In this document: positions 1 to 64,000 of the stretch, piece after piece
How positions within the stretch are numbered: position 1 is the first letter of the stretch
How the letters are laid out: every line of letters begins with the position of its first letter
From: a virus
Taxonomy: Duplodnaviria > Heunggongvirae > Uroviricota > Caudoviricetes
Strand: one strand, 5' to 3'
Length of the DNA stretch: 64,000 nucleotides
IMG/VR virus record: IMGVR_UViG_2571042445_000002
Made by a program: the position numbers and the translations under genes
The notes under the pieces: generated by a model
What the model was told of the DNA's origin: nothing
What the model saw: the letters and a program-made list of their open reading frames with translations, nothing else
Databases searched by the model: none

Positions 1-2
1 AC

Positions 3-1172
3 GGGCGATATATCACTGACGGCCTGTCCTCTAAGGATTTCACACGCGTATTTGAACTCATCAGGAAAGAGCAAAACCGCAAACGCCGCCAGGCGAACAG
101 GACACTCACGCCGGGCAGGCTTAGGAATAAATCAGCCGAAGACATTCTTAAGCTGGGGAAAAAGAAAGGCGGCACGTTCTTTACGCGTGACGATCTGAAA
201 GGCTTCGAAAAGCTGCGAAGCAAAGCTCGCGAAAAATACGACAGCAAGACGGCTGGCATTACATACGCACAACTGGTAGCGTCCAGCCAGGCTATCGATA
301 TTAAGCGAGCAAATAACGCCGTAGACGACGGTTCTGGTATCAAAAGAGCTACGCCCGTATCTCTTCGTCACAATGTGATTAATATCCGCGTGGAAGCGTC
401 CGATATATCCGTTCACCAGCACCACATTGTCCGGGTACGTTTTGAAGAATGGGATCAGATGGTCGATGACATCGCAGAAGACGATAAATCAGCCCTGAAA
501 GTCACAAAATCACTGTGTGCCGGGCGAGTGTCTTTCGATTGTGACTGCGGTCGCCATCAATACTGGTATCGCTACATCGCCACTGCGGGTAACTTTGCCC
601 TGGCCCCGCCAAAAGAATACGCCTATCCAAAAGTTCGCAACCCTAAGCTGCAAGGCGTCGCCTGTAAACATGTGATCCACTCAATGACACGACTACAGTC
701 TGCCAGTTGGCAGATGAGTATTGCTCGTGCGCTACAAAAGGCTGCAACGCAAATTGCATTTGGTGACGATCGCCGCCGTACAACCAAACACTTCTCAAAA
801 GAAGACGAGAAGGAGTTTAATCGCAATCGTAGCAGTAAAACGAACGTTGAAGCCGCCAAACGCGAATGGAGGCTCTATCAGAAGCGCCAGGCAGCTTTAA
901 GTACAAAACTGGCGAAGGACAACGGCAAGATCGACAAGCTACGTGACCAACTGACCAGGGCCAGAAAGTTGTCAGACGCACAGAAAAAACGAGCGGCAGC
1001 AAAAGAAGCGGCCTTGCAACGTGAGAAACAGAAAAACAAGGAGCTTCAGCAACGCCTTGCCGATCAGTTCGCACTGAAGAAGCAGGCGTTCATTGATGCG
1101 CTGGTCATGGCAGGAACGTCACCTGAGCAAGCTGAAAAAATGTTTATGGAGTATGTGAAGAAAGGTTCTTAA
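3..1172 (+). CDS. hypothetical protein, 5' end outside window; SWIM-like CxC...CxH zinc-finger motif and K/E/R-rich coiled-coil C-terminus
   Basis: Frame is open from the window edge to the stop at 1172; motif FDCDCGRHQ...ACKHVIH; followed by hairpin plus T-run at 1181-1206. Confidence 0.5.
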   Translation, partial: GRYITDGLSSKDFTRVFELIRKEQNRKRRQANRTLTPGRLRNKSAEDILKLGKKKGGTFFTRDDLKGFEKLRSKAREKYDSKTAGITYAQLVASSQAIDIKRANNAVDDGSGIKRATPVSLRHNVINIRVEASDISVHQHHIVRVRFEEWDQMVDDIAEDDKSALKVTKSLCAGRVSFDCDCGRHQYWYRYIATAGNFALAPPKEYAYPKVRNPKLQGVACKHVIHSMTRLQSASWQMSIARALQKAATQIAFGDDRRRTTKHFSKEDEKEFNRNRSSKTNVEAAKREWRLYQKRQAALSTKLAKDNGKIDKLRDQLTRARKLSDAQKKRAAAKEAALQREKQKNKELQQRLADQFALKKQAFIDALVMAGTSPEQAEKMFMEYVKKGS

Positions 1173-1180
1173 TTTACAAC

Positions 1181-1206
1181 AAAGGCGGTTATCCCGCCTT
1201 TTATAT
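1181..1206. terminator. hairpin (AAAGGCGG-TTATC-CCGCCTTT) with T-run between convergent genes
   Basis: 8-bp GC-rich stem followed by TTTTATATT on + strand; lies between the stops of 3..1172 (+) and 1206..1955 (-). Confidence 0.55.
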
Positions 1207-1955
1207 TACTTGTCCTTTGATGTCGATTGAGACTCATATATTGTCTCTACGTCATCTATTAGTTTATTAATACCCCACAATCCAGTGTCTTTATAAAAAT
1301 CGCTTTCTTCAATTGCTTTTAATAAATCGGCAAAATCTTCTTGGGTGGAAATTCTTTTCTTTTTTGCTTTATATACATCGACAATTACTTTTATGCCGTG
1401 ATACAGAGCCACTCTGGCACTCTCAGTCTCTCTCTTCTTCTCTTCAATTGCAGACAATAATTTATATTGATCTTCTGTTTGCTTTTCTAGACTTAAAAGC
1501 TTGCTCTCTTTTTGCTTCAAGTTGATCTGCAACTCTTTTATTCTTGCCCTCTCTTCTAAATCAAACTCATAGTCAATGTATCTAATTCTTGCATAGTTCC
1601 TGCCTGTTGCTTTTGATATATACATTGTTATATAAGGCATTACCACTGACGCAGTGGTTCCATATATAAATGGCATAACAAAATGAGCCACAAACGGAGA
1701 TACAATGATGGGGCCAACATAAGGAAAGTGATATTTCTCACCAACCCATACTATAGACAATGTTGTATATATATCGTACTTTGATTTAAATAATATAATA
1801 ATATCCTGCCAATTAACGACAAAAAAAGAAACCACAACATATGCAAACAACTTATTGAATAACTTGTCTCTTATGGCTTCTTCTATTGTGTTCCTGACTG
1901 TGACATTTTCATCTTTATTTTCTAATGATGAATCTTTGCTCATATAAAAATTCAA
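1206..1955 (-). CDS. hypothetical membrane protein with C-terminal coiled-coil; AT-rich cargo gene
   Basis: 249-aa ORF; hydrophobic segments (FAYVVVSFFVV, IVWVGEKYHFPYVGPIIVSPFVAHFVMPFIYG) followed by charged heptad-like region; local AT-richness contrasts with neighbours. Confidence 0.45.
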   Translation of the reverse strand: MNFYMSKDSSLENKDENVTVRNTIEEAIRDKLFNKLFAYVVVSFFVVNWQDIIILFKSKYDIYTTLSIVWVGEKYHFPYVGPIIVSPFVAHFVMPFIYGTTASVVMPYITMYISKATGRNYARIRYIDYEFDLEERARIKELQINLKQKESKLLSLEKQTEDQYKLLSAIEEKKRETESARVALYHGIKVIVDVYKAKKKRISTQEDFADLLKAIEESDFYKDTGLWGINKLIDDVETIYESQSTSKDK

Positions 1956-2004
1956 ACCTTCTTATCTTTATTTTTGGTGAAGGCGGTCTTCCAGACCGCC
2001 AAAC

Positions 2005-2385
2005 TCAAACACCAACCAGGCTTTCAAGAGGAATGCCAAACTGGGAATGTAAACGACGAATCATAGGTAACGTCAAATTTCGCGTGCCATTAAGCACTTC
2101 GTAAACACGGTTTGACTTACCAATTGCCGGTTCCAGATCCTTCACTGTCAGCCCTTGCTGTTCCATACGAAACTTAATGGCTTCAATAGGTGATGGTGGC
2201 TCAATTGGGTAATGCTTTTTCTCGTACTCTTCGATGAGCAGGCACATTACTTCAAAGAAATCGCCTTCCGGTGTGTTCATTTCCGGTTCGTTATCGAACA
2301 TCGGTTCGACCGCACGCAGTGCGGCCTCATAATCTTGTTCTGTACGGATAGGTTTAATGTTCATTAATTCCAAAGGAAAGCCCAC
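2005..2385 (-). CDS. XRE-family HTH protein with HigA-like (N-terminal domain + C-terminal HTH) antitoxin architecture
   Basis: C-terminal Cro/C1-type HTH (GLTVKDLEPAIGKSNRVYEVLNGTRNLTLPMIRRL); 35 bp downstream of the higA-like gene on the same strand. Confidence 0.5.
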   Translation of the reverse strand: MGFPLELMNIKPIRTEQDYEAALRAVEPMFDNEPEMNTPEGDFFEVMCLLIEEYEKKHYPIEPPSPIEAIKFRMEQQGLTVKDLEPAIGKSNRVYEVLNGTRNLTLPMIRRLHSQFGIPLESLVGV

Positions 2386-2420
2386 TTGTTAAGTGGGCTT
2401 TTTGTATGTGTTTAACTATA

Positions 2421-2759
2421 TCAGGCTGCTTTTTTATTCAGGTTCCGCTGAGAAATAAATTTTTCAGCAGTATTGATACGACTTAACTCTTCCTGAACGC
2501 GCATATCATTTTCGACTTCCCACAGGTCTACTGCGGTCTGAAGATTAATCCAAAAATCTACAGAAGTATCGAATGCTTTTGCCAGGCGATATGCCATATC
2601 CATCGTTAGCTTACGATTGTTATTAACAAGAGCACTTACGGTGTTACGATGAACATGAAGTATTTCTGCTAACTCGTTGATCTTAAGCTCTAACGGCTCC
2701 AGGTATTCGTACAGCAGGATATCACCTACAGTCGTCGGTTTTCTGGTTGCCTGTTTCAT
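2421..2759 (-). CDS. higA: HigA-family antitoxin (HTH)
   Basis: 112 aa; HTH segment TVGDILLYEYLEPLELKINELAEILHVHRNTVSALV; directly follows toxin gene (toxin-first order typical of higBA). Confidence 0.6.
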   Translation of the reverse strand: MKQATRKPTTVGDILLYEYLEPLELKINELAEILHVHRNTVSALVNNNRKLTMDMAYRLAKAFDTSVDFWINLQTAVDLWEVENDMRVQEELSRINTAEKFISQRNLNKKAA

Positions 2760-2830
2760 TTTTTGCCCTTACTAGCGTGCGTATTAAGTGGACTCTGGTC
2801 AGTACCCGGCTCATCCGCCGGGTATTTGTT

Positions 2831-3133
2831 TTAGTATTTGTGAGGGTCGAGATACAAGTCCTCGGCCTTTCCGTTAACCCACTTAAAAATTAACCTGTAT
2901 TGCTTATTCACCCTTATTGATGAATAGCCGTTTAGCTTCCCTGACAATTCCTCATACCGATTACCTGGTGGTGATCTCAAGTCCTTCCAAGTAGTTGCAG
3001 CATTGATAATATCCAGCTTCCGCAACAATGTAATCTGAATATCAGAAGGTATCTTTTTGTGTGGTATTGAAAATTCAAAAAAATCATCAAGCCACTCATC
3101 CCTGAAATTCTTTATGTTAATCTTTTTGCTCAT
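2831..3133 (-). CDS. higB: HigB-family toxin (RelE/ParE superfamily mRNA interferase)
   Basis: 100 aa; C-terminal SIRVNKQYRLIFKWVNGKAEDLYLDPHKY resembles HigB/RelE core motifs; ATG at 3133. Confidence 0.6.
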   Translation of the reverse strand: MSKKINIKNFRDEWLDDFFEFSIPHKKIPSDIQITLLRKLDIINAATTWKDLRSPPGNRYEELSGKLNGYSSIRVNKQYRLIFKWVNGKAEDLYLDPHKY

Positions 3134-3296
3134 CGATCATTTTATCCTCCATGATTATTAATGAATGTCATAATGATAGCGCACCGTTGCACCGTGCGCA
3201 AGTGCATATTGTAACAATTCCCCTCCTCCATCCAAAATCACAATCTCCCGAAAATCTTCCTTTCGATACCTGATAAATCGACCTTTGAGGACGCTT

Positions 3297-4088
3297 ATGG
3301 GCCGTTTTGATGAATGGCTTGCTGATGATGCAAGCCTGATGAGAAAGGAAACAGAACATGACAGCACGCAGAGAGAAGAGACAACGACGGTTGAAGCGAA
3401 TGAAGGAAGCACAACGGAAAATGGGAATGTCAGTGCAGGGCCATTCAGTATTCTGGAAGAGCACGCCGCCACCCAATCTAATAGCCATGATAATTGGCCT
3501 GATAATGCTGGTGACTCTGTTACGGAAGTGATTGAACCTGACATCGCTCCCCTACCGGCATCGCTCGCTAACAGAGAACCAAACCAGCAGCTTAAAACCC
3601 GATATAACGGACATAAAGCGTTCAACGACCAGATCCGCGCCGATTGGATGCTCATTATTGAATCAAGCCCTGACGCGTTCGAGGCGCTTTTATACCGCCC
3701 GGCTGATGGCACCTATGGCGTCGTAAACGATGAAACAGGTGAAGAGTCTTTCACGCAACTGGACAACAACCAGCGTGAGCTTACCTATCTGGAACCGGAA
3801 ATCGTATACGTCCTGGATAACCCGGACGGAAGGGATTCGTTTCATGCCATTGATGCCGATGGAGAACAGGATGGTCTTGCTGATGAAGTGCTAATCCTGC
3901 GTATTGCTGCAAACAACGTACCTGTTGGTTCAATCCTGGAATGGAACGAAGAAATGGCGAATGGCCTCGCCCGCCGCTGGTGGTACGTGCATCGAATCTT
4001 CAGCTACGGAACACAACACGTCGGCTCCCTTTATTACTGCATCCCGGCCAGGAACTTTGATACCACTCAAAACGGAGTGATCGAATGA
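3297..4088 (+). CDS. hypothetical phage protein (first gene of a 4-gene overlapping operon)
   Basis: ATG at 3297 preceded by GAGG at 3287-3290; stop overlaps next start (ATGA at 4085). Confidence 0.45.
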   Translation: MGRFDEWLADDASLMRKETEHDSTQREETTTVEANEGSTTENGNVSAGPFSILEEHAATQSNSHDNWPDNAGDSVTEVIEPDIAPLPASLANREPNQQLKTRYNGHKAFNDQIRADWMLIIESSPDAFEALLYRPADGTYGVVNDETGEESFTQLDNNQRELTYLEPEIVYVLDNPDGRDSFHAIDADGEQDGLADEVLILRIAANNVPVGSILEWNEEMANGLARRWWYVHRIFSYGTQHVGSLYYCIPARNFDTTQNGVIE

Positions 4089-4852
4089 CACCCAACAAAA
4101 CTCTCCTGTCCCGCATTGGCGAGTGGCAGACAACGCGTACTGGAAAATTCCAGACAACTGGTCTGGAAAGAGTGGATAACGCTTTTGCTACGCTAATCAG
4201 TGACATTTTTTCTGACGTAACGCTGGTGGAACCAGCAAAAGAAGAAAGGCGCTTTGCATCATTCCTGAGTCGCCCACCAGCGGAGCGTGTTTATGTTGCC
4301 CGTTTTGATAACGCGGTCGAGTTCCTTAAAGCGGTTCGCCGTGCTAATGCCGGGCAAGGGAGAAAGCCAGAGAATCCGAACATTAATCGCGATGCACTCC
4401 CTCTGATTAATATCTCGCGCTCAATGGATATCAGCTATATCAACAATGACCAGCAGATAGACCGCAAAAGCTGTGATCACTTCTGCGAACCTGGCAGCGG
4501 TATGCCTTTAGTAGCCCTGGAATACACCCAGGCAAATCTGACGTATGACGTTACATTAATGGCGACGGATAAGGCGACCATGAGTCTGATGTGTAATTCG
4601 CTAGGAGCACGTCTTCGCTTGATGGCAGGAACGCAGTTTGAAGCAACAACCCCGCTGGTACGAGTACCCGTCCCGCTAATTTGCGCGATTCAGGATGCTA
4701 AAGACATCAGTTTTACTGATGTTTCAGCCCCGATTGGGGAAGAGCGTATTTATGCTGCACAAACGGCAATTAGTGTTATAGCAGACGTGATCACCGCCTG
4801 GGAGCTGGACGCGAAACGAATTATTACTGAAACCTCTCTGAGAATGGGGTAA
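4085..4852 (+). CDS. hypothetical phage protein
   Basis: 255-aa ORF translationally coupled to flanking genes. Confidence 0.45.
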   Translation: MTPNKTLLSRIGEWQTTRTGKFQTTGLERVDNAFATLISDIFSDVTLVEPAKEERRFASFLSRPPAERVYVARFDNAVEFLKAVRRANAGQGRKPENPNINRDALPLINISRSMDISYINNDQQIDRKSCDHFCEPGSGMPLVALEYTQANLTYDVTLMATDKATMSLMCNSLGARLRLMAGTQFEATTPLVRVPVPLICAIQDAKDISFTDVSAPIGEERIYAAQTAISVIADVITAWELDAKRIITETSLRMG

Positions 4853-4855
4853 GCC

Positions 4856-5836
4856 ATGTCCCAGGAGCTACAGCAATACTTTCTACAGTCCGTTACCATC
4901 AACGGAAACAAAGTACCCAGGGAGTGGATATTCACTGCCGTATATGTGGAAAAGGCAAACCTGCGTGCACCATTGCTGAAACTGGAAATTCACGACATTA
5001 CCGGCACCATAATTGATGACTGGAAAACAAAATACGGCGCAGCACTGGTTGCAGAGATGGGAGATCCACAAGGCAATTCAGGCACGTTTAAAACAACTTT
5101 TTTCGTAACATCTGCGGTGCTGGCTGGTGATGTCATCACGGTCATTGCAGTCAGTGAAGACGTTCGGATATTTAAGATCCCCGCCATACGGGCTAACCTG
5201 CATACAAATAAAACGCCTGATACCATTTTCAAGACGTATACCGGTACACTGAAAATCGCCTCCAGCGCATTGAAACGAAGCTGTACGTACCATCTTTCCG
5301 CCGGGGAAAAACCCTCCAAAATGCTATCTGAAATGGCCCGCGATAAAGGCGCTTTATGCTGGGCCTGCCGTGGTCAGTTTAACTTTTATACATTAGCTGA
5401 CCTTATGAAAGCCAAACCATCATTCACCTATGAAGGGAACAACCCCAGGGCGGAATACACGATTTCAAAAATGAGGCTTATACAGCAAGAGTATGCCGTT
5501 ACGGCAAATACTCAGTATCGATTTACCGGCTATTCAATGACTGAAGGCTATGTCGAATATGGCGATAGCTCACTTCCAATACGCTATATATCCGATCCGG
5601 ATATGGAAACTCTGCGCAATATGCAATTGTCGCTCGTACCCAAAATGGATATTGAGGTCGCGGGTAATCCCGACATCACGCCGGGAATGGTTATTGAGAT
5701 CCTCGTGTATCGTTACGACCAGGAAAATAAGCTGGACGAATCGTTGCCTCGTAAGCTGTTGGTGAAAAACGTAGCCCATTTTGAGGACCGGATCGGCTAT
5801 ACAACACGAATGATATTAGGAGTACCCAACCAGTGA
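4856..5836 (+). CDS. hypothetical protein, possibly baseplate hub (gpD/gp27-like)
   Basis: 326-aa ORF immediately upstream of and overlapping the spike-like gene; functional assignment is by position only. Confidence 0.4.
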   Translation: MSQELQQYFLQSVTINGNKVPREWIFTAVYVEKANLRAPLLKLEIHDITGTIIDDWKTKYGAALVAEMGDPQGNSGTFKTTFFVTSAVLAGDVITVIAVSEDVRIFKIPAIRANLHTNKTPDTIFKTYTGTLKIASSALKRSCTYHLSAGEKPSKMLSEMARDKGALCWACRGQFNFYTLADLMKAKPSFTYEGNNPRAEYTISKMRLIQQEYAVTANTQYRFTGYSMTEGYVEYGDSSLPIRYISDPDMETLRNMQLSLVPKMDIEVAGNPDITPGMVIEILVYRYDQENKLDESLPRKLLVKNVAHFEDRIGYTTRMILGVPNQ

Positions 5837-6510
5837 AACGCAGAGCGCAAATCGTAGGGACCAAACACCCTGCCGGACTTATGCGAGCGCAGGTCCGCAT
5901 ACTGCCTGACTGGAACGGTGTACCGGATGAAGACCTCCCATGGGCAGAGTATCAAATGCCTATCGGTAACGCCTTTACACCTACAGTCAGCGGCGATTTA
6001 GTCTGGGTCGAATTTCCTTATCTGGATGCTAAAGGCAGGATAGACACGCGCCGACCTTTAATCGTTGGTGCGGCGCAGGATGCCCCAGGAGGCGTACCAA
6101 ATGTGCCTCCGGAAGCCTCCGGACAAGGAAGTGCATGGTCGCCAGAAGAAGTTGATGGTGCCCCTGCCCGCCCCCAGTTTTCGGCGACTGAAGATTTTGT
6201 TATTCACCGAAACAATATCCTTGAGGTCAGAACGGCTGGCGGTGGCTATGAAATAGCAAACACCGCCGCAGGATCAAGGATAGGGATGAACGAATCCGGC
6301 CAGATTTACATAATCGGCCCGGCGAATATAGTGCTTAATGCTGGAGGTGAGGTTAACGTCAAATCAAGCAGCAAAACCAATGTATCCTCAGATGGAGACG
6401 TTAATGTAAAAGGCAGCAATGTAACCGTCGCAGCTGATGGTGATATAGCCCTGAAAGCTGGTGGCGCGCTAAAAGCAACAGCGAGCAATTTCTCCTTTGT
6501 GAAGGGATAG
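5833..6510 (+). CDS. baseplate central spike protein (gpV/Mu gp45-like)
   Basis: N-terminal OB-fold-like segment (PWAEYQMPIGNAFTPTVSGDLVWVEFPYLD) and C-terminal beta-helix-like G/V/N-rich repeats (NVKSSSKTNVSSDGDVNVKGSNVTVAADGDIALKAGG). Confidence 0.5.
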   Translation: MKRRAQIVGTKHPAGLMRAQVRILPDWNGVPDEDLPWAEYQMPIGNAFTPTVSGDLVWVEFPYLDAKGRIDTRRPLIVGAAQDAPGGVPNVPPEASGQGSAWSPEEVDGAPARPQFSATEDFVIHRNNILEVRTAGGGYEIANTAAGSRIGMNESGQIYIIGPANIVLNAGGEVNVKSSSKTNVSSDGDVNVKGSNVTVAADGDIALKAGGALKATASNFSFVKG

Positions 6511-6516
6511 CAAAAT

Positions 6517-6564
6517 GCAAAACTGTGTTAGATAATTGAGTTTTGTTTTCTAACACAGTTTTGC
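6517..6564. promoter_or_regulatory. perfect 15-bp inverted repeat (GCAAAACTGTGTTAG ... CTAACACAGTTTTGC) containing the dispersed TGTTAGA/TCTAACA operator-like motif
   Basis: Arms at 6517-6531 and 6550-6564, 18-bp spacer; ends 5 bp before the rdgC start. Confidence 0.5.
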
Positions 6565-6569
6565 TAAAC

Positions 6570-7475
6570 ATGAGATTAGTCGCCTTTAAAAACATATACG
6601 TCTATCGCCTTGCCCGCGAAATAAAACTGGACTCAACCACCGTTAGTGATGCCTTAAGCCAATTCACATTCACTCCATGCGCATCACAAGAAATGGCAAA
6701 AGTCGGATGGGTGCCGGTTCTGGCTGACAACCTGATCCATGAATACCACGGTTTTCTACTTCTCCAGCAACAGCGAGAAATTAAGCTCCTGCCCTCTCAT
6801 GTCATTAAGGAGGAAGTGCAGAAAAAAGTGGAAAAGCTCGAAAATGAGCAATCTCGTAAGCTGAAGAAGTCGGAAAAAAACACCCTGAAGGATGAAGTTC
6901 TCCACTCTTTGTTGCCTCGCGCATTCACTCGCAAATCATTGTCGCGAATCCTTATTGATCGCGACAACTATCTGGTCTTCGTAGAAGCTTCCAGCGCCAG
7001 AAAAGCTGAAGAAATGCTGGCGCTCTTACGTAAATCACTTGGCAGCCTGCCAGTGATTCCATTCACGCCGATAGAACCGCTCGAAATGACTATGACCGAA
7101 TGGTTCAAGTCAACATTTCCTCAAGGCTTTAAAGCAGGCGAAGAAGCCATATTGAAATCTCTGTTCGATGACGGCGGCGCAGTTCGTTGCAAGAAAGTAG
7201 ACCTACAGTCAGAGGAAATAATGACTCATATTGAAGCCGGAAAAGTTGCAACAACAGTTGCAATCAACTGGCAGGACCGCGCGACCTTCAGGTTAAACGA
7301 TGACATGAGCATCAAAGCACTGACGTTTTGCGATGATCTCTATGACCAGAACGATGACATCGACCGTGAAGATGTTGCCCAGCGATTTGATGCTGACTTC
7401 ATTCTGTTCACAAGCGAATTATCCGCGATGTTTAGCTCGCTGGTGGAGGCCATTGGCGGTGAAGCAGAGCATTAA
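6570..7475 (+). CDS. rdgC: recombination-associated protein RdgC
   Basis: N-terminus MRLVAFKNIYVYRL, internal LKKSEKNTLKDEVLHSLLPRAF and DIDREDVAQRFDADFIL, C-terminus GGEAEH closely parallel E. coli RdgC as recalled; no obvious SD. Confidence 0.8.
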   Translation: MRLVAFKNIYVYRLAREIKLDSTTVSDALSQFTFTPCASQEMAKVGWVPVLADNLIHEYHGFLLLQQQREIKLLPSHVIKEEVQKKVEKLENEQSRKLKKSEKNTLKDEVLHSLLPRAFTRKSLSRILIDRDNYLVFVEASSARKAEEMLALLRKSLGSLPVIPFTPIEPLEMTMTEWFKSTFPQGFKAGEEAILKSLFDDGGAVRCKKVDLQSEEIMTHIEAGKVATTVAINWQDRATFRLNDDMSIKALTFCDDLYDQNDDIDREDVAQRFDADFILFTSELSAMFSSLVEAIGGEAEH

Positions 7476-7491
7476 TAACCGACCGCTGGCG

Positions 7492-8139
7492 GTGAGTCTT
7501 TGTGATTATACAGGGAATATGGTTTCCCCCTGGCTGGAACACGGCATTGATGCAGTCATTGTCGATCCGCAACACCAGGAGTCCGGCAGCCAATTGATGG
7601 AGTCAGGTGCTGTACTCACACGTATCAGCGCAATTATTGACAGTGATGAGGTCTACAATTTCCTTCGGAAAAATTTGCACAGAGTTGTATTTTTAGCCGG
7701 TTTCCCTCCGTGTACTGACCTGGCTGTATCTGGCGCACGCTGGTTCGCAGATAAAGCGAAAAAAGATCCGGTTTTCCAGTTCAAAGCAATGCAGGTTGTC
7801 TGGCAGTGTTACGACATTGCAAAGATGATTGGTTGCCCGTACATGATTGAAAACCCGGTCAGCCAAATATCGACATTCTGGCGTAAACCTGATCACATAT
7901 TCCATCCTTATCACTTCACTGCATATTGCAAGGAAGACAATTACACCAAAAAAACATGCCTGTGGAGCGGACAAGGATTCATCATGCCAACTCCGCGAAT
8001 CGACGAGTCGTTAGGTGATCCAGACAACCGAATACACAAGGCACCGCCAGGACCTGAAAGAGCGAATTTTCGTAGCGCGACACCTTACGGTTTTGCAAGA
8101 GCTGTATTTGAAGCAAATAAGGAGGGAATCCGTGGCTGA
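7492..8139 (+). CDS. short C5-cytosine DNA methyltransferase-like protein (start uncertain: GTG 7492 or ATG 7519)
   Basis: Motif GFPPCTDLAVSGARW resembles C5-MTase PCQ motif IV; MIENPV resembles ENV motif VI; N-terminal SAM motif degenerate; only ~215 aa. Confidence 0.45.
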   Translation: MSLCDYTGNMVSPWLEHGIDAVIVDPQHQESGSQLMESGAVLTRISAIIDSDEVYNFLRKNLHRVVFLAGFPPCTDLAVSGARWFADKAKKDPVFQFKAMQVVWQCYDIAKMIGCPYMIENPVSQISTFWRKPDHIFHPYHFTAYCKEDNYTKKTCLWSGQGFIMPTPRIDESLGDPDNRIHKAPPGPERANFRSATPYGFARAVFEANKEGIRG

Positions 8140-9049
8140 TATTGGTGCTAAATTTATTTCTTATAGCGACAATCATCGTCCTGCGGCGGAAGCCACTATC
8201 AGCCATATGCGACGTATTCGCTCGGAGGACGAATTTGATCGCCCCGTCTTTAAGTGGGTCGGCGGCAAATTTTCTGCACTGCCCATTATCTTCGAACACC
8301 TGCCCCACGGAAAACGGTTGATAGAACCTTTCGTTGGAGGTGGCGCTGTTTTCACTAATGCCGGATTTAAAAGCAACCTGCTGAACGATATCAATAATGA
8401 CCTGATTAACTTCTATCAGACATTGCAGCGTGAAGGGCATTCTCTTATCACACTGGCATATCGTTTTTTTCAGGATTACAACTCTGCTGATGCATTTTTG
8501 AATGTTCGCAATGCATTCAACAATGGTGCTTATGATTCCCTTCACCATGCAGCGGCGTTCCTGTATCTCAATCGTCATTGTTTTAATGGCGTCACTCGCT
8601 ATAACCGTAAAGGAGAGTTCAACGTCGGATATGGAAAGCAGAAATCCCCCCACTTCCCTCTCGCGGAAATGGAGGCGTTCCTGGCTGACGATATTTCAAA
8701 GTATTCGGAATTTGTGTCCGGCGATTTTGCTGGTGTAATTGAGGCTGCAGGGAATGATGATGTGATTTTCTGCGATCCCCCCTATGAACCATTGCCCGAC
8801 ACTACCGGATTTACAAATTACTCAGGGCATAGCTTTAGGTTTGAAGATCAACAACGGCTGGTGTCACTGCTGGTGGATGCCCACAGACGCGGAGCGAAAA
8901 TTGTGATAACAAACAGTGGTGCGCCTAACATTCGCGAACTTTACGTTGGCAATGGCTTCAAGGTGTATCCTATGCCATCCCGTCGCTCTGTATCCTGTAA
9001 AGCATCAACCCGAATGATAGCTAACGACATTATAGCCACGCTCAATTAA
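8132..9049 (+). CDS. dam: DNA adenine methyltransferase (Dam family, GATC-type)
   Basis: FKWVGGK...EPFVGGGAVF (motif I) and DPPY (motif IV) in Dam order; GTG start at 8132 preceded by AAGGAGGG; alternative ATG at 8207; overlaps previous gene by 8 nt. Confidence 0.8.
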   Translation: MADIGAKFISYSDNHRPAAEATISHMRRIRSEDEFDRPVFKWVGGKFSALPIIFEHLPHGKRLIEPFVGGGAVFTNAGFKSNLLNDINNDLINFYQTLQREGHSLITLAYRFFQDYNSADAFLNVRNAFNNGAYDSLHHAAAFLYLNRHCFNGVTRYNRKGEFNVGYGKQKSPHFPLAEMEAFLADDISKYSEFVSGDFAGVIEAAGNDDVIFCDPPYEPLPDTTGFTNYSGHSFRFEDQQRLVSLLVDAHRRGAKIVITNSGAPNIRELYVGNGFKVYPMPSRRSVSCKASTRMIANDIIATLN

Positions 9050-9051
9050 GA

Positions 9052-9074
9052 AAAGCCCCATATGGGGCTTTATA
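9052..9074. terminator. hairpin AAAGCCCCA-TAT-GGGGCTTT downstream of dam
   Basis: 8-bp GC stem, short U-tract. Confidence 0.45.
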
Positions 9075-9094
9075 ACATCAAATAAACGCCATTA

Positions 9095-9180
9095 CGGTAC
9101 ACTAATAACACCATTCTGGTACTAAAAAGGCATCAAGGTAGTATCAAAATACCACATGGAACCAAAACGGTGTTATTCCG
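9095..9180. repeat. centromere-like repeats downstream of the ParA/ParG-like operon
   Basis: AACACCATTCTGGTACTAAAAAGG and inverted CCAAAACGGTGTT; near-identical copy AACACCGTTTTGGTACTAAAAGAA at 10300-10323 on the other side of the operon. Confidence 0.45.
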
Positions 9181-9183
9181 GCG

Positions 9184-9471
9184 TCATTTTGTATCCTCAG
9201 ACTCTGCAAGCATGAGGATAGCATGGCGGATCATATTCAATTTGCTGCGATTATGCTTTTTGCTTAACGCATCAAGTACCTGGTACTCGTATTCATTGAA
9301 GCCAACACGAATGGATTTAAAATCACGTGGGGCGTCCTTATCGAGCACTTTGTTGTCTTCTGGTTGCTCACCCGGCACCAAATCAGCCTTACTGGCAAAA
9401 TCCTCAATTCGGCGTTCAAGATCGGGGTCTTTTACTTCGGGGGCTTTTACCGATTTACGAGGCTTAATCAC
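9184..9471 (-). CDS. small partition protein, ParG-like (candidate centromere-binding protein)
   Basis: 95-aa ORF overlapping the parA stop by 8 nt; basic N-terminus, C-terminal helical segment; size and position typical of type Ib ParB/ParG. Confidence 0.45.
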   Translation of the reverse strand: MIKPRKSVKAPEVKDPDLERRIEDFASKADLVPGEQPEDNKVLDKDAPRDFKSIRVGFNEYEYQVLDALSKKHNRSKLNMIRHAILMLAESEDTK

Positions 9472-10105
9472 TTAATAACTCCTTAACCAACATCTGGATT
9501 TCACCTTTAGCTTTCCCGTTGTCCATCTCAACAACGCCCTTCCCTTCAGCCATGCAATCGCGGTAAACCTTACGATCACGAATGATGGTTTTCAGCAACT
9601 TCAGTTGCGGATATTCAGCCAGGTACTCTTTGGCCTCATTGGTTTCATTCACAACCGGATTGGATGGGGCCATTGTTAAGACTGCGAACGCCTTAATGCT
9701 AGGATTAGGCATCAGGTCCAAAGCCTCTTCAAACACTTCAACAAAGTGTGCCAGCGTGTCTAAATCTGGTTGAGATGGTCTAAATGGGACCAACACAATA
9801 TCTGCAGCGGTTATGCCTGTACGCATCTCTTTGCTATCGCGCCCGGCTGTATCAACAACTACAAATTCATAACGCTTATCCAGATCGAGAAGTGTTTCTC
9901 GAATATTACCAAACTTCTGGACACAATGAATTACAGGAGAAACCTCTGCCGTGTTACGGTCAGCTGCCCAGCGGGCAGCTGTTCCTTGCTTGTCTGCATC
10001 TAGTAACACTACATCCTTATTTTCGCGGGCAAGCTCCGCACAGATGTTTACGCTTGTGGTTGATTTTCCACAGCCACCTTTTTGGCTGACTACCAATATA
10101 ATCAT
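9464..10105 (-). CDS. parA: ParA-family partition ATPase (small type Ib)
   Basis: Deviant Walker A VVSQKGGCGKSTTS at N-terminus; 213 aa. Confidence 0.8.
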   Translation of the reverse strand: MIILVVSQKGGCGKSTTSVNICAELARENKDVVLLDADKQGTAARWAADRNTAEVSPVIHCVQKFGNIRETLLDLDKRYEFVVVDTAGRDSKEMRTGITAADIVLVPFRPSQPDLDTLAHFVEVFEEALDLMPNPSIKAFAVLTMAPSNPVVNETNEAKEYLAEYPQLKLLKTIIRDRKVYRDCMAEGKGVVEMDNGKAKGEIQMLVKELLSD

Positions 10106-10390
10106 ATCCGTTCCTCGGTGTTATTTTGGTATCAAACTGGTTCCAAACAGAAGCCTTATTGATGCGGTTTTGGCTCTATAGTGGAGTCACTATGCTTTGC
10201 AAAAGTATAACACTAAACACTCTAAATTTACCCTCTGTTGCATCCTGTTTAACACGAAATCAGCCTCAAAGTGGAACCAGACACAAAACAGCACCATAAC
10301 AACACCGTTTTGGTACTAAAAGAACACCAAATTAGAACCATAACAGTATAAAAAAGGCTGCAAATTGCAGCCTTTGAAGATGTAGATTTG
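10106..10390. repeat. repeat-rich region upstream of parA (candidate parS/operator)
   Basis: GGAACCAGA, TGGTTCC, AACACCGTTTTGGTACTAAAAG repeated and inverted relative to 9095-9180. Confidence 0.4.
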
Positions 10391-10756
10391 TTAATCAGGG
10401 AGTGAGTTTGCCAAATTCTGTGCAGAGCGGCTTTTCGAAACGCCAGGTTTTTTAACATCCGCTGAGGCTGAGGGGTTTCCTTCAGGGTTTTCCCGAACTT
10501 CAGGCGAAATTTCAAGAAATGAAACCAGCATTTTTCTGATCACTTCAGGGCTATTATCACCGGATAAAAGCGATGCCAACATGGGAGGTAATCTGCTATC
10601 AACCTCGCCAAGAGCGATACCTGCAAGCATCGCTGTGCGCGCCATATCATTGCGATCTCTTAATGGATGGCCCTCAAGTTTTGCATCAGCATATTGCTCA
10701 CTGGCGTTAAGACCAGGACGAAGATAAAACAATACTTTTCGACGTTCCTGAGACAT
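10391..10756 (-). CDS. parR: ParR/StbB-like partition adaptor
   Basis: 121 aa directly downstream of the ParM-like gene; N-terminal RRKVLFYLRPGLNASEQ resembles R1 ParR ribbon-helix-helix region as recalled. Confidence 0.5.
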   Translation of the reverse strand: MSQERRKVLFYLRPGLNASEQYADAKLEGHPLRDRNDMARTAMLAGIALGEVDSRLPPMLASLLSGDNSPEVIRKMLVSFLEISPEVRENPEGNPSASADVKKPGVSKSRSAQNLANSLPD

Positions 10757-10766
10757 GGCAACCTCA

Positions 10767-11726
10767 TCAACCGATAGATTTTAGACCATAGACAAGAGCA
10801 AGTTGTGGATCATCAGCAACGAAAAACCTATCGTCACGAATGTTTACCTGCTCACGGATAGCATCAGCAACAAGCGGCGCGCCGCCACCAATGACCATAA
10901 CATGCGTGTATCCTTTGAAATCACTGATCACATCCAGTACGCGTGTACGGAGTCGTTCTATGCTTGACGAAATGGCTTTCTTAACATCATCAATAGCAGA
11001 CGGATCGTTAATATTGTCGGTCAAATAATCCTCATCATCACGATTAATGATTAATTGATCGACATTATAATTAGAGGTTTCGGTATTCGCTTTTGCAAGT
11101 GCCTGTCTGACCTCTTTAGTTACCAGCGAAACGCCGAGATTAGAATCGCCAAATACGCGAGAAACGGCGGTCATTTGCCCGGCGACCATCGACACATCCA
11201 GAGTAGTCCCACCAAGATCAACAATAAGCACAGAATGCGCTGGCACAAGGCTGTCGCACAGACCGATCCCTGCGGGTATTGACTCCGGGCGCACAGTCAC
11301 TTTTTTGATAGTAAAAACCTGACCTTTGTTAAGGGTGACTGGGCGCATCAGGCTGGCCTTTTTCCGCTCAATATTTTTCATGTTGTATTGTGCGTCGTCG
11401 TCATAAAACTCTGCCAGTGGCAACGTGACAACTATTTCCACTTCTTGAGGCTCAATGCCACTTGTAAGCAGGGCATGATGAACAGCAAGCACATTAAGCG
11501 GGCTGTATTGCCATTCAACGTTATTCGTCGGCAGCACATCCGGCGAGATCAAGTCATATGAATATTTTTCGTCATCAATGATGTAGTTAAACGGCTTTCC
11601 TGCGCCAAATGTGGCGGACCATCCACGTTTAAAACTGTTCGGACAGATATGGGTTCGAGTTTCCCCGTCCTGTTCCCACAGCATTTTGATATTGGTAGAA
11701 CCATCGTCGATAAAAATGCGCATCAT
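10767..11726 (-). CDS. parM: ParM/StbA actin-like partition ATPase
   Basis: MMRIFIDDGSTNIK... and VIGGGAPLVADAI motifs parallel R1 ParM over full length; start MM at 11726 with GGAG 7 nt upstream. Confidence 0.8.
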   Translation of the reverse strand: MMRIFIDDGSTNIKMLWEQDGETRTHICPNSFKRGWSATFGAGKPFNYIIDDEKYSYDLISPDVLPTNNVEWQYSPLNVLAVHHALLTSGIEPQEVEIVVTLPLAEFYDDDAQYNMKNIERKKASLMRPVTLNKGQVFTIKKVTVRPESIPAGIGLCDSLVPAHSVLIVDLGGTTLDVSMVAGQMTAVSRVFGDSNLGVSLVTKEVRQALAKANTETSNYNVDQLIINRDDEDYLTDNINDPSAIDDVKKAISSSIERLRTRVLDVISDFKGYTHVMVIGGGAPLVADAIREQVNIRDDRFFVADDPQLALVYGLKSIG

Positions 11727-11740
11727 ATTGCTCCACTTCT

Positions 11741-11911
11741 GAGACACATTTGAGAAAGAATTGAATTTTATATGAGAAAACAAAATAAGACCAGAAGTTA
11801 GATAGCGTAGAAAGCATCAAACTAGAGACGTAAGAGAGACACAAAAGAGACTTAGATGATACATGATGTACCCATGATACCCTTTTGAGACAAATCAGAG
11901 ACAAATATGAG
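11741..11911. repeat. parC-like iteron array (GAGACA repeats at ~10-11 bp spacing) upstream of parM
   Basis: GAGACACA at 11741 and 11835, AGAGAC at 11824 and 11846, GAGACAAAT at 11887 and 11898. Confidence 0.5.
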
Positions 11912-11975
11912 AAGTAAGAAATCTGAAGAGTGAAAATCACAAAGTGGAGAAGATTTAAGAAAAAGGAGGTGTTAG

Positions 11976-12260
11976 ATGAGTGCAATAGCGACCAGTGACA
12001 CAGTTTGTTCTGGTCATGGAGGATTCCCTCCGCGACCTGTAGCAGAAACAGTTTCCTGGTTTACCGTAAATGGAAAGCCAGTAGTTGTAGATGGGGGAGC
12101 GTTCCCCAGCCATACAGACGGAAATAGCGCGCACCCCGGATCAGCCGTATCGACGCGCTCATGGTTTGCAATAGGCGGGAAAGGAGTTGTTTGTGTGGGA
12201 GATCCCCTTTCTTGTGGCTCAGTCATCGCCAATGGTGAGGCAATTTTTCAGGTGTCATAA
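11976..12260 (+). CDS. PAAR-like spike-tip protein
   Basis: 94 aa, Gly/Pro/Cys-rich (CSGHGGFP..GGAFPSHTDG..GDPLSCGSV); strong SD AAGGAGG. Confidence 0.5.
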   Translation: MSAIATSDTVCSGHGGFPPRPVAETVSWFTVNGKPVVVDGGAFPSHTDGNSAHPGSAVSTRSWFAIGGKGVVCVGDPLSCGSVIANGEAIFQVS

Positions 12261-13054
12261 TGCTTGATTCAATCGCTGAAGTTAATGCATTCAAAATTCT
12301 AAATGCATCAGGCACAACTACGCCTGCATCTATCACGCTAAGTAAAACAGCGTCATCCAATGCCAGTTCTCTGGAAGAGAATATCCAGGCTCTTATCCTG
12401 AAGGATAAAGCATACCCGGCGTCGGTGGTTTCATGGGTCAATCAGCTTTCTGTCTTTTCAGAACAACTGAAAACTGTCAGTGCAGAAGCAACCAATTTAG
12501 CCGACTCGCTGTCTCCGTATACTTCGCCAACTGAATTACTTCAGATGAAAATTGGCTGGGAATGTTACGTCAAAGGTAATGAGTTATCTCCTGCGCCAGA
12601 ATTTGCTCTCGTAACAGTTATGGGAGATACCCTGCATCCGCAATCGCTTATTGACGCGTTGGCAGCATTTGAACTGGTGCCAATCACTTCAGCCATGACC
12701 GCTATAAATGCAAAAGTTCAGGCGTCAAGCGGGGAGGCTTCAGGCAACGGAAGTTCCACCGGAACAACACAGCAACCAGCACTAACAGAAGAAGAGATCA
12801 AAGCACTAAAAGACGCAGTGGAAGCAGCAACAGAACAAATAAATGCAATAAACAACACGAGCAGTAGTCTCTCAACACTTGTACAGCAAGTTAAGGACTC
12901 TACCGGAAAAGCCAAACAGGGACTGGAGAATGCTGTAGCTATTACGTTAACCGGTTCTCTACTGGGCGATGAAGTAATGAGTCCGGCAATCAGTTTGATC
13001 ATGCCACAAGGTGTGATCGATGCGCTCCAAAGCAACACTAAAAAGGAACCATAA
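12260..13054 (+). CDS. hypothetical protein
   Basis: 264-aa ORF, start overlaps PAAR stop (TAATG). Confidence 0.4.
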   Translation: MLDSIAEVNAFKILNASGTTTPASITLSKTASSNASSLEENIQALILKDKAYPASVVSWVNQLSVFSEQLKTVSAEATNLADSLSPYTSPTELLQMKIGWECYVKGNELSPAPEFALVTVMGDTLHPQSLIDALAAFELVPITSAMTAINAKVQASSGEASGNGSSTGTTQQPALTEEEIKALKDAVEAATEQINAINNTSSSLSTLVQQVKDSTGKAKQGLENAVAITLTGSLLGDEVMSPAISLIMPQGVIDALQSNTKKEP

Positions 13055-13124
13055 CCACACCATTTTAGCCCATAAATGGTTACAAATTGGTACACATATC
13101 ACACCAACAAAAAATCTGAAGAGG

Positions 13125-13583
13125 ATGGTTTTGAAAAAGATAATTTTGATAGTAGTTGCGCTTTTAGCCATTTATGGAATTTACCGTACTACGGCGGCAG
13201 TTATCGATCACATCAGGTATATCCGTTCCCTGGAAGACTCAAAATCACAACTTGAAAGCGAGAACAACACGCTTTCTACCGCATTGCAGTTAAGTGAAAA
13301 ATCGCGATCTGCCATGATGGCTGAAAACGAAAGAATTAAAACACTGGAGAAGGAGTACCAGCGCAAAACAGCAGAACTGAATACCAGCCTGATCAAACAA
13401 CGGGAGGAAAGCCAGAATGAAATTACTCGTCTTGAAACTGCTTTACGCAATGCTGGGGTTAATGATGTGCGTGTGCCTGATGACGTTATCAGGATGCAGC
13501 GGGAACGGGCAAAAGAAATCAATCAGCGTGCCAGTGAAAATTACCGTAGAAGCCACCAGCAAACCGCAGGCAAATCTGATTGA
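13125..13583 (+). CDS. i-spanin (Rz-like), start ATG 13125 or TTG 13131
   Basis: N-terminal signal-anchor KKIILIVVALLAIYGIY followed by long charged coiled-coil periplasmic domain. Confidence 0.5.
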   Translation: MVLKKIILIVVALLAIYGIYRTTAAVIDHIRYIRSLEDSKSQLESENNTLSTALQLSEKSRSAMMAENERIKTLEKEYQRKTAELNTSLIKQREESQNEITRLETALRNAGVNDVRVPDDVIRMQRERAKEINQRASENYRRSHQQTAGKSD

Positions 13584-13749
13584 TTATACCCCTTGCATAG
13601 TGCCAGAGGACACGCCTGTGCTGTTAAACAAGTATCCGGCATACACTGAACAGTTATTCAGCACTATCGATGAATGCAACCAAAGAAACGCACTGAATAA
13701 CCAAAGAAACAGGGAGATTTGGGAAGGGAAGGGGGATCAAGGCTCCTGA
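13417..13749 (+). CDS. o-spanin lipoprotein (Rz1-like), overlapping i-spanin in +1 frame
   Basis: Signal peptide with lipobox LSGC (MKLLVLKLLYAMLGLMMCVCLMTLSGC); Pro-rich mature region; starts inside Rz and extends 166 nt beyond it. Confidence 0.5.
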   Translation: MKLLVLKLLYAMLGLMMCVCLMTLSGCSGNGQKKSISVPVKITVEATSKPQANLIDYTPCIVPEDTPVLLNKYPAYTEQLFSTIDECNQRNALNNQRNREIWEGKGDQGS

Positions 13750-14219
13750 AGCCAGATGTCCTGGCTGTCAGCTTCTTCGAAACCGTGACAGACGTTAAAG
13801 TCACTCAAGCGATACTGGCGCTGACGGCCTCTATTTCGCTCATGCCAATGCATATATCCACCAGCAAATGCCAGCGGACAATCGCTATAGTCGATGTAGC
13901 CAATACCATTACCCAAACGCGCTTCGCGCGCCCCAGCTTTCCAGGACAGCAGAAAAGAGTCACGATCTGCCAGCATGACTACAAAATCATCTGGATCGCC
14001 TATGCAGTGAAGAATGCCTGCCTTGCATAACTGTTTGAGTGCCTTAGACTGACTCAGGATGTCTTCACCGTAATACTGAAAACAATCATCAACAATAGCG
14101 GGATAGCCAGCGGGTGGATTCAGGCTGGTTGGTATAGCTGACGCGATAGCCAGCATTAAACGATATTGTGTTTTCGATGGGTTCGCGTGACTCATGTTTC
14201 CTCTACTCACTGTCTCCAT
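13737..14219 (-). CDS. hypothetical protein
   Basis: 160-aa ORF on minus strand, second gene of a 2-gene leftward operon. Confidence 0.4.
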   Translation of the reverse strand: METVSRGNMSHANPSKTQYRLMLAIASAIPTSLNPPAGYPAIVDDCFQYYGEDILSQSKALKQLCKAGILHCIGDPDDFVVMLADRDSFLLSWKAGAREARLGNGIGYIDYSDCPLAFAGGYMHWHERNRGRQRQYRLSDFNVCHGFEEADSQDIWLQEP

Positions 14220-14599
14220 GCATTTTTCAGCTCCGGAATATCAGCCATTTCCACTAACTTCCGAAGCCCCGCGCTGACCTTCCCATTACCAACCGCAGCA
14301 AGCCAATCCCTTACTGACTTCGGCATATAAAGAGTGGTGGTTACAGGATCTTCCACTCTTACAGGTGTGCCCATTTGAGGCCACTTAACAGATGCCAAAA
14401 CGTCAGAAGGCGGGGTAAGCGCGGGAACATCAAGAATAGCCTTTCCTGAATGCAGAATCACGACTCGTTCAGCCAGGGAAAGAATATCTCTTTCGGTAAG
14501 AATTGATGACAGTTGAGCTTCTACAAGGCATCTGCTGCTTGTATTCAGAGAATGGCTTTTAGCACCATTTTTGTATGAAACGAAGATCTTGTACGCCAT
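14207..14599 (-). CDS. hypothetical protein
   Basis: 130-aa ORF; its upstream region 14600-14758 is AT-rich and carries operator-like motifs. Confidence 0.4.
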   Translation of the reverse strand: MAYKIFVSYKNGAKSHSLNTSSRCLVEAQLSSILTERDILSLAERVVILHSGKAILDVPALTPPSDVLASVKWPQMGTPVRVEDPVTTTLYMPKSVRDWLAAVGNGKVSAGLRKLVEMADIPELKNAWRQ

Positions 14600-14602
14600 T
14601 TG

Positions 14603-14680
14603 TTCTAATGTTATGTGTTAGAAAATTAAGATTAAAACACACCATGACGATTTTGTTAAAGAAAATTATTTTTCTAATGC
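14603..14680. promoter_or_regulatory. divergent control region with three copies of TTCTAAT/TGTTAGAAAATTAA operator-like motif and TTGACT -35-like hexamer
   Basis: GTTCTAAT 14603-14610, TGTGTTAGAAAATTAA 14616-14631, TTTTTCTAATGC 14669-14680, TTGACT 14684-14689. Confidence 0.45.
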
Positions 14681-14758
14681 TATTGACTAAATAACAAAGT
14701 GAGTATTGTCACCTCGTCAAAAGAATCTTCACGCCGCGCCCGAATTTAGGGTTTAACC

Positions 14759-16456
14759 GTGAACAAGAACATTGAGCCAGCTCGTAAGCGCGAGCGCGAG
14801 ATTATGAATCGGGCGGCAAGCGTCATGGCTATGACCGTCGATCCAACCACTGATGCTGCCGGTAACATGATTACCGACAACGAAGTGATGATGGCTAACC
14901 TGGAAAAAGCTATCCAGAAAGAGCCAATGTTTGAAGGCGTTGGACCAGAAGCAGCTCGCCAGATCATTGGTAGCTGGGCCATGTCTATTCATGAATACAA
15001 ACGCCAGCATGGGCATTATCCGGCAAGCGATGTATTAGCCAACGCCCATGTAGCACTTGAGCGCCTGATGATGGAGTCCGCTAAAGAGACGCATGAAGGC
15101 GCTGGCAAAGCCATGTTTGAATCAGTAGCCAAGGACATGCGCACCTCCGATGGTGTAATGAAGGTTGCACAATATGCCGCACTGATCCTGCCTGCTTCTC
15201 TCGGCGCAGCCACCAGCGACGCATGTACGTTTATCCCTTGTGATCGTGATGAAACCAATATTTACGAGCTGACCAACGTTGCTGGTACAAAATTCGGTAC
15301 ATTCGAGCAGGGCGATGAACTGAACATGCAGTCTGCTGGCGTGTATTCGCAGATGAAACGCCTGTACATCCTGACCGAAAAAGGCGATGGCAGCAAAACC
15401 ACCTTCCAGTTTGATATCCAGAACTTCGAAGGCCAGGCCTGCCCGCTGCGCCAGGGCTACAACAAACTGCTGATTAACCGCAAACCGTCCAAAGTAGATG
15501 ATGGTGACGGCAACCTGTATTTCAACGACAAAGACGTCAACGGCAACTCTTTCTCTGCTACAGCAAAAGTTAAATACGATACCGGCGTTATCGATATCAC
15601 CTTTAATGAAGCACCAGCAGAAGGCACAGAAATCGCTGTTCAGGTTGAAATCAACATTGAACGCAATCCGAGCCTGATACCAGTCATTAACCAGTCCATG
15701 CGCAATTACGCCCTGCGCCCGTCGCAGTACGTGATCGCATCCGAACATACGGTTATGACAGCATCTGACCTGAGCCGTGAACACGGACTCGAACTGGCAG
15801 CATTGCAATTCTCCGCAATGCGCAACTGGATTTCCCACGAAATCGATATGATGCGCCTGCGCACTCTGGTATTCCACACAGTTTACGGTCGTGAATTTGA
15901 TGTGGCACTGCCAGAAGCGCAGAACTACGAATCGTGGGTTGGTTTAATTCGCCATGTAGTGAACGCGCTGTCACAGGACATGGCTGACCGCACCCTGACT
16001 ACCGGTATCCGTGGTGGCTTTGCTGGTGGCGATGCTGCTAACTTCCTGCGTTCCTTACCGCCGCAGCACTTCCAGTTGGCACCGGGCTATGTACAGTCGC
16101 CGTACATTCAATACATCGGCACCCTGTTTGGTTCCATTCGTATCTACGAAGTGCCGAAGCCTATCTGCAAACAATTCCAGGAACATGGCTACGACTTTGG
16201 CCTGGACGACATCTACTTCTATGGTCGTGGCGAAGGCATTGGTAAAGCTGGCCTGGTCGCTGGTGATGCTGTGCCTGCTATTCCGTATGTCCACGAAACA
16301 AATCCAGCCCTGGTAAACCGCACCACTCTTTGGGGTACAGCAATCAACGATGTGCATCCGCGCAACGGTGAGAACTATTTCACTCGCCTTCGCCTGACAC
16401 GTTCGAAAGAAGGTGCGATTGACATGTTGAGCGGGCAAATCAACGAAAAAAAGTAG
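14759..16456 (+). CDS. major capsid protein candidate (large, ~62 kDa)
   Basis: 565-aa ORF adjacent to the sheath gene; GTG start at 14759 with AGGG upstream; size matches the P1 major head protein as recalled; assignment by size and position. Confidence 0.45.
   Translation: MNKNIEPARKREREIMNRAASVMAMTVDPTTDAAGNMITDNEVMMANLEKAIQKEPMFEGVGPEAARQIIGSWAMSIHEYKRQHGHYPASDVLANAHVALERLMMESAKETHEGAGKAMFESVAKDMRTSDGVMKVAQYAALILPASLGAATSDACTFIPCDRDETNIYELTNVAGTKFGTFEQGDELNMQSAGVYSQMKRLYILTEKGDGSKTTFQFDIQNFEGQACPLRQGYNKLLINRKPSKVDDGDGNLYFNDKDVNGNSFSATAKVKYDTGVIDITFNEAPAEGTEIAVQVEINIERNPSLIPVINQSMRNYALRPSQYVIASEHTVMTASDLSREHGLELAALQFSAMRNWISHEIDMMRLRTLVFHTVYGREFDVALPEAQNYESWVGLIRHVVNALSQDMADRTLTTGIRGGFAGGDAANFLRSLPPQHFQLAPGYVQSPYIQYIGTLFGSIRIYEVPKPICKQFQEHGYDFGLDDIYFYGRGEGIGKAGLVAGDAVPAIPYVHETNPALVNRTTLWGTAINDVHPRNGENYFTRLRLTRSKEGAIDMLSGQINEKK
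16447..16453 (+). other. candidate -1 frameshift slippery heptamer A AAA AAG at the last two sense codons of the capsid gene
   Basis: A-run 16446-16452 plus G 16453 in X XXY YYZ register relative to capsid frame; -1 frame is open for 33 codons to TAA at 16558-16560. Confidence 0.35.
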
Positions 16457-16597
16457 CAGTGGCGAACGTGTCAGTTTCACCAACGGCAATTGAAGTAAAC
16501 GAAGGTGAAACTATCGCCGCAAGCACTTCAAAGACACGAAAAACACCCAAAAAGAAGTAAGACAAGCCCCTGAATAGGGGGCTATATGGAGGAAAAA

Positions 16598-16876
16598 ATG
16601 GCTGATATTCAGGTAACTATTACCCCACCAAATGCGACAGATAAAACTTTCACTGTCGAATCCGATCATCCGGAAATTGTGAGAGTTGATGGAACCACAT
16701 GCACCGCAGTATCTGCTGGTACTGCGGTACTAACCATCAAAACTACAGATGGAAATAAAACCGCAACGTGCACTGTAACGGTTAATGAAGCCGCAGTAAG
16801 TGTCGACTCTGTCAGCGTTGATCCGTCAACCAAAGAAGTGACGGTAGGTGACAGCTTCACGGTCGGCGAAGCCTGA
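16598..16876 (+). CDS. bacterial Ig-like (Big_2-type) domain protein
   Basis: ITPPNATDKTFTVESDHPEIVRVDGTTCTAVSAGTAVLTIKTTDGNKTATCTVTV is a typical Big_2 pattern; SD GGAGG 5 nt upstream of ATG 16598. Confidence 0.5.
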   Translation: MADIQVTITPPNATDKTFTVESDHPEIVRVDGTTCTAVSAGTAVLTIKTTDGNKTATCTVTVNEAAVSVDSVSVDPSTKEVTVGDSFTVGEA

Positions 16877-16880
16877 TAAA

Positions 16881-16906
16881 AGTCTCCCCATGCAAATGGG
16901 GAGACT
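16881..16906 (+). other. 10-bp perfect hairpin (AGTCTCCCCA-TGCAAA-TGGGGAGACT) between Ig-like gene and sheath gene
   Basis: Perfect stem; no clear U-tract, so terminator function uncertain. Confidence 0.4.
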
Positions 16907-16941
16907 TCTCTCATCCGCTCGATAAAGAGGAAAAGAGCAGC

Positions 16942-18597
16942 ATGAATAAAATTGGTTTTTCTGTTGGTCAGGCGGCGGGCGTTGCGGTAGCGGACGTAAA
17001 TGCCGATGCTACCCTGTCCAACACATCTGGCGGTGCTTCCGTCTTTGCCGGGTTGGTTATTTCCCGCAGAGGGGCACCAGGCAAGGTTTTGCAGGTTACA
17101 GCAGCCAACTATCAGAGCGTGTTAGGTTCACCTCTTCACCCGCGCACCGGGGCCGCATTTGAACCATATCGCCACGTTGAACGCGCAGTAAAAGGCGGCA
17201 CCGGTTATGTGGTTCGCGTATGCGCAAAAGACATGAAAGTACCGGGCATTGCCGTTTCTGTTCAGGCCAGGTCGAAAAGCACCAAGTCAGCAAAAACTCT
17301 GCAAATTGCTCCGACCGAAGCAACGGTAAATATCGGCGATACACTGACCGTTCGTGCCGTTTCTGGAGCCACTTCTCCGGTAACTTTCGCTGCAAGCGAA
17401 ACACCTGAAATTTCCGGCAGTGAACTGGCTATTTTCTACATAAAGGACGGTGATGCTTCGACAAACCGCACGTTATCACTGACCCGTGAGGACGAAGAAA
17501 ATGACCTGTTCACTCTGGAACTGAAAGAGACACAGACCGATGGTTCTGTAGAAACTTTGGAAAGCTACCAGGTTTCTTTCGATCCGGATGCAACGAACGA
17601 TATGGGCCAGCCAGCATGGATTCCTGCGTTGTTAGAAAGTCAGTCCTCCAGGCTTGGAGCTGTACTGGCTGATGGTGCCGAAGACTCCGCTCACTTGCTG
17701 ACTTTCGAAGATGTAGCGTTTGAAGGCGGTACAGATGGCGATCTGTCCTCAATTGACGCTGATGATTATCTGAAAGCGTTAGAGGTTCTCGAAGCGTCAG
17801 AAGTTAATTATACCGCACTGCTTTCTATGGGCTGCTACGACGCATCCGTGCTGGCAAAAATTAATTCGCTGGCAGAAGACGTTCGCGTGGATATGTTCTA
17901 CGACCTGAAATGTGCTCAGACTGGTGATAACGCTATCGCGGAAGCTAAATCACATGGTTTCGGCAAATCCCACCAGGCTGCACGTTATCACTTCCCGTAC
18001 TCATGCCGTGACACTTTCAGCGGTATGAATGTGGTTTACGGAATCAGTTGTGATGCGTTCGTGGCAAAAGCGAAAGGCGTTGCGCTTGTGTCTGATGTAG
18101 GCGGCTGGCATTACGCCCCGGCTGGTCTGTCTCGCGCAATCATTGATCGCCAGAACATCACCAGACTCTCCGGAATTGGCACAATCGATCGTGAAGCGTA
18201 TGTGACCGCTCGTATTAACCCTGTAAGCGTTGCAGCGGATGGTTCTGTCTACATCGACGACTCCCTGACGACATACAGCAAAAATAACTATCTGCGATTC
18301 CAGCACGTTTCATCACTGATGAATGCAATTGCCCGCAATTTCTATGAAGTTGCTCAGGCAATCAAGCATGAACCTGATGGTGTAACGCAGGAAAGTCTGA
18401 CTAACGCACTGACAGATATTCTGGACCGTTTTTATGCGGCTGGTGCGCTGGTTACACCACGCGATGAATCTCAAGGTTCTGACCCTTATGTGGTCAAGGT
18501 AACTCAAAAAGACATCGACTTGTGGGAAGTGGAATGGTCCGTGTGCCCAACAGGCACTGCCCGTCGAATCCTCGGCAAACCAATCCTGATGCGTTGA
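16942..18597 (+). CDS. tail sheath protein (contractile tail) with inserted Ig-like domain
   Basis: 551 aa; internal Big_2-like segment (TLQIAPTEATVNIGDTLTVRAVSGATSPVTFAAS); C-terminal region typical of sheath proteins by general pattern. Confidence 0.5.
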   Translation: MNKIGFSVGQAAGVAVADVNADATLSNTSGGASVFAGLVISRRGAPGKVLQVTAANYQSVLGSPLHPRTGAAFEPYRHVERAVKGGTGYVVRVCAKDMKVPGIAVSVQARSKSTKSAKTLQIAPTEATVNIGDTLTVRAVSGATSPVTFAASETPEISGSELAIFYIKDGDASTNRTLSLTREDEENDLFTLELKETQTDGSVETLESYQVSFDPDATNDMGQPAWIPALLESQSSRLGAVLADGAEDSAHLLTFEDVAFEGGTDGDLSSIDADDYLKALEVLEASEVNYTALLSMGCYDASVLAKINSLAEDVRVDMFYDLKCAQTGDNAIAEAKSHGFGKSHQAARYHFPYSCRDTFSGMNVVYGISCDAFVAKAKGVALVSDVGGWHYAPAGLSRAIIDRQNITRLSGIGTIDREAYVTARINPVSVAADGSVYIDDSLTTYSKNNYLRFQHVSSLMNAIARNFYEVAQAIKHEPDGVTQESLTNALTDILDRFYAAGALVTPRDESQGSDPYVVKVTQKDIDLWEVEWSVCPTGTARRILGKPILMR

Positions 18598-18640
18598 TTT
18601 ATCTTCCCCGCTGAAACGCGGGGATGAATGAGGTTTCCTA

Positions 18641-19387
18641 ATGAAAAACTATTCTGTTGTTGATCCATTCATGCGCGCGCTATTTGCAGGCAAAACAGCC
18701 GATAACGCAGATACAGCCATACTGGAAAGCGCCAAAGATTCTGGTTGTTTTGAAAGTGGCGATAACGCCATCCTGGAAAGTGCCAAGAATGGAACCGATG
18801 GCGCGGATATCGAAGCCGCAATGATGGAAGCGGTGGAATCCCGTGCACAAAGTGACATCCGCAGTCTGGCAGCTTCAATGCTGGCGAGCTGGGTAGAAGA
18901 TGGCGACCCTGAAGCGGATTCATTTGATGCGCTGGCAATCACAATAGCTGGCCTGGCCGACATTGACGAAGACACAGAACTGACCGACGAACAGGTTGAC
19001 GCATATAACGACGCACTCGCGGCGTTGGCTAACGCGGCTGTGGCCCTGGGCGCTGATCAGGACGACGTCACCGAGATGATCGATGACGAAGATGACGCGG
19101 CAGCAGAACGCGTATTTGACGCACTGTCAGAAAGCGATAGCGAAATGATGGAAGAAGCCATTGCGATTTACACCGTTGCTGGTGGCAATGCCGCAATGCT
19201 CGAAGCTGTCAGCAAAAAAGTCGTTCGTGATGGCAAGGTTACTATCATCCGCAAACGCCCGCGCCCGCGTCGCATGACGTCCTTACAAAAGCAGGCGCTG
19301 AAAAAAGCTCGCCTTAAGGCGCATACGTCGATAGCTAACACTCGCCGCCGCAAGTCTATCCGCATTCGCAAAAAACGCGGTCTGTAA
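18641..19387 (+). CDS. hypothetical acidic protein with basic C-terminal tail
   Basis: 248 aa; D/E-rich body, C-terminus RKRPRPRR...RRRKSIRIRKKRGL. Confidence 0.4.
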   Translation: MKNYSVVDPFMRALFAGKTADNADTAILESAKDSGCFESGDNAILESAKNGTDGADIEAAMMEAVESRAQSDIRSLAASMLASWVEDGDPEADSFDALAITIAGLADIDEDTELTDEQVDAYNDALAALANAAVALGADQDDVTEMIDDEDDAAAERVFDALSESDSEMMEEAIAIYTVAGGNAAMLEAVSKKVVRDGKVTIIRKRPRPRRMTSLQKQALKKARLKAHTSIANTRRRKSIRIRKKRGL

Positions 19388-19405
19388 TGATGTAAGCCAC
19401 CTGTA

Positions 19406-20023
19406 ATGGTGGCCTGTTTGGGAGAAATAGCAGTGATTTGCGGCGCTAACGTTGCGGACGGAATCAGTCCGCTAATGAAAGCATACATCATATCAAGCGA
19501 GGATATGGTCATCGGATATATCGGCGAAGGTTCCTCTGCCGAATTAACGTCTCTGTGGCAGTCGCCATTTGAAGATAAAGCGATGGGCAGCATGTTAGGC
19601 GCTATTAGCGAGGCGGCATCATCTCTTGCAGGCATCGTGCAGACATCATCAGGGTACACGAGTAAAAGCCGGTTCAACTCCACCCTCGTGTGGGAAGGGC
19701 AACAACCGCCGGAATTTACCCTTGTACTGGATTTTTTAGCGATGTCCAACGCCAAAACGGAAGTGAATGACGCCATCACGACGTTGCTGAAAATGGCATC
19801 GCCAGAACTAAACGACATTACGCCTTTTGGTCGAGTCCCGGAGGCCGTAACGATAAATATCGGCAGGAACGTGATGTTAACGAACGTTGTGATCAAAAGC
19901 GTCAGCTATCAGCTTGACGCCCCGCGCACATCGGAAGGCTATTTCACCCACAACACGGTCACTCTGCAATGCAGTGGTAACACATCTATTAACCGCAGCA
20001 ATATCTCATCTGTTTTTGTTTAG
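19406..20023 (+). CDS. hypothetical protein (start uncertain, candidates 19406/19432/19474)
   Basis: 205-aa ORF in structural gene block. Confidence 0.4.
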   Translation: MVACLGEIAVICGANVADGISPLMKAYIISSEDMVIGYIGEGSSAELTSLWQSPFEDKAMGSMLGAISEAASSLAGIVQTSSGYTSKSRFNSTLVWEGQQPPEFTLVLDFLAMSNAKTEVNDAITTLLKMASPELNDITPFGRVPEAVTINIGRNVMLTNVVIKSVSYQLDAPRTSEGYFTHNTVTLQCSGNTSINRSNISSVFV

Positions 20024-20031
20024 GAGTAATT

Positions 20032-20523
20032 ATGGCCGGTTTTTCAAACACAAAAGCCGATCTCGCCTTCCTGAAAGCCAGATTCAACAAGAACCTGGCA
20101 GCAGGCGAAAAATTAATTGGCACTGAATATTGGATGACCATTAAGGGATACGAAAATCTGTCAGTGCTGATCCGCACCGCGCAGTTACCGGAAATGACGC
20201 GTGAAGACGTAGAAGATTACGCTCCAGGCGGTATGAAGTTCAACCAACACGGCCCGCTGCGTAACTCAGGTGAATTTCAGGTTACCTGTGCGGAGACGAT
20301 TGAAGGTGTTGTACTCGCTGCCGTCAAAGAGATGGTTTATCAGAAGAAATATCTGGATATCTCTTTCCAGGCTGCCGCTGAATCTAACAGCGGTGACAGC
20401 AAAGGTCTGTCACGTACTTACTCACACTGCAAAGTGTATTCCGATGCCGTTGATTTCTCATCAGAAGATGTAACGGCGGTTGTCAGACCGACCCTGCGTA
20501 TTGTGTACAACTGGGTTGAGTAA
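20032..20523 (+). CDS. hypothetical protein, possibly tail tube
   Basis: 163 aa, size and position downstream of sheath; SD GGAG upstream. Confidence 0.4.
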   Translation: MAGFSNTKADLAFLKARFNKNLAAGEKLIGTEYWMTIKGYENLSVLIRTAQLPEMTREDVEDYAPGGMKFNQHGPLRNSGEFQVTCAETIEGVVLAAVKEMVYQKKYLDISFQAAAESNSGDSKGLSRTYSHCKVYSDAVDFSSEDVTAVVRPTLRIVYNWVE

Positions 20524-20574
20524 TACCGATCCCGCTCAAAAGAGCGGGATTATCCCCCTCCGTCCGGAGTATTT

Positions 20575-21126
20575 ATGACACCTTCTGAACTATTAGAAAG
20601 CGTTAAAGCGCGATTCAATCCTCTTCTTGTACGGGAAGAGGAAACACTGAAAGCATTCCTGCTCAAAGCGTTGACTACTTACCAGGACAGGGCAGGCGTA
20701 GTTAAGGCGTTAAAGCTGGAGAAATCAGACGGCACGGCGATCCCTGTTCCGGATGATTATCTGTCTCTGGTCCACGTCACTGACCACAACGGGCTTCTGG
20801 TTTACGCCGACGAGATTGCCGGTTTTGTCGAACTTGAGCTTACCGGTTCTGAACGCTGGCCTTTCAAGATGCAATACCTTGTAAATCTCCGCGATCGCAA
20901 CCTGGATGAGTGGCAAGTGCCACCTGCGATTATCGGAATGCTTGAGGAATATCTTGAAGCACTTATCAATGTCCGCAACGTTGCCCGCCAGCGAAGGGCG
21001 TCAATTGATGGCAAGTTTGATTACTCCGATCTTCCTGATGAGGCGACGCTCTACGCGCGTGTTCAGGAGATAGAAGAAAAAATGGCAGCCAACCGGGCCA
21101 TTATCCCTGGTGCTACCATTTTTTAA
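20575..21126 (+). CDS. hypothetical protein
   Basis: 183-aa ORF. Confidence 0.4.
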   Translation: MTPSELLESVKARFNPLLVREEETLKAFLLKALTTYQDRAGVVKALKLEKSDGTAIPVPDDYLSLVHVTDHNGLLVYADEIAGFVELELTGSERWPFKMQYLVNLRDRNLDEWQVPPAIIGMLEEYLEALINVRNVARQRRASIDGKFDYSDLPDEATLYARVQEIEEKMAANRAIIPGATIF

Positions 21127-21139
21127 CACGGAGGGCTAC

Positions 21140-21847
21140 GTGAGTATTTTTAGTGCTACAACGCAAACGCTAGCCAGTGCGGTATCGTTTAGCGCGAAAT
21201 CGTTCACCAGCAACCTTATCAGCGACATTCTGGATAGAGCGGTGTCTGGCAGTGGCGTTAGTGGGAGCTACGGCAATGACATCGCTTACGGAAAGAACGT
21301 AGTTGCTACGGCTATGCGTATCCGCTATGCCCAGGGCTGGCAGTGGACGGTAGACGTAGACGGATTAAGCGGCTTTGATATGTTCGTTAAGGACATCACT
21401 TACAGTAGCGGGAATATTGAAACAGAAAGCAAAATCATTGGTAGCGTCGAGTTCAATAAGCCAACGCACGTAACCGCCGGGCCGGTAACAATGACGGTCA
21501 GAGACACAGAAGACGGCAAAATAATGAATTGGTTCAAAGAGCGCCGCGCTCGTGTAACCAATAGCGATGGTACGCTAAACCTGCCGCCAGATTATCTCAT
21601 GAATATCAGGCTATACCGCGTTACACAGGAAGGCGGGAAAGAGCTGGAAGAGGAAATGCGTGTATTTCCGACTCAGATAGGAGAGATCAGCCGCTCACGT
21701 GATCAGGTGTCCGAATTCTTGTCCTATCCGATCACGTTCCAGCGATACACATCTGCCGGTTCCGGCCTGTCCGCATTAGTCAATGGAGCTGCTGGTTTAG
21801 CAACAAGCGCACTTAAAAGCGCCGCCAGCAACGTGATCAAGTTTTGA
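21140..21847 (+). CDS. hypothetical protein
   Basis: GTG start 21140 with GGAGGG 5 nt upstream; 235 aa. Confidence 0.4.
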   Translation: MSIFSATTQTLASAVSFSAKSFTSNLISDILDRAVSGSGVSGSYGNDIAYGKNVVATAMRIRYAQGWQWTVDVDGLSGFDMFVKDITYSSGNIETESKIIGSVEFNKPTHVTAGPVTMTVRDTEDGKIMNWFKERRARVTNSDGTLNLPPDYLMNIRLYRVTQEGGKELEEEMRVFPTQIGEISRSRDQVSEFLSYPITFQRYTSAGSGLSALVNGAAGLATSALKSAASNVIKF

Positions 21848-21890
21848 AATGCAATATTAAAGTGCGAGAAGGAGAGGAAAGGACAAGCTT

Positions 21891-22081
21891 GAGGGCAATT
21901 TTTACACCAGCTATTTACACCAGTGATGGCATTTTTTACACATTCCTTATTAATCAATAAATTACTAATAATGTTAGCCGTTAAAGATCCAACCAACTCA
22001 CTAATGGTGTAAGAATTGCCCTCAATCTCTCATCTTTAAGGGCCAATCCTACACCTACAGAGAGGTGTAGAAATTGCCCTT
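21891..22081. repeat. AGGGCAAT(Y)2-3TACACC repeat family in both orientations, including a 44-bp imperfect palindrome at 22038-22081
   Basis: Copies at 21891-21908 (+), 22006-22025 (-), 22038-22055 (+), 22064-22080 (-); last two separated by 8-bp spacer. Confidence 0.5.
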
Positions 22082-22098
22082 AAGACTGCTGATGGAGA

Positions 22099-22330
22099 AA
22101 TGTTGACTATAGGCGAAATGGCTTACAACTAATGTTGACTGTACTCGATCCCGATCACAAAACATTGACTACACGCGACAAGAAATGAGAAAAGATTGAC
22201 TATAAGCGACAAATACTCAATGAAATAGCTGGTTTATCCATTGATCATGTGAAAAAGCTAATAACTAAATCCGCCAGCGTCAATGTTTGTCGCGTATAGT
22301 CAACGCTTAGAATCGCACACAGTCAATGTT
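22099..22330. repeat. incA-like iteron cluster downstream of repA (iterons in both orientations)
   Basis: TTGACTATAGGCG 22103, TTGACTGTACTCG 22135, TTGACTACACGCG 22166, TTGACTATAAGCG 22196; inverted CGCGTATAGTCAACG 22291, CGCACACAGTCAATG 22315. Confidence 0.55.
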
Positions 22331-23213
22331 ATGGATTTCGTTTATGGATCTGGAAACCTATTTTCCGACCATTCTTTATCTCTGAAAATTTAAGATATTC
22401 AACAGCTTCTAAGTCTTTCATGGCTTTACGAATCACACTGTTCTGAACGCTAACCGAGGACTTGAGGTTCAATCTGGCGCGAAGGCGCTCAATACTCACT
22501 GGCGCAGGGTTTGAAGGTAACGCTTCGAAAAACGTATAAAGCACCTTGGCTGTCTCTTTCCTGCCAAGTTTATCGAGCATTTTGAGCTTCAATATTCGCT
22601 TATAGTCAACGTAGTACAACTCAGACAACTGCTTCTGCGGTTGGATTCTTATAATGTCATTTTCAGTATCAAGTTCACTAAATGCCAATAAATTCATCTG
22701 GATATAACGAACATGTTCTTTGCTGGTGGGCAAGTTGAACTTCAGCAACGTCTGCTGAATACGCGTTAGAGAGTCGCCAATGCTCTTGCGAAAAGCCTTG
22801 GACAGCCGCTTCCTTGGATAACCGCAACGATCCACAAATTCAGAGAATGTTAGGGTGATCACACCATCATTGTCTGGTTTATAGTCAAACAATGCAGATG
22901 TAATGCCTATCCAAACCTTAAAATCAGTATCCATATCCAGGCGTGGCCCATGAATCTCAATACCCTGATACCCTTCCTGCTCTACAATCTTCAGGCTGGA
23001 CAGTTCTTCTGTCGCATCAGTTGAGTTAGTTAAACCGGCGTTCTTGCGACGTAAAGCAACACTGGTAGATTTCAATGTGGGAACAAACACCCCAAGCCGC
23101 AACAAAGCTATCGGCTGAATAGTGCTATTATTGTTAGGCTTTAAGCTGTGGATTTCTCCGGTATTCCCTGATATTTCCTCAACGTTCAGAAAGCCTTTTT
23201 TGTCATCTACCAT
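22329..23213 (-). CDS. repA: plasmid replication initiator RepA (P1 RepA-like)
   Basis: TIQPIALLRLGVFVP, HGPRLDMDTDFKVWIGI and C-terminal RLRARLNLKSSVSVQNSVIRKAMKDLEAVEYL parallel P1 RepA as recalled; flanked by iterons. Confidence 0.8.
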   Translation of the reverse strand: MVDDKKGFLNVEEISGNTGEIHSLKPNNNSTIQPIALLRLGVFVPTLKSTSVALRRKNAGLTNSTDATEELSSLKIVEQEGYQGIEIHGPRLDMDTDFKVWIGITSALFDYKPDNDGVITLTFSEFVDRCGYPRKRLSKAFRKSIGDSLTRIQQTLLKFNLPTSKEHVRYIQMNLLAFSELDTENDIIRIQPQKQLSELYYVDYKRILKLKMLDKLGRKETAKVLYTFFEALPSNPAPVSIERLRARLNLKSSVSVQNSVIRKAMKDLEAVEYLKFSEIKNGRKIGFQIHKRNP

Positions 23214-23261
23214 CCTGTTATTTCCTTGATTGACGGGGCTTTATAGCCAAATGAAAGATAC

Positions 23262-23505
23262 TTATCCACAGCCGTCTGAGGGCTGAGAGAATTATCGCAT
23301 ACAGTCAATGTTTATATCGCATATAGTCAACATTAAATCGCACATAGTCAACATTAAATCGCACATAGTCAACATTAAATCGCACATAGTCAATGTTGAT
23401 CGCCATTTAGGCCAGTGATGGCGCGGCTCGCAGCGATCCGGGATCTTCTTTGGATCTTACTGGTTCTCTTTGGGATCTATTTATTGGATCTACCCTGTGG
23501 ATAAA
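23262..23505. other. oriR-like plasmid origin: DnaA boxes, five 21-bp direct iterons, cluster of six GATC sites
   Basis: TTATCCACA 23262-23270; iterons TCGCAYAYAGTCAAYRTT at 23295, 23317, 23338, 23359, 23380; GATC at 23398, 23435, 23442, 23452, 23473, 23487; TGTGGATAA 23496-23504. Confidence 0.6.
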
Positions 23506-23575
23506 TAGGTTAAAGTCAAAATCACACACTCCCTATCCTCCAGCCAAACGAGTACCGACTTTTCTGGAGGAATCC

Positions 23576-24400
23576 TTGAACATTCCCAAATTCCCATTAC
23601 CTTCACAGCCTGAAATAGAAATTCAGTTTCATGCACCTACTGTGAAAGATGCCCTGAAATATTCAGACATCAATCCGGCAGAAGATGAGGCAACCACAAC
23701 AGAATACCTCAACGCCATGCAAGACGGCGAAATTAACGACAGCTCAAACTGGACAGTTCAGGATCGCAGAACCGCGCTTTGGTGGATCTTTGTCAATTCC
23801 AGACCAGATGCCGTAATGACTTACTCATACGAGTGTGGTCACTGTGGAAACGTTCATCACGCAGATATTAACCTTTCAGACCTTGCCGAAACGGTAGAAA
23901 TCCTGACTGTCCCGCCGTTTATTAAAACTATGGTCCCTATAAACGGAGTACCAACCGAGTGGACGCTTAAACCACTAACAGGGAAAGGAGCTGAATTGCT
24001 TGAGCGTATGCGCGCCACTTTGCCTGATATGAAAACTCCAGAGTACAGTGCTGAGGTTGCTCGTCTCCGCATAGCTGAGTTGGCCTTGTGTACATCTCTG
24101 AACGACGATCCAGAAGACTTCACACAAGCTGCAAACAGACGATTCGATATCATTGAAAACATGGCTCTGGAAACCGAGTTTACCCCTCTGGTAGCTCGCA
24201 TTCAGCTCATGCAGAAAGACCTTCGCCACGGCTTAAAAATGGCTATTGAACGAGGCACAAGCCGCCTGATCCTACCGCCACAACGCTGCAAAAACGCTAA
24301 GGAGGGTGCAGACGTGACTACCACGCTGTACGCCCCATTTCTCAATAGAGAGTTTATCCCATCAATTAGATCTGAATGGATGGCTAACCATTATCAATAA
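23576..24400 (+). CDS. hypothetical protein with CxxC zinc-ribbon-like motif (start uncertain; TTG 23576 has GGAGGA SD)
   Basis: Track ORF 23450 begins inside the origin; first start with SD is TTG 23576; motif YECGHCGN. Confidence 0.35.
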   Translation: MNIPKFPLPSQPEIEIQFHAPTVKDALKYSDINPAEDEATTTEYLNAMQDGEINDSSNWTVQDRRTALWWIFVNSRPDAVMTYSYECGHCGNVHHADINLSDLAETVEILTVPPFIKTMVPINGVPTEWTLKPLTGKGAELLERMRATLPDMKTPEYSAEVARLRIAELALCTSLNDDPEDFTQAANRRFDIIENMALETEFTPLVARIQLMQKDLRHGLKMAIERGTSRLILPPQRCKNAKEGADVTTTLYAPFLNREFIPSIRSEWMANHYQ

Positions 24401-24451
24401 CCTGACGTTATACGGCTACCAGCCAGTTAGTGACGTTGAACAATTACCGCA

Positions 24452-27400
24452 GTGGCGGGCACTCCATATGGAAAAAGCACTGGAAGAGAAATACAAAGCC
24501 CACGCCAAAAAAACAGGGTGATCACCGCCGATGTAAGTGAGGTTATTTTGAACGATAAAAAAGACCGAATAGCGATAATCGACGCAATACAAACGGCAAA
24601 CGCGAAAGAGCTAGCTGCGCTTTCAGAAATAAAAAAAGCACTTGAGTCTTACGGACGCAATCCTGATACCAGCGACGCACCACAAGGACGCGTAAGTCGT
24701 CGCCTGGCCCGAACAGGGAAAGCAGGGGCGCAACGCAACAGTTTCACACAGGGGCCGTATAAAGACCGGCTCCCTACCAGGAAACAGAGATTACGTATAA
24801 ACAACACTAGCGAGATAGATAATCCGCAAAAAGCAGCAGCAGATCACCGCACCGCTCATTCGGAATCAAAAACAGCACCGCTGGCTGAAGGCAAAGCCAC
24901 GAAGTCATCGCCTGAGCGCATTCAGTTGCTCACTCCTGACATTCAGCCTGCAAGGCAAGAACAACCAGTTAGAGAAAGCCAGAGCACCTCTGGTGCACCG
25001 TTACGGGATAGCAACGGACGATTTGCCTCTCAGAAAAAAAACGAGGATCTCGCACGCCAGAATGAGCTACGCGCACAGGCAAAACTACAGGTTGGGTTCC
25101 TGCGAAAACTCGGTTCCATTATGGGGGTTGATGGTTCAGGGAAAGCCGACGATGGAGCTGTAACCGATGCTGCCGGGGTAGGGGCTGGTGGTCCACTATG
25201 GATGGCAGCACGGGGCGTATTTGATATCTGCCGCGAGATTACTGGTAAGGCTAAATCATTGAAAGAATGGATAGATAATGGCAACGACAAGGCGGCTGGC
25301 GCACCGGTGGTCGCAAAAGCCCCCGCCATTACTTACCCGGCACCTGACAATGAAAGGAAGACTCCAGATAACGCGCCCGGTTCAGCAAAGGCATTTACTG
25401 AAGCCGTTAAAGAAAAATCTGTGCGTGCGATCGAAGAACAAACGAAAGTTCTTCAACGCAACGACAGCCAGATAATTGATGAGCTGGAAACTGTATCCGA
25501 AGAGATCCGGAAGCTACGAAAGTCCCAGGAGAGTGGGCTAAAACTGAGCGACCTCCTCGGCGGTGGCAGATTACGTACCAAAATATCCCCTACACGCGGT
25601 CGTAGCAGTGCACGTGGTGGCAACACGGGCCGCACTGGAGACAGTAAAGAAAACAAGGGCAAGAAGGGAAAAAACACCAGCAAACCTACTGAGACGGGCA
25701 GGAGTCAGGAAGGCAAAGAGGGGAAAAAAAATCAGCCAGGCAAAAACAACAGTGCGGGCGAGGAAAAAAATCGGACAAAAAATGCTGGTGGGAACGAGGG
25801 TAGTACCTCACCAAAATCATCGGGTGATAAATCTTCAGTTAAAACCAGAGCAGGTAAGGTCACTGAAGAAAGCGTAGCCAAAACGGCGGCTGGTGGAGCG
25901 GCAGGGAAAGACGCTGGTAAAGCGGCAACTTCCGCTGGGGAAAGCCTTACCAGGAAAGAGGCGGGTAAGGTTGCCGTTGCCACTGGTGAAAACATCGCGA
26001 AAAAAGAAGCTGGAAAAGTGGCTCTCAAAGCTGCCGGAGGTGTTGCCGCAAGGGCCGGATTCAGGGCGATTCCAGTCATCGGCCAGGTGGCTATGGTTGG
26101 TTATGATGCCGTAGACGGCTACAGCGACACAGAAGCGCAGAGGGCGACTTATAACCTGAAGGAAGGGCAGGACGTTACAACACAGCAAAAGAGCGCCTAC
26201 GCCGCTGCTAACGTCCTGGATATGGGCGGTCTGGTGACGGGAGCGGCTAACCTCATTGGCGAGGGGATGTCCGCGCTAGGCTTTGAAGGTGTCGGACAAA
26301 AACTTCAGAGTCTTGATACCAGCAATATTGCTCGCGGCATAAATAGTTCTATCGACGCGTCGAAGAACGCATTCAGCAGCCTAAAAGAATCGTTCTCATC
26401 AAGCAGCGAAGGCACTGCGCAGGTTAAGAAAGCCGTTGAAGATGGCACCAAGCAAACGGTAGCCGCAATTAATGATCTGGCCCGACAGCTACAGGGCGGG
26501 CGCAGAGGTGAGGATGGCGTGGGTGAACACGGCTACAAATCGCCAGACGAATTTAAAGCGCCTGAAAAAAATACAATAACGACTGATCTGAATATAGGCG
26601 GAAGCAACGCCAAGAACAGGAATTACCGGAATAACAACCTGGGGAACCTAGTTTTTGCAAATCAGGAGGGGGCGGTACTGGAAGCGCCGAACGCGAAAGG
26701 CGAACAGCGTTTTGCGCGGTTTAATACGCCCGAAGAAGGGATTCGGGCATTGGCAAACCAGGTATCGAGTTATTACAACGGTACAAGTGCTGCCGCTGGG
26801 TATCAGAAGCTGCAAACAGTATCCAGCATCATTTCAAAATGGGCACCACCAACAGAGAACAACACCAATCAGTACATTGAAAACGTCAGCAAATATCTAG
26901 GGGTATCCCCCAACGATAAAATAGACGTTAGCAACCCTGAAGTTATGACGCACCTTGTTCGCGCTATTGCGACGAAGGAGGGGGGTAACCCGGCGGTTAA
27001 CAACAATTTCATCAAAACAGCTCTTGGTTCATTCAACGCTAAAACTGGGCGTTGGGAAGGGCAATTCAATGATGAAACGCTGGAACACATTAATAAAATC
27101 CAGAAGGAAAAGGGCGGTCCTCTAATCGCTCGCAACTCCCAATATAGTGTCGGTAGCAAAGTCAAATACGCCAACGGCTCATCTTCTGCTATTCCTGCGT
27201 CAAGCGTAGCCCAGGCTGTAATGCCTAGCCCTACTGACGTGGTTCAACACGCACAGGCAGCTAAAAAACCGAAGGCAGCTCAACAGGAAAATGCCCAAGC
27301 GATCAGCCACGCGAAAGCTAGTGGCAATTCTTCCGCCGCAGCCGGATTGACGGAGCGGTTAATGAGTGCAGACGGTGTTGGGGGCGTCATCGCCGGGATA

Positions 27401-28315
27401 GTTGGGGGAGATCCCAATATGGGGCTAAATCTCGGCCCTGTCAGTTCTCCGGAAGAGATGTCCTCGTTAGCAGCAAAAGCCAAGCAATTGGATAAGTTTC
27501 TTGTTGAAAAAATATCCAGAGCAACGGGCAAAAACTTTAGTTTCCAGAAGGCGGAACAGATCGCCGATATCACTACGGCTATACAGCAAAAGCGCAACGT
27601 TAACCGCGATACAGAAACCATTGGCCTGCTTCCGGAGAGTCCGGCAACCATCAGCGAGAAGCGTGCCACATCGACACCGGCGGGTGTGCAGATGTACGAC
27701 AACGGCTACAAGGTGGTTGAAGGTGAGGACAGGGGCTTCTTTGGCTCGCTATTTGATTCAACTGTGTCAGGGCTTAACCAGGTAGGCTCCGCCGTCCTCC
27801 CCGCCGTTGGAGATAACCTCTCGCGACTTGTGGGCGGTATTGATAGCACCGGAATGTTAAATGACTTTGTATTGCAGTCCTCTGGACAGAATACCGATGT
27901 TGCTCGCGCTATTAGTCCGTTAACAAGGAGTGTTGGCGGTTGGCTGAATGGTGGCATACAGAAAACGGCGGATACGATCAGGGACACAACTGGCGCAATC
28001 AATCAAAGCCTGTTTGCTTCGGGCGTGGCTGCTAAAGAACCGTTCCTTGCAATGCCTCCGCAGCTACCAATCGTCACGGACCTCGCACGAAGCGGAATAA
28101 GGCAGATGCTAACAACAGATACCGCAAATAACGATCCGGCTATGTTGAAAGCACTGGAGAACGTTTATTCCGTTCTTAAAGAGATTCTTGGCGTAAGCAA
28201 AGACAACCGCAAAGGCGATCAGGACAAAGTTGTGAACACATCACAACCACAACCTCGTCAGCGTGCCAGCACGACTATCAATGACCCATCTCTTGACAAA
28301 TTACTGGAGGATTAA
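24452..28315 (+). CDS. tape measure / injection protein candidate (Sit-like) with low-complexity K/G/A-rich region
   Basis: 1287-aa ORF; long basic low-complexity stretch (residues ~350-520), coiled-coil segments; start uncertain (GTG 24452 or 24521). Confidence 0.5.
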   Translation: MAGTPYGKSTGREIQSPRQKNRVITADVSEVILNDKKDRIAIIDAIQTANAKELAALSEIKKALESYGRNPDTSDAPQGRVSRRLARTGKAGAQRNSFTQGPYKDRLPTRKQRLRINNTSEIDNPQKAAADHRTAHSESKTAPLAEGKATKSSPERIQLLTPDIQPARQEQPVRESQSTSGAPLRDSNGRFASQKKNEDLARQNELRAQAKLQVGFLRKLGSIMGVDGSGKADDGAVTDAAGVGAGGPLWMAARGVFDICREITGKAKSLKEWIDNGNDKAAGAPVVAKAPAITYPAPDNERKTPDNAPGSAKAFTEAVKEKSVRAIEEQTKVLQRNDSQIIDELETVSEEIRKLRKSQESGLKLSDLLGGGRLRTKISPTRGRSSARGGNTGRTGDSKENKGKKGKNTSKPTETGRSQEGKEGKKNQPGKNNSAGEEKNRTKNAGGNEGSTSPKSSGDKSSVKTRAGKVTEESVAKTAAGGAAGKDAGKAATSAGESLTRKEAGKVAVATGENIAKKEAGKVALKAAGGVAARAGFRAIPVIGQVAMVGYDAVDGYSDTEAQRATYNLKEGQDVTTQQKSAYAAANVLDMGGLVTGAANLIGEGMSALGFEGVGQKLQSLDTSNIARGINSSIDASKNAFSSLKESFSSSSEGTAQVKKAVEDGTKQTVAAINDLARQLQGGRRGEDGVGEHGYKSPDEFKAPEKNTITTDLNIGGSNAKNRNYRNNNLGNLVFANQEGAVLEAPNAKGEQRFARFNTPEEGIRALANQVSSYYNGTSAAAGYQKLQTVSSIISKWAPPTENNTNQYIENVSKYLGVSPNDKIDVSNPEVMTHLVRAIATKEGGNPAVNNNFIKTALGSFNAKTGRWEGQFNDETLEHINKIQKEKGGPLIARNSQYSVGSKVKYANGSSSAIPASSVAQAVMPSPTDVVQHAQAAKKPKAAQQENAQAISHAKASGNSSAAAGLTERLMSADGVGGVIAGIVGGDPNMGLNLGPVSSPEEMSSLAAKAKQLDKFLVEKISRATGKNFSFQKAEQIADITTAIQQKRNVNRDTETIGLLPESPATISEKRATSTPAGVQMYDNGYKVVEGEDRGFFGSLFDSTVSGLNQVGSAVLPAVGDNLSRLVGGIDSTGMLNDFVLQSSGQNTDVARAISPLTRSVGGWLNGGIQKTADTIRDTTGAINQSLFASGVAAKEPFLAMPPQLPIVTDLARSGIRQMLTTDTANNDPAMLKALENVYSVLKEILGVSKDNRKGDQDKVVNTSQPQPRQRASTTINDPSLDKLLED

Positions 28316-28320
28316 GACCG

Positions 28321-28695
28321 ATGCTTTATGAGATTGATGCCCGCCTTCAGACAAACGAGAGCGGGGTGGTGATCGCTGAAGGCGACACAAACGCCTGGAT
28401 AGCCCGACTCGATGAATGGCTACGGACACCAAATGGCAGCGTTTACGGATTGCCGTCATGGGGGAATCCGATGGAGGAGTTCAAACACGAACCCTTCGGT
28501 TCTGATACGTCACACATTGTTGAAGTGGCGATTGAAGCGCGAATGATGACGAAGCTACAGCAGGACTTACCAGGGCTTGGACTCCAGGCGATCCGCTGCG
28601 CGACTGTCTCTGAAGACCAGTTACTAATTAGCTTCCAGGCAAAAGGAGGCACCGTGAATGTTGTTATGCAGAAAGATAGCGGAGATACAGCGTGA
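28321..28695 (+). CDS. baseplate protein, gpW/gp25-like candidate
   Basis: 124 aa, immediately upstream of and overlapping the J-like gene. Confidence 0.4.
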   Translation: MLYEIDARLQTNESGVVIAEGDTNAWIARLDEWLRTPNGSVYGLPSWGNPMEEFKHEPFGSDTSHIVEVAIEARMMTKLQQDLPGLGLQAIRCATVSEDQLLISFQAKGGTVNVVMQKDSGDTA

Positions 28696-30122
28696 GTATT
28701 ACCGAATTACTGGACAAGTTTAATGCCAAGCTGAACGAAAACCCCTGGTGGGCGCGATTTGTAAACAGCCAGTTTATTCAAATGCAGTCCGTTTTGGGCG
28801 CGCAGATTGTTTATATTGCGCGTACATTTGCAAGCCGTGCACTTACAGAAGGATTCATTTCCACCGCGACGCGTAGAGCAAGTATTCTCGCGGCAGCGGA
28901 AGACCGTGGCTATGTCGGTCGTTTGGTCGATGCGTCATACGGCACTGTTTCCATCACCAACAAAACCGACAGGGATATTACTCTACCCGGAGGGGCTGAA
29001 TTACTGACAAGTGACCAGACACCAATTGCAACCAGCAGTAGTGTTGTTATCCCTGCTGGTGAAACAGTACCCGGCATAGAAGTAAAACAGCATGAAGCAG
29101 TCAGCGTAACGTTCGACGTGGTGCAAGAAACACCATTCTTGACGCTGTTACTTTCCCGTGAGTTAACAGCAGAAGTCGCCAGCCTGGAAGTTGTCGTGAT
29201 AACTAATGGTGTCGAGGAAAAATGGACACATAACCCCCTGTTCCGCATGTCCAGGGATAACAGTAAACATTATGTGTTGGTTTATAAGCCGACAGAACAG
29301 ATCGGCGTGCGCTTCGGTGATGGATCAATGGGGATGATGCCAGCGGCAGGGAGTCAGGTACGCATTGATATTATGGCAAGCCTCGGTGATTACACGCTGG
29401 CTGAAGGCCAGAAACTTGAACCAGCAGGGAACATCTCCGGGTATGTCGAATCACTGGAAGTAAAAACCGATTCGATCATTTCTGGCGGTGGTGGCATGGA
29501 AACTACCGAGGAAACCCGAAACAGGGCGCAGTATTATGTGGCCTACGATGAGCAGGTTGTTTGGGGCGGTGATTACCGCCAGTTCATTCAGAACGTGGTC
29601 AGTGGCACGTCATGGCTTAACGTGTGGGGGGAGGCGCTACAGGAGAAAATCACGGGCTTTGATGTGCGTAATATCAACAAAATTTTCTTTTGTGGGCACA
29701 AGCCCGGCGTAACACAGGAAGCTCTGAAAACAGAGATATTATCAGCCCTTGAGAGTATCCCTAATGAGCTGAATAAGAAGTTCGAATACGTCGCCACCAA
29801 TGAACAGCCGTTCAACATCAAATTTACCGGTATCGTAAAAAAGAGTGTGCTGGTGGATGACGCGCTAACTGCAATTAAAGCGGCACTGGAGGAGAACTTC
29901 GGTAAAGACTCCATGTCATTTAGCCAGCTATTGCAGAGTGATGACGATTCACAGCAATGTTATGCACAGGTCAAAGTAAAAGATATCTGGCGAGTAATCG
30001 AATCGCTGGATATGTTCCTGTCTTATGACGTGGCTACGCAGAACATGAAAGAAGCTGTGTACTTTAATGATTTTGTTTATCTGGACGTGGAATCATCAAC
30101 GTTCAGCATAACCTATCCGTAA
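28692..30122 (+). CDS. baseplate wedge protein (gpJ/gp6-like)
   Basis: 476 aa; position between W-like and I-like genes; N-terminal region resembles Baseplate_J family by general pattern. Confidence 0.45.
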   Translation: MSITELLDKFNAKLNENPWWARFVNSQFIQMQSVLGAQIVYIARTFASRALTEGFISTATRRASILAAAEDRGYVGRLVDASYGTVSITNKTDRDITLPGGAELLTSDQTPIATSSSVVIPAGETVPGIEVKQHEAVSVTFDVVQETPFLTLLLSRELTAEVASLEVVVITNGVEEKWTHNPLFRMSRDNSKHYVLVYKPTEQIGVRFGDGSMGMMPAAGSQVRIDIMASLGDYTLAEGQKLEPAGNISGYVESLEVKTDSIISGGGGMETTEETRNRAQYYVAYDEQVVWGGDYRQFIQNVVSGTSWLNVWGEALQEKITGFDVRNINKIFFCGHKPGVTQEALKTEILSALESIPNELNKKFEYVATNEQPFNIKFTGIVKKSVLVDDALTAIKAALEENFGKDSMSFSQLLQSDDDSQQCYAQVKVKDIWRVIESLDMFLSYDVATQNMKEAVYFNDFVYLDVESSTFSITYP

Positions 30123-30131
30123 GAGGTCACA

Positions 30132-30974
30132 ATGCAGAATAACTGGCTAAAAGAGCGTCTGACGCAATTTAAACAGGATTCTAAATTGTGGGCCGCCTTT
30201 GTTGATACGATTCAGGACGTGTGGAATGAATCGGTTGAACCTATTCTCACGCGAATAAGCAACCGTAAATCGTTTTTCACAATGGCAAGGGAGGATATGG
30301 ACACTCGCATTGCTGAATATGGTCGTTTCTTTGTTATCACAGAAACGGACAAAACACGCAGGCCAATGCTATTAGCTCAACGACTGGATGAGGTGCACTT
30401 CAAAGGAACAGTAAGGCCGATAGAGCAAACGTTCTGGCGTGAATTTGGCACAATCCCCGTCTCATGGGAACCTTTGTATGCGCCTGTCGATACAGAAAAA
30501 CATCCCTATGGTTCATTCTTCGCGACTGCAAATGAAATACCGACTGCTCAGGCACAATATGGTGAGTTTTTCCTGACATCCAGAGGGCTGGTTGTCGTCA
30601 ACCAAAATAAGCTGTATCGAGCTTATGATAGCGATGACAGAGACGTTGCTGTACAGAAGCTACTTGCTGATTTTGATACGGTTATAGCGCCGCTATTGCC
30701 ATTGCATATCGTGTTTGATGGTGTTTCTTTCCAGTTGAGCGCAACATTGCCGGAAATGGCGGAGATCCTGAATTGCTTATCTGCGGAAGTGTCCTTTATT
30801 GAGGGGGTGTACACGACGCAAGAGATGGTCGATGAACTATCTATTAGCGATACGATCATTCAATTAGACGGCATCCAGTTCGCAGGAAGGCCAGACCGGA
30901 CGACGGAAAGAGTGCTTCATCTCGATGAACTCCCGCTCGACGCCTGGGCGCTGGATTATAATTTTGCACCTTAG
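30132..30974 (+). CDS. tail protein, gpI-like candidate
   Basis: 280 aa following J-like gene. Confidence 0.35.
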   Translation: MQNNWLKERLTQFKQDSKLWAAFVDTIQDVWNESVEPILTRISNRKSFFTMAREDMDTRIAEYGRFFVITETDKTRRPMLLAQRLDEVHFKGTVRPIEQTFWREFGTIPVSWEPLYAPVDTEKHPYGSFFATANEIPTAQAQYGEFFLTSRGLVVVNQNKLYRAYDSDDRDVAVQKLLADFDTVIAPLLPLHIVFDGVSFQLSATLPEMAEILNCLSAEVSFIEGVYTTQEMVDELSISDTIIQLDGIQFAGRPDRTTERVLHLDELPLDAWALDYNFAP

Positions 30975-31090
30975 CAAACCAGGCCCCACCAACCTGGGTG
31001 GGGCCATTTCTCAAAACAAAAGACCACTGGAAATCACAAACTGAACATACTGCCCTTCGATTTATTGCTTGTTAAAGGGGCTATGTTCGT

Positions 31091-31537
31091 ATGGCTGAAA
31101 CTTTAAAATCCCAAAGCGATTCAAGTATTTACAAGGCGCAACTCCTTTCTTACTACTACTCTCGCCGTGCAGAGTCTGCAATCGGCAGGGGTGAGCGTTT
31201 TGTTATGACAAAGGCTTATTGGTGCAAGTCCGATCTTGTGACGGTAAATAGTGCTGGTGGCTGGACTATTTCTGATATTCCGCTCGACTTCAAGTTAAGT
31301 GATGCACAGCATTTTGCTGAATCCAATCTCATTCTTTCCAGCCTCGATGGTGTCATTACGATTAATGCCGCTTTTCCACAAGAAACGATGCCGGACGATA
31401 CACCTTACGATTTCAATACGCTGGTTCTCGTAGATGCAGAGGATCAGGCTTTTGGGGTTGTTTGTACTCAACAGGACACCTTATTCAAAGGTAAGCGATA
31501 CAGCTTGCTCATGACCATTGAACAGGTCGAGGGATAA
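31091..31537 (+). CDS. hypothetical protein
   Basis: 148-aa ORF immediately upstream of tail fiber gene. Confidence 0.4.
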   Translation: MAETLKSQSDSSIYKAQLLSYYYSRRAESAIGRGERFVMTKAYWCKSDLVTVNSAGGWTISDIPLDFKLSDAQHFAESNLILSSLDGVITINAAFPQETMPDDTPYDFNTLVLVDAEDQAFGVVCTQQDTLFKGKRYSLLMTIEQVEG

Positions 31538-31539
31538 TT

Positions 31540-34500
31540 ATGTGCGCAGATAAAGTAAAGAATATTGTCACCTTATCTTCGGACATTTCCGCTCCACTAA
31601 TTGCAGACATGCAATACTTTGAGCTGTATAGCACCGAAGCTCTAAACAGGAAGATGAAAAATATCGTTCTGCCCGGAGTGTACTGTGGGTTTGAACCGGT
31701 GCCAGGGGATGGTCTGTTTGTGCGTATTACATCCGAGAAAACAGAGGGAAGAGGGGCGGCTTCAATTGACGTGGGTAAATGTCAGATATCCGTGCAGCAA
31801 GTCAGTGATGTTCTTGTTCCTGTAGAAGCTGGTGTAACGACAATCATCGTTCTTGAAGCTAATTACGAACATGGAGTGAAAACCAGCCAGGTAGATAGCT
31901 CATCGGATATTAGCGCAGCGAGAATTATTGCTCTCGTTGATGAGGAAATAGCATCTAACCAGATTGAGCTATGCCGCGTGATCGTGCCTGACAATGCTCA
32001 AGCCGTTACCGCAGATATGATTAGCACTGAATATCGTGCTAATCGTGCTGTTGGTGTTGAGTTTTCCAGTGCTTTGGATAGTGACGAAGAATATAAAGCC
32101 GCAACACCTCTTGCTATCAGCACGTTAAACAAACTAAAAGCTCCGGTTGATAGCCCGGAGTTTATTGGTATACCTAAATCTCCAACTCCGGAACAAGGTA
32201 CAAACAGTACACAAATCGCAAACACTGCCTTTGTTCAGGCCGCAATAACCGCCCTTATTGATGGTTCTCCTTCGGCGTTGGATACGCTGAAAAAAATTGC
32301 AGATGCAATTAACAATGATCCTCAGTTTAGCCAGACGATTAATGCTGCTTTAGCTCTTAAAGCACCGTTATTAAGCCCGGCATTTACAGGGGTGCCAACA
32401 GCGCCTACAGCGTCACAAGGTACGAACAACACTCAGATTGCAACAACCGCTTATGTTCGTGCCGCTATTTCTGCATTGGTCGGCTCATCACCAGAAGCTC
32501 TTGATACTCTTAATGAGCTTGCTGCGGCGCTGGGCAATGACCCGAACTTTGCGGCTACAATGACAAATGCCCTGGCAGGTAAGCAGCCTCTCGACGCAAC
32601 CTTAACCGCGCTCGCTGACCTGGCGACGGGGGCAAATAAATTACCGTACTTTACCGGAACAGACACTGTAGCCCAGACTGATTTAACGTCAGTCGGTCGC
32701 GATATTCTTGCTAAAACAAGCACACTGGCTGTTATCCAATACCTTGGTTTAAGAGAACTCGGAACCAGCGGAGAAAAGCTCCCCCTGTTGAGCACAGCTA
32801 ATACCTGGAGTGCACGCCAGACTTTCAGCGCGGGGATCACTGGTACGCTGACCGGGAACGCCGATACTGCGACGAAATTAAAAACAGCCAGAAAGATTAA
32901 CGGTGTGGCATTTGATGGGTCGGCAGATATTACTCTGACCCCTGAAGATCTTGGCTTAACGGATATTGCTTCTCAAGCTGGTAACGCAGTTCAGCGTTCT
33001 GGCGACACAATGGGGGGGCAGCTAAAAATTGGCACAATAAATGCCCTTCGAATATTTAACCAGGACTTTGGCCTTATCTTCAGGAGATCCGAGGAATATC
33101 TTCATCTTATCCCGACAAATGAAGGGGAGGGTGAAAATGGTGACATCGGGCCATTAAGACCATTTTCTATAAACTTAAGAACTGGGTTGGTGTCCATCGG
33201 TAACGGCGTAAAAGTTGGCGGTGGTATTACTGGTAATTTGACGGGAAACGCAGATACTGCCACAAAGCTCAAGATAGCTCGAACGATCGGCGGAGTGTCA
33301 TTTGATGGCAGCGCCAATATCGACCTGCCTGGCGTGAATAAAACAGGTAATCAGAGCACTACCGGCAATGCTGCAACCGCAACGAAACTTCAGACGGCAC
33401 GCACAATCGGCGGAGTGTCATTTGATGGCAGCGCCAATATCGACCTGCCTGGCGTGAATAAAACAGGTAATCAGAGCACTACCGGCAATGCTGCAACCGC
33501 AACGAAACTTCAGACGGCACGCACAATCGGCGGAGTGTCATTTGATGGCAGCGCCAATATCGACCTGCCTGGCGTGAATAAAACGGGTAATCAGAGCACT
33601 ACCGGCAATGCTGCAACCGCAACGAAACTTCAGACGGCAAGAACAATCGGCGGGGTGGCATTTGATGGCACTGCCAATATCAACCTGCCGGGTGTGAACA
33701 TTGCTGGTAACCAGAACACAACAGGTAATGCTGCAACCGCTACAAAACTGCAAACAGCCCGCACAATCAACGGTGTTAAGTTTGATGGTTCTGCGAACAT
33801 TTCGATACCAACAATTACGTCCAGAGGGCGTGTTACTGCGCTCACCAGTACAACGCAAGGTGCTACTACTGGATTGCAGATGTATGAGGCGTACAACAAC
33901 GGCTATCCTTCTGCTTACGGGAATGTGCTTCATCTTAAGGGCGCAACTGCCGCTGGTGAAGGCGAGTTGTTCATAGGTTGGAGCGGCACAAGTGGTGCTC
34001 ATGCGCCTGTACATGTACGTTCGCGACGAGATACTGATACAGCCAGTTGGTCTGAGTGGGCGCAGGTCTACACATCGAAGGATTCCATCCCTGGTGTAAA
34101 TACAACAGGCAACCAGAACACAACCGGAAACGCGGCGTCTGCAACGAAATTACAAACGGCAAGAACTATTGGTGGTGTTTCATTTAATGGCACCGCAAAC
34201 ATCGACCTGCCGGGCGTGAATAAAACAGGTAATCAGAGCACTACCGGCAATGCTGCAACTGCAACGAAACTACAAACAGCGCGCACAATAGGCGGGGTTT
34301 CGTTTGATGGTACAGCAAACATCAATCTTCCGGGCGTTAATATTGCCGGAAATCAAAATACAAGTGGTAATGCAGCTACAGCGACAAAGTTAAAAACTGC
34401 CAGAAAAATAAGTGGAGTGGCTTTTGATGGTTCTGCAGACATCACATTAACGGCAAGTCATGTTGGTGCGTTACCAACAACAGGTGGTACTGTTACCGGT

Positions 34501-35049
34501 GAAATTATATCCAGCAGCCAAAATGCTATACGCCTAACTTATAATAATAACTATGGATTCCTAATAACTAATACTGGATATAGTTTCCAGATATCAACCA
34601 CTGGGCAAAATGTTAATGGTGATGTCGTTTACACTCCATTAAAGATAGATGGCGGTGATGGTCGCGTAGAATTAGGACGTGCTGATGGTCATGTAAGGGT
34701 TATGGGGAATTTATCTGCCGCTGGTCAGATTACCCCTGGTAACTATAGTAATTTCAACACGAAATATCAGGCTAAAAACACAGCATATGCCAACATTCAT
34801 GGATGGCATAAGGATACATCAACTAAGGTGATGATGCAGTGGGGGTTTATAACAAATTTAACTCCAGGAAGCGTGGTTAAATTTCCGACTACTTTTCCTG
34901 AGGCGTGTGCGGTAGTTGTGATTTCGCCTCACAGCGGGAATGCTGTCAATTCAATTCTTTATACATACAACCACTCAGTCACTGGTTTTACAGTGAAAAG
35001 TAGCTCCACTGATAAAATATATGCACAGTATGTTGCTTATGGTTATTAA
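31540..35049 (+). CDS. tail fiber protein with internal tandem repeats
   Basis: 1169 aa; conserved fiber motifs (PEFIGIPKSPTPEQGTNSTQIANTAFV, SPAFTGVPTAPTASQGTNNTQIATTAYV); repeated 40-aa units GNAATATKLQTARTIGGVSFDGSANIDLPGVNKTGNQSTT; SD GAGGG. Confidence 0.75.
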   Translation: MCADKVKNIVTLSSDISAPLIADMQYFELYSTEALNRKMKNIVLPGVYCGFEPVPGDGLFVRITSEKTEGRGAASIDVGKCQISVQQVSDVLVPVEAGVTTIIVLEANYEHGVKTSQVDSSSDISAARIIALVDEEIASNQIELCRVIVPDNAQAVTADMISTEYRANRAVGVEFSSALDSDEEYKAATPLAISTLNKLKAPVDSPEFIGIPKSPTPEQGTNSTQIANTAFVQAAITALIDGSPSALDTLKKIADAINNDPQFSQTINAALALKAPLLSPAFTGVPTAPTASQGTNNTQIATTAYVRAAISALVGSSPEALDTLNELAAALGNDPNFAATMTNALAGKQPLDATLTALADLATGANKLPYFTGTDTVAQTDLTSVGRDILAKTSTLAVIQYLGLRELGTSGEKLPLLSTANTWSARQTFSAGITGTLTGNADTATKLKTARKINGVAFDGSADITLTPEDLGLTDIASQAGNAVQRSGDTMGGQLKIGTINALRIFNQDFGLIFRRSEEYLHLIPTNEGEGENGDIGPLRPFSINLRTGLVSIGNGVKVGGGITGNLTGNADTATKLKIARTIGGVSFDGSANIDLPGVNKTGNQSTTGNAATATKLQTARTIGGVSFDGSANIDLPGVNKTGNQSTTGNAATATKLQTARTIGGVSFDGSANIDLPGVNKTGNQSTTGNAATATKLQTARTIGGVAFDGTANINLPGVNIAGNQNTTGNAATATKLQTARTINGVKFDGSANISIPTITSRGRVTALTSTTQGATTGLQMYEAYNNGYPSAYGNVLHLKGATAAGEGELFIGWSGTSGAHAPVHVRSRRDTDTASWSEWAQVYTSKDSIPGVNTTGNQNTTGNAASATKLQTARTIGGVSFNGTANIDLPGVNKTGNQSTTGNAATATKLQTARTIGGVSFDGTANINLPGVNIAGNQNTSGNAATATKLKTARKISGVAFDGSADITLTASHVGALPTTGGTVTGEIISSSQNAIRLTYNNNYGFLITNTGYSFQISTTGQNVNGDVVYTPLKIDGGDGRVELGRADGHVRVMGNLSAAGQITPGNYSNFNTKYQAKNTAYANIHGWHKDTSTKVMMQWGFITNLTPGSVVKFPTTFPEACAVVVISPHSGNAVNSILYTYNHSVTGFTVKSSSTDKIYAQYVAYGY
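33285..33660. repeat. three tandem 120-bp repeats inside the tail fiber gene (first two identical)
   Basis: 33301-33420 and 33421-33540 are identical; 33541-33660 differs at a few positions; diverged copies continue to ~33780 and recur at ~34150-34440. Confidence 0.8.
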
Positions 35050-35080
35050 AAATATAGTTAATTAGAATGAAGGTGCTTAA

Positions 35081-35503
35081 ATGGCAAAGTATTACAGCAA
35101 AGAGACTGGTGGTTTCTACGACGACAGACTAAAAGAAGATTACGATAAAAACGGTTCATGGCCGTCCGATACTGTACATATACCTGATGACTTATATGAT
35201 GAATTGTTATCAGGGTATGGCAATGGGAAAATAATAATTGCAAATGGCGATGGTTATCCAATGTTATCTGACCCACAACCTATGAGCTTAGAGGATAGAG
35301 TCAGCATTGCTGAAAACACCAAAAGTAGTCTTATGAATGATGTGAGCATAAAAATATCAACGCTTCAGGATGCTGTTGATATGGATATTGCCACTGATGA
35401 GGAAATAGAAATGTTGACAAAGTTAAAGAGGTATAGAGTTCTTCTTAATAGAGTTGACACTTCTGTTGATGCAGATATCTCATGGCCTGAGATGCCTGTA
35501 TAA
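35081..35503 (+). CDS. tail fiber assembly chaperone (Tfa-like)
   Basis: 140 aa; C-terminal EEIEMLTKLKRYRVLLNRVDTSVDADISWPEMP typical of Tfa proteins; directly downstream of fiber gene. Confidence 0.6.
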   Translation: MAKYYSKETGGFYDDRLKEDYDKNGSWPSDTVHIPDDLYDELLSGYGNGKIIIANGDGYPMLSDPQPMSLEDRVSIAENTKSSLMNDVSIKISTLQDAVDMDIATDEEIEMLTKLKRYRVLLNRVDTSVDADISWPEMPV

Positions 35504-35546
35504 ACAATCATAACAATCCAATCAGCACTGCTTTTTTGATATTTCA

Positions 35547-35575
35547 AGCCCTCTTTTGTTGAGGGCTTTATTAGT
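35547..35575 (+). terminator. rho-independent terminator after tail fiber assembly gene
   Basis: AGCCCTC-TTTTGTT-GAGGGCT followed by TTATTAGT. Confidence 0.55.
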
Positions 35576-35963
35576 GAGTGCTTTTGTGACCTTTTTTAGT
35601 AATACAATCCTTTGGTACAAAAAAGCCGCCGTCCAGTCAATGACGGCGGGCAAAATGAACACTCAGTTAGTGGTATCTGAGAGGGGGGCATTATATTCAC
35701 TGAATGACGCTTGTGAAGACTCACATGTCATCATTTTGTCCTCAAGAATCAGCTCACATCTTGCGCATTCAAGCGTATTTCTCTTTAAAGCCGTGTTTGG
35801 ACCATTTTGTTGATACGCGAATTTGGCATCCTCCACGCTCTGAGTGACGAGGTTTACGGACCACCGGGCCATCATATGCATCCATTTTGTGTGAATGGCA
35901 TTTAGTCGGGAAATAACAAACTGGATAAGTTGAAGCCGCGTTAAACGTCATTTCTGGAGGGGT

Positions 35964-36290
35964 ATGTTTGCAGATTATGAAAATCTGGCTGTAGCAGTCA
36001 TAACATCCCTGCTGAGTGGAACCGGCGTATTCCTTCTCGGAGTTAGAGACGGGCGCATTTCTGCGTCACTGCTCAACCTCGCGAGTGAATTGTTTACTGC
36101 GGTAACTGCCGGGCTTGCGGGGTTTTGGGTGGCTGATAGCTATGAATGGCCGGAAGGCATCATTTACTGCGTTGTTCTGATTGCCAGTAACAACGGAAGT
36201 GAAATTTTACAGGGCTTGAAGTCCAGAGCTAGTAACGTCTTGAATCTCTTAAGCGTAATAGCGAGTGGGGGAAAAGGTGGAGAGAAGTAA
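35964..36290 (+). CDS. holin-like small membrane protein (LydA-like candidate)
   Basis: 108 aa with ~3 hydrophobic segments and charged C-terminus; SD GGAGGGG; first gene of operon that includes the DarA-like gene. Confidence 0.4.
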   Translation: MFADYENLAVAVITSLLSGTGVFLLGVRDGRISASLLNLASELFTAVTAGLAGFWVADSYEWPEGIIYCVVLIASNNGSEILQGLKSRASNVLNLLSVIASGGKGGEK

Positions 36291-36736
36291 TGGGTGACTT
36301 TGGAAATTATTTCATTTTTATCATGGCATTTGTTGCCGTTATTGACCGTTTCTTATTTCGTCGCAAGAGTGTTGATATTTTGAGCATTGGCGAAGCTGTA
36401 GTGAAAGAGTCTGCTATAGCGTTTCCCGTGTCGCTTCGCGTTAAGCGAAGCTGGGTAAGCAATGCACAAATCGAATATTGGTTGCAGGACTTGAAAAATC
36501 CATCTGTGGTTATTTCGGGGAAAACAAGACCAGTTGACGCATCAAAACGCGGTGAGAGAGAAGAATATTTGCTCATCGACACGAAATATCTTGAGCCAGC
36601 GAAGTGGGATCTAAAGGTCACATTGACTAACGGTAATTGCCGCCTGAATCCGCTTTATCGCATTTTCCCTATCAATGACTGCATAGAACGCCAGTTTATG
36701 ATTGAAAAGTGTGAAGGAGACTGGAATGTCAAATAA
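36290..36736 (+). CDS. hypothetical membrane-anchored protein
   Basis: N-terminal hydrophobic segment FGNYFIFIMAFVAVI; overlaps flanking genes. Confidence 0.35.
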   Translation: MGDFGNYFIFIMAFVAVIDRFLFRRKSVDILSIGEAVVKESAIAFPVSLRVKRSWVSNAQIEYWLQDLKNPSVVISGKTRPVDASKRGEREEYLLIDTKYLEPAKWDLKVTLTNGNCRLNPLYRIFPINDCIERQFMIEKCEGDWNVK

Positions 36737-37343
36737 GTCTAATTATGTTCTTCTTAATTATGATGAGTTAAACGAAAAGGGGCTGGCAAAACTCGTCAAA
36801 GAAATCGGTAAAGGAGGCTACAAGATAGCGAGGGTGATCCCCGCCAGTAATGGCAGGAAGAAAGACGGGATCATGACGCGCACGTTTACCCTTATCGGAA
36901 TCGATGAGCAGACGATGGACGTTCAGGTTAATGATACTGGTGATATTTCTGGTGTAAAACTGAACGGAAAAATTGTTCCTTTCAAGCCAGTTAAAACGCT
37001 GATGGCTTTAGGGCAATCACTGGCTGCTTTATTTAATAAAGGCGCATCATCATTTCAGAAATCATTGGCGCGTAAGTTAGCTCGTGCGGCGAAAGATATT
37101 GATGATGGGAATAAGAAAATAAAAGGCGTTAAGTCCAATGCGCAGAAACTAGCAGAGGCAAAGGAATCTCGCGATGCGATCCGCGAGGATATTGAAAGGG
37201 CCAAAGAAAAATTAAATCAGGTGCAAGGTAATTCAGACCGCGCAACAAGAGAAACTGAAATCATTAGAACCGAGATGGCGCAGGAACTGGCGAAAACTCG
37301 CGTATTGAAAGAAGAAATAGCGCGCCTGGAGGAAGATGCATGA
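36726..37343 (+). CDS. hypothetical protein with C-terminal coiled-coil
   Basis: ATG 36726 with AAGGAG SD; 205 aa. Confidence 0.4.
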   Translation: MSNKSNYVLLNYDELNEKGLAKLVKEIGKGGYKIARVIPASNGRKKDGIMTRTFTLIGIDEQTMDVQVNDTGDISGVKLNGKIVPFKPVKTLMALGQSLAALFNKGASSFQKSLARKLARAAKDIDDGNKKIKGVKSNAQKLAEAKESRDAIREDIERAKEKLNQVQGNSDRATRETEIIRTEMAQELAKTRVLKEEIARLEEDA

Positions 37344-39292
37344 TAAAGAAACCTATTCGAATAAATATCCAGTCCACTTTTGCAGATACGCTCACTGGAT
37401 ATACGCCTAATCGTTGGGTGGCGGAGGATATCACCGAGGATGATTTACTTATCGAGCCTGCGACGCTGGAAGATATCGAGCTGGCCTATATGGGCAACGA
37501 AATTTTGGTAACTACCAATGAGGCAATGTTCGAAGCTATAACCACAACAAAATTGCGGTTAGCGCAAACAATGCGAGCATTTGTCCGGGCGCTTAATCGC
37601 GGCCTGAATGGCACTGACATTGCTGCGGGTACGGATGAGGCAGGTGAATATGAAGACGGACGTAATAGTATCGGTGGGGCAATCATTGGGCGCGTGCGCC
37701 GGGTTGCTAATATCCCTGTTGTAACAGCACAAATACCTCTAACCGATGGACAAACGACAAGCATAATTTTCCATTCTCCAACCGCAGACGGCACAAGAAT
37801 TAAAGGGGATGACGAGCTGGTTGCGTTTCAGTTTCTTCTTAACAAAAGAAACGTTACGCATGTTGTTGCGCCAATCGGTGGGCGTGATGTATCTCTGAGC
37901 CAGGTGTGTCAGGCGCTTTCTAACCTCATTGAGCGTAACAGTGCAAAATTCAAAAAAGCAAAGGAGCGCCAGGACAAAATGAAGGCTGATATTGAGGGGT
38001 ATCTCAATGAAGCCGACAAGCTGGCAGAAGAACGTTCTGTGCTGATTGAGCAGGTTGAAGACGCACAGCGGGGGCTGGCAGAGAAACGCTCAACACTCAA
38101 TGATATGCAGAATAAATTAGACGCACAAAAAGCCCTTAACGCGGAATTGCAGGCTAAGCGCGATAATTTATTGTCAGCTAAGAGCCAAGGAACTAAAGAG
38201 CGAGCCTTCAATGATCAACTGCGACACATAAAACATAATCTTGCTACAGAAGGCCAAACAACGCTGGATAATGGTGCTGTAGTTAAGTATGTCACGTCAG
38301 GCAGTGATAGCTTTGTCACGATTGAGGCACCAGAAGGCAATTTCAGTATTGATGTCAGTGCTGTTAAAGGTGGGAGTTCAGCGGACGCTGCAACCAAATT
38401 ACTTAAAGCCTATCGTGAACATAATGCTGATCAATACAAAGTGGATGTGTTGCCGGGCCAGCCTGAGCCAACTGATCAGCCGCAGCCTGAACAGGAGCCA
38501 CAACCAGCATCACATCCTGATCCCCTGGAGGTTGGTAAATATCGCTATGCGCTCCAATCTCGCCCGGCGGGTGTTGGTGCGGTTCCTGAAGGAAATAAAG
38601 CTGTACTTGACCGTCCTGATCAGGCTGATCCGTATTACGAATATGCTCGTCACGGAATCATTACGTATGACCGCAAACTGACAGATGAAGAAGTCAGTCA
38701 GTACGAGTTGCTATATCTCCCTGGTGACGATGAATTGAAAGAGATTGCAGGCGAATTGGTTGCGTCCAGTATGTCGAACCATATTGATGGCTACGTTGAT
38801 CTGTTTGGAAGCGACTTGAAAACCTTTAAGGCGCAGATAAAAATCCTCTTCCGCAAAGCATTTCCTAACGTCGCTTATCCACTTGGAGATGGGGAGAACC
38901 TTTTTATAATGGATATCTATAACGCGCTTCAGAATCAATCAGAAGTAGTCGAAGCTGAACAGACATTAGATCAGGCGCCGGAAGCAGTACAAGAACCAGA
39001 ACCTGAGTCTGAACCTGAATCCCCCCAAGAGTCTGATACAGGTTCAGATGGGCCAGTAGTTAGTGAGGCTGATCAGGAGGCGGACAGTGCGCTGGAATAT
39101 CTGAAATCCGTGCCGTTGCAGTTTACGTCCCGTGATTTGACGGTGATTAGAGCGGAGTTTGATCGCATTCAGGAGGCAGCTAATGTTCTTATCAACGCAG
39201 GTCGATATGATGAGAACGAGTCACTTGTTGGTGCGGCAGCCGATCACCTGATCAACATTCTGGCAGAGATACAACAAGGGGGCGTGTGGTGA
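37340..39292 (+). CDS. large hypothetical protein, possible DarA-like virion internal protein
   Basis: 650 aa; size and operon context (after holin-like genes, as in the P1 lydA-lydB-darA arrangement recalled); central coiled-coil, acidic Pro-rich linkers. Confidence 0.4.
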   Translation: MIKKPIRINIQSTFADTLTGYTPNRWVAEDITEDDLLIEPATLEDIELAYMGNEILVTTNEAMFEAITTTKLRLAQTMRAFVRALNRGLNGTDIAAGTDEAGEYEDGRNSIGGAIIGRVRRVANIPVVTAQIPLTDGQTTSIIFHSPTADGTRIKGDDELVAFQFLLNKRNVTHVVAPIGGRDVSLSQVCQALSNLIERNSAKFKKAKERQDKMKADIEGYLNEADKLAEERSVLIEQVEDAQRGLAEKRSTLNDMQNKLDAQKALNAELQAKRDNLLSAKSQGTKERAFNDQLRHIKHNLATEGQTTLDNGAVVKYVTSGSDSFVTIEAPEGNFSIDVSAVKGGSSADAATKLLKAYREHNADQYKVDVLPGQPEPTDQPQPEQEPQPASHPDPLEVGKYRYALQSRPAGVGAVPEGNKAVLDRPDQADPYYEYARHGIITYDRKLTDEEVSQYELLYLPGDDELKEIAGELVASSMSNHIDGYVDLFGSDLKTFKAQIKILFRKAFPNVAYPLGDGENLFIMDIYNALQNQSEVVEAEQTLDQAPEAVQEPEPESEPESPQESDTGSDGPVVSEADQEADSALEYLKSVPLQFTSRDLTVIRAEFDRIQEAANVLINAGRYDENESLVGAAADHLINILAEIQQGGVW

Positions 39293-39657
39293 AAATATCA
39301 GTAACGGAGCGCCTTAGCTTAGGCAAAGAACTGTCTGAGCTGATGTCTGCGCAAAAAAGCGCGACTGCGGTACAACGTGTCACTATTGGCGTGCGGATAG
39401 TTGAAGTGATGATGAAGCTGGGGCTTGGTTCATCGAATAATCCAGCACAACAGCAAGAAGAGGAAGTGCAACCGGCGGCACAAGAAACGCCTAAAATTGT
39501 TGCTGACTTCCTTAGTGGTGCATTTACTAAATCATCACAAATGGAGTTCATCGATGCTTTGAGAGGCATATCTCAATATGTTGGTGAATTTTTGACACTC
39601 GACCAGGCCAAAGAACAGACCGTAAACTGGGTTTCAGCTAACGGGTATGCAGCGTAA
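39286..39657 (+). CDS. hypothetical protein
   Basis: 123-aa ORF overlapping previous stop. Confidence 0.4.
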   Translation: MVKISVTERLSLGKELSELMSAQKSATAVQRVTIGVRIVEVMMKLGLGSSNNPAQQQEEEVQPAAQETPKIVADFLSGAFTKSSQMEFIDALRGISQYVGEFLTLDQAKEQTVNWVSANGYAA

Positions 39658-39748
39658 AAGAGAGGGGCAGAATGCCCCTTTCTTCTTAAAATAGTCACCG
39701 AAATAACACACTTTTTACACTGCCTTTTTTACAGAAAGGTGGTTAATT

Positions 39749-41134
39749 GTGACTCAAAACGTAACATCAGCACTTCTGGCCGCAGCGAACATTGAGGGGG
39801 TTATCGCTGTGGTGTCATCTCTTGAAAAGCAAGAGACGAAGTTGGGGCGTAGCAGCTATGTCGTCACCAGCAAAGGCGACGAAGTTAAAACAGCGTTCAA
39901 GGTTATTGATGCCAAAAAGCTCATCATTTCTAACAACCTGGACGGAAGTATAAATCCGTCATTTCCGGAGGAACTCCAGCCTCGCGATCGCACCCGACTG
40001 TCAAGTAAGCTCCAGGTTAACCGTATCGCCGCCAATTTACGCCCGGCACAACTCACTGATTCGGGTATGAGTAGTCATGGTTCCCCGATTGTTGGTCCGG
40101 ATAATGTCGTTGAGTCTGGTAATGGTCGAAGCATGGGAATCTGGCGTGCTTATGAACAAGGGCAGGCTGAAGATTACCGACAATATCTTATCGATCACGC
40201 TAAAGAGTTTGGCCTTAATCCCGAAGACGTCAGGGCAATGGTGATGCCTGTACTGGTTCGCGAGCGCCTCACTGACGTTGATCGTGCTCAATTTGCACGC
40301 GACTCAAACATCAGCGATCTGCAAGAGATGGCTGCAAGTGAGAAAGCGTATGCGGATGCGCAATTTCTCACTGAGAGCGTCATGGCGCTATTTAATCCTT
40401 CAGATGATGGAAATCTACTGGCGCGGTCCAATGATGCGTTTATTCGTGCGTTTTTGCACGAAATAGGTGATACCGCGACGGCAGGTTTGCTTACAGCCGA
40501 TGGACGTCCAACGAAACAGCTTATCGATCGCATTCAGAATGCGATTTTTGCCAAAGCCTATAAGGATGAGCGACTTGTTCGGCTTGTGGCGGAAGAACCG
40601 GATCCGGAAATGCGCAATATCCTGACCGCGCTTAATACAGCGGCCAGTGACTTTGCGCAAATGCAGTCGATTTCTGGCGATGCACATCATGATGCTGTAA
40701 CTGGTCTGGTTGATGGTATAGAGCAGGTGAACGGTCTGGATAAACAGGCTATAGCAGCACTCCAGGACGCGATTAACCTTGTTCGTGAAGCCAAAGACAA
40801 CGGTCAGGCAGTGGAAGAGGTGATAGCCCAGCGCGGACTCTTCGGTGATAGCACGCCGGAAGCTGAGGCGTTGGCGCTATTCATCGTGGCAAATAATCGA
40901 AGCGCGAAGCGCATGGGGGCTGCATTCAAAAAAATGGCACAAAAAATCAACGACGAACTGATTCATAAACAGCAGGCGTTGGGCGATATGTTCGGCGGTG
41001 GAGATGTCGATCTACGTAGTATTTTGACCGCTGTTTCTAATGAGATTGAACTGGAACATGGAGAGGGGAAAGGGCTTAACTTCACGATGTTCGAAGCCAA
41101 AACAGAACAAAGCGATTTTGGGCTGGAAACCTGA
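39749..41134 (+). CDS. hypothetical protein with ParB/Srx-like N-terminal region
   Basis: Segment IDAKKLIISNN...LQPRDR...SPIVGPDNVVESGNGRSMG resembles ParB N-terminal box pattern; GTG start with AAGGTGG SD. Confidence 0.4.
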   Translation: MTQNVTSALLAAANIEGVIAVVSSLEKQETKLGRSSYVVTSKGDEVKTAFKVIDAKKLIISNNLDGSINPSFPEELQPRDRTRLSSKLQVNRIAANLRPAQLTDSGMSSHGSPIVGPDNVVESGNGRSMGIWRAYEQGQAEDYRQYLIDHAKEFGLNPEDVRAMVMPVLVRERLTDVDRAQFARDSNISDLQEMAASEKAYADAQFLTESVMALFNPSDDGNLLARSNDAFIRAFLHEIGDTATAGLLTADGRPTKQLIDRIQNAIFAKAYKDERLVRLVAEEPDPEMRNILTALNTAASDFAQMQSISGDAHHDAVTGLVDGIEQVNGLDKQAIAALQDAINLVREAKDNGQAVEEVIAQRGLFGDSTPEAEALALFIVANNRSAKRMGAAFKKMAQKINDELIHKQQALGDMFGGGDVDLRSILTAVSNEIELEHGEGKGLNFTMFEAKTEQSDFGLET

Positions 41135-41149
41135 CCTGGCGACCGGACA

Positions 41150-41185
41150 CCCCGGATAACCTCCGGGGGATTCGGTATTTCTTCT
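41150..41185 (+). terminator. hairpin CCCCGG-ATAACCT-CCGGGG with U-rich tail
   Basis: Located 16 nt after the stop at 41134. Confidence 0.45.
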
Positions 41186-41245
41186 TTGAATAGAGCGTTT
41201 TTAACAAATACCCCGTAAATCCTCGCCCAGCAGGGCGGGGAGCAG

Positions 41246-41677
41246 TCACCGCATTGGTGTGACAGATACGACGATATTTTTATTCAGTTGATGCAGTGCC
41301 AGCTCGACAGTTTCAACTTTCGATGAATGTTCGACGTCGAGAAGCCGATCAATCTGAGTTCCATTTTTTCCGAGTTTGCGCGCCAACTCTGCTTTGCGTG
41401 TGCCGGTTTCTATCATCGCGTTGTGGAGTGCAGCCTTCATTGCTGGTAGCACTGGCAAAGAGACAACGTACTCACCTTCTTTTGGCTCGCTACCAGTGGG
41501 AACAGGTCGGCGTTCTTCAATCTCAATCGCAACCGCTGCGACCAATCCATAACCAGCCTCAAGCAACGCTTCTTCAACTGAGTCACCCACGGAATTAAAC
41601 AATGGTAGGTCGCGGCATGATACGACATACGCGCCGGTTTTGTCGTCGCGCTCCAGTTTTACCGGATAGTTAAACAT
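41246..41677 (-). CDS. hicB: HicB-family antitoxin
   Basis: MFNYPVKLERDDKTGAYVVSCRDLP N-terminal fold segment and C-terminal HTH (RKAELARKLGKNGTQIDRLL) parallel E. coli HicB as recalled. Confidence 0.7.
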   Translation of the reverse strand: MFNYPVKLERDDKTGAYVVSCRDLPLFNSVGDSVEEALLEAGYGLVAAVAIEIEERRPVPTGSEPKEGEYVVSLPVLPAMKAALHNAMIETGTRKAELARKLGKNGTQIDRLLDVEHSSKVETVELALHQLNKNIVVSVTPMR

Positions 41678-41707
41678 AGAGAAGCTCCTAGTGAAAAAGG
41701 CTGGGGC

Positions 41708-41890
41708 TTAAAGCCCCAGGTCCTTCATTATTTTCTTGCGTAGCGGTTCAGGCATTTCCTTTGAACCGTGGTCCGGGAAAACCGACCGCTTTCCGTTCAG
41801 GTTCACTTTCTGATGACTGCCGCCACCAGGCGCTTTCCTGAACTCTGCCCCTTGCTGGATTAACCAGCGTTTGAACTCTGAATACTTCAC
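41708..41890 (-). CDS. hicA: HicA-family toxin
   Basis: 60 aa; KYSEFKRWLIQQGA...GGSHQKVNLNGKRSVFPDHGSKEMPEPLRKKIMKDLGL parallels HicA; GTG start with AAGGAAA SD. Confidence 0.7.
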   Translation of the reverse strand: MKYSEFKRWLIQQGAEFRKAPGGGSHQKVNLNGKRSVFPDHGSKEMPEPLRKKIMKDLGL

Positions 41891-41962
41891 AAGTTTCCTT
41901 ATGCAATTTATCCATCATGGGCGATAAGAATAGTAACACAAAAGATATAAAACACAACAAAA

Positions 41963-41976
41963 ATGTTTATAAACAT
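41963..41976. promoter_or_regulatory. perfect 14-bp palindrome ATGTTTATAAACAT upstream of the 42123 operon
   Basis: Self-complementary; followed by direct repeats GCATATGG(A/T)GAAAAACA at 42019 and 42037. Confidence 0.35.
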
Positions 41977-42122
41977 AACTTCCTTGTTTGGTGGTTGCGT
42001 TTTTGGAAAAGCATTTCCGCATATGGAAAAACATCAGCATATGGTGAAAACAACGAAAAATTACTGATGAAATCACACACTGGATAAGCTGCCACGAAAT
42101 CGGAAACCTTTTGCGGTGAATC

Positions 42123-43808
42123 ATGGCAACGAAAGACAAAAACAAGGGCTTTCTGTCGGCATTGAAGAAAGCCTTCAGCGGTGGTGATGTTACGCCTGCC
42201 GATCCGGTCGTATTTGCGAGCGGGCATAGCGTCGTTGCTCGTTCTGGCCTGTCCGCCTTGCGTCCTGGCATCCTGGGGAGCAATAGCGATGGCATGACAA
42301 GCGCGGCGGATACTGTATCTATATCGGCAGAATTACCGAGTGACCGCCTGCAAAAATACAACATACTGGAGACGATGGCGAAAAGTCCGACTATCTCCAC
42401 AGCATTAAACATTCACATTGCGCATTCTCTGGCTCCATCAAAAAAAACAGGCCTCGCATTTATTCTCTCTCCGAAAAATGGGGCGGATAAGGAGGCTGTA
42501 AGTCGATGTGAGGAATTGACCGCTGATTTAAGCTCAATGATTAATGATGGCCTGCCATCGTGGGCCATGATCATGGCTATTTTCGGTGTGTCGTATATCC
42601 GTCCATATGCAGAGCAAGGGAAGGGGATAACTGGAATTGAGTCGAGCTATTACACGCTCCCTCATTTCGTTCAGGAGTTTTATCGCGGTAGCCAACTTGT
42701 CGGATTCAGCGGTGATTATATTCTGGATACGCATACTTTGCGCAGAGTTATAACCGAACCGTGGAATCTGGTTTCCATGAAAAACCCGTACTGGACGCCT
42801 CAGCATAAAGTAATGCCAGTAACTTACGGCACTAAAGGCTATTCCTTGCTTAGTGAACAGCAGGACAAGCCGTTAATGGAGACGCAGAACTACGGTACGT
42901 CGTTTCTTGAATACAGTTATGAACCCTACCTGAATTTATGTGCCGCGCTTGCTGCGCTGAAAGCAACGCGAAACAACGCTGCAAAAATTGATCGCCTGAT
43001 TGCACTCACAACGAACACGATAGATCCGGTAAACGCGGCGAATTATACGCGCGGGATCAGCCAGGCACTGAAGCGTCATAGCGACCTCGTAGCGCAACGG
43101 TCGATTAATTCTAATGCTCTCCCATCTGTACTTAACCATCTGATACCCGTCATGGGGGATGGGAAGAACGGGATCACCATTGATACGCAATCTATACCCG
43201 CAGATATCAGTGGTATCGAAGACGTTATGTTTCATCTCCGACAGCTCGCGGCAAGCCTCGGTATTGACGCAACAATGCTTGGCTGGGCTGATCAGATGAG
43301 TGGTGGACTTGGAGAAGGCGGTTGGCAGCAAACAGCTATCCAGGCCGCCTTACGCGCGAACTGGATCAGGCAGGCCGCCCAGCGGACTATTTATCGGCTT
43401 CATGACATTCACCTCGCTTATAAATACGGGAAGGTTTACACCGAAAAAAACCGTCCTTATGACGTGCAATTCAACTCAATGAACACAGCTATCCAGGAAG
43501 AGGAAAACCGAGAGCTGGATGCGCGCGCCAACTTCGTAGCTGTCATCTCGCAAATAATGGACCAGATCCAGAACAACCCGAAACTGGCGGGTAGCGACGC
43601 GTTTATGCGTTATCTGTTCACCGAACAGCTTCGTATCGACGATGACACTCTCAACGTAATGATCCAAGAGTTTAAGGCGAATGAATCAGAGCAAAACAAC
43701 GAGCATGGTATGTACGAATCCGCGCCGTTGTCGTCCGGTGACGATCCGGAAAACTGGACGCAAGAACAATTAATCAACTTTGCAAAATTTGTGATGAGCA
43801 ATAATTAA
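42123..43808 (+). CDS. hypothetical virion protein, possible portal
   Basis: 561 aa, precedes a gene with a coiled-coil C-terminus; assignment by size and context only. Confidence 0.4.
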   Translation: MATKDKNKGFLSALKKAFSGGDVTPADPVVFASGHSVVARSGLSALRPGILGSNSDGMTSAADTVSISAELPSDRLQKYNILETMAKSPTISTALNIHIAHSLAPSKKTGLAFILSPKNGADKEAVSRCEELTADLSSMINDGLPSWAMIMAIFGVSYIRPYAEQGKGITGIESSYYTLPHFVQEFYRGSQLVGFSGDYILDTHTLRRVITEPWNLVSMKNPYWTPQHKVMPVTYGTKGYSLLSEQQDKPLMETQNYGTSFLEYSYEPYLNLCAALAALKATRNNAAKIDRLIALTTNTIDPVNAANYTRGISQALKRHSDLVAQRSINSNALPSVLNHLIPVMGDGKNGITIDTQSIPADISGIEDVMFHLRQLAASLGIDATMLGWADQMSGGLGEGGWQQTAIQAALRANWIRQAAQRTIYRLHDIHLAYKYGKVYTEKNRPYDVQFNSMNTAIQEEENRELDARANFVAVISQIMDQIQNNPKLAGSDAFMRYLFTEQLRIDDDTLNVMIQEFKANESEQNNEHGMYESAPLSSGDDPENWTQEQLINFAKFVMSNN

Positions 43809-43821
43809 CCGGAGGGAAATA

Positions 43822-44820
43822 ATGCAATCACTGAATACCGTTACGGATCGCTTCTCCCTGGTAGAGAAAATCCGCAAACACACACCTCAGAACAATCGCA
43901 ATTACGTTATCCAGTCGGTACGAGACACATTCAACTCGCCAGAAACAAAAGAGCGTATCGCACTGGGTGAGATGTATGGTTATTACGGTCATGGTCGCCG
44001 GGCGATGCACTATAACAAAACGAAAAGCCTGGACTTGCCGGAAGTCTCTGTTGTGATGGTAGATGGGAAGCCTGTTGTATTGGAGAACGTGCCGTCAAAC
44101 AGGACTATCGACATTTCAATTGACGACAACGGCATTGTTACCCATACACAGGAAATACTGGATACGGACACCGGACGTATTGTTCAGGGTATGATTAATT
44201 CTGGCGCAGGTGGTTGGTCATGGGCTACATCTGGTCCAGATTACTCTGTATCCCTGGTAAAGTCTTTTCACGGTTTTGATTACGTAACTGTGCCTAACTA
44301 TATCAGCCTCGACAAGAAAAGCCTGATGCTTGAATCAGCAGAAGAACGCGACGCGGCGATTCATGCGGCACTTATCGAACAAGGTTTTACCGATAATGCT
44401 GCTACGGATCTGGTTCACCACTTTTCAGCAATGAAGAGTCAGCAAGCCATATTCGAATCAGCACAACGTGAAGTTCTGGAGTCGGAACTGATACATCTTG
44501 AAGTGGAAAATATGCAGCTTCGCGACAAACTACGCGACCAGGCCGCGATGATGGAAAGCCAGGGGGAGAACGCGAAGAAATGCCGCCGTATTTTGCGTGA
44601 TGCTATCCAGGAAATGCCTGTTTTTATCAGCGCAGAACAGCGCCGGGCGCTCTGCCGTATGCAGTCAGAGGATGATGCACGCATTGTCGCAGCGATGCTT
44701 GAATCCCTGGGGGCTAATGCCACTTATGGTCTGCCAATATCAGCCAATAAACAACAAGAAATACCGGTGAAAGAGAACAAGACGGTGACTCCGCTGATCT
44801 TTGTGTCTAAGAGGATGTGA
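43822..44820 (+). CDS. hypothetical protein, possible prohead protease/scaffold
   Basis: 332 aa; C-terminal coiled-coil segment; context only. Confidence 0.35.
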   Translation: MQSLNTVTDRFSLVEKIRKHTPQNNRNYVIQSVRDTFNSPETKERIALGEMYGYYGHGRRAMHYNKTKSLDLPEVSVVMVDGKPVVLENVPSNRTIDISIDDNGIVTHTQEILDTDTGRIVQGMINSGAGGWSWATSGPDYSVSLVKSFHGFDYVTVPNYISLDKKSLMLESAEERDAAIHAALIEQGFTDNAATDLVHHFSAMKSQQAIFESAQREVLESELIHLEVENMQLRDKLRDQAAMMESQGENAKKCRRILRDAIQEMPVFISAEQRRALCRMQSEDDARIVAAMLESLGANATYGLPISANKQQEIPVKENKTVTPLIFVSKRM

Positions 44821-44945
44821 GCTAAAAGCTAGCTTAATTTTCTAACACAGTGTGTTTTTATACACTGTTGATCCGACGGCACGTGATCGAGTAGGATCGC
44901 GGTCACTGCTCCGGTAGCGACTGCCAAAAAAAGCAAAAGCCGCTG

Positions 44946-44970
44946 AGTAGCGGCTTTTGGGTGTATAAAT
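44946..44970 (+). terminator. rho-independent terminator AAAGCCGCT-GAGT-AGCGGCTTT
   Basis: 9-bp stem followed by TTGGGTG. Confidence 0.5.
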
Positions 44971-45019
44971 CCACTGGCATAGATTTATACGGTAGATAGA
45001 TTTTTCACGGAACTATCTG

Positions 45020-45652
45020 GTGAGTATTTTAAATTCAGTTTCAGTTACTTTCAACACTTCTGAGTATAAAAACAACACTGAATACCACAAAAAAATCAAA
45101 GGTCATCAGTTGAGTTTTTTTGCTCGTCATAGCGGTTTTCTTTCCCCTTCACATAGCGCCATTATTGCCGAGTTCGCCAACCTGGCAGGAGCTACCGATG
45201 AATACATGATCCGTCGCTCATATGCGGATATGTCCGAGATTACAGGACGCAGTATTTCTACTGTGCGCCGGGCATTTGCCGAAGCGACGAAGTGCGGAAT
45301 GCTTGTTAAGCAGCATCAGGTAGCGAATAACAATGCTCAGGTGTGTAACGTGTACCGGTTTACAACACAATTTCTCCACTTCATTCATGTAGCAATGGAG
45401 ATAGGGAGTAAGCAGGGCATCAAATTTGCCAACGCCACAAAACTGGTTAAGCAGTTGATTTCAAAGGTTCGTTATTTTTTTGAAACTGGGAACCCCCTGT
45501 TCAAATTGAACAAGTCCCCCCATGTTCAAAATGAACAGCCAATAGAAAATAAGAGTCACTCTATAGCCAAAAGAAGAGAAAGATCATGCGCGGTTCAGCC
45601 AAAGGCTTCACCAGCAGATAGTTCTCAAGCGGATAATGGGGGGGCTGGATAA
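45020..45652 (+). CDS. hypothetical protein with winged-helix-like DNA-binding segment (start uncertain)
   Basis: Segment ITGRSISTVRRAFAEATKCGMLVK; 210-aa ORF. Confidence 0.35.
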   Translation: MSILNSVSVTFNTSEYKNNTEYHKKIKGHQLSFFARHSGFLSPSHSAIIAEFANLAGATDEYMIRRSYADMSEITGRSISTVRRAFAEATKCGMLVKQHQVANNNAQVCNVYRFTTQFLHFIHVAMEIGSKQGIKFANATKLVKQLISKVRYFFETGNPLFKLNKSPHVQNEQPIENKSHSIAKRRERSCAVQPKASPADSSQADNGGAG

Positions 45653-46036
45653 AAAACCAGTAATCAGGGAAGAACATACCAACCACTGCCTGGCGGCGGC
45701 AAAAGCGAGAGCTGCAAAGCGTCGTTCAGATGAGGGGCACGCAAAACGGCAGGCTCTGTATCGTACCGCTGAAAAGCTGGCAAAAAAATTTGCATGGATA
45801 CGTAGTGCCGCTACAGCAGTGAATAAGCCTAAACAATCCAGTGCCCTGGATTTCTCAATGGATTATTCTGGCTCCCAGGGGTGTGCAACCATTGGTGAAG
45901 CCTTTGACCTGATGAAACAGCGTGGCTATCGGTCTGAATTTGACCGGGAAGACTGGTCAATTCCGGAGGGCTTTCGGGGATGATGTTGCGATTGACTGTA
46001 CAATAACCGTGCGGCGGGAATTTCATCGCTCGAAAA

Positions 46037-46081
46037 TGTATGTTAGAAAATTAAATTGATGTTTCTAATCAAGAATGTATG
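46037..46081. promoter_or_regulatory. operator-like inverted motif TGTTAGAAAATTAAATTGATGTTTCTAAT
   Basis: Half-sites TGTTAGAAA and TTTCTAAT in inverted orientation; additional TTTCTAATG at 46131. Confidence 0.5.
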
Positions 46082-46399
46082 ATTTATATCGTCACTAAAA
46101 AACAGCATCTGATAAAAATTCTGTTGATCTTTCTAATGTTCAGGCTTATATTCATGCCGTCGTAGCAAATTCTGCGACCGGGTTTAGCAGCCTGAATGTT
46201 AGTGCGGACAACCGCAGATATCCGATATTGCGGTATTTTTGTGTCCGTAAAACCGCGTTACGCCCAAATTATGGTGGGGCGTGATGGGGAGGCTTCGGCC
46301 TGCTGGTTTCACTAACGCCAGTCTGCTAACCCCGTCACGTCCTGCCACCTGTTTAGCAGCGGGTAGCAGGTTGTTAAACCTGTTAGTGAGGCCGTAACT

Positions 46400-46624
46400 A
46401 TGGTTAATGCCAATCCTTGCTCACGTCCAGAATTCATCTGGCGTTTTCACTCCCTGCAAAAACACTGCGATCACTTCGCAATTGCCGCAACTGAAAAAGA
46501 AGCCCGTTCTCTGATCCCTGATCAGTATGGCGTTCTCACTGGTCGTTTCTCTACTTCCCCACAACCAAACACCAATCCCTGGTATCGCAATATTACCAAT
46601 CCCGGCATTGCGGAGGCTCACTGA
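46400..46624 (+). CDS. small protein translationally coupled to antirepressor (icd-like position)
   Basis: 74 aa; ATG 46400 with GTGAGG SD; stop overlaps ant start (ATGA). Confidence 0.4.
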   Translation: MVNANPCSRPEFIWRFHSLQKHCDHFAIAATEKEARSLIPDQYGVLTGRFSTSPQPNTNPWYRNITNPGIAEAH

Positions 46625-47331
46625 TGGATATCTGCATTCTCGAAAAGCCATCAATGACCAGCATTGAGATCGCGGAGCTGGTGGGAAAACGTCATGACAA
46701 TGTGAAACGCACTATTGAGACATTAGACAAAGGTGGCGTTATTGTTCGTCCTCAAATTGAGGTTTTCGAAAAAATCAATAACTTAGGACTACGACGTAGT
46801 GTTGAGGCTTACGTCTTCGAAGGCGAGCAAGGCAAGCGCGATAGCATTATCGTCGTCGCGCAGCTCTCTCCCGAATTCACCGCCCGGCTGGTGGACCGCT
46901 GGCGCGAACTGGAAGAACAAGTACGCCAGCCGTTGACCGAAATAGAGATGATCGCTGCAATGGCTGCAAATGCAGTTCAGCAGCAAAAGCGGCTTCATGT
47001 TGTTGAGTCAAAGGTTAGCCAGGTTGCTGAAACCGTCGAGCAGATCAAGAAGGGCAACATGCCAGAAGGTTACATTGGCTATCGTCAGTTAGCGGCGAAA
47101 TGTGGCCTGACTGAAGCCAAATGCCGTAACCTGGTCAACGCTAACCGGATTCCCACAGATACGCATGAGTTTTTGACGCCAGAGGGGGTATTGTCGCGTC
47201 GTACTATTGTGGCCTTATCTCCCTTCATGAATGCCTTTACCCTGATGATGTCGGAGGCTGAACACCGAGGAAAACGCTGGTATCACCCAAGGATGGGACA
47301 ATTCCAGGTGATCGGTTGGGGAGGCGAGTGA
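46624..47331 (+). CDS. phage antirepressor (Rha/Ant-like N-terminal domain)
   Basis: N-terminus ILEKPSMTSIEIAELVGKRHDNVKRTIETL matches Rha-family pattern; SD GGAGG 9 nt upstream. Confidence 0.6.
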   Translation: MDICILEKPSMTSIEIAELVGKRHDNVKRTIETLDKGGVIVRPQIEVFEKINNLGLRRSVEAYVFEGEQGKRDSIIVVAQLSPEFTARLVDRWRELEEQVRQPLTEIEMIAAMAANAVQQQKRLHVVESKVSQVAETVEQIKKGNMPEGYIGYRQLAAKCGLTEAKCRNLVNANRIPTDTHEFLTPEGVLSRRTIVALSPFMNAFTLMMSEAEHRGKRWYHPRMGQFQVIGWGGE

Positions 47332-47559
47332 TGGACATCATGCAGGCGGTAAAAAAAATCAGGGAAGGACAGGCTGAAGTGTGCCGCCGTAAAGCATGGA
47401 GTGTTGGTATATGGATCTGGCCTGATAATTGCTCTACTACCGGATGGTTTTGTATTAATGGATGCCAGATCCGGGAAGTCGATTTATCGACGGCGGATGC
47501 AGTCGGTAATGATTGGATCGTAACTTGAAGTGTGATGCCCCGGCCTGGCCGGGGCTTTT

Positions 47560-48051
47560 TCATGCCTCATTAGTTGAGGTTGCTGCGTCGCCGACAGGTA
47601 ACAGAACTGTATTGCGTGGTTCGCCAGCAGGCCAGCGATAGCCAGACACTCTTGATGTTGGGAATGCGCGAATATTAACAGCATCCCCCTGGTTCCCACC
47701 CAAGACAAGCAGATCGCCATTGGCGCGGCGTCCGACAACAAAGCCTACATGCCCACCGCCTGCGCGAGTAAATACAACGATACATCCGTATGCCGGTGTA
47801 TCTAATTTCTCGCCCCAATCCAGATAGGATTTTGCCGACTCAAATCTTGTTGAGCGGATGCCTACACGTTCCAGCATTGCACCGACAAATGCTGCGCACC
47901 ACGGCGTTTCATCGTCTTTAATTCCACCGCGCTTAATATCCCGCCAGAACTGGACGATCTCAGGATTGTGTTTCGCTCCTTTTATTTCGGTGACTCCAAT
48001 ATTTTTACGGGCTTCAATAAGCCAGCGAGGTTCATTATTGATCATAATCAT
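47560..48051 (-). CDS. peptidoglycan hydrolase candidate (papain-like Cys/His cell-wall peptidase)
   Basis: 163 aa; ETPWCAAFVGAMLER (Cys) and GGGHVGFVVG (His) arrangement typical of CHAP/NlpC-P60-like small phage hydrolases. Confidence 0.45.
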   Translation of the reverse strand: MIMINNEPRWLIEARKNIGVTEIKGAKHNPEIVQFWRDIKRGGIKDDETPWCAAFVGAMLERVGIRSTRFESAKSYLDWGEKLDTPAYGCIVVFTRAGGGHVGFVVGRRANGDLLVLGGNQGDAVNIRAFPTSRVSGYRWPAGEPRNTVLLPVGDAATSTNEA

Positions 48052-48238
48052 GCTCCGAATGAAAAAAGAGCAATAACTATGTTGAGAATGTGATTTCTAT
48101 TACACCAAACATTATTAAACGGCATTCATCTTTAACTTTATTCAATGTATTATCTAACAGAAAAGTTAAGTTGCGCTAAGTTAATGATAACACTGGTTAT
48201 TATTGGTTTGCGTTATTTATTTGAGAAAAGAGAAAGTT

Positions 48239-48736
48239 ATGAAAAAAGCAATATTAGCGACTATTGTTTGTGCATTTGCATTATCAGGATGCGCTCCGGT
48301 TCAGACATACAACAAGCCTCAGCAAGTAAAACAGTTTGTTAAACGCCCAGCATTCCCTGTAGAGGAATATCAGGCATTGCCGAAAAAAGGCACAGGTAAG
48401 GTTAAGGGGGAATTATTTGGAGTAACTCGCGGAGGGGATGTGAAGATTGGTGCTGGCTCCAATATCATACTGCGTCCGTATACTTCATATATCAAAAATA
48501 CCCCCAAAATTGATTACGACACTCAGACCTTAGAAATAATCGACGGCAGGGTTGCGGAATATGACAGAACTGTCCTGACTGATGCTCAAGGCAAATTTGA
48601 GTTCGAAAACGTACCACCAGGCCAGTATGAAGTGATTGGTTCGTTCAGTTGGTATGCTGGAAATTTCCCGCAAATCGTTCTTCTGAACAAAATCATTACC
48701 GTTAAGAACGGTGATGTTATCCAGGTTCAACCATGA
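48239..48736 (+). CDS. lipoprotein (possible carboxypeptidase-regulatory-like beta-sandwich domain)
   Basis: Signal peptide MKKAILATIVCAFALSGC with lipobox LSGC; C-terminal GKFEFENVPPGQYEV motif; AT-rich. Confidence 0.55.
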   Translation: MKKAILATIVCAFALSGCAPVQTYNKPQQVKQFVKRPAFPVEEYQALPKKGTGKVKGELFGVTRGGDVKIGAGSNIILRPYTSYIKNTPKIDYDTQTLEIIDGRVAEYDRTVLTDAQGKFEFENVPPGQYEVIGSFSWYAGNFPQIVLLNKIITVKNGDVIQVQP

Positions 48737-48848
48737 TCCCCTTTTGAGTAAGAACCTTCGGGGTGTGATTCTGCGAAATTAACACACTCCATACCCTCTC
48801 AAACCGTACCGCTTAAGGCGGATTTAACGGTTTTGAGGGGGGCTTCCT

Positions 48849-51800
48849 TTGGACAAAATAATTGATTCAATTAGCCAGGCCACCAGCATTGGGGCGCTGA
48901 TTGAAATTGTTAGTCGGTTGCATAAACCGCGAGCTGTAGTGACCTTTGGCGTTAAGAAAGTCGATGGCGTCAGTATTCAGAAAACACGCCGGGCAGCAAA
49001 CAACGCCGCAGTAAATCTTCTTAATTCCCTTCCGCCTGGCTTCGATGGGGCGAAATTAACTGACGAACAGCGCCAGATTCTTGCCGGGTATACCGGTGAA
49101 GGCGGCCTGACAGATGGTGAGGGCAGCCAATACGAATACTATACGCCACAGTTTATGGCAGAAGGTATATGGGATCTCTTCGGCGACTACGGTATTGATA
49201 GCGGTCACGTACTGGAACCGTCAGCAGGCACAGGTATTTTCCAGGAGACAAAACGGCAGGGCATGATAATGACCAGTGCCGAACTGTCTCCGATCTCCGG
49301 TCGAATAAACCAGCTTTTGCACCCGGAAGATGATGTGAATATCGGGGCGTTTGAGGCGCTGGCGGCGAAAGATGCAATGTATGACCACGCAGTTGGTAAC
49401 GTACCGTTTGGCGAAGGGCGTTCCGGCGTCGCCGGGCTTGATCCGGCATATGCAAACGAGAAGAACGTTGGCAATTATTTTGTGCTGCGCACGATCGACA
49501 AGGTTAAGCCTGGTGGACTAATTGTATTGGTGGTGCCGAATGGCATGACCGATGGTACGAAATACAAAAAATTGCGCGATAAAGTCAGCCGTAAAGCGGA
49601 ATTTTTGGGCGCGCATCGTATGCCTTCTGGTACGTTCAGCGAATCCGGTACAGATACCGTGGTGGACGTATGGGTATTGCGTAAACACCCGGAAACCTTC
49701 CTGGAGATGATCCCCGACACGGATGATGCAACGCTCAAATCGGCAAACGTCCTTTGGGATACCTTCCTCAAAGGGAAATGGTTTACAACCGAAGGGAAGC
49801 GATTTGTTTACGGCGACATGGAACGCACCAGCTTCCGCAATACCCTGGTGGTGAAAAAGGACGGTCGTGTATCCAATGAGTCGATGAAAACCGCGTTATC
49901 ATGCCGCTTTGAAAGCCGTATTAATTGGGATTTGCTCGGAGTAACTACCCAGGCATGGCAGGGCGCAAAAGTAGGGGATAAGCGTCTTGTAGGCGGTATC
50001 TGGCATGAGTTTGATGGCCTGAAATGGGTTAAGGACACGACAACCAAATCCTCCGCGCTTGATGTAAGTCGATATGGTGTTTCGACGTTTGGCGATCTGC
50101 AGATCGCGTTCCAGTCAACAAACGGGATTCTGGCTTTGTCATGGGACCAGATATCGGCGATCGCGTCCGACTATCCATCGGTTGTCAGTGATGAAGTGGC
50201 AGCAATGATTCGCTTTGCTGGCAAACAGCGAGAAAAAGACAGGGAGCGCGTTATGCGCGGTGCGTTGATAGGGCAGTTGATCAACAAGGCACTTGATTTG
50301 CGTAACCTGGGGGTGAACGTTGATGACAAACTGGCAGATGCATCCCGCCTGGCGGCAGCAGAAGTTGCGAAGTATGGACCACCGCACGCGATTAAGCTGA
50401 ATGGGCTTGCTGAAGCTGGCGCTAAAAACTGGATGACGTTCACTGGCAATGTGAAACAGGATGGTTCCACTTCTGACCTTCTGGCAGGGCGACTTGATGT
50501 AACGGATGGTGCTGCCGGTATTGACTTTACACGTCCGGAACAAGTGATAGCACATCTTTTCAGTGATGTAGCCCTTAATCCTATAACGCTGGGCGACTTT
50601 CGTGAGGCGTTTGCTGGTGAACTGCCAGAGGACGACGACGCGGCCCTTGAATACCTGGCGAAATTTGATGATATCGCTATTGATGGGTATGGCTGCCTGC
50701 TGCCGATGGACCGCGCCACCAGCGGCGATATTGTAACCAAAACAGCATTGCTGGTGGGCTGGCGTGATGCATCAACAGGTGAGCAGAAAGCGAACTTTGA
50801 GCGTCAGTTGGCGAAAATCGAAGAGAAACGCATTTTCACGCCACTAAATAAAGTCACCGTTAATCTGAACGCCCGCTGGCTGGATCGCCGCTTGATAAAA
50901 GAGTTCCTGGCAGAGCAGGGCTATGACGAGTTTAAGTACACTGAACCTGATCTGAAGGTCGTCGATGGCATTCTGGTATCTCCGGACGATTACGAAGGTA
51001 AGGACGGGGTATTTACCGGCTATCAGCTACGAACCGTAAACGGCAAAAACGGGAATGAGTTCAAGAAGGCCAACAATAAAGACGGCTTCCTGAACCAGTT
51101 AGAAAACTACCTGAACGGTGTTAAACCGCGTGGGCAGAACGCTAACGAGTACCTGGATAAAATTGCTCAACTGGAAGTTAGCTTTAACGACTGGTTACGC
51201 ACCCACCCGCAGGCGGATCAGATAGCCCGTGACTATAACGACGCATTCAATGGCTTCATTCCGTTCACGCACTCTAACGCACCGCTTGGCCTGGAAGGGA
51301 TTAGTGGAAAGCGCATTCCTCTGACTTATCAGAATGAAGAAGTTCGTCGCTTGTCAGAAGATGGGCGCGGCATCATGGGATTTGGTACCGGGCTGGGTAA
51401 AACCACGACCGCGCTTGCGCTTGAGGCGTATAACTTCGAAACAGGTCGTACTAAACGCACGTGTATTGTTGTTCCGAAGGCGGTTTATCAGAACTGGTAT
51501 CACGAGGCACAGAGCTTCTACAGTGCTGATGCCTTCGCCAATATGATGTTTATCGGTCTGGATGAAGTTCGTGATGACAGCGGAAATATTCTGACCGCTC
51601 CGGTGCTTGATGAAAATGGCGAACCCCGCCTCGACAGTAACGGGCAGCCTCTTACCAGAAATGTTGTGAAAGAGTCCGCCAGCGCCGTTATCGTTCAGCG
51701 CATGAACATGATCCCGTCGTCAAATTGGCGAACGGTCATCATGACAAAAGAACAATTCGCGTCTATCCCGCTACGAGAAAAAACCATCGAGGAGAACTCA

Positions 51801-54800
51801 CAGCAAGCTGTCTTTAATGCTGTGGAAATGGGGCGTCTTGACCTGGCGTCTGGTAAACACCGTGATGCGCAGAAGAAGAACAAGATTAAGGATCAGGCCG
51901 CGAATACCGGTACAACGAAGAAGCAGAATATCCCGTACTTTGAGGATATGAACTTCGATAGCGTGATAGCCGACGAGGGGCATAACTACCGCAACTCCTT
52001 TAATGCCGGGCGTGAAGCGGGACAACTGGCATATTTGCCTAACCCGGCAGTATCCAAGATGGCCCGCGACATGGCTGTAAAAGCTGCGTACATGATGAAA
52101 CGCAACAACGGGCGTGGTGTAGTCATGCTGACGGCAACACCGCTGGTGAACAGTCCGATTGATGCCTTCAACATGCTGTCTACTGTCATTCCGCAGGAAG
52201 AGTGGATGCGCATGGGCATCATTACGCCTGATGATTTCGTTCGTGTGTTTGGTAAAACAGCCACAGTTCAGGTCCAGAAAATTTCCGGGGAAGTGGAAGA
52301 GAAGCAGGGGCTGGTTGGCTTCCAGAACCTTGATGGCCTGCGTGGTATTTTCCATCGCTGGACTACTCTGAAGACTGCTGCGGACGTCGGGGCGACGGTT
52401 AAAATCCCTGATATTGTCGAGAATACCTTGCAGATCCCGATGACAGGGGAGCAGGAGGCTGCTTATGAAGAGCTTCGTAAGCGTGCACAGGAGTTAAGTA
52501 GTAAAGATGCGCTGACGGTTGATGAAAACGGGCATATCACAAACGAAAAACCGGATGATTTCATCTTCTCCATCATCCGCGACATGGATAAGGTTGCTAT
52601 AGATCCGGATCTGTATGCCAGTGCGATTACATTCCAGTTCCCCGTTGAGCTTGCAGACAAGGTAAAAGCTATTGCTGATGCCCTGCCAAAAGTAGCTGGC
52701 GGTAAAGTGGCAGATGATGCAGACGAGGCCGAAGAAGACGGCGCTGGTGGGCTGGTTAGTACGCGCACCAGTAAGGTAGTGAAGACCACCTTTAGTGAAC
52801 ATCCGGCGCATGTTGAAATACGTGCCAGCATTGAACTGGAAGCTGAAATACTGAAGGCCATTGCTGCCGCCGGGATTGATATGCAGCAGGTATCACACCC
52901 AATCCCGCCGAAGTATGCCGCGCTGATCGAAAACCTTCGTGAAGGTCTGAAGAACGGTAAACAAATTGTCTTCATTGATGAAAAAGCCCAGCACCAGAAG
53001 CTGCGCCGTATTATCGCCAGTGCACTGCAAATGCCGGAGCAGGAGATAGGCATTATCAATGCGACGACCGTTAGCCAGGCTGGCGGCATCAAGCTGAAGA
53101 AGGTGAATAAGCCGACTGAACCTACTCCGAATAAAAATGGTGAATACAAAGAAGGGGCATGGGAAACCTACTACAGCAAACTTGCCCAATATGAGGATTA
53201 TCTCTCAGCTAAAAATGATGCTGGCCTTGAGGGTATGGAAGGCATTGCCGCCGACTATAACGAAGGGCGCACGCGCATAATTATCTGTAACAAGAAGGCT
53301 GAAGTAGGTATTAACCTGCATATCGGGACAACCGATATCCACCACCTGACACTACCCTGGACACCAGCCAGTATCGACCAACGAAATGGGCGCGGTGCGC
53401 GCGTAGGTTCACCGCAAGAGAAGGTCAATGTTCACTACTATTGTGGCAAAGGCACATTCGACGACTTCCGTCTGGATACGCTGAAACGTAAGAAAGACTG
53501 GATCAAGATGGTGATGACCTCCGACATGTCAGAGATCGCCAATGGTGATGCGGATGATGCTGATGAACGCGCCATTATGCTGGCGGCAAACCCGGAAGAA
53601 CGCCGCGCAATCATGGCTCGCCAGGCGCAAGAGCGTGAAGAACGTCTGAAACTGAAAGCACAGCGCGAGGCCAACAATGCTCTCGATATCTACCTGAAAG
53701 CGGCAAACGCCGCTGGAAAAGATATCGGCATGATGGAGACAGAACTGAAAAGCGCGATGGAACAGATAGAGTATTACCAGCGAAATCTTGACGACCTGAT
53801 AAAAGCGGGTACGAACAGGAATGGGCAAAAATTCGCGCTTGAGCAGTTGAGTAGCTACAGAAAACGTGCGCGGGTGCTGCGGTTTGCGATCACCAGGGCA
53901 AAAGACGCGGATACCATAATGAAACGCTCTCGTGGTGATGTGGAGCGCGCTATTAAGTCTGGTGTGCTGGATATCAGTATCGATGTTATTCAGAACCCAC
54001 AGGAATATATGCGCACTGACAAGAATATCCTGTTGCATAAAGGTAGTTATTACCGTGCAGTCATTGATGATCGCGAAACAACAGCGATTGTCCGGGTGGA
54101 AAAAATTGACGGTGAAAAAGCACAATACCTCTGCCGTATCGCCTGGCTGGATAGAGCAAGTCGTTACGCTCGAGCACCGGGGTCAATCGTTACATTGCCG
54201 TTTGACTCTGTGATTGAAGCGGTAACTTTTGAAGAGGGGGTAGCTGAATCGCGCGCAACGGCTGCGCGTGGTGTTCAGTGCCACCAGCTATCAACAATAC
54301 TTACTCGCGATCAGTTCTATGATGCTATTCGCAATGGGGTAATGAATGTTATTGCTGGTAAACCTGGTAATGCATGGGGCGGTGGGTCAGCTATTAAATA
54401 CTGGGCATATCGCACAGATGATGGTCAGATCGCGCTGTCATCGGCCTATGATGGCGTGATAGGCCAAAAAATCGGGCGAGCATCGGATATAGCACCTGAA
54501 CGATGGATATATCCAGATGGCAACGATGAGGCGCTGAAGCGTGAAGTGGCAAAAATACAAGCCAGTGATAACCCGCTGAATATCGTGGACGGCGAGGGAT
54601 TCCTCCAGGCATTGTATGGGTATGATTACATCCAGGGAATGCAGGCATGGGGCGCACAGGCAACGATGGATGATGTTGTCCAGGAGTTCGAAAACTGGAT
54701 GGCTGGGCGTGGTCTGTCAGGTCGTTCGCTTAATAAAGTCACTTCTGAAGATATTCTTAGCTTGTTCCGCAAACCGTCCGGAGAAGGTCTGGAATCATTC

Positions 54801-55685
54801 TGGAGGACCGTGCTGGCATACCGTTTATTCAAGGGCAGAATGAAAGCCTTTAGCAATATCGATGATATTGAACGGATGTTTAATCAGGTCAAGATCGCCA
54901 AAATTAAGACGAAGATCGAAAAAACACGTTCTGCGCTGGTGGCCTGGCGCGATGCATTGTTTGAGCAATATAAATCACTCAGTGATGCAGATGGATGGGC
55001 GGCATTGGAACAGTTGGCGAATAATGGGGTAGATGGAGCGAAACTCGCCATAGTCCAGGCTGATAACCCCCTGGAATCACCGGCAGCACAGTGGATTAAG
55101 GTGGGGGCTGTCATCAATGCATTTGATGAAAAACACATTAGTAAGGACGATTTTGCTGATGCTGTTTCTGTTAATCGCCTGGTAGAAATGGCTACCCGCC
55201 GCGCCCGTGAGTTGAAAGACGGTGACTATGTGAATGAGTTGCCGGATGCGCTCAAATCAGCAACGTGGCAAGACTATGTATCGCTGAAAAACGGCGGGGC
55301 CACCGAATCAGAGATCGCGGAAAGGCTTGAACAGGCTGAAAGCAAAAGAGAAGAGCAGGCGGCAGTGGCTGAAGCCAGAGCTGATGAAGCGGCGAATGAT
55401 GACTATATCATTGTGGTTAATGATAAGCCGATTCGCGCTAAGGCGCGTGTTCGCGGGCGCTGGTGGAGTGTCAGCGAGGACGTCGGTGCGGTTTATCTCA
55501 TTGCCGACCAACCAGGTTCCTCGACAATACGGAACGCCAAAGACGCGATTAAGAAGATTGGCGGGCGTTTCTGGAATTTTGAAGCAAACCCGGTTGCTGA
55601 TGTGAACTTTGACCGTCCTGCATGGATGGTATCTACGCGTTACTCGGTAGATGAACTGCGTAAAATAATCGCCGATGCGGCCTAA
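48849..55685 (+). CDS. darB: DarB-like giant N6-adenine methyltransferase / SF2 helicase fusion (anti-restriction candidate)
   Basis: 2278 aa; MTase motif I VLEPSAGTGIF and motif IV-like GNVPFG near N-terminus; helicase motifs GFGTGLGKTT (Walker A), VIADEGHNYRN (DExH), LTATPLVNS, RNGRGARVG; size matches P1 DarB as recalled; TTG start. Confidence 0.7.
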   Translation: MDKIIDSISQATSIGALIEIVSRLHKPRAVVTFGVKKVDGVSIQKTRRAANNAAVNLLNSLPPGFDGAKLTDEQRQILAGYTGEGGLTDGEGSQYEYYTPQFMAEGIWDLFGDYGIDSGHVLEPSAGTGIFQETKRQGMIMTSAELSPISGRINQLLHPEDDVNIGAFEALAAKDAMYDHAVGNVPFGEGRSGVAGLDPAYANEKNVGNYFVLRTIDKVKPGGLIVLVVPNGMTDGTKYKKLRDKVSRKAEFLGAHRMPSGTFSESGTDTVVDVWVLRKHPETFLEMIPDTDDATLKSANVLWDTFLKGKWFTTEGKRFVYGDMERTSFRNTLVVKKDGRVSNESMKTALSCRFESRINWDLLGVTTQAWQGAKVGDKRLVGGIWHEFDGLKWVKDTTTKSSALDVSRYGVSTFGDLQIAFQSTNGILALSWDQISAIASDYPSVVSDEVAAMIRFAGKQREKDRERVMRGALIGQLINKALDLRNLGVNVDDKLADASRLAAAEVAKYGPPHAIKLNGLAEAGAKNWMTFTGNVKQDGSTSDLLAGRLDVTDGAAGIDFTRPEQVIAHLFSDVALNPITLGDFREAFAGELPEDDDAALEYLAKFDDIAIDGYGCLLPMDRATSGDIVTKTALLVGWRDASTGEQKANFERQLAKIEEKRIFTPLNKVTVNLNARWLDRRLIKEFLAEQGYDEFKYTEPDLKVVDGILVSPDDYEGKDGVFTGYQLRTVNGKNGNEFKKANNKDGFLNQLENYLNGVKPRGQNANEYLDKIAQLEVSFNDWLRTHPQADQIARDYNDAFNGFIPFTHSNAPLGLEGISGKRIPLTYQNEEVRRLSEDGRGIMGFGTGLGKTTTALALEAYNFETGRTKRTCIVVPKAVYQNWYHEAQSFYSADAFANMMFIGLDEVRDDSGNILTAPVLDENGEPRLDSNGQPLTRNVVKESASAVIVQRMNMIPSSNWRTVIMTKEQFASIPLREKTIEENSQQAVFNAVEMGRLDLASGKHRDAQKKNKIKDQAANTGTTKKQNIPYFEDMNFDSVIADEGHNYRNSFNAGREAGQLAYLPNPAVSKMARDMAVKAAYMMKRNNGRGVVMLTATPLVNSPIDAFNMLSTVIPQEEWMRMGIITPDDFVRVFGKTATVQVQKISGEVEEKQGLVGFQNLDGLRGIFHRWTTLKTAADVGATVKIPDIVENTLQIPMTGEQEAAYEELRKRAQELSSKDALTVDENGHITNEKPDDFIFSIIRDMDKVAIDPDLYASAITFQFPVELADKVKAIADALPKVAGGKVADDADEAEEDGAGGLVSTRTSKVVKTTFSEHPAHVEIRASIELEAEILKAIAAAGIDMQQVSHPIPPKYAALIENLREGLKNGKQIVFIDEKAQHQKLRRIIASALQMPEQEIGIINATTVSQAGGIKLKKVNKPTEPTPNKNGEYKEGAWETYYSKLAQYEDYLSAKNDAGLEGMEGIAADYNEGRTRIIICNKKAEVGINLHIGTTDIHHLTLPWTPASIDQRNGRGARVGSPQEKVNVHYYCGKGTFDDFRLDTLKRKKDWIKMVMTSDMSEIANGDADDADERAIMLAANPEERRAIMARQAQEREERLKLKAQREANNALDIYLKAANAAGKDIGMMETELKSAMEQIEYYQRNLDDLIKAGTNRNGQKFALEQLSSYRKRARVLRFAITRAKDADTIMKRSRGDVERAIKSGVLDISIDVIQNPQEYMRTDKNILLHKGSYYRAVIDDRETTAIVRVEKIDGEKAQYLCRIAWLDRASRYARAPGSIVTLPFDSVIEAVTFEEGVAESRATAARGVQCHQLSTILTRDQFYDAIRNGVMNVIAGKPGNAWGGGSAIKYWAYRTDDGQIALSSAYDGVIGQKIGRASDIAPERWIYPDGNDEALKREVAKIQASDNPLNIVDGEGFLQALYGYDYIQGMQAWGAQATMDDVVQEFENWMAGRGLSGRSLNKVTSEDILSLFRKPSGEGLESFWRTVLAYRLFKGRMKAFSNIDDIERMFNQVKIAKIKTKIEKTRSALVAWRDALFEQYKSLSDADGWAALEQLANNGVDGAKLAIVQADNPLESPAAQWIKVGAVINAFDEKHISKDDFADAVSVNRLVEMATRRARELKDGDYVNELPDALKSATWQDYVSLKNGGATESEIAERLEQAESKREEQAAVAEARADEAANDDYIIVVNDKPIRAKARVRGRWWSVSEDVGAVYLIADQPGSSTIRNAKDAIKKIGGRFWNFEANPVADVNFDRPAWMVSTRYSVDELRKIIADAA

Positions 55686-55721
55686 CAGATAAGGAGCGGC
55701 CCCAACCGGGGCCGAATTTGA

Positions 55722-56156
55722 ATGACGACATTAATTGACACTGTAAAACCGACGGAATCCTACCTTGAGGACATTTTGCCGCAGGCGCTCAATGGCAGGA
55801 GTGAAGAGGCGTTTCTGGATGCATATCTGGATGGCATGGCGGAAAGGCTGAAAAGAGATCCACAGCTTTATCATCTTTATGGGCCGTGGTGGCCTGCGCT
55901 TAAAACGTTATTGCTGGAGCGTGGCGACATATCATTTGGACAAGTTGTAGATAGTGATGTGGCAGAAATCTACAAAATGAGTCGCCCGGCGCTTACGGTT
56001 TTAGCCGGGCATCTGTATTCGAGCGATCGCCTGGAAAATGACGCGGTATACAATCCCGTTCATGCTCTGGAAGTCGCGCCTTATGCTGATGATACAGAGC
56101 CATACGTATACACAAGTTACGACGAGTCTATAGAGAAATATCGAATCGTGGGGTAG
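55722..56156 (+). CDS. hypothetical protein
   Basis: 144-aa ORF after GC hairpin 55697-55714. Confidence 0.4.
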   Translation: MTTLIDTVKPTESYLEDILPQALNGRSEEAFLDAYLDGMAERLKRDPQLYHLYGPWWPALKTLLLERGDISFGQVVDSDVAEIYKMSRPALTVLAGHLYSSDRLENDAVYNPVHALEVAPYADDTEPYVYTSYDESIEKYRIVG

Positions 56157-56158
56157 CC

Positions 56159-56419
56159 ATGCGGAAGAATCGTAGGTTTACGATCGACGACTTAAAAGCG
56201 TACTCACAAGGGAAGGGATACGCCCTTGAATACCACCGTTATAAGCGGGTATTTACCCTGCGGCATATAGAAAACCCTTCGAAATGGGGATGGATTTATT
56301 TTCCGCACACTGACGATAAGCTGGTGGGACTTGTTGATGATTTATCCTATGAAGGATGGATGATTGCTATCGACAAGGCGGTTACGGAAATTAACGAACC
56401 TGATAAAATAAACCATTAA
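56159..56419 (+). CDS. hypothetical protein
   Basis: 86-aa ORF, 2-nt gap from previous gene. Confidence 0.4.
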   Translation: MRKNRRFTIDDLKAYSQGKGYALEYHRYKRVFTLRHIENPSKWGWIYFPHTDDKLVGLVDDLSYEGWMIAIDKAVTEINEPDKINH

Positions 56420-56593
56420 AAATAACAAGTTGGGTAAATGACATACAATTTACCCGGCTTGTTGACCCGCATCACCATTTACTCTAAAAACAAGTCCGAC
56501 CTGTTGCATCCGCCTATCTCTTCAGTAGTATTCCCCTCGGTTTTGATAAAACTAACGCTCTTGTTATTATCGTGTTCATGATTTCAGGAAGTT

Positions 56594-56609
56594 TGTGTTA
56601 GAAATTTGA
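56594..56609. promoter_or_regulatory. operator-like motif TGTGTTAGAAATTTGA abutting the VRR-NUC start codon
   Basis: Motif ends at the ATG 56609; no SD present. Confidence 0.45.
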
Positions 56610-57052
56610 TGCGAAGACGCAGGCATCATAGTGCGTATTCTGAAATATCCCCGCACGCTGCTGCACTGAGAGAGTTAGAAAGAAATCCTGACTTATTAAA
56701 ACGGAATTACGAACATTACGAACAGGTTCGCGTTCTGGATTGGCTGTATCGCAACATGCGATACGTGTATGAGCACACACACTCAACACCGAACGGCGGC
56801 CTGAGAGGCAAAAGGACAGCCATTAAGATGGTGGCAGAAGGTCAGAAGAAGGGCTATCCGGACCTTTCTATTGACCTTGCTCGTGGTGGGTATCACGGAA
56901 TGCGCATTGAGATGAAGCACGGGAGAAACCGTCTGACTCCCGAACAGCTCGTCTGGATGACTCGCCTCACGGAAGCAGGCTATTACTGCTTTGAGGCGCG
57001 CAGTGCCGATGAAGCCATAAAAGCTATCACTGAATATGTAAATCTTGATTAA
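56609..57052 (+). CDS. VRR-NUC domain nuclease
   Basis: YEHYEQVRVLDWL ... GYPDLSIDLARGGYHGMRIEMKHGRNRLTPEQ matches VRR-NUC (PD-(D/E)xK) pattern. Confidence 0.55.
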   Translation: MRRRRHHSAYSEISPHAAALRELERNPDLLKRNYEHYEQVRVLDWLYRNMRYVYEHTHSTPNGGLRGKRTAIKMVAEGQKKGYPDLSIDLARGGYHGMRIEMKHGRNRLTPEQLVWMTRLTEAGYYCFEARSADEAIKAITEYVNLD

Positions 57053-57066
57053 ACGGAGAAATCGTT

Positions 57067-57267
57067 TTGCGTTTACTTAACGTGGCTGAACTTATCCCTG
57101 CCAGTGCTAACGTTGTTGCTCGTCGCTGCTCATGGCCTCATTCTTTCTGTATAGAGCTTAAAAAGATGGATGATGGGGCATTAGAAGCCCGAAACATAGT
57201 TACCGGCGACAAGGTATGCATTACCCCGGAAAGCGCGAAAGCCAATGATTGGGAGTTTGTTCATTGA
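57067..57267 (+). CDS. hypothetical small protein
   Basis: 66-aa ORF. Confidence 0.3.
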   Translation: MRLLNVAELIPASANVVARRCSWPHSFCIELKKMDDGALEARNIVTGDKVCITPESAKANDWEFVH

Positions 57268-57575
57268 GCAGAAAACACCACGTAAATCTGACGTTTGCTG
57301 ATGACGCCGGAAGAACCAGAAGCATAACCATGAAAGTTGCTTCCAGGAAAGTAACCGCGCCACTTATACGAGAGGCCGTAAGTGAACTTGATATGAGTGA
57401 GAATGCAGCTCTGTTATCGGTAAGCTGGCTGGGGAAAATGACGGATCAGGAATACTCGGATGGTATACCCCACGGTGAGCGGCAGATAGTAAAGCGCGCG
57501 TTTAGAATTTCAGAGGTAGTTGTCGTACTGATAGCTTTGATTTATATGGCATACATGCTACTCCAACACGTCTAA
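57249..57575 (+). CDS. hypothetical protein with C-terminal transmembrane helix
   Basis: C-terminus VVVVLIALIYMAYMLL. Confidence 0.3.
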   Translation: MGVCSLSRKHHVNLTFADDAGRTRSITMKVASRKVTAPLIREAVSELDMSENAALLSVSWLGKMTDQEYSDGIPHGERQIVKRAFRISEVVVVLIALIYMAYMLLQHV

Positions 57576-57646
57576 ACGGTCATAAACCCGCCAGTTGGCG
57601 GGTTTTTTGTTGCCTGAGTCTTTTTATTGAAATTGCATACTAATAA

Positions 57647-57670
57647 AATATGTTAGAAAACTAATTTCAA
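57647..57670. promoter_or_regulatory. operator-like motif AATATGTTAGAAAACTAATTTCAAG upstream of 57685 gene
   Basis: Core TGTTAGAAAA 57651-57660. Confidence 0.45.
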
Positions 57671-57684
57671 GAAAGGGAACAAAC

Positions 57685-58893
57685 ATGAGTCAGCAAGTAG
57701 AATCATCAAGCCTGGAGATCATCTCAACCGCAATTGAAACGCTGCGGACACAAATCGCGCTTATACAGAAACGAAATCCGGGCGATGACCTGTCAAAGCG
57801 ACTGCATGAGAGCGTCATTGCCACTACAGATAACCTGGTGGCGGAAATCAACCAGCTCCTTGATGATGGGGCAGTTGATTACAATAAGCTGGTGGATCAG
57901 TTTGAGGAATATCAGCAAGCCGTTAATGATGGCTTGATCCGTTTTTCTCAAGTCACTGGTGTATCAGCGACAGTTGAAAGCCTGGGGGATGCAGTTAATC
58001 AATTTGCCGCGAATATGCGTAATGAGATCGGCAATCTGGAGGCGCGTCTTGAGCAGGCAAATACACTGCGCAAATCTGCTGAAGTCGATTTGAGTCGTTA
58101 CAAAAAAGACTATCCGCCAAGCCTGACAAAACGACTGGATGTTGCGGAGAAAGATAACCGCACGCTGAAAAGAGAGCGTCGGGAACTAAAAGAGCGTTTA
58201 ACCAAGCTAAATCAGCAATGCGTTGAGTATCAAGGCGAACTCGTCACACTGCGTAAAAAGTTAGCAGCGGCGCAGAGCATTATTGAAACATTGAAACGAG
58301 AGTGCTCAGAGCTTGGTCATGATCTGAATCGCGCCTGTGGCATGGGGCAAAGGCCAGAGACATTCCCGCTAATGTATGACGGAAGAGAAGCTATTGCCTA
58401 TATCCATGAGTTTCCGCATGGTCTGGTCGCGGAGACTGGGCAACGTGGCGAAGCGTTGCTGACGGCAAATTACCATCAGCAAATCAGAACCAGCCGCCTG
58501 CTGACGATGGATGTGATCCCGTCAGTATGGGGAACGCCGCTTTACTACCGAATTCCTGGCTTCGAAACTGACTGGAATACCGACATAGACGAATGTCTGG
58601 CAGATAAAATTATGGCGTACCTTGAAACGGATTTTCCACGCTTGCATCGCCGGATTATGGACTCTAAGGATGCACCGATCGACGAATTGAAAATGCGTCC
58701 AGAGACGTTGGAGGCAATCAAGCAGACTGAGTTTGATACAGTGTTCAGTGTGGCCTGCATTCCAAGCAGCTTTCATGAAAGCATTCCGTTCATGCAGGGC
58801 GATCGCCGTCAGGAAATAATTGATGCTTGCCGGGTATGGGCGAACGAGTGGGATAAGAAGAACGGTGGAGTTGAAAATCTTTACGGGAAATAA
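57685..58893 (+). CDS. hypothetical protein with N-terminal coiled-coil
   Basis: 402 aa; SD AAAGGGAAC. Confidence 0.45.
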   Translation: MSQQVESSSLEIISTAIETLRTQIALIQKRNPGDDLSKRLHESVIATTDNLVAEINQLLDDGAVDYNKLVDQFEEYQQAVNDGLIRFSQVTGVSATVESLGDAVNQFAANMRNEIGNLEARLEQANTLRKSAEVDLSRYKKDYPPSLTKRLDVAEKDNRTLKRERRELKERLTKLNQQCVEYQGELVTLRKKLAAAQSIIETLKRECSELGHDLNRACGMGQRPETFPLMYDGREAIAYIHEFPHGLVAETGQRGEALLTANYHQQIRTSRLLTMDVIPSVWGTPLYYRIPGFETDWNTDIDECLADKIMAYLETDFPRLHRRIMDSKDAPIDELKMRPETLEAIKQTEFDTVFSVACIPSSFHESIPFMQGDRRQEIIDACRVWANEWDKKNGGVENLYGK

Positions 58894-58930
58894 TGTATTA
58901 GAAAATTAAAATTGTTTTTCTAACATATTG
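58893..58930. promoter_or_regulatory. operator-like palindrome ATGTATTAGAAAATTAAAATTGTTTTTCTAACATATTG
   Basis: Half-sites ATTAGAAAA and TTTTCTAAC inverted around AATTAAAATTG; second copy AGTGTTAGAAAGTAAATTTT at 59044-59063. Confidence 0.5.
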
Positions 58931-58981
58931 ATTATGTAGTTAACTTAACATAGAATTTTTCGTGCTGGTGGGGAGCTTCCC

Positions 58982-59044
58982 ATGTCGCTTGCGGGTTTGA
59001 TAGTCACTTCATTGTCTTTCCCCACCAGCATCAAACAATTTTAA
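58982..59044 (+). CDS. 20-codon hydrophobic small ORF (MSLAGLIVTSLSFPTSIKQF) enclosed by an 11-bp hairpin; candidate type I toxin-like peptide
   Basis: Stem 58964-58974 / 59019-29 sequesters the GGGGAG SD-like element; not in ORF track (below 60 aa). Confidence 0.25.
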   Translation: MSLAGLIVTSLSFPTSIKQF

Positions 59045-59553
59045 GTGTTAGAAAGTAAATTTTAAGGTAAGGGAAAGCTCCGGCACCGTGCAAATACATG
59101 CCCGGCAGGTTTAGTGCGTAAAGTGGTTTCAGCGAGAGCATTTTACGGAGTAAACGACAGTGACTTGAGCCACGGAAGGTCTTTTTATGGTGTTCATTGA
59201 TGATGATCTGGCAGTGAGTATGTTAAGTGGGCCAGGCTGCATCGGGTCATCATCAGTGCACATCCTCAACGTTAAGGAGGCGCAGAGTTGGGTTTTCCTC
59301 TTATTTTGCTGACTCTGAGTCTCCTTAACGTTGCGGTAATGCACCTATGCGGATGTGGCCTTGCATTGTGTCTTGAAAGAATGGGGTAAGGCCGGGGATA
59401 TCCTCAGGGGGAGGCACCCCCGCTGCAACGAACAGCCACAGACGGCAGTCGAGTGATGGAAACGTGCAAAGACTTTAAACCTCGTTACGGCTGGCGTGGC
59501 AAACGCGACAACCGAGACAGAGCGGTGACGGGCGGAGAGAGAGCCGCTTCAAG

Positions 59554-59628
59554 ATAAAAGCCGACTATGGATTCCTTTCTGCGGGCCTTTGAAAGTGAAT
59601 CTTGCTCAGGCAGTCGGCTTTTATGTTG
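59554..59628 (+). terminator. hairpin ATAAAAGCCGACT ... AGTCGGCTTTTAT (13-bp stem, large loop) with U-tract
   Basis: Perfect 13-bp complementarity 59554-59566 / 59612-59624. Confidence 0.4.
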
Positions 59629-59753
59629 ATACGTAGCGATAACCGCGACAGGCGCGGCGGTAAGTATGGCGGGGTTATTCCTTCCCCGTTGAGGACACCG
59701 AGTTGCCAGGTTGACCATACGCCTAAGTGGCAATACCGCGAGTGGGATATTTG

Positions 59754-59776
59754 CCCACCTTCGGGTGGGTGTTTTT
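59754..59776 (+). terminator. rho-independent terminator CCCACC-TTCG-GGTGGG + TGTTTTTT
   Basis: UUCG tetraloop hairpin followed by T6 run; implies a + strand transcript across the ORF-poor region. Confidence 0.65.
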
Positions 59777-60238
59777 TCAGTGTTTTCGTCATGGTTAGCG
59801 ACTTTGCGGCGGTTTAGAACCCGACCATTAAAGTAAATGCAAACGATGATCTGATGATGGTAGCGGCCTAAGAAGCCTGACGCCACGGGGTATGAGTCGT
59901 CCCCCGTCAAAAAATCGACCGCAGAGTGTCCCCGTCTGTGTATTAGGGAACGGGGAGGCATAACAGGCAAGGGCGCTGGTGTGATTAACCAGATGAATGA
60001 GAAGGGTCAGGTCTTTCTGGTCAGCGCCCTTACCTGTTACGTCCCTCCCGCGTAACAGCCATTGGTTAATGGCTTTCTGGGATAATGTCTTGTAACGGGT
60101 ATATCCCGTCATGCTGAAGGCGCTAATCACGCTGGAAGCCAGGGTTATGCATCCCCTGTTACCGAATTGCAGCCAGGGCGCGGTGCGCCGAAAAGCATAC
60201 GGAGGTGGAAGCCCTCGCCGGAGACGTACCCGGCAAGT

Positions 60239-60313
60239 GATGGTGTAGCTCAGTGGTAGAGCAGTTGGCTGTTAACCAACTGGTCGGTGGTTCGAATCCA
60301 CTCACCATCGCCA
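60239..60313 (+). tRNA. tRNA-Asn (anticodon GTT)
   Basis: Cloverleaf parsed manually: acceptor GATGGTG/CACCATC, D-arm GCTC-AGTGGTA-GAGC, anticodon loop CTGTTAA, T-loop TTCGAAT, 3' CCA encoded. Confidence 0.8.
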
Positions 60314-60315
60314 AT

Positions 60316-60391
60316 GCCGGTTTAGCTCAGTTGGTAGAGCGCCTGCCTTGTAAGCAGGATGTCAGCGGTTCGAGTCCGTTAACCGGCACCA
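60316..60391 (+). tRNA. tRNA-Thr (anticodon TGT)
   Basis: Acceptor GCCGGTT/AACCGGC, anticodon stem CCTGC/GCAGG with loop CTTGTAA, T-loop TTCGAGT, CCA encoded; 2 nt after tRNA-Asn. Confidence 0.8.
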
Positions 60392-60392
60392 A

Positions 60393-60479
60393 CACAACAG
60401 GTAAGGGTATTTTGCGACGTCGGAGATCGCCGAGCTTGGCAGAGGGTTCGAATCCCTACGAAGTACCCTTACCGTTGTG
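60393..60479 (+). other. tRNA-like element: canonical T-loop (GGTTCGAATCC) and D-arm-like hairpin enclosed by a 16-17 bp inverted repeat; lacks anticodon arm (pseudo-tRNA or structured RNA)
   Basis: IR CACAACAGGTAAGGGTA 60393-60409 / TACCCTTACCGTTGTG 60464-60479; cannot be folded into a full cloverleaf. Confidence 0.3.
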
Positions 60480-60579
60480 ATGAATGCACAGGCTGATGTG
60501 CCGCAACTACAGTAGTGCGCGCTTTGCGGGGCTTGCTACAACCCTGTGTCGGAGTTCAGCACCGACCATCACAATCACT

Positions 60580-60666
60580 GGAGAGTAGGGAGCATGGTGC
60601 TCAAGCGGTCTTGAAAACCGTCCCATTGCGCAAGCGATGATGGTTCGATTCCATTACTCTCCGCCA
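60580..60666 (+). tRNA. atypical tRNA-like gene, possibly tRNA-Ser(TGA) with long variable arm and unusual D-arm
   Basis: Acceptor GGAGAGT/ACTCTCC + G + CCA; anticodon arm GCGGT-CTTGAAA-ACCGT; T-arm GATGG-TTCGATT-CCATT; D-arm atypical (5-bp stem, 3-nt loop). Confidence 0.35.
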
Positions 60667-60922
60667 GCGCAACGTTAAGAGTATTTGGCTAATTAAGCGA
60701 ATGCCGGAAGCAGAACCGGATCACCAAATGCTCTTACCATTGCGGTGAATGCGGCTAAGCGCACGCGGAACAGTTAAAACAGTAAAGGTGGTCTTTTTAC
60801 TGGCGTAACGAGAATCCATAAGTGATCCGGCGTTAATTGTTAACTGGTTAACGTCACCGGGAGGCACCCGGCACCGCAACCTAACAGCAATGGCGTTTTG
60901 TCTTAAAAGGTGGCTGCAAGTG

Positions 60923-61051
60923 ATGGATTTTTGGGCGTTTGCCGATAAAAACCCGGAGTGGACATTATTGTTTCTGCTGGTGGTTGCATACGGGGTAGAG
61001 CAAGCGGCAAAAGCCTTACGCGGTTCTGGCAAAAAGCGTAAGCGTAATTAA
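60923..61051 (+). CDS. 42-aa small membrane protein candidate (MDFWAFADKNPEWTLLFLLVVAYGVEQAAKALRGSGKKRKRN)
   Basis: Single hydrophobic helix plus basic C-terminus; SD AAGGTGG; located between tRNA-like genes; below ORF-track size cutoff. Confidence 0.3.
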   Translation: MDFWAFADKNPEWTLLFLLVVAYGVEQAAKALRGSGKKRKRN

Positions 61052-61060
61052 CAGTAATCT

Positions 61061-61136
61061 GGCCCTTTAGCTCAGTGGTTAGAGCGGGCGACTCATAATC
61101 GCACGGTCACCGGTTCAAGTCCGGTAGGGGCCACCA
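61061..61136 (+). tRNA. tRNA with CAT anticodon, ileX-like (tRNA-Ile2/lysidine type or elongator Met)
   Basis: GGCCCTTTAGCTCAGTGGTTAGAGCGGGCGACTCATAATCGC...GGTTCAAGTCCGGTAGGGGCCACCA closely resembles E. coli ileX as recalled. Confidence 0.8.
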
Positions 61137-61588
61137 CATTTGGTTGTAACACGGCGTATGGCACATGCGTCGTTAGCGGTCTGGTGTAGCTGTTAGGTAC
61201 CTTTTACTAACACTGCATGGGCACACCAGGTAGCCGGAATGTGCAAGCCCCGTTCATAGCGTCGGACTGCGGATTCACCATCCTGGCGATTCGGTGTGAC
61301 AGCCGGAAGAGCACGGCGTACAACAGGAAAAGGCGTTTAATTAGCGTGAGCGCCGTTTCCGTTGTGGTAATTGCGGCTATGCGCTCGTGACGAAGCCATT
61401 TTCATTCACTACGTTCTGATAAGTGTCGTCGCCGGGCGTGGCTAACCTGGCAGGTGGAGGCACCACCGCCACAACTCCTTTCAATTCATCATATAGCCGC
61501 TCAGGCTGTAACCCTTAATTAATACGAAGTTACGACGTCACTACCGGTTCAGCCGGGGGATAGTCGCGCGTGTAAAAAAGGAGACGTT

Positions 61589-62164
61589 ATGTTAACGGCG
61601 AACGATAACGCGTATTCAGAAGATGATCTCGTTTTGAGTGACTTTATAGGGCGACGAGAATGCTGGACGCAAAAGCGCGAGGAGCTTTATGCAGCGTTAG
61701 TTCGTAAAGGCGTCAACATCGAAACCGCACAGAACGGTGATATGACAGTGGTAAGTGTTGGACTGCACGGCGTAAGTGTGTCAGCAATCAATCATGAGCC
61801 GTACATTGCGTTATCCGAGTCGATGGTAAGGTTAGTTAAGTTCCTGAAGTACACAGAAGCGAATAACGTGATCATCGCCAAAAAGAACATCCCGTTCTCA
61901 TCGGCCTTTTACTGGATGATGAAGGGGCTTGATGCCCGGCGAACATCATGGCCTAAAGGGAGCTATATATCGATGCTCCGTGGCAGTGTTGGTAGCAAAG
62001 AAAAGCTCGTCGAATTCCTGCCGGAAGAGGCATTCGATATTGTTGAAGGTTGTGATGTGATGGTTATGCCTCGCCTGGTAATGATGAATGGGGATTTACA
62101 GGCGCAGACAGACTGGTTTGCAACTGGAGTTGATATTATCGCTACTGACTGGGAGGTTTTTTGA
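61589..62164 (+). CDS. protein with C-terminal DUF2829/Tad2-like domain (candidate anti-defence signal sponge)
   Basis: C-terminal half SAFYWMMKGLDARRTSWPKGSYI ... NGDLQAQTDWFATGVDIIATDWEVF fits the recalled DUF2829 pattern (ARRxxW ... DWEV); start may be internal. Confidence 0.4.
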   Translation: MLTANDNAYSEDDLVLSDFIGRRECWTQKREELYAALVRKGVNIETAQNGDMTVVSVGLHGVSVSAINHEPYIALSESMVRLVKFLKYTEANNVIIAKKNIPFSSAFYWMMKGLDARRTSWPKGSYISMLRGSVGSKEKLVEFLPEEAFDIVEGCDVMVMPRLVMMNGDLQAQTDWFATGVDIIATDWEVF

Positions 62165-62544
62165 TGTACGAGGCTACTAAATTACGCACTGAGGATGCGA
62201 TGCACATTGGTTGGGACATCATCACCTGCAAGATAACATCATGCAAGGCTACACGCACAGACGCCGGACACAAGAGCACAATATCAGGTTATGTCGTGAT
62301 GTCAGTCAGGAGTGTGCGCATACGCTTCAGATGGAAAGCCTGCCAGGTTACATCATCAATGCCGCTTACCGTCGAGCAGGATTATTTATGCTTACCCGAA
62401 ATAGACGGAGCGTTGCTGGTGGGCAATAGTGGTCGAAAAGCCGATTTTGAAGCCAGTCTGAAGATGGCGCAGGCGGTGATCAACAAACATAAAGGGAAGT
62501 GGGAGGCAAAAGTTAAGCATGTTGTTCGTTTATCCCGCTGGTAG
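62161..62544 (+). CDS. hypothetical protein
   Basis: 127-aa ORF overlapping previous stop. Confidence 0.35.
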   Translation: MMYEATKLRTEDAMHIGWDIITCKITSCKATRTDAGHKSTISGYVVMSVRSVRIRFRWKACQVTSSMPLTVEQDYLCLPEIDGALLVGNSGRKADFEASLKMAQAVINKHKGKWEAKVKHVVRLSRW

Positions 62545-62577
62545 TGTTAGCAAATTGATATTAATTTTCTAATACAT
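62543..62577. promoter_or_regulatory. operator-like motif AGTGTTAGCAAATTGATATTAATTTTCTAATACAT
   Basis: Inverted half-sites GTTAGCAAA / TTTTCTAAT; TTTTCTAATACAT resembles the P1 C1 operator core (CTCTAATAAAT) as recalled. Confidence 0.5.
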
Positions 62578-62651
62578 CATGTTTTTGACAGTCTTCTCAG
62601 TATTAACAAGCTGATTATCATCCCCTCGGTCTTTTTCTATCCGGGGGATAA

Positions 62652-63044
62652 ATGGAGCAAATCAGTAGCGCCGAAATAGCGGATATCATGATCAGGGCTA
62701 ACTGCTATCTGACGGTCACCGAAATCACCAGCCGTGCAAAAGCACAATATCCTCACCTTCATGTGTCGCGCGTAAACGTAAATAACATCATACGTTTTTT
62801 TGTTCGTTCCAGTCGTGCCATTTGCGAAATAGACGACCGCGTATACCCCCGGAAATATTGGTTACATGGCCTGAATGGATACCAGTTCAAGGTGCGCGGG
62901 CGCACTCCTGAATTCGGTCGGCTGTTGGTGAAAAACACCAACCGAAAGATAGAAGCTCAATTACGAAAGGAGCAGCGTCAGTTGGTGGCGATGACTAACC
63001 AGCTATGGAACGCCGCTGTGAAAAAACGTGAGGCTTCCCTATGA
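62652..63044 (+). CDS. hypothetical protein, possible late-promoter activator (Lpa-like position upstream of pacA)
   Basis: 130 aa; directly upstream of and overlapping the PacA-like gene, as lpa is in P1 (recalled); functional call by synteny only. Confidence 0.35.
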   Translation: MEQISSAEIADIMIRANCYLTVTEITSRAKAQYPHLHVSRVNVNNIIRFFVRSSRAICEIDDRVYPRKYWLHGLNGYQFKVRGRTPEFGRLLVKNTNRKIEAQLRKEQRQLVAMTNQLWNAAVKKREASL

Positions 63045-64000
63045 CGTTAATTAACTGGGAAGCGCATCGAGCTAAGTTCCTGGAGTTAAGAGAAGAAACC
63101 GGGATCACCATAAAAGAATATTGCGAGCAGCATGACCTCAGCTTTAACACCGCCAGAAAGCATCTCAATATGAAAAAAAATGAGGTTAAGGCGAAAGCTA
63201 AGGCTACCGGGAAAAGTACAAAACAGCGCGCAAAAAGCAGTGCCACCGGCTCAAAAAAAGAGCAAAAAAAGGCTAATAAAAGCACAGAATTTACAAAAAC
63301 TGACAAATCGTTGGCTGGTGGACGGTTCCGCGCCATGCCGCAAAAACAAAATGCGGATCACAAAGAAAAGCCAAGTAATAACAACAAGATACACAAGGAT
63401 GTGAAGGGATCATTTTGTGATGAAATGGGAGAAATGATCCCTAAAAGCAGCGATAAAGCCCAACGAAACAAGGGATCATTGCAAATGATCCCTGATTCAT
63501 CAGCTCAAAGCACCACTTTGCCTGCCACCAACGTCGCCCGTGAGATGATGAAGAACGGCGCGACTGAACATTTACGACTTGCGATACAGATGGCGCAGGA
63601 ACGAGCAATTCAGTATCAGGCTATCGTTGACCAGGAAGCGGAGCGACTACAGGAAGAGATTGACGCTCTCGGTGATACACAGCCAGAGGGGATGCACCCA
63701 GGGCAGCGTCTTCTCGGACTGATCAGCGATGCGGCCTACTACATGAATGACTTTATCACCAGGCTGGCAGCCATCTATCAGAACGAGCAGAAGCTACGCC
63801 AGGGGGATGAAAAACTTGCGCAGGGCGCGCGTCAGCAGGCATTCAGGGAGGCTGAGGCCAGAGAAAAACTGGCGATTGCCCGCCTACAAGCCGAGCAGCG
63901 TGGCAAGGAGATTGAGTATCGCATTGGCGCTGACGCACGCGCCGCCAGGGTTATCGCCGCCGCTATACGTATGCGTGAGCGCGAGGAGCTGGATGATATA
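63041..64000 (+). CDS. pacA: PacA-like terminase small subunit / pac-recognition protein, 3' end outside window
   Basis: Open frame from ATG 63041 to window end (not in ORF track because unterminated); N-terminus MTLINWEAHRAKFLELREETGITIKEYCEQHDLSFNTARKHL parallels P1 PacA N-terminus as recalled. Confidence 0.5.
   Translation, partial: MTLINWEAHRAKFLELREETGITIKEYCEQHDLSFNTARKHLNMKKNEVKAKAKATGKSTKQRAKSSATGSKKEQKKANKSTEFTKTDKSLAGGRFRAMPQKQNADHKEKPSNNNKIHKDVKGSFCDEMGEMIPKSSDKAQRNKGSLQMIPDSSAQSTTLPATNVAREMMKNGATEHLRLAIQMAQERAIQYQAIVDQEAERLQEEIDALGDTQPEGMHPGQRLLGLISDAAYYMNDFITRLAAIYQNEQKLRQGDEKLAQGARQQAFREAEAREKLAIARLQAEQRGKEIEYRIGADARAARVIAAAIRMREREELDDI
63406..63491. other. pac-like site: four TGATCCC/GGGATCA elements (GATC-containing) in alternating orientation inside the pacA 5' region
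   Basis: GGGATCA 63406-63412, TGATCCC 63434-63440, GGGATCA 63472-63478, TGATCCC 63485-63491. Confidence 0.45.

What the first reader, a model, noticed from the sequence alone, without database searches (positions are those of the whole stretch)
33285..33780. Perfect tandem 120-bp repeats inside the tail fiber gene
Two 120-bp units are identical and a third differs at a few bases, each encoding one 40-aa fiber repeat; diverged copies follow and recur near 34150-34440. Identical tandem units imply recent expansion and make the fiber length-variable by replication slippage or recombination, a plausible host-range diversification mechanism. The AT-rich C-terminal fiber segment and Tfa gene look like an exchangeable cassette.
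Basis: seen in the sequence. Interest (0 to 1): 0.45.

Follow-up and report, generated by a model that had tools for sequence, protein, structure and literature searches.

The report
Length-variable repeats in P1-like tail fibre
The tail-fibre gene of this P1-like phage-plasmid has a real run of near-identical 120-bp (40-amino-acid) shaft repeats, and related E. coli plasmids have gained, lost or swapped fibre segments exactly at these repeats; this is a clear example of a known way phages remodel fibres, not a new mechanism.

Summary
Units 33286-33405 and 33406-33525 are identical, 33526-33645 differs at 3 synonymous bases, and 33646-33765 at 23 bases. All are in frame in a 1169-aa homologue of phage P1 tail-fibre gene S (31540-35049).

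The protein has nine copies of a 40-aa motif (GNAxTATKLxTARxIGGVxFDGxANIxLPGVNxxGNQxTT) in three blocks (1, 5, 3), separated by two non-repeat modules.

Of 16 close relatives on complete E. coli plasmids, 11 share this architecture and 5 differ. All five variants are in frame with breakpoints inside repeat units. They include a clean one-unit (120-bp) difference between two near-identical plasmids and an exact 882-bp deletion. Draft assemblies carry the window's own 9.5-kb background with 3, 4 or 6 units instead of 5, but short-read misassembly is not excluded for those.

So the repeats are fibre-shaft units that double as in-frame recombination or slippage junctions. The length-variability claim is supported; the host-range consequence is untested, and the receptor-binding tip is the same in all length variants.

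The low-GC tip plus Tfa "cassette" is compositionally real. The motif is widespread but has no Pfam or NCBIfam model and no solved structure. The kind is known; the interest is modest.

The parts
31091..31537 (+). Homologue of P1 gene R (tail-fibre assembly or structural protein), immediately upstream of S
   Evidence: phrog_2032 E=1.4e-69. Precomputed Pfam PF26881 Phage_P1_tail_fiber_R on the identical contig. Same position as R in P1.
31540..35049 (+). Tail-fibre gene S (1169 aa). Architecture: N-terminal P1 Sc-like part, R1, K1, R5, K2, R3, tip
   Evidence: ORF and translation. 82% nt identity to P1 Sc over gene nt 655-1367. phrog_454 tail fibre, E=0. Pfam Gp53-like_C at aa 1097-1169.
32735..32754 (+). 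Perfect copy of the P1 cixR 20-mer (Cin crossover site) inside S. It is the only such site in the 64-kb window and has no partner
   Evidence: 0 mismatches to TCCAATACCTTGGTTTAAGA; 0 matches expected in shuffles. The site was taken from the P1 annotation.
32854..32943 (+). First, solitary repeat unit (aa 439-468, 'terminal' type ending ...DGSADITLT), leading into module K1
   Evidence: Motif position. It is the left breakpoint of the K1 replacement in NZ_CP173593 and of the K1 deletion in NZ_CP159120.
32944..33243 (+). Non-repeat module K1 (aa 469-568)
   Evidence: Absent in NZ_CP159120 and replaced by a 406-aa module in NZ_CP173593. Weak similarity to Mu tail fibre S, 5yvq residues 156-210.
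33244..33813 (+). Repeat block 2: five units at aa 569, 609, 649, 689 and 729 (the last is of terminal type). It contains the finding
33286..33645 (+). The three (near-)identical 120-bp units of the finding (120/120 and 117/120); exact 179-bp repeat tract 33286-33464 = 33406-33584
   Evidence: This is the site of the +120, -120 and -240 bp differences in otherwise identical contigs.
33814..34125 (+). Non-repeat 'knob' module K2 (aa 759-862), also present in P1 S between its two repeat units
   Evidence: P1 S aa 523-610 is homologous. K2 is deleted in NZ_CP069647 and duplicated in P0121.
34126..34455 (+). Repeat block 3: three units at aa 863, 903 and 943 (the last is of terminal type; GC 0.42)
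   Evidence: One unit fewer in NZ_CP098883 and NZ_CP098907.
34456..35046 (+). Low-GC distal tip (aa 973-1169), the presumed receptor-binding part
   Evidence: GC 0.40. Similar to Mu tail fibre S 5yvq residues 266-332 and to the R1 pyocin fibre foot 6cxb. Pfam Gp53-like_C.
35081..35503 (+). Tail-fibre assembly chaperone (P1 U / lambda Tfa family), GC 0.378
   Evidence: Pfam Caudo_TAP E=1.8e-34. phrog_188.

Best explanation
The 120-bp units encode a 40-residue structural repeat of the shaft of the trimeric side tail fibre (gene S) of a P1-like phage-plasmid.

Internal units (ending ...NIDLPGVNxxGNQxTT) chain to one another. 'Terminal' units (ending ...DITLT or ...NISIP) lead into non-repeat modules (K1, K2) or the tip. 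The protein sequence of the unit is under purifying selection, so its DNA stays similar across copies and across co-circulating fibre genes.

This makes the units substrates for unequal homologous recombination, gene conversion and replication slippage. Because the unit is a multiple of three bases and a self-contained structural step, every such event is in frame and probably assembles.

The outcomes are:
- Unit gain or loss, each step changing the fibre by 40 residues per chain.
- Homogenisation of neighbouring units, which is why two units are identical here.
- Deletion, duplication, insertion or replacement of whole modules between repeat blocks, including the distal tip.

Shown: the anatomy, the family assignment, the in-frame variants and their breakpoints.

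Inferred: the molecular pathway (RecA-dependent exchange versus slippage), the trimeric beta-structure of the unit, and any effect on adsorption or host range.
For: Anatomy:
- Nine motif units in blocks of 1, 5 and 3, separated by 90- and 94-aa non-repeat spacers.
- Unit 1 versus unit 4 shows 23 nucleotide but only 6 amino-acid differences, which indicates purifying selection.

Family:
- Synteny sit-pmgA-bplA-16-R-S-U-lydA-lydB-darA as in P1.
- 82% nt identity to P1 Sc.
- P1 S itself has the arrangement R-K2-R.

Variation in complete E. coli plasmids (16 relatives):
- 11 have 1169 aa, as the window does.
- The other five have 1343, 1303, 1405, about 1000 and 875 aa. All are in frame, and all breakpoints lie inside repeat units.
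- NZ_CP098883 and NZ_CP098907 differ in S by exactly one 120-bp unit and by nothing else. Their flanks are 99.9% identical.
- NZ_CP069647 is an LR890273-type allele with an exact 882-bp deletion. The junction lies in a 14-bp identity between a block-2 unit and a block-3 unit.

Concerted evolution:
- Window-type alleles have units 609 ~ 649 (119/120), whereas CP104667-type alleles have 609 = 689 (120/120) with a different unit in between.
- Mismatches to LR890273 are mosaic along the gene: 38 in nt 1-1080 and 1 in nt 1081-2400.

Same 9.5-kb background with a different unit count:
- +120, -120 and -240 bp, with 0-1 other mismatches.
- Among the 120 best protein hits, architectures run from R2 to R6 in block 2. 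K2 is deleted or duplicated, and 214-237-aa modules are inserted at different repeat junctions.

Structure and distribution of the unit:
- The AF2 monomer model shows a strictly 40-residue periodic beta-hairpin pattern.
- There is a weak profile match to the trimeric stalk of the phage L Dec protein.
- The motif is widespread in fibre-like proteins: 1485 hits at E<1e-10, including marine metagenomes.

Experimental precedent: in-frame tandem duplications in a tail-fibre gene evolved repeatedly during coevolution and raised infectivity (PMC6365445).
Against: - In complete assemblies every allele of the window's architecture has exactly five block-2 units, even at 4% nucleotide divergence. Copy number may therefore be fairly stable or selected.
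- The 3/4/6-unit contigs on the window's background look like short-read drafts. An exact 179-bp repeat tract can be collapsed or over-expanded by an assembler.
- No read-level or population data were available.
- All length variants share the same tip, so there is no direct link to host range.
- The trimeric fold of the unit is not established: AF2 mean pLDDT was 71 and pTM 0.32, there was no Foldseek match, and the PDB profile hit has only E=0.02.
Confidence: 0.75

Rival explanations
1. The identical units, or their number, are an assembly artefact. The true array has a different count, and the 'ladder' among public assemblies reflects how assemblers resolved a tandem repeat rather than biology.
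For: - The window is a WGS draft contig (AYOG01000020.1).
- The exact repeat tract is 179 bp and the near-exact tract about 355 bp. That is as long as or longer than many short reads.
- Contigs identical to the window apart from -120, -240 or +120 bp have accession styles typical of draft or surveillance assemblies.
- Draft-derived proteins are mostly R3 or R4, while complete genomes of this architecture are all R5.
Against: - The same five-unit array with the same unit sequences is found in independent complete plasmids (NZ_LR890273, NZ_JBWKMP010000003).
- Twelve alleles agree on five units.
- Complete plasmids also show clean in-frame variants (one unit; 882 bp; module insertions) that collapse cannot create.
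- A six-unit version (P0122, P0123) is not a collapse product.
Confidence: 0.15
2. The array is a stable structural spacer with no role in variation. It sets a fixed shaft length, and the identical units reflect only gene conversion. The variants seen are rare, neutral or defective accidents.
For: - Five units are kept in all 12 complete alleles of this architecture, across up to 4% divergence.
- The amino-acid sequence of the units is strongly conserved.
- The repeat motif is ancient and widespread.
Against: - 5 of 16 complete relatives have a different architecture. All are intact ORFs with an intact tip and chaperone.
- Several variant architectures recur in many independent contigs, e.g. 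875 aa, 1345 aa and 1405 aa. This argues that they are viable and transmitted.
Confidence: 0.1
3. A programmed switch generates the variation: a contingency locus, a shufflon or DNA-inversion system, or a diversity-generating retroelement.
For: - P1 relatives do use a programmed switch at this gene (Cin inversion).
- A perfect cixR site survives inside S.
- One relative, NZ_CP159120, still has a recombinase plus an alternative Sv'/U' arm.
Against: - There is no cin, Sv' or U' between U and lydA, only 460 bp of intergenic DNA.
- Only one cix-like site exists in the 64 kb, allowing up to 3 mismatches.
- None of the nine ORFs screened by Pfam as candidate invertases or for other reasons (eight of about 177-213 aa, plus the 2278-aa ORF) is a resolvase or invertase. 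The window was not screened exhaustively.
- The unit length is a multiple of three, so slippage cannot switch the gene on or off.
- The breakpoints in relatives lie in the repeats, not at cix.
Confidence: 0.02

Closest known systems
Bacteriophage P1 tail-fibre gene S (Sc/Sv) with R, U and the Cin-invertible C segment
   Same: - Same gene order (bplA-16-R-S-U next to lydA-lydB-darA).
- 82% nt identity to Sc.
- The same 20-bp cixR sequence at the same place in S.
- P1 S also carries the 40-aa unit, flanking the same K2 knob (R-K2-R).
- The two alternative P1 tips diverge immediately after the second unit.
   Different: - Nine units instead of two, five of them in tandem.
- An extra module, K1.
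- A different, low-GC tip (Gp53-like C-terminus) and a shorter U (140 aa).
- No lydC, cin, Sv' or U', so the fibre is fixed and not invertible.
- P1's annotated repeats a0/a1/b1/b2 are a different, 74-aa repeat in Sc.
Mosaic evolution of tail-fibre genes by exchange at conserved motifs (P1/p15B/Mu/P2/lambda/T4 comparisons by Sandmeier and by Haggard-Ljungquist, from my own knowledge; protein-fragment shuffling, PMC10684548)
   Same: Conserved short coding motifs inside fibre genes act as junctions at which segments are exchanged, duplicated or lost. The result is chimeric but functional fibres.
   Different: Here the junction motif is a defined 40-aa tandem unit. The exchange can be followed between near-identical natural plasmids at single-unit resolution.
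Adaptive in-frame duplications in tail-fibre genes (T4 gp37 small-domain duplications, Tetart et al. 1996, from my own knowledge; Enterococcus phage EfV12-phi1, PMC6365445)
   Same: Tandem in-frame duplication inside a fibre gene changes fibre length or valency. The duplicates vary in number within populations.
   Different: In those cases the duplications were shown experimentally to change infectivity or host range. Here no phenotype is known, the unit is much smaller (120 bp against 1.8 kb in EfV12-phi1), and it lies in the shaft rather than in or next to the adhesin.
C-terminal trimeric stalk of the phage L decoration protein Dec (PDB 6e3c)
   Same: Shares the motif NAxTAxKLxTARxI...G..FDGSxN (profile E=0.02; phrog_3018 'head decoration protein' match).
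   Different: The similarity is weak and covers a single copy in a capsid-decoration protein, not a tandem array in a fibre. Membership of one fold family is not established.

Membership tests
P1-type tail fibre gene S (Punavirus) | Located in the late operon after bplA, 16 and R, and followed by a Tfa-type chaperone (U) | tested here: met
   ORFs 28692-30122, 30132-30974, 31091-31537, 31540-35049 and 35081-35503. PHROG and Pfam assignments. Same order as in the P1 annotation.
P1-type tail fibre gene S (Punavirus) | Sequence homology of the constant N-terminal part (Sc) | tested here: met
   82% nt identity to P1 S over gene nt 655-1367. Protein colinear with P1 S up to and beyond the cix site.
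P1-type tail fibre gene S (Punavirus) | Invertible C segment: cin invertase, two inverted cix sites, and an alternative Sv'/U' arm | tested here: not met
   Only one cix-like site in 64 kb. Only 460 bp with no ORF of that kind between U and lydA. No resolvase domain in the ORFs screened. One relative, NZ_CP159120, retains a recombinase plus Sv'/U'.
Pfam PF03406 Phage_fiber_2 (phage tail fibre repeat) | The repeat unit matches the family HMM above the gathering threshold | tested here: not met
   The only hit is at aa 174-198, at 20.1 bits against a cut-off of 22. Nothing is found over aa 439-972. No NCBIfam model hits S either.
Caudovirales tail-fibre assembly protein (PF02413, lambda Tfa / P1 U) | HMM match above threshold, in a gene directly downstream of the fibre gene | tested here: met
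   E=1.8e-34, 119 bits against a cut-off of 22.1, for 35081-35503.
Contingency locus (phase variation by repeat slippage) | A change in repeat number shifts the reading frame or promoter spacing, giving ON/OFF switching | tested here: not met
   The unit is 120 bp, or 40 codons. Every variant observed keeps the frame and the same stop codon.
Length-polymorphic tandem coding repeat (unequal exchange or slippage) | Alleles that differ only by whole units, on otherwise (near-)identical sequence | tested here: met
   NZ_CP098883 versus NZ_CP098907: 120 bp, with 0 other differences in S. Window versus L021, L022, L023 and L025: +120, -120, -120 and -240 bp, with 0-1 mismatches in 9.4-9.6 kb. The second set carries a short-read assembly caveat.
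Length-polymorphic tandem coding repeat (unequal exchange or slippage) | Copy-number heterogeneity within a single population or lysate | not testable with these tools
   No read data are available. This needs long-read or PCR sizing.
Trimeric beta-helical or beta-structured fibre shaft repeat | The unit forms a repeating trimeric beta structure | tested here: inconclusive
   The AF2 monomer model is 40-residue periodic with one beta-hairpin per unit, at pLDDT 71 and pTM 0.32. No Foldseek PDB match. Weak profile hit to the Dec stalk, E=0.02. No multimer prediction was possible.

The most novel reading that the evidence does not exclude
In this cin-less branch of P1-like phage-plasmids, the 40-aa unit may act as a dedicated in-frame 'recombination linker' that takes over the role of the lost Cin inversion switch. 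Frequent unequal exchange at the units, possibly helped by phage functions, would continually generate a population of fibres of different length and module content behind one fixed tip. Selection would then pick lengths that match the thickness of the host's O-antigen or capsule layer. That would make shaft length a heritable and rapidly tunable host-range determinant.
Probability: 0.12. Interest if true: 0.55.

Novelty: new member of a known kind. Interest (0 to 1): 0.3.

Why it matters
P1-like phage-plasmids are common in clinical E. coli, carry resistance genes, and are being engineered as DNA-delivery vehicles. Three practical points follow.

- The fibre is built from 40-aa units that tolerate in-frame gain, loss and module insertion. 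This gives ready-made splice points for fibre engineering.
- Annotated fibre lengths from short-read assemblies are unreliable.
- The motif is a widespread, unmodelled and structurally unsolved fibre repeat that would merit a family model.

It does not change how tail-fibre evolution is understood.

Tried and rejected
- Pfam, NCBIfam and PHROGs. No curated family covers the repeat. PHROG hits are many mosaic 'tail fiber' families and were not informative about the unit itself.
- PDB sequence search with the whole protein. It found only the Sc-type repeat (9d93), the Mu S pre-tip (5yvq) and the pyocin foot (6cxb), and nothing for the 40-aa unit. A profile of double units gave only the Dec stalk at E=0.02.
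- AF2 on the five-unit block with a 67-sequence alignment gave a periodic but low-confidence monomer. Foldseek against the PDB returned nothing.
- Tip plus Tfa DNA against the phage collection in distant mode gave no match. So I could not show the source of the 'cassette', only its absence elsewhere and its replacement in Klebsiella relatives.
- Programmed inversion was considered because of the perfect cixR site. I rejected it for lack of cin and of a partner site.
- Literature searches for a prior description of this repeat or of copy-number variation in P1-like fibres found general precedents only. One search failed on a term that was too short.
- The first protein search, with the 200-aa array as query, returned only proteins of 350 aa or fewer, so it was useless for a census of full-length fibres. 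The full-length query was needed.
Full report
**1. Observation**

Tandem Repeats Finder reports an array at 33286-33768 with period 120, 4.0 copies, 92% matches and no indels. It reports a second, more diverged array at 34099-34342.

- Units 33286-33405 and 33406-33525 are identical.
- Unit 33526-33645 differs at three bases, all synonymous.
- Unit 33646-33765 differs at 23 bases but only six residues.
- The longest exact repeat tract is 179 bp.

All units lie in frame in ORF 31540-35049 (1169 aa).

**2. What the gene is**

The ORF is the homologue of bacteriophage P1 tail-fibre gene S.
- It is 82% identical at nucleotide level to the constant part of P1 S.
- It sits in the P1 late-gene order sit-pmgA-bplA-16-R-S-U and is followed by lydA, lydB, a darA-like gene and darA.
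- The window also carries the P1-type C4 antisense RNA and phage tRNAs.
- The window is identical to NCBI draft contig AYOG01000020.1 (91.7 kb) over 28540-38049, at the same coordinates.
- Its 16 closest relatives are all E. coli plasmids of 89-96 kb.

Unlike P1, this element has no lydC, cin, Sv' or U'. U is followed by 460 bp of intergenic DNA and then lydA. Even so, the 20-bp cixR site is perfectly conserved inside S at 32735-32754, with no partner anywhere in the window. One relative, NZ_CP159120, still has a recombinase gene and an alternative fibre arm.

**3. Anatomy of the repeats**

The motif GNAxTATKL occurs nine times, at aa 439, then 569/609/649/689/729, then 863/903/943.
- Internal units are 40 aa and end in ...NIDLPGVNxxGNQxTT.
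- The last unit of each block ends differently (...DITLT or ...NISIP) and leads into a non-repeat module (K1, aa 469-568; K2, aa 759-862) or into the tip.
- P1 S has the minimal version, R-K2-R. Its two alternative tips diverge immediately after the second unit.

What is known about the unit:
- No Pfam or NCBIfam model covers it.
- No solved structure matches it, apart from a weak profile hit to the trimeric stalk of phage L Dec (E=0.02).
- An AF2 monomer model is strictly 40-residue periodic, with one beta-hairpin per unit, but has low confidence (pLDDT 71, pTM 0.32). It has no Foldseek match.
- The motif is widespread. 1485 proteins match at E<1e-10, including marine and insect-gut sequences, often in tandem.
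- In E. coli its DNA is found almost only in P1-like plasmids: 395 of 409 places, in 124 of 5426 genomes.

**4. Do relatives vary?**

Yes. Among the 16 complete-genome relatives, 11 have a 1169-aa S like the window. The other five have 1343, 1303, 1405, about 1000 and 875 aa. All are intact and end in the same tip.

Every breakpoint falls inside a repeat unit:
- K1 is deleted in NZ_CP159120.
- K1 is replaced by a 406-aa module in NZ_CP173593.
- A 214-aa module is inserted in NZ_CP098883 and NZ_CP098907.
- K2 is deleted in NZ_CP069647.

Two cases are especially clean.
- NZ_CP098883 and NZ_CP098907 differ in S by exactly one 120-bp unit and by no other base. Their flanks are 99.9% identical.
- NZ_CP069647 equals the LR890273-type allele apart from an exact 882-bp deletion and one mismatch. 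The junction lies within 14 bp of identity shared by a block-2 unit and a block-3 unit.

The five-unit alleles also differ in which units are identical. Units 609 ~ 649 match in the window type, whereas 609 = 689 in the CP104667 type. Mismatches between alleles are distributed in a mosaic pattern along the gene. This is the signature of gene conversion and allelic recombination.

**5. Wider census, and a caveat**

A full-length protein search gave a ladder of lengths in 40-aa steps: 1209, 1129, 1089, 1049 and 1009; 915, 875 and 835; 1345 and 1305. It also gave many architectures, with K2 duplicated or deleted and with 214-237-aa modules at different junctions.

Five of these proteins are identical to the window's protein outside the array. 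The contigs behind three of them (P0122, P0129, P0160) were fetched and are identical to the window over 9.4-9.6 kb, apart from +120, -120 or -240 bp (0-1 mismatches).

Taken at face value, this is a 3/4/5/6-unit allelic series on a single background. However, these look like short-read drafts. The exact repeat tract is 179 bp. In complete assemblies every allele of this architecture has five units. Assembler collapse or over-expansion therefore cannot be excluded for this series. I rest the variation claim mainly on the complete plasmids.

**6. The 'cassette' claim**

- GC falls from 0.51-0.54 in the array to 0.42 in the last unit, 0.40 in the tip and 0.378 in the Tfa gene. The window average is 0.477.
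- The tip-plus-Tfa DNA occurs only in these 16 plasmids among 5426 E. coli genomes, and it has no match in the phage collection.
- Klebsiella proteins P0228-P0230 keep the same N-terminal part (521 of 530 residues identical) but carry a different knob and a different tip with a glycine-rich domain.

So the distal part is exchangeable on evolutionary timescales, and the repeat units mark the boundary. No recent exchange within this lineage was seen.

**7. Mechanism**

Shown:
- In-frame 40-aa units.
- Purifying selection on the peptide.
- Identical or near-identical neighbouring units.
- Natural variants whose junctions lie in the units.

Inferred:
- The units are shaft elements of a trimeric fibre.
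- Variants arise by unequal homologous exchange or gene conversion where long identity exists (179-355 bp).
- Variants arise by slipped misalignment or short-homology events where identity is short (14 bp in NZ_CP069647).

Both routes are established for tandem repeats in E. coli (my own knowledge of RecA-dependent and RecA-independent tandem-repeat rearrangement).

A functional effect on host range is plausible. In-frame tail-fibre duplications evolved and increased infectivity in an Enterococcus phage (PMC6365445), and O-antigen layers shield receptors (PMC10743462). It is untested here, and the receptor-binding tip is unchanged in all length variants.

**8. Comparison with the known, and verdict**

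Repeated motifs as exchange points in tail-fibre genes are well known:
- The variability of the lydC-cin-Sv'-U'-U-S region of P1-like phage-plasmids (PMC9603915).
- Fragment shuffling in phage receptor-binding proteins (PMC10684548).
- Older P1/p15B/Mu/P2 comparisons (my own knowledge).

This locus is a clear and well-resolved example in a cin-less P1-like lineage. It involves a repeat unit that lacks a family model and a solved structure. I rate it a new member of a known kind, with modest interest (0.3).

Noticed in passing
window 32735-32754: A perfect 20-bp P1 cixR crossover site lies inside S, although the element has no cin gene, no second cix site in 64 kb, and no alternative Sv'/U' arm. 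It is either a relic kept by coding constraint (it encodes ...IQYLGLRE...) or a landing site for a Cin-family invertase supplied in trans.
   Followed up: partly
window 35504-35963; L019 (NZ_CP159120 2500-9200): The place where P1 has lydC-cin-Sv'-U' is here only 460 bp long. It holds two terminator-like hairpins and a possible 72-aa ORF on the minus strand (35663-35881). The relative NZ_CP159120 keeps a recombinase gene, a recombinase fragment, a 752-aa 'pyocin knob' Sv' and a U' at this spot. The invertible arm was therefore either lost in most of this lineage or regained in one member.
   Followed up: partly
window 32149-32593 (S aa 204-351): This is a second, older repeat inside S: two 74-aa units (...PTxxQGTNxTQIAxTAxVxAAIxALxxxxPxxLDTLxExAxAxxNDPxF...). 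They correspond to P1's annotated b1/b2 elements. The second unit (aa 300-367) matches the 'tail collar fibers gp4' chain 9d93. The below-threshold Pfam Phage_fiber_2 hit lies just upstream, at aa 174-198.
   Followed up: partly
protein P0121: A 1383-aa allele carries the K2 knob twice, in the arrangement R4-K2-R4-K2-R3. Duplications mediated by the repeats can therefore span a whole module of about 254 aa, not just single units.
   Followed up: no
window 61589-62164: This 191-aa ORF has a Thoeris anti-defence Tad2-like domain (Pfam PF11195, E=4.4e-10). It lies just downstream of the tRNA cluster.
   Followed up: no
window 48849-55685: This 2278-aa ORF has N6-methyltransferase, SNF2/ResIII and helicase C domains, which is DarB-like. 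Together with the DarA and DarA-like genes at 36702-39292, it points to a full anti-restriction (Dar) set.
   Followed up: no
window 46146-46352 and 60239-61136: These regions hold the P1-type C4 antisense RNA with its a1/b1 target (Rfam RF01695, RF03163) and four tRNA genes (Asn, Thr, Ser, Met-CAT). ARAGORN calls tRNA-Ser at 60580-60666, but Rfam does not report it at gathering threshold.
   Followed up: no
(public assemblies): In complete genomes, every fibre of this architecture has five block-2 units. In draft assemblies, the fibres mostly have three or four. This is consistent with systematic collapse of the repeat in short-read assemblies, and it is a warning for any automated comparison of tail-fibre lengths.
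   Followed up: partly

Follow-up and report, generated by a model that had tools for sequence, protein, structure and literature searches.

Gene content and order of the locus

The window, a 64,000-nt stretch, is part of a D6-like phage-plasmid and carries six + strand open reading frames between 35964 and 41134, where our ORF listing and the first-pass annotation agree in placing them. The first five genes overlap their neighbours by 1-11 nt and thus form a tightly coupled block, and a 91-nt spacer separates the fifth gene, ddrA, from the sixth, ddrB.

The block opens with lydA (35964..36290, + strand), which encodes a 108-aa holin that is 41% identical to P1 LydA (E=1.5e-23) and 94% identical to LydA of phage D6, and that matches phrog_1527 (1.3e-38). 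Its Pfam holin score of 20.5 bits is under the cutoff of 28.4, and hydrophobic segments are visible by eye in the translation. The following gene, lydB (36290..36736, + strand), completes the pair of a LydA-family holin and LydB: it encodes a 148-aa holin antagonist with a Pfam LydB match above cutoff (1.5e-24), 34% identity to P1 LydB (E=5e-29) and a match to phrog_1898 (4e-68).

The next gene, hdf (36726..37343, + strand), encodes a 205-aa small paralogue of DarA with a Pfam DarA_N domain (7e-18), 40% identity to P1 Hdf (E=1e-29) and a match to phrog_1620, ‘Hdf-like antirestriction’ (3e-72). The mechanical ORF spans 36702-37343 (213 aa from a TTG at 36702), however ATG 36726 is the likelier start, because a GGAG lies upstream at 36715-36718 and the equivalent start is found in D6 and in RefSeq. 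The 650-aa internal head protein encoded by darA (37340..39292, + strand) is 40.5% identical to P1 DarA over 632 aa (E=1.6e-144), aligns with P1 residues 39-637 by BLASTP and contains both Pfam domains, DarA_N (8e-40) and DarA_C (4e-19). Furthermore, it scores 1088 bits against the NCBIfam equivalog NF052326, for which the cutoff is 350, and matches the solved P1 DarA chain 9ukm_I at 1e-124.

For ddrA, the mechanical ORF runs from 39286 to 39657 (123 aa), and the likelier start is GTG 39289, which overlaps the darA stop as GTGA and gives a 122-aa protein (39289..39657, + strand). DdrA is 37% identical to P1 DdrA (E=5e-25), 66% identical to D6 DdrA and matches phrog_1855, ‘DdrA-like anti-restriction protein’ (2e-45); no match was found among Pfam or NCBIfam models. 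The sixth gene, ddrB (39749..41134, + strand), encodes 461 aa and is described below.

PHROGs families assigned in the window are holin, lysis determining protein, Hdf-like, DarA family, DdrA-like and Ulx-like. NCBIfam holds a model for DarA only, and the other five proteins have no curated name there. A search of 35000-42300 against Rfam gave no match near the gathering score; IS009, at 35.6 bits against a cutoff of 117 and inside the tail-fibre assembly gene, was dismissed.

We compared the six genes with the two annotated relatives. All six proteins, the Dar and Ddr homologues included, match their positional P1 counterparts by BLASTP (34-64% identity, E 1e-23 to 0), and they are 66-94% identical to their D6 counterparts. 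The order lydA-lydB-hdf-darA-ddrA-ddrB on one strand matches the P1 and D6 records in an ORF map comparison. In D6 (NC_050154) these genes are orf30-orf25, annotated with the same six names in identical order, with 80% nucleotide identity to the window and protein identities of 94, 94, 80, 78, 66 and 90% from lydA to ddrB. The P1 operon, LPdar-lydA-lydB-hdf-darA-ddrA-ddrB-hxr plus darB-ulx, belongs to the system that has been studied by experiment and that supplies the mechanism (PMC12810830, PMC9024508, PMC12707154). All six genes are alike in order and domain content in P1 and the window: DarA_N is common to Hdf and DarA, DdrB opens with the ddrB-ParB domain, and DarB, Ulx, Prt and Pro are present. 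The differences are that five of the proteins are only 34-41% identical to those of P1 and that the window lacks hxr, lydC and the antisense iddB ORF. The frame corresponding to iddB is broken in the window, leaving an 81-aa ORF, and its 64% ‘similarity’ is a mirror of the conserved ddrB coding sequence.

The first-pass annotation had recognised a P1-like lydA-lydB-hdf-darA-ddrA order from protein sizes and synteny, and BLASTP against P1, Pfam, PHROGs and the NCBIfam DarA equivalog all agree with it. These comparisons indicate that 35964-41134 is very probably the lysis-plus-Dar late operon of a D6-like, P1-related E. coli plasmid prophage. The operon has already been described and is not a new system.

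A short form of DdrB

By its sequence, the ParB-like protein of 461 aa is a short DdrB, 64% identical to P1 DdrB residues 2-442 by BLASTP. It consists of a ParB/Srx-like domain at about residues 42-173 followed by a helical region. The ParB-box-like N-terminal segment reported for this gene by the first-pass annotation is real and corresponds to the Pfam family ddrB-ParB (PF18763, residues 42-173, E=2.5e-40), which is named after DdrB and of which P1 DdrB is the founding member (PMC5512222). The suggestion that a ParB-like last gene was unexpected and might be an extra component was mistaken, since ddrB directly follows ddrA in P1.

The protein belongs to the DdrB-like clade of the ParB/Srx superfamily according to the profile match, the ParB/Srx fold and the conserved active-site arginine. 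It is not a partition ParB: Pfam detects neither an HTH_ParB nor a KorB domain, the gene is flanked by ddrA and hicB with no adjacent parA, and for its own partition the plasmid has a ParM-type gene pair elsewhere on the element. Compared with sulfiredoxin and the N-terminal domains of ParB, KorB and PadC, DdrB has no HTH/centromere-binding domain and sits among late virion genes. Solved ParB structures gave no sequence-level match to DdrB.

While the protein is a member of the ddrB gene family, it does not have the full-length P1 architecture, in which a ParB-like N-terminus is joined to a predicted zincin metallopeptidase and the protein is processed before packaging. DdrB has 995 aa in P1, and the C-terminal ~550 residues, including the predicted metallopeptidase, are absent here; tblastn with P1 DdrB residues 443-995 gave no match, either in the window or anywhere on the complete 92.8-kb plasmid. 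The short form is common to D6 (454 aa) and many relatives. It keeps the conserved ParB/Srx-fold core. Without the half carried by P1 DdrB, the protein may be processed differently and might also differ in role.

Putative late promoters and hairpins

Upstream of lydA lies a motif of P1-like architecture but of different sequence, with an upstream box, a 3-nt spacer and a TANNNT -10 element (AAATAACAAACT-gga-TAAGTT, 35911..35931, + strand). It ends 33 nt before the lydA ATG, has zero mismatches and occupies the position of P1 LPdar. A second zero-mismatch copy (AAATAACACACT-ttt-TACACT, 39701..39721, + strand) is found 28 nt before the ddrB GTG, and further copies stand before prt (42070-42090, + strand) and before darB (48777-48797, + strand). 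In D6 the same motif is found at the same positions, before lydA and before ddrB. From the motif itself, we infer that the copies before lydA and ddrB are putative Lpa-type late promoters. A diverged Lpa homologue (34% identity) is encoded at 62652-63044.

Across the window, the late-promoter-like motif occurs nine times against 0.51 expected, in every case on the + strand.

The P1 late-promoter pattern, AAGTNACTT-N4-TANNNT, gave 18 matches against 14.9 expected, with 0 upstream of lydA; being neither enriched nor upstream of lydA, the P1 box appears not to be used here. The box of the window reads AAAT[A/C]ACA[A/C]ACT, whereas that of P1 reads AAGTGACTT. The motif is lineage-specific, and D6-like phages appear to use a box other than that of P1.

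The gap between ddrA and ddrB is 12 nt in P1, while the 91-nt gap of the window contains a hairpin in addition to the promoter-like motif. The hairpin (AAGAGAGGGGCA-GAA-TGCCCCTTTCTT, 39658..39684) directly follows the ddrA stop and is terminator-like on both strands; the terminator scan lists it on the - strand. The predicted fold of the 101-nt spacer has a free energy of -28.9 kcal/mol (z=-3.4). D6 has the same hairpin in this position, and in Pantoea this spacer holds a strong terminator. After ddrB, a second terminator-like hairpin, CCCCGGA-taacc-TCCGGGG with a T-rich tract (41150..41187, + strand), faces the convergent hicB and overlaps a terminator scan site at 41163-41175.

The hairpin and the promoter-like motif set ddrB apart from ddrA, and one may ask whether the 461-aa gene is an independent unit with no role in DarB loading, its product being either an injected DNase or NTPase directed against the DNA of the host or of a competitor, or a factor that binds the DNA of the incoming genome. 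DdrB is 64% identical to its P1 counterpart, far above the 34-41% of its neighbours, its core carries varied C-terminal additions across phages (none, InPase or the P1 tail), and Iyer et al. predicted DNase or NTPase activity for its ParB clade (PMC5512222). However, DdrB of P1 belongs to the head proteins and is listed as a helper in adding DarB to the capsid (PMC9024508), its packaging depends on Hdf and DarA (PMC12810830), and the position of ddrB right after ddrA holds from E. coli to Vibrio. We therefore regard an independent unit as improbable. In a related and equally speculative proposal, the conserved working unit of DdrB would be the ~440-residue ParB/Srx-fold core alone, expressed as its own late unit. 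Such a core could be injected and could bind or cut DNA in a nucleotide-dependent manner, resembling the KorB/ParB CTP-dependent clamps, to which it is closest in fold. Its target could be the phage DNA, onto which it would load during entry, or host DNA, which it would attack. If true, this would offer a concrete biochemical mechanism for the long-unexplained cis-acting protection by Dar.

The Dar system and the element that carries it

The P1-type Dar components Hdf, DarA, DdrA, DdrB, DarB and Ulx are all found in the window (E 5e-25 to 0 by BLASTP or tblastn against P1). The last two are encoded in a second Dar unit (48777..56156) that is opened by the motif copy at 48777-48797. The 2278-aa darB product (48849-55685, + strand) combines a methyltransferase with an SNF2 helicase (Pfam SNF2, Helicase_C and N6_Mtase) and is 43% identical to P1 DarB over 2000 aa (E=0), and the 144-aa ulx product (55722-56156, + strand) is 46% identical to P1 Ulx (E=9e-39) and matches phrog_1629, ‘Ulx-like’ (9e-58). 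Between the operon and this unit lie prt, encoding the portal (42123-43808, + strand; 51% to P1 Prt, E=2e-166, tblastn), and pro, encoding the prohead protease (43822-44820, + strand; 41% to P1 Pro, E=8e-77, tblastn). In P1, the processing of DarA is attributed to Pro (PMC12810830), and the Pro homologue in the window is a candidate for the same step.

The P1 system suggests how these genes would act. LydA, the holin, and its antagonist LydB would set the timing of lysis, and Hdf and DarA would be paralogous head-internal proteins. In P1, 55 Hdf-DarA pairs are located on the inner capsid surface at penton-hexon junctions, where they touch the packaged DNA; the two proteins contribute to head-size control, and without them DdrA, DdrB, DarB and Ulx are not loaded into the head (functional roles drawn jointly from PMC12810830, PMC9024508, PMC12707154 and PMC5512222). 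P1 Dar proteins are packaged in the head, ejected with the DNA and protect in cis from type I restriction-modification (PMC12810830, PMC9024508, PMC12707154). By analogy, the Dar proteins encoded here would exit the capsid together with the DNA on infection and would shield their own DNA, in cis only, against the type I systems EcoA, EcoB and EcoK and the BREX-type StySA. Thus, the proposal of the first-pass annotation that this is an antirestriction or internal-protein operon holds at the level of homology, while virion packaging, co-injection and an antirestriction effect would carry over from P1 across ~40% identity. Phage T4 uses the same principle, keeping internal protein I in the head and injecting it along with the DNA so that restriction is overcome (PMC12810830, PMC5512222). 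The T4 protein is unrelated in sequence, and it binds and inhibits the restriction enzyme, whereas Dar is described as cis-acting on the packaged DNA (PMC5512222, PMC12707154).

The morphogenetic role of Hdf and DarA in P1 means that antirestriction may not be their main function. Deleting darA or hdf in P1 lowers the proportion of normal-sized heads from ~80% to ~15%, and cryo-EM places DarA-Hdf on the capsid shell adjoining the scaffold cleavage sites (PMC12810830); PGAP names the protein ‘head protein’. Accordingly, hdf-darA might be mainly a capsid-assembly module, acting as auxiliary scaffold and head-size determinant, with antirestriction secondary or achieved via DarB and Ulx alone. Such a role is, however, compatible with the Dar reading, as Hdf and DarA are also needed in P1 for protection from EcoA and StySA (PMC12810830, PMC9024508), and the retention of the full six-protein set here suggests that the whole Dar system is under selection. 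A mainly capsid-assembly module is therefore a rather unlikely account, albeit one that deserves some weight.

As a discovery the locus carries little weight, being annotated gene for gene in D6 and forming part of a system for which P1 has provided both genetic and structural work. PGAP, the current NCBI pipeline, already names darA in near-identical plasmids, while older RefSeq records of the plasmid lineage call five of the six genes ‘hypothetical’, and to these the present assignments can be transferred. Comparison beyond P1 alone adds that a large natural lineage can dispense with the peptidase half of DdrB and that the D6-like late-promoter box appears to differ from that of P1, both of which are useful for engineering or inducing these common phage-plasmids.

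Of 5426 complete E. coli genomes, 100 carry the operon on plasmids. Between U and lydA, D6 has the cin invertase together with the alternative tail-fibre genes S' and U'; in the window, only a ~90-bp fragment is left of the cin next to the operon, and the invertible tail-fibre segment has been lost. This loss would fit a decaying remnant in a defective plasmid prophage, neither expressed nor functional. Against such decay, the six ORFs are full length relative to D6, and a near-identical 92.8-kb plasmid, carried for example by strain MINF_7C (NZ_LR890273.1), retains portal, protease, tail, baseplate, pacase and replication genes. Furthermore, the operon is at least 99% identical in 14 independent complete E. 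coli genomes and always plasmid-borne, and we consider a remnant highly improbable. Elements of ~90 kb in Pantoea and Vibrio share this gene order. Downstream of ddrB, D6 carries a DUF4145 gene and orf23, whereas the window carries a hicAB toxin-antitoxin pair.

Identity of the lysis and Dar operon

The region 35964-41134 was proposed in the first-pass annotation to be a P1-like lydA-lydB-hdf-darA-ddrA arrangement ending in a ParB-like gene, and this reading as a P1-type lysis and Dar (defence against restriction) operon is borne out by BLASTP against P1 and the P1-related Escherichia phage D6 (NC_050154), by Pfam and PHROGs, by the DarA equivalog and by the structure chain 9ukm_I. The ORF listing of the window returned six ORFs at exactly the proposed coordinates, all on the + strand: the holin gene lydA (35964-36290, 108 aa), the holin antagonist gene lydB (36290-36736, 148 aa), hdf (36702-37343, 213 aa from a TTG start), darA (37340-39292, 650 aa), ddrA (39286-39657, 123 aa) and ddrB (39749-41134, 461 aa). 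The most likely start of hdf is the ATG at 36726 (205 aa), which is preceded by GGAG at 36715-36718 and is also used by D6 and RefSeq, and that of ddrA is most likely the GTG at 39289, where start codon and darA stop codon share a GTGA. Successive genes from lydA to ddrA, the first five, overlap by 1-11 nt, and a 91-nt spacer separates ddrA from ddrB.

We compared the six proteins by BLASTP with the annotated P1 and D6 proteins extracted from their records. Identity to P1 and D6, respectively, is 41% (E=1.5e-23) and 94% for LydA, 34% (E=5e-29) and 94% for LydB, 40% (E=1e-29) and 80% for Hdf, 40.5% (over 632 aa, E=1.6e-144) and 78% for DarA, 37% (E=5e-25) and 66% for DdrA, and 64% (over 448 aa, E=0) and 90% for DdrB. 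The profile searches that the first-pass annotation had suggested as a check were run on the same proteins: PHROGs names all six, and Pfam matches LydB, DarA_N (in both Hdf and DarA), DarA_C and ddrB-ParB. Furthermore, DarA scores 1088 bits against a cutoff of 350 for the NCBI curated equivalog 'antirestriction phage head protein DarA' and matches the solved P1 DarA chain 9ukm_I at 1e-124. These independent profile libraries agree with the BLASTP assignments. The remaining Dar system genes are also found in the window, namely darB (48849-55685, 43% identical to P1 DarB), ulx (55722-56156, 46%), the portal gene prt (42123-43808, 51%) and the prohead protease gene pro (43822-44820, 41%). Judged by its sequence, the operon belongs to the P1-type Dar system and represents the D6 variant: homologues of all components, the gene order, the DarA architecture and Pro are present, the long P1-specific DdrB architecture is lacking, and the late promoter has a putative counterpart with a different box.

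At the DNA level, the operon region shares 80% identity with D6, and 99.6-99.8% with three E. coli plasmids (90-93 kb). We found the operon in 100 of 5426 complete E. coli genomes, plasmid-borne every time, with at least 99% identity in 14 of those 100. On the near-identical plasmid NZ_LR890273.1 (92,830 bp) there are genes for portal, protease, tail, baseplate, pacase and lytic replication as well as for RepB and ParM, which makes it a complete P1/D6-type plasmid prophage. The D6 GenBank record labels its six genes 'similar to P1 gene lydA / lydB / hdf / darA / ddrA / ddrB', and darA is now named by PGAP in the near-identical plasmids. Since the D6 annotation and current RefSeq naming already cover the operon, it is already known.

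Mechanism by analogy with P1

In P1, 55 pairs of Hdf and DarA sit on the inner capsid surface at penton-hexon junctions, in contact with DNA; without Hdf/DarA, heads shift to the small size and DdrA, DdrB, DarB and Ulx are excluded from the particle; the DarA N-terminus is removed, probably by Pro; and the proteins exit with the DNA upon infection (PMC12810830). DarA and Hdf are reported to determine head size and to bring the Dar system into the particle, DdrA to antagonise EcoA, and Ulx and DdrB to help DarB localise and join the capsid (PMC9024508). Each Dar gene is dispensable for plaque formation when the host does not restrict (PMC10695390). All sequence prerequisites of this mechanism were found in the window, and by analogy we infer that it operates here as in P1: Hdf-DarA pairs would line the inner capsid, contact DNA, set head size and load DdrA, DdrB, DarB and Ulx, Pro would probably trim the DarA N-terminus, and the Dar proteins would leave with the DNA at infection.

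The ParB-like gene ddrB

The suggestion that the ParB-like gene falls outside the P1 comparison did not hold, as P1 ddrB comes directly after ddrA; the gene is ddrB and not an addition to the operon. Its product matches the Pfam family PF18763, which Iyer et al. 2017 (PMC5512222) built from P1 DdrB. The real difference from P1 ddrB is length, the window protein aligning to residues 2-442 of P1 DdrB (995 aa) and then ending. The rest of P1 DdrB, within which lies a predicted zincin-type metallopeptidase (Iyer et al., PMC5512222; note of the P1 record), is without a match in either the window or the complete plasmid. D6 DdrB is likewise a short form (454 aa). In a database survey, forms of 440-480 aa were common on 85-95-kb contigs of Enterobacterales, Vibrio and Photobacterium, and in other relatives different domains are attached, InPase in Vibrio being one example; the module of about 440 residues is therefore a conserved core with variable C-terminal additions. 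This core is 64% identical to P1, compared with 34-41% for the five upstream proteins, and either is under much stronger constraint or has been exchanged as a module between lineages.

A candidate for iddB, the annotated P1 antisense gene inside ddrB, was rejected: the apparent 64% match at 40288-40719 (- strand) has an interrupted frame with only an 81-aa ORF left, which speaks against conservation of iddB as a gene.

Putative late promoters, spacer and flanking regions

We found no equivalent upstream of the window lydA of LPdar, the annotated P1 late promoter of the darA operon (AAGTTACTT-N4-TACCAT). Window and D6 have GAAATAACA(A/C)ACT in common, both upstream of lydA and in the ddrA-ddrB spacer. 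A pattern search with AAAT[A/C]ACA[A/C]ACT-N3-TANNNT (at most 2 mismatches) returned 9 copies in the window against 0.51 expected, a number reached in 0 of 100 shuffles. All 9 are on the + strand and precede late or virion gene blocks, the best just upstream of gene starts; they lie at 3235, 11934, 14689 and 23519 (the latter two upstream of two virion-gene blocks), 31031 (tail-fibre block), 35911 (lydA), 39701 (ddrB), 42070 (prt) and 48777 (darB). The complete plasmid has only 7 copies at no more than 1 mismatch, all likewise placed, and in the D6 locus (L001) copies precede lydA, ddrB and prt (4003, 7787 and 10293). With an upstream box, a short spacer and TANNNT, the motif has the architecture of P1 late promoters but a different box. 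Just upstream of the pacase gene, a 130-aa ORF (62652-63044, +) shares 34% identity with Lpa, the late activator of P1, a divergence that would fit the changed promoter box. Given the P1-like architecture and the diverged Lpa homologue, we take the motif as this lineage's putative late promoter, and probably as the Lpa-type one of D6-like phages.

Within the ddrA-ddrB spacer, a stable predicted hairpin (39658-39684, z = -3.4) comes before the motif, and Pantoea has a textbook terminator at the equivalent position. With this hairpin and motif, ddrB appears to be transcribed as a unit separate from ddrA, in contrast to P1, where the gap is 12 nt. In a second predicted hairpin (39719-39743, + strand RNA), the ddrB Shine-Dalgarno region (GAAAGGTGG) pairs with a stretch overlapping the putative -10 hexamer, so that the ddrB ribosome site could be masked in read-through RNA from ddrA but not in RNA started at the ddrB promoter; such masking is speculative. 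The equivalent D6 hairpin is weaker (6 bp).

Between U and lydA (35504-35963), the invertible tail-fibre segment and cin invertase of P1 and D6 are missing, which leaves the lineage with one fixed tail-fibre type. A cin remnant of ~90 bp (35731-35822, - strand) covers Cin residues 11-34 at 71% amino acid identity, and its nucleotides are about 80-84% identical to those of recombinase genes on related plasmids; the remainder of the gap is matched in only four plasmid records. On the - strand (35717-35616), the gap also has an 11/12 sigma-70 consensus match (TTCACA-16-TATAAT, ending at 35690) and, ~40 nt downstream, a strong terminator hairpin (35649-35626) followed by a T run; the predicted ~65-nt transcript could be a small RNA or deletion debris. 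The translated 1169-aa tail-fibre protein (31540-35049, +) has many tandem ~40-aa units (…TGNQSTTGNAATATKLQTARTIGGVSFDGSANIDLPGVNK…).

The space separating ddrB from the portal gene holds a hicB-hicA toxin-antitoxin pair (41246-41890, - strand) that faces ddrB convergently. This is a variable cargo slot, which D6 fills with DUF4145 and orf23, P1 with hxr/isaB/IS1, other plasmids with DUF3944 and an HTH gene, and the Pantoea relative with a restriction gene of DpnII/MboI type. Upstream of ddrB on a Vibrio contig (JAWOSI010000015.1; L008 6725-7010), we found four palindromic TTTTCGCATGCGA(G/A)AAC copies, which may be a regulatory site of the Vibrio lineage's own, and DarA is enlarged to 1510-1597 aa in these Vibrio elements.

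Follow-up and report, generated by a model that had tools for sequence, protein, structure and literature searches.

The closest described relative of the locus studied here is the immI region of phages P1 and P7. It comprises the promoter P51b, the boxes a1 and b1, a 77-nt antisense RNA (c4), the boxes a2 and b2, the latter lying over the ribosome-binding site (RBS) of icd, and the genes icd and ant1/2, of which the icd stop codon overlaps the start of the next gene. In P1, RNase P reportedly releases c4, which prevents the translation of icd, the gene for a small inhibitor of cell division, and through it, with polarity, the expression of the coupled ant; the mechanism reportedly goes back in part to Citron & Schuster (1990), Biere et al. 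(1992), and Hartmann (1995). It has been described in PMC8198154 and PMC12197685. Two other systems, isrK-orf45-anrP of Gifsy-1 (IsrK, RF01394; STnc1160) and seqA-CI-seqC of the satellite phage P4, share with the present locus a two-hairpin leader with a terminator, a processed RNA of the c4/CI type, complementary boxes that flank this RNA on both sides, and an antirepressor-like gene to which a small ORF upstream of it is coupled. They differ from it in that the short RNA activates in Gifsy-1, whereas the P4 RNA works by transcription termination and P4 lacks the icd-ant pair. The P4 CI RNA acts with seqA at the terminator t1. In phage D6, orf19-orf18-orf17 (MF356679) show the same gene set and order as our locus at 92% DNA identity, as do D6-like plasmid prophages such as pYU39_89, and a D6-like plasmid was reported to carry homologues of c4, icd, and the antirepressor together with a second region of this kind (PMC6799933). 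The system as such is already known, being textbook P1 biology that was previously noted in D6-like plasmids.

We analyzed a window of 64,000 nucleotides (IMGVR_UViG_2571042445_000002), for which an earlier note, made from the sequence, had proposed a P1 immI-like unit consisting of a structured leader, a small coupled ORF, and a Rha-type antirepressor. The locus is very probably the immI module of a D6-like phage-plasmid, homologous to immI of P1 and P7 and most likely working in the same way.

Source element and layout of the module

The window was identified as a D6-like E. coli phage-plasmid. It was 99.8% identical to plasmid NZ_CP085065.1 (over 3.1 kb) and 92% identical to phage D6 at the DNA level, and its gene order was that of D6: portal, protease, repL, icd, the Roi-like antirepressor, a small ORF, a TIGR02594 hydrolase, and darB. 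A search of complete E. coli genomes returned twelve records with at least 99% identity to the window. Neither the GenBank entry of D6 nor the RefSeq entries of the plasmid family annotate anything but CDSs, and the c4 RNA and its target boxes are unannotated there. An Rfam scan of the whole window also detected three tRNA genes (60239-60310, 60316-60388, and 61061-61133), which match the tRNA cluster annotated in D6.

The region from 46000 to 47560 consists of an AT-rich control region, a leader of ~240-310 nt, ORFs of 74, 235, and 65 aa, and a strong terminator-like hairpin; all features of this module described below lie on the plus strand. The repL gene is located upstream of the module in the window and downstream of it in P1. 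In the window repL (45020-45983) was broken into two ORFs of 210 and 115 aa, whereas NZ_CP085065.1 and D6 have a single 320-aa gene. The split is caused by one extra G in a run of seven Gs (45636-45642). Either the homopolymer was misread in sequencing, or this gene for lytic replication is truly frameshifted.

The window was aligned with D6, P1, and P7, and the P1 annotation was then transferred column by column. Homology to P1, P7, and RCS47 was limited to 46124-46511 with a DNA identity of ~90-91%, and c4 and icd are annotated in this segment of those records. Since the P1 homology begins at the -35 element of the P1 promoter P1c4 (P51b) and stops in the middle of icd, the c4-icd segment is, judging from the alignment, a mosaic cassette. 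P1 and P7 have the same elements as this cassette, in the same order and with the same box logic: the promoter P51b, a1, b1, the 77-nt c4, a2, b2 (which lies over the RBS of icd), and icd as far as its middle. The DNA identity of ~90% to P1 and P7 in the leader and the first half of the small ORF bears out the proposal of an immI-like unit.

The c4 RNA and its target boxes

The Rfam covariance model of the C4 antisense RNA (RF01695) matched 46267-46352 over its full length (model positions 1-87) with 70 bits, compared with a gathering score of 45. The ends transferred from the P1 misc_RNA annotation define a 77-nt c4 RNA at 46273-46349, which falls inside the bracket of 46150-46390 in which a small RNA had been expected. 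The predicted fold has an MFE of -44.9 kcal/mol (z-score -5.6), and the MFE structure is the same as the centroid. It has a closing stem of 17 bp and two hairpins, one of them a UUCG hairpin and the other carrying b' (UCACUAAC, 46309-46316) in its loop, with the a' strand CUGCUAA (46323-46329) being single-stranded. The earlier note had placed the latter correctly as a partial complement, CTGCTAA. In 43 relatives, 99.9% of the cells in the c4 stems were paired; the scaffold is almost invariant, so that its internal stems show next to no covariation.

Upstream of c4, the c4-a1b1 motif (RF03163) was detected at 46146-46198 with 53.9 bits against a gathering score of 46.7; it forms two hairpins with a1 in the second loop. 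The a1 box (TTAGCAG, P7 type) was located at 46184-46190 by transfer of the P1 annotation, and its pairing with a' is kept in all 43 distinct relatives. Both the annotation transfer and the pairing in relatives assigned b1 (GTTAGTGC, P1 type) to 46198-46205, and the target boxes a2 (TTAGCAG) and b2 (GTTAGTGA) to 46353-46359 and 46382-46389, respectively. All three box sets are mutually complementary in the window. The sequence GTTTAGCAGC occurs exactly twice in the 64 kb, at 46182-46191 and 46351-46360, compared with 0.09 copies expected, and two matches were obtained in none of 100 shuffles. The repeat reported earlier is thus present in two copies, but these start 2 and 9 nt away from the positions given for them (46180 and 46342). 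The earlier note had missed the second box set, made up of GTTAGTG (46198 and 46382) and the complementary CACTAAC (46310-46316). These are three of the 11 copies in the window, lying inside 190 nt.

The pairing of the boxes was evaluated among relatives. A search of IMG/VR with a pattern containing N positions gave no matches; a shorter 24-nt c4 core pattern was used instead and retrieved 120 loci, and the six boxes were parsed in 124 loci. Among 43 distinct sequences, standard pairs filled every cell, both between c4 and a2/b2 (645 of 645) and between c4 and a1/b1 (602 of 602); two-sided changes were seen in 8 of the 15 pairs of the former and in 8 of the 14 pairs of the latter. When the partners were slid by 1-3 columns as a control, just 26-48% of the cells paired. 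The loci come mostly from related isolate genomes and their counts are not independent events, the informative figure being the number of distinct compensated box types. The two Rfam matches and the perfect covariation of the boxes support the view that the leader encodes a c4-type antisense RNA, as had been suggested.

The b2 box overlaps the Shine-Dalgarno sequence of icd (GAGG, 46388-46391), which is located 8 nt before the ATG at 46400. By analogy with P1, transcription would start from two tandem promoters (46056-46083 and 46124-46152), and the transcript would carry, in order, the a1/b1 decoy boxes, a weak terminator, c4, the a2/b2 targets, icd, the Rha/Roi-type ant gene, and the 65-aa ORF. 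The c4 RNA would be processed from the transcript of its own operon, the cutting being done by RNase P in P1, and mature c4 is expected to pair with a2 by its a' strand and with b2 by its b' loop. Since b2 covers the Shine-Dalgarno sequence, this pairing would block the translation of icd and, through translational coupling to icd (in P1 together with Rho polarity), the expression of ant, so that the antirepressor would be off in lysogens. The specificity of immunity would then reside in two short boxes, which here are of the P7 type (a) and the P1 type (b).

Between b1 and c4 a terminator-like hairpin (CCGCAG...UGCGG followed by a U-run, 46212-46240) was found. It resembles the 3' element of isrK, its function is predicted, and both the hairpin and the U-run are kept in P1, P7, D6, and the 43 relatives. 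A competing hairpin can form between GCGG (46204-46207) and CCGC (46212-46215), and its 5' arm is overlapped by b1. In constrained folding the terminator formed only when a1 and b1 were blocked, the fold then going from the competing hairpin to the terminator. These features would fit a control of the P4 type, in which c4 acts chiefly on transcription: pairing of c4 with nascent a1/b1 would prevent the GCGG/CCGC hairpin and let the terminator form, so that c4 would be autoregulated and read-through into icd-ant stopped, as with the P4 CI RNA and seqA at t1. The relationship of C4, c4-a1b1, and the P4 system (Rfam clan CL00128) and the seqA/CI analogy (PMC4825925) point in the same direction. 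Nevertheless, we consider it unlikely that attenuation is the main control. The switch is a result of folding with a weak stem (5-6 pairs with a long loop), and in the second c4 module of this plasmid type blocking makes no difference, the terminator forming either way. Moreover, attenuation would add to the masking of the RBS by b2 rather than replace it, because b2 overlaps the Shine-Dalgarno sequence and covaries perfectly.

The same stretch also matched the isrK model (RF01394) at 46159-46240 with 46 bits (E = 6.5e-08), which is below the gathering score of 50, whereas the second module of the plasmid type exceeds that score with 62.7 bits. This raises the alternative that a short RNA made of a1b1 and the terminator and ending at 46240 accumulates and acts in trans, either as an activator or as an anti-antisense sponge for c4, to turn on the translation of icd-ant. 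IsrK does so for orf45-anrP in Gifsy-1; its mechanism has been documented there, and translational coupling to a protein resembling an antirepressor is part of it (PMC4825925). In the P1 literature, as in the annotation of the P1 record, a1 and b1 are putative c4 targets and nothing more, and a stable short RNA is a prediction made here from the sequence. With the match lying under the threshold of the family, we regard an IsrK-type activation as quite improbable, and the masking of the icd RBS by c4 remains our preferred reading.

Overlapping genes, promoters, and the candidate operator

The 74-aa ORF (46400-46624) was assigned as an icd homologue. It matched NCBIfam phage_ICD_like (NF033153) with 40 bits against a cut-off of 25 as well as PHROG 1426, and it was 61% identical to P1 Icd over 61 aa, in agreement with the Icd-like size and position that had been recognized earlier. 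Its stop codon (TGA, 46622-46624) overlaps the start codon of the 235-aa ORF (ATG, 46624-46626) by one base in TGATG (46622-46626). The overlap claimed in the earlier note therefore exists, but its sequence is not ATGA, which is the 4-base overlap of P1. The second overlap is built in the same way: the stop of the 235-aa ORF and the start of the 65-aa ORF share one base in TGATG (47329-47333). The ant gene is preceded by its own GGAGG (46612-46616), and a site of the GGAGG type also precedes the start of the 65-aa ORF.

The 235-aa protein (46624-47331) was classified as a putative antirepressor of the Rha/Roi type from Pfam and PHROG. The domain Phage_pRha (PF09669) was detected in its N-terminal part (residues 11-98) with 36.6 bits against a gathering score of 29.9, and the protein matched PHROG 63, 'anti-repressor Ant', with E = 3.6e-48, so that the description as a Rha-type antirepressor holds at the level of families. 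The cut-off of NCBIfam TIGR02681 was not reached (17.3 bits vs 45.95). The orthologue in D6 is annotated as 'similar to HK97 Roi', and at the DNA level the ant gene shared 74-78% identity with the roi genes of lambdoid phages. A tblastn comparison of P1 Ant1 and KilA with the window gave no match at E <= 1e-3. Because of this and the resemblance of the DNA to roi, we infer the antirepressor role only from the position of the gene and its family labels, with P1 as the model. Members of the Rha/Roi family are not all antirepressors.

These data bear on a further explanation, namely that the locus is a decayed or non-functional remnant, or that the Rha/Roi protein is a DNA-binding factor for lytic growth and c4 controls something besides the lysis-lysogeny switch. 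The 74-78% identity to lambdoid roi genes, which are not established antirepressors, and the frameshift in the adjoining repL would be in line with it. However, every RNA element and all three ORFs are intact, the three box sets are complementary to one another, identical copies exist in many complete E. coli plasmids, and PHROG 63 and related families carry the antirepressor label. We judge this explanation to be very unlikely, and an intact immI module is the reading followed below.

The third coupled gene, the 65-aa ORF (47331-47528), is the orthologue of D6 orf17 and belongs to PHROG 7385. Over its whole length it gave a weak Pfam match to Tad2-like proteins (Thoeris anti-defence 2, DUF2829) at 16.9 bits, which is below the threshold of 25 (E = 0.0095). 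BLASTP between this ORF and the DUF2829 protein of the plasmid was not significant, and the single-sequence AlphaFold model was poor (pLDDT 56.8). Searches of solved structures with Ant, Icd, and the 65-aa ORF gave no usable match. The operon ends at an intrinsic-terminator-like hairpin with 8 G-C pairs followed by TTTTT (47537-47555).

Two promoter-like sites precede the leader. The downstream one, with the -35 sequence TTGATC (46124-46129) and the -10 sequence TATATT (46147-46152), was found by a consensus scan and by alignment with P1, in which it is homologous to P1c4 (the former P51b). The upstream one, which came from the consensus scan, consists of TTGATG, a 16-nt spacer, and TATGAT (46056-46083); this stretch is not homologous to P1 in the alignment, and by its position it is an analogue of P1 P2c4/P51a. 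The Op51/P51a region and the sim genes of P1 are absent from the window, and this different promoter with a 17-bp motif is found instead.

One copy of the 17-bp motif ATGTTAGAAAATTAAAT (46040-46056) abuts the -35 element of the upstream promoter. Six copies with up to 3 mismatches were present in the window, compared with 0.29 expected, and nine in the rest of the near-identical plasmid, compared with 0.24 expected. One copy in the plasmid is located 13 nt upstream of the gene for a C1 homologue, and others adjoin ref. The motif is a candidate operator for the C1 repressor of the D6 type, and its arrangement with the upstream promoter is reminiscent of P1, where Op51 lies over P51a. The prophage repressor, whose gene lies ~3 kb past the right end of the window, would then probably control the upstream promoter (46056-46083) through the abutting copy. 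Further copies were located at 14615-14631, 44832-44848 (minus strand), 57650-57666, and 58895-58911 / 58910-58926; one copy is just upstream of repL, and the last two form an overlapping inverted pair that looks like a bivalent operator.

The operator-like motifs that had been proposed for 46037-46140 were thus retained in part. The 17-bp motif at 46040-46056 stood, while the repeat TTGAT[G/C]TTTCTAAT at 46056 and 46124 proved to represent the -35 regions of the two tandem promoter-like sites. As a dispersed operator this repeat was rejected, with 3 matches compared with 1.09 expected and an equal number in 8 of 100 shuffles. Even when 3 mismatches were allowed, the consensus of the P1 C1 operator, ATTGCTCTAATAAATTT, had no match anywhere in the window, and the P1 C1 protein, like Ant1 and KilA, had no tblastn match there. 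Since the RNA elements of P1 were all recovered but neither Ant1/2 nor the P1 operator was, the unit joins a c4-icd front end of the P1 type to another putative antirepressor and probably stands under another repressor. In place of ant1/2 it has the unrelated Rha/Roi-type protein and the coupled 65-aa ORF.

Box alleles and immunity specificity

The 124 parsed loci contained two types of the a box, TTAGCAG (the P7 type) and TTGACAG (the P1 type), and at least seven types of the b box: GTTAGTG (P1), GATTGTG (P7), ACTTACG (D6), ACGAATG, GTACATG, ACTTGTG, and GTTCAAG. At least 13 different a x b combinations were found in nature, with a1, a', and a2 switching together and b1, b', and b2 likewise. 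Among the P1-type c4 loci the switching is independent of which antirepressor is located downstream. The window carries a chimeric allele with the a box of P7 (TTAGCAG) and the b box of P1 (GTTAGTG). This combination is found in 11 of the 124 loci and occurs upstream of either the P1-type Ant1 or the Rha-type protein. Phage D6 has the P1-type a box (TTGACAG) together with a b box of its own (ACTTACG), so that it differs from the window in both boxes in spite of the shared gene set. Much of this system being known, just the combinatorial diversity of the boxes and the chimeric allele of the window are possibly unreported.

Duplex energies were predicted for the window c4 against its own targets and those of P1, P7, and D6. 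On its cognate target the values were -9.3 kcal/mol for a and -11.8 kcal/mol for b. On the P1 target the b duplex was equally stable (-11.8 kcal/mol) and the a duplex was weaker (-6.7 kcal/mol), whereas on the P7 target a was fully paired (-9.3 kcal/mol) and b reached -4.9 kcal/mol. On the D6 target the energies were -6.7 and -1.7 kcal/mol for a and b, respectively. Between the window and D6 types, the predicted c4:b2 duplexes amounted to -0.9 to -1.7 kcal/mol, compared with about -11 to -12 kcal/mol for cognate pairs.

These results allow the a and b boxes to be read as a combinatorial immunity code. The P7-a/P1-b allele of the window would represent a third immI specificity, partly cross-reactive with P1 through full b pairing and with P7 through full a pairing; the b box alone would set orthogonality, and a1b1 with the terminator would act as a c4-dependent attenuator. 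We put this forward tentatively, as a possibility with somewhat less than an even chance of being right in all these parts. Seven IMG/VR contigs carry two or three P1-type modules (e.g. L015/L078/L107 and L018/L053/L102), and in these the b box is never shared while a is often shared. This hints, if weakly, that b discriminates between modules and sets specificity. Given the observed type frequencies, unshared b boxes in co-resident modules are only borderline unlikely by chance.

A single mismatched locus was found among the relatives (L044, IMGVR_UViG_2565956613_000015), in which b1 and b' are of the ACGAATG type and b2 is of the GTTAGTG type. Judging from these boxes, its c4 could not mask the RBS of its own icd, and the locus seems to have arisen by natural recombination, the breakpoint falling between c4 and b2.

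The second region reported for a D6-like plasmid was confirmed, outside the window, in both D6 and NZ_CP085065.1, where C4 scored 76-77 bits and isrK 59-63 bits. The two sites (L127, 10689-11169, and L126, 24963-25443, both on the minus strand) hold a more divergent set of isrK-like, c4, icd, and antirepressor elements. The boxes of this module are orthogonal to those of the window (a, TTGGAAC; b, GTCAAAGG). Since the boxes of the two modules differ, one element carries, as far as base pairing predicts, two orthogonal antisense switches.

The antisense-RNA immunity switch proved to be recognizable from raw sequence, and exact coordinates are now available for the c4 RNA gene and the four target boxes, which are unannotated in the public records of the plasmid family. 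P1-like and D6-like phage-plasmids often carry resistance genes. Since the leader is present in 537 of 5426 complete E. coli genomes (~10%), the box alleles should make it possible to predict which of these phage-plasmids, P1-like or D6-like, can superinfect or induce each other.

What the first reader, a model, noticed from the sequence alone, without database searches (positions are those of the whole stretch)
48239..55685. DarB-like 2278-aa methyltransferase-helicase preceded by a lipoprotein gene
The giant ORF combines an N-terminal gamma-class N6-adenine MTase signature (EPSAGTGIF, NVPF) with SF2 helicase motifs (GTGLGKTT, DEGH, TATP, RNGRGARVG), matching the P1 DarB design for virion-delivered protection against type I restriction. 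The upstream lipoprotein (lipobox LSGC) lies behind the same operator-like motif and has no assigned role; it could act in exclusion or envelope functions.
Basis: partly seen in the sequence, partly recalled or inferred. Interest (0 to 1): 0.55.

Follow-up and report, generated by a model that had tools for sequence, protein, structure and literature searches.

The report
Known DarB antirestriction gene plus lipoprotein moron
The giant gene is the already annotated DarB antirestriction protein of a phage-D6-like (P1-related) plasmid prophage of E. coli, and the small lipoprotein gene in front of it is a separately acquired, rare cargo gene of the PA1324 envelope-lipoprotein family whose role in phages is untested.

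Summary
A 165-aa lipoprotein gene (48239-48736, lipobox LSGC) lies upstream.

The window is a phage-D6-like, P1-related plasmid prophage of E. coli. The giant ORF is 96.9% identical in DNA to D6 orf15, which is annotated "similar to P1 gene darB". It is 43% identical in protein to P1 DarB over about 2000 residues. A ulx homologue follows it, and homologues of hdf, darA, ddrA and ddrB lie in the same window. DarB is therefore an ordinary, already known orthologue.

The "same operator-like motif" claim is weak. The phage does have a real 14-bp operator-like motif, but the copy before the lipoprotein gene has 3 mismatches, and darB has none. Interest is low.

The parts
48849..55685 (+). darB homologue, 2278 aa, TTG start. 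It has an N-terminal gamma-type (EcoKI/TaqI-like) N6-adenine methyltransferase domain (about aa 90-290, nt 49116-49718). A SNF2/SF2 helicase follows (N lobe about aa 820-1215, C lobe about aa 1464-1600), then a long C-terminal region colinear with P1 DarB.
   Evidence: ORF. 96.9% nt identity to phage D6 orf15. 43% aa identity to P1 DarB over 2000 aa, and the extreme C terminus is still weakly alignable. Pfam SNF2-rel_dom 4.8e-13, ResIII, Helicase_C; N6_Mtase 20.1 bits against a cut-off of 20.4. PHROG phrog_1685 matches full length; phrog_10089 'DarB-like antirestriction' 1.4e-79. Motif positions.
55722..56156 (+). ulx homologue (144 aa). In P1, Ulx is the partner that aids DarB localisation to the head.
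   Evidence: 46% identity to P1 Ulx, E 8e-45. phrog_1629 'Ulx-like anti-restriction' 4.5e-59. Role in P1: PMC9024508 Table.
56159..56419 (+). 86-aa ORF of unknown function. It occupies the position that lxc holds in P1 but is not homologous to Lxc.
   Evidence: No similarity to P1 Lxc. phrog_6844 (unknown function) 3.3e-47. Also annotated in D6 as orf13.
48239..48736 (+). Lipoprotein gene (165 aa). It has a signal peptide with lipobox L-S-G-C (Cys18) and Ala at +2, so it is predicted to go to the outer membrane. The mature part is a prealbumin/transthyretin-like beta-sandwich of the PA1324 family.
48097..48775 (.). Insertion of about 670 bp relative to phage D6 and most D6-like plasmids. It carries the lipoprotein gene with its own upstream region (the moron cassette).
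   Evidence: Alignment with D6, pEC361_3 and CP085065. Only 5 of 579 PLSDB hits cover it. 11 of 5426 complete E. coli genomes have it, all on 89-95 kb plasmids. The exact protein is always found in the context CHAP(-) | lipoprotein | DarB.
48146..48159 (-). Degenerate copy (TGTTAGATAATACA, 3 mismatches) of the phage's operator-like motif TGTTAGAAAAYTAA. It overlaps the best sigma-70 -10 candidate (TATTAT, 48148-48153) for the lipoprotein gene.
   Evidence: On its own the match is at chance level. The core TGTTAGA is retained.
48088..48096 (+). ATGTGATTT, conserved in all D6-like sequences at the left edge of the insertion. It resembles the -22 box of P1 late promoters (AAGTGATTT in LPlyz, AAGTGACTA in LPpro) and is a candidate late promoter element for darB.
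   Evidence: The motif class is not significantly enriched in the window: 8 found against 4.3 expected. This assignment is weak.
48794..48841 (+). Predicted RNA hairpin directly upstream of the darB TTG start. Its 3' arm contains the Shine-Dalgarno sequence GAGGGGGG. No U-tract follows, so it is not a typical terminator.
   Evidence: Fold of 48737-48870: -40.4 kcal/mol, z -2.4. The arms are conserved in D6 and pEC361_3. No + strand terminator-like site lies between the two genes.
35964..41134 (+). The rest of the Dar system in the same window: lydA (35964-36290), lydB (36290-36736), hdf (36702-37343), darA (37340-39292), ddrA (39286-39657) and a half-length ddrB (39749-41134, 461 aa against 995 aa in P1).
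   Evidence: tblastn of P1 proteins against the window. DarA 39% id, 2.7e-131. Hdf 40%. DdrA 37%. DdrB residues 2-442 only, 64%, E = 0. ORFs.

Best explanation
The region holds two independent features of a D6-like (P1-related) plasmid prophage of E. coli.

**1. darB-ulx, the second operon of the phage's Dar (defence against restriction) system.**
- By homology with P1, DarB (about 250 kDa) is made late and is directed into the head by its N terminus. This needs Hdf/DarA, DdrA, DdrB and Ulx.
- DarB is ejected with the DNA and protects that DNA in cis from EcoK/EcoB-type type I restriction.
- The proposed mechanism is that the SNF2-type translocase moves the adenine methyltransferase along the incoming DNA.

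**2. A moron cassette of about 670 bp inserted into the short promoter region between the divergent CHAP/TIGR02594 gene and darB.**
- It encodes an outer-membrane lipoprotein of the PA1324 family (prealbumin fold, envelope-homeostasis/glycan-binding type).
- It most likely acts in the host cell envelope, giving envelope stress tolerance or exclusion of other phages. It does not act in antirestriction.

**Shown here:** the homologies, the gene order, the insertion boundaries, the fold, the purifying selection and the mobile-element distribution.

**Inferred:** virion packaging, antirestriction activity, timing of expression and the lipoprotein's function.
For: **DarB**
- 96.9% nt identity to annotated D6 darB-like orf15.
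- 43% aa identity to P1 DarB over about 2000 aa, starting at residue 1.
- Methyltransferase motifs I and IV and helicase motifs I, II, III and VI are intact.
- SNF2/ResIII/Helicase_C domains are detected.
- A Ulx homologue lies directly downstream.
- hdf-darA-ddrA-ddrB homologues are in the window.
- The P1 mechanism comes from PMC9024508, PMC12810830 and PMC5512222.

**Lipoprotein as an independent moron**
- Absent from D6 and most relatives.
- Homologues lie right after the cI-type repressor gene in P. aeruginosa temperate phages.
- Homologues also occur between Q and the lysis genes of a Providencia prophage, next to an OmpA-like gene, in integrative islands, and among IS elements on a Klebsiella plasmid where only the CDS is homologous.
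- PA1324 family membership.
- PA1324 is a lipoprotein of the envelope-stress (sigma-22) stimulon. Its loss perturbs envelope homeostasis (PMC3372973).
- dN/dS is 0.089.
Against: **DarB**
- No experiment on D6-type DarB is known to me.
- Pfam N6_Mtase is just below its cut-off (20.1 against 20.4 bits).
- The N-terminal 30 residues, which form the capsid-targeting signal in P1, are only weakly conserved.
- The DdrB homologue, which in P1 aids DarB incorporation, is only the N-terminal half.

**Lipoprotein**
- No functional data exist for any phage-borne member.
- The expression cues conflict. A degenerate operator-like site over the candidate -10 suggests repression in the lysogen. The position after cI in Pseudomonas phages suggests expression in the lysogen.
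- The gene may simply be co-transcribed with darB, because no terminator lies between them.
Confidence: 0.85

Rival explanations
1. The lipoprotein is a superinfection-exclusion protein in the manner of T5 Llp or phi80/N15 Cor. On this reading it is an outer-membrane lipoprotein that blocks a receptor or the DNA-entry step used by competing phages. It would be made either from the prophage or early after induction.
For: - It is an OM-type lipoprotein.
- It is carried as cargo by many unrelated temperate elements, in classical conversion slots: after cI and between Q and the lysis genes.
- Two alleles are 81% identical with identical flanks, which indicates allele replacement.
- A possible operator lies over the -10 candidate.
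Against: - The only similarity to Cor is in the signal peptide (phrog_1119, residues 1-25, E 4.8e-4). The fold is that of PA1324, not of Llp or Cor.
- There is no PADLOC hit.
- dN/dS of 0.09 shows no diversifying selection.
- No experimental data exist.
Confidence: 0.3
2. The lipoprotein works together with the neighbouring divergent CHAP/TIGR02594 peptidoglycan hydrolase, for example as a periplasmic immunity or modulator protein, or as a cell-wall-binding helper. It would not be an independent moron.
For: - The two genes are adjacent and divergent, sharing a 187-bp control region.
- PA1324 was proposed to bind polysaccharide associated with the cell wall (PMC3372973 citing Mercier 2009).
- The Providencia homologue lies about 1.7 kb from a CHAP-domain lysis gene.
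Against: - Most D6-like plasmids and D6 itself keep the CHAP gene without the lipoprotein.
- The Pseudomonas, Klebsiella and island contexts show no CHAP gene among the annotated neighbours.
Confidence: 0.07
3. The giant protein is a host-directed or defence-type methyltransferase-helicase, acting like DISARM DrmD, Zorya ZorD or a type I/III restriction-modification enzyme in the lysogen. On this reading it would not be a virion-delivered antirestriction protein.
For: Weak domain-level hits to DrmD, ZorD, DpdE and BrxH helicases and to type II methyltransferases.
Against: - All those hits are far below the family cut-offs (for example DrmD 45 bits against a cut-off of 610) and cover only the generic helicase lobes.
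- Full-length colinear homology is to P1 DarB.
- ulx and the darA operon are present.
- No nuclease domain or partner defence genes are nearby.
Confidence: 0.03

Closest known systems
Phage D6 orf15 / gp112 (YP_009914692.1, 'similar to P1 gene darB')
   Same: Same length (2278 aa), same TTG start and 96.9% nt identity across the gene. The downstream ulx-like gene and the 86-aa ORF are also shared.
   Different: In D6 the gene follows the CHAP/TIGR02594 gene directly. The window has a lipoprotein cassette of about 670 bp inserted in that intergenic region.
Phage P1 DarB (YP_006479.1, 2255 aa) with Ulx
   Same: Colinear over the full length at 43% identity. Same methyltransferase and SNF2 helicase motifs. 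ulx lies immediately downstream. hdf-darA-ddrA-ddrB are elsewhere in the genome.
   Different: - Only 43% identical, and the N-terminal targeting segment is poorly conserved.
- TTG start instead of ATG.
- lxc is replaced by an unrelated 86-aa ORF.
- The neighbourhood is rearranged: prt/pro are not divergent from darB.
- The ddrB homologue is half-length.
Pseudomonas aeruginosa PA1324 (PDB 3qec, 1xpn)
   Different: - About 29% identity.
- PA1324 is a chromosomal gene in an operon with PA1323 under sigma-22 control. The window's gene is cargo of a phage-plasmid.
- The biochemical function of PA1324 is itself only postulated.
phrog_14789 proteins of temperate P. aeruginosa phages (PP9W, Fyn8, JBD88b, DO4, vB_Pae_CF213a and others)
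   Same: 37-39% identity over 87-93% of the length. The lipobox LSGC and the motif KGTG...GGDVK.GAG are conserved. The genes are phage-borne.
   Different: Those genes lie directly downstream of the cI-type repressor on the same strand. Here the gene lies upstream of darB in a late/structural region. None has a tested function.
Cor (phi80/N15) and Llp (T5) exclusion lipoproteins
   Same: Small phage-encoded outer-membrane lipoproteins. The analogy is functional only.
   Different: There is no homology beyond the signal peptide, and the fold is different.

Membership tests
P1 DarB family (methyltransferase-SNF2 helicase antirestriction 'polyvalent' protein) | Full-length colinear sequence homology to P1 DarB | tested here: met
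   BLASTP gives 1522 bits and 43% identity over 2000 aa, starting at residue 1. The C-terminal end aligns weakly. phrog_10089 'DarB-like antirestriction' 1.4e-79.
P1 DarB family (methyltransferase-SNF2 helicase antirestriction 'polyvalent' protein) | EcoKI/TaqI-like N6-adenine methyltransferase motifs: TP helix cap, motif I xPxxGxGxF, then motif IV N-x-P-F/Y | tested here: met
   YYTP at aa 97, EPSAGTGIF at 123 and NVPF at 184, identical or near-identical in P1. HMM support is marginal: Pfam N6_Mtase 20.1 bits against a 20.4 cut-off, and PDB 7eew type I methyltransferase E 4e-4. The family definition is from PMC5512222.
P1 DarB family (methyltransferase-SNF2 helicase antirestriction 'polyvalent' protein) | SF2/SNF2 helicase fused C-terminal to the methyltransferase, with motifs I, II, III and VI intact | tested here: met
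   GTGLGKTT at 846, DEGH at 1042, TATP at 1095 and QRNGRGARVG at 1511. SNF2-rel_dom 4.8e-13, ResIII and Helicase_C are above their cut-offs.
P1 DarB family (methyltransferase-SNF2 helicase antirestriction 'polyvalent' protein) | Genetic linkage to ulx and presence of hdf-darA-ddrA-ddrB in the same phage | tested here: met
   Ulx is 46% identical and lies directly downstream. Hdf, DarA, DdrA and DdrB homologues lie at 36702-41134. The DdrB homologue covers only P1 residues 2-442.
P1 DarB family (methyltransferase-SNF2 helicase antirestriction 'polyvalent' protein) | Packaged into the phage head through an N-terminal targeting signal and ejected with the DNA | not testable with these tools
   This is known for P1, where the N-terminal 30 residues are sufficient (PMC9024508). 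The N-terminal 30 residues here share only a few identities with P1.
P1 DarB family (methyltransferase-SNF2 helicase antirestriction 'polyvalent' protein) | Protects phage DNA from EcoK/EcoB-type type I restriction | not testable with these tools
   This needs plating assays of a deletion mutant. Only P1 data exist.
Bacterial lipoprotein (type II signal peptide) | Basic n-region, hydrophobic h-region and lipobox [LVI][ASTG][GA]C | tested here: met
   MKKAILATIVCAFA-LSGC-AP. The Cys is invariant in 63 homologues. Residue +2 is Ala, not Asp, which by the E. coli +2 rule (established knowledge) predicts outer-membrane sorting. Lipidation itself was not tested.
PA1324 family (prealbumin-fold envelope lipoproteins) | Significant sequence and structure similarity to PA1324 over the whole mature domain | tested here: met
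Pfam CarboxypepD_reg (PF13620) | Score above the Pfam gathering threshold | tested here: not met
   24.7 bits against a cut-off of 32.3, with only residues 109-139 matched. The fold class (transthyretin-like sandwich) is shared, which explains the RefSeq name.
Cor / Llp superinfection-exclusion lipoproteins | Homology of the mature protein to Cor (phrog_1119) or Llp | tested here: not met
   Only the signal peptide (residues 1-25) matches phrog_1119, E 4.8e-4. The viral fold library gives no significant match.
Repressor-controlled gene of this phage (operator TGTTAGAAAAYTAA) | A good copy of the operator-like motif in the promoter region | tested here: inconclusive
   Perfect copies lie at 14616, 44834 (before repL), 46041 (before icd/ant) and 57651. 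The copy at 48146-48159 has 3 mismatches, where 24 matches are found against 12 expected. It keeps the core TGTTAGA and overlaps the candidate -10. darB has none.

The most novel reading that the evidence does not exclude
The PA1324-family lipoprotein may be a widespread, uncharacterised class of lysogenic-conversion or superinfection-exclusion protein. Unrelated temperate elements have captured it repeatedly: D6-like phage-plasmids of E. coli, cI-adjacent in P. aeruginosa siphophages, the Q-lysis moron slot in Providencia, and integrative islands. It would act by binding a cell-envelope glycan (peptidoglycan or LPS/core) to block entry of competing phages or to harden the envelope. If so, this would also suggest a physiological role for the chromosomal PA1324.
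Probability: 0.3. Interest if true: 0.45.

Novelty: already known. Interest (0 to 1): 0.15.

Why it matters
It matters little for DarB. The gene is the orthologue of an annotated D6 gene and of the well-studied P1 DarB, so the finding only confirms that D6-like phage-plasmids carry a complete Dar system.

The modest point of interest is the lipoprotein. It is a rare, strongly conserved cargo gene of the PA1324 family that recurs in classical moron positions of unrelated temperate phages, and no member has been tested. If it proves to be an exclusion or envelope-conversion factor, it would add a new family to the small set of phage lipoproteins with known roles (Cor, Llp, Bor, TraT-like). It would also give a handle on the function of PA1324.

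Tried and rejected
1. **P1-type C1 operator (ATTGCTCTAATAAATTT).** I searched for it around the lipoprotein gene. Only the ATTGCTCT half matches at 48059-48074, neither the pattern nor its core is significantly enriched in the window, and the site is not conserved in D6. Rejected.

2. **Recurrence of the upstream sequence.** I searched every 15-mer of 48040-48240 for copies elsewhere in the window with up to 2 mismatches. Nothing meaningful turned up.

3. **P1-type late promoter (-22 box, 4 nt, TANNNT).** The box ATGTGATTT at 48088 is conserved in D6-like sequences, but the -10 and spacing do not fit. The box class is not enriched: 8 found against 4.3 expected. I kept it only as a weak candidate.

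4. **ACTGGATAAGYTG motif.** It is shared by the regions upstream of lydA and prt. It has only two copies and none near darB, so I did not use it.

5. **Lxc homology of the 86-aa ORF after ulx.** None was found.

6. **Defence-system membership of DarB (DISARM DrmD, Zorya ZorD, Dpd, BREX).** Only generic helicase-lobe similarity far below the cut-offs was found.

7. **Viral structure library for the lipoprotein model.** No significant match.

8. **Literature search by protein accession and PHROG number.** No papers were found.

9. **Flanks of the Klebsiella homologue.** Only the CDS is homologous, so no mobile unit could be defined.
Full report
**1. Observation**

The ORF list shows a single uninterrupted reading frame at 48849-55685 on the + strand (TTG start, 2278 aa).

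Upstream, 48239-48736 encodes a 165-aa protein that begins MKKAILATIVCAFALSGC. This is a canonical type II signal peptide with lipobox LSGC. The coordinates and the description are therefore correct.

**2. What the window is**

Megablast of 48000-56000 against phage genomes finds Escherichia phage D6 at 96.9% identity over window positions 48775-56000. P1 and P7 match only a short conserved stretch.

The D6 record annotates the matching gene (orf15, 2278 aa) as "similar to P1 gene darB". The next gene is annotated "similar to P1 gene ulx". Near-identical sequence occurs on circular E. coli plasmids of about 89-95 kb with the same gene order: portal, pro, repL, icd, Rha/ant, CHAP/TIGR02594 on the minus strand, then the giant gene.

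The window is therefore a D6-like, P1-related plasmid prophage.

**3. The giant gene is a DarB orthologue**

Sequence and domain evidence:
- BLASTP against P1 DarB gives 1522 bits and 43% identity over 2000 residues, starting at residue 1 of both proteins. The extreme C termini are still weakly alignable.
- Pfam finds SNF2-rel_dom, ResIII and Helicase_C above threshold. N6_Mtase is just below threshold at 20.1 bits against 20.4.
- PHROGs gives a full-length match to phrog_1685 and a match to "DarB-like antirestriction".

Context evidence:
- The gene that follows (55722-56156) is 46% identical to P1 Ulx.
- A tblastn of P1 proteins against the window finds LydA, LydB, Hdf, DarA, DdrA and DdrB homologues at 35964-41134, and Prt and Pro at 42123-44820.
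- All six known Dar components of P1 therefore have homologues in this window.

What is known from P1:
- DarB is a head protein of about 250 kDa, present at roughly 40 copies. Its N-terminal 30 residues target it to the capsid.
[quoted passage not shown] Ulx and DdrB aid its incorporation.
- It counters EcoK and EcoB (PMC9024508; PMC12810830).
- The domain logic is an EcoKI/TaqI-like adenine methyltransferase with a TP-capped helix, fused to a SWI2/SNF2 translocase. This was described as the "DNA methylase-helicase dyad" with DarB as the archetype (PMC5512222).

Packaging and antirestriction in this phage remain inferred.

Hits to defence-system helicases (DrmD, ZorD, DpdE) are generic and far below the family cut-offs.

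**4. The lipoprotein gene is a separate insertion**

An alignment of the CHAP-darB intergenic region from the window, D6, pEC361_3 and CP085065 shows what differs. D6 and pEC361_3 lack about 670 bp (window positions about 48097-48775). That segment contains the lipoprotein gene and its upstream region.

How common the cassette is:
- In PLSDB, only 5 of 579 matching plasmids cover the segment.
- Among 5426 complete E. coli genomes, 11 have it, always on 89-95 kb plasmids.
- In the large assembly collection the identical protein is common, and every context read shows the same arrangement: CHAP(-) | lipoprotein | DarB.

A second allele (CP159120) is 81% identical in protein, while its first 145 upstream bases are identical. 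Between the two alleles dS is 0.79 and dN is 0.071, giving dN/dS of 0.089. The gene is therefore real and under purifying selection, and the locus is mosaic.

**5. What the lipoprotein is**

Family searches give little by name:
- Pfam gives only sub-threshold hits to transthyretin-like sandwich domains (CarboxypepD_reg 24.7 bits against 32.3).
- NCBIfam and PADLOC give nothing.
- PHROGs places it in phrog_14789, of unknown function. The only hit to the Cor exclusion family covers the signal peptide.

A profile search collected 126 homologues, mostly Pseudomonas proteins of 160-170 aa and none characterised. The lipobox Cys is invariant among 63 of them.

Structure gives a clear answer:
- An AlphaFold model built on that alignment is confident (mean pLDDT 93.7).
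- The sequence profile also finds 3qec and 1xpn at E about 1e-31.

PA1324 is a predicted lipoprotein of the sigma-22 (AlgU) envelope-stress stimulon. Its inactivation causes constitutive stress signalling and mild temperature sensitivity. Its prealbumin-like structure led to a proposal that it binds or transports polysaccharide (PMC3372973).

**6. Where relatives of the lipoprotein live**

| Host / element | Identity | Position |
|---|---|---|
| Temperate P. aeruginosa phages (PP9W, Fyn8, CF213a; also JBD88b, DO4) | 37-39% | Immediately downstream of the cI-type repressor gene, same strand |
| Providencia lambdoid prophage | 49% | Between antiterminator Q and the holin/lysis genes, next to an OmpA-like beta-barrel gene |
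| P. fragi and Superficieibacter | 36% and 62% | Integrase-bearing islands |
| Klebsiella 285-kb plasmid | 69% | Between IS elements; only the CDS is homologous to the window |

The gene is thus a free-standing cargo gene (moron) that different mobile elements have picked up. It has no consistent link to DarB, to methyltransferases or to CHAP hydrolases.

**7. Regulation**

The phage has a genuine operator-like motif, TGTTAGAAAAYTAA.
- It has four perfect copies (14616, 44834, 46041, 57651), plus several copies with 1-2 mismatches that often form inverted pairs, all between genes.
- Two perfect copies precede repL and icd/ant. In P1 the corresponding operons are C1-controlled (my knowledge of P1; not tested here).

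The copy before the lipoprotein gene (48146-48159, minus strand, TGTTAGATAATACA) is much weaker.
- It has 3 mismatches. At that stringency 24 matches are found against 12 expected by chance.
- It keeps the core TGTTAGA, which occurs 14 times against 6.5 expected.
- It overlaps the best sigma-70 -10 candidate, TATTAT at 48148-48153.

darB has no such site. The short D6-type intergenic region carries a conserved ATGTGATTT (48088-48096) that resembles P1 late-promoter -22 boxes. The fit is imperfect and the motif class is not enriched.

No + strand terminator-like site separates the lipoprotein gene from darB, so read-through is possible. A predicted hairpin at 48794-48841 sequesters the darB Shine-Dalgarno sequence, and its arms are conserved in D6.

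**8. Mechanism and verdict**

The best-supported picture has two unrelated parts.

*darB-ulx.* This encodes the head-packaged methyltransferase-translocase and its helper. Together with Hdf, DarA, DdrA and DdrB, they protect the ejected DNA from type I restriction as in P1. This is inferred by orthology, with confidence of about 0.8 for function and above 0.95 for homology.

*The lipoprotein.* It is a rare moron of the PA1324 family. It most likely acts in the envelope of the carrier cell, giving stress tolerance or phage exclusion. The mechanism is unknown, and exclusion specifically has a probability of about 0.3.

The DarB part is already known, because D6's own annotation says so. The lipoprotein is an uncharacterised member of a structurally known family. 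Overall interest is low.

Noticed in passing
window 45020-45983 (repL); G-run at about 45641-45647: The lytic replication gene repL is split into two ORFs (45020-45652 and 45636-45983). The cause is one extra G in a G-run: 7 G here against 6 in a near-identical contig, and GGGTGG or GTGGTA in CP085065 and D6. This is either a sequencing error in a homopolymer or a real frameshift that inactivates RepL.
   Followed up: partly
window 39749-41134: The DdrB homologue is only 461 aa and matches P1 DdrB residues 2-442 at 64% identity (P1 DdrB is 995 aa). The same 461-aa ORF is annotated in plasmid CP085065, so this is a lineage feature and not an error. In P1, DdrB aids DarB incorporation.
   Followed up: partly
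window 14616, 44834, 46041, 57651 (perfect); 6526/6542, 58896/58912, 62545/62561 (inverted pairs with 1-2 mismatches): A 14-bp operator-like motif, TGTTAGAAAAYTAA, recurs in intergenic regions, including upstream of repL and icd/ant. It is probably the operator of this phage's C1-type repressor and differs from the P1 operator ATTGCTCTAATAAATTT.
   Followed up: partly
window 48794-48841: A conserved hairpin lies directly upstream of the darB TTG start. Its 3' arm contains the Shine-Dalgarno sequence, and no U-tract follows. It may act as a translational brake on a 250-kDa protein. It is present in D6 with small changes.
   Followed up: partly
window 35919-35932 and 42078-42091: The motif (A/C)ACTGGATAAG(T/C)TG occurs just upstream of the lydA-dar operon and of prt, and nowhere else at 2 or fewer mismatches. 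It may be a late-gene control element of D6-like phages that differs from the P1 late promoter.
   Followed up: no
window 23330-23400: Four or five tandem copies of an approximately 19-bp unit (ATCGCACATAGTCAACATTAA) lie upstream of the ORF at 23450-24400. They look like iterons of a plasmid replication or partition region.
   Followed up: no
L002 (CP085065) 3086-6471 compared with window 39657-39749: The otherwise near-identical plasmid CP085065 carries an extra block of about 3.5 kb between ddrA and ddrB. It holds DUF3944, an HTH regulator, a HicA toxin and TnpB, and the window lacks it. This is another variable cargo site inside the dar operon.
   Followed up: no
L029 (CP159120) 1640-2113 compared with window 48239-48736: A second allele of the lipoprotein (81% aa identity, 8-aa deletion after the lipobox, dS 0.79) sits at the same locus, with 145 bp of identical upstream sequence. 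This indicates allele replacement by recombination.
   Followed up: yes
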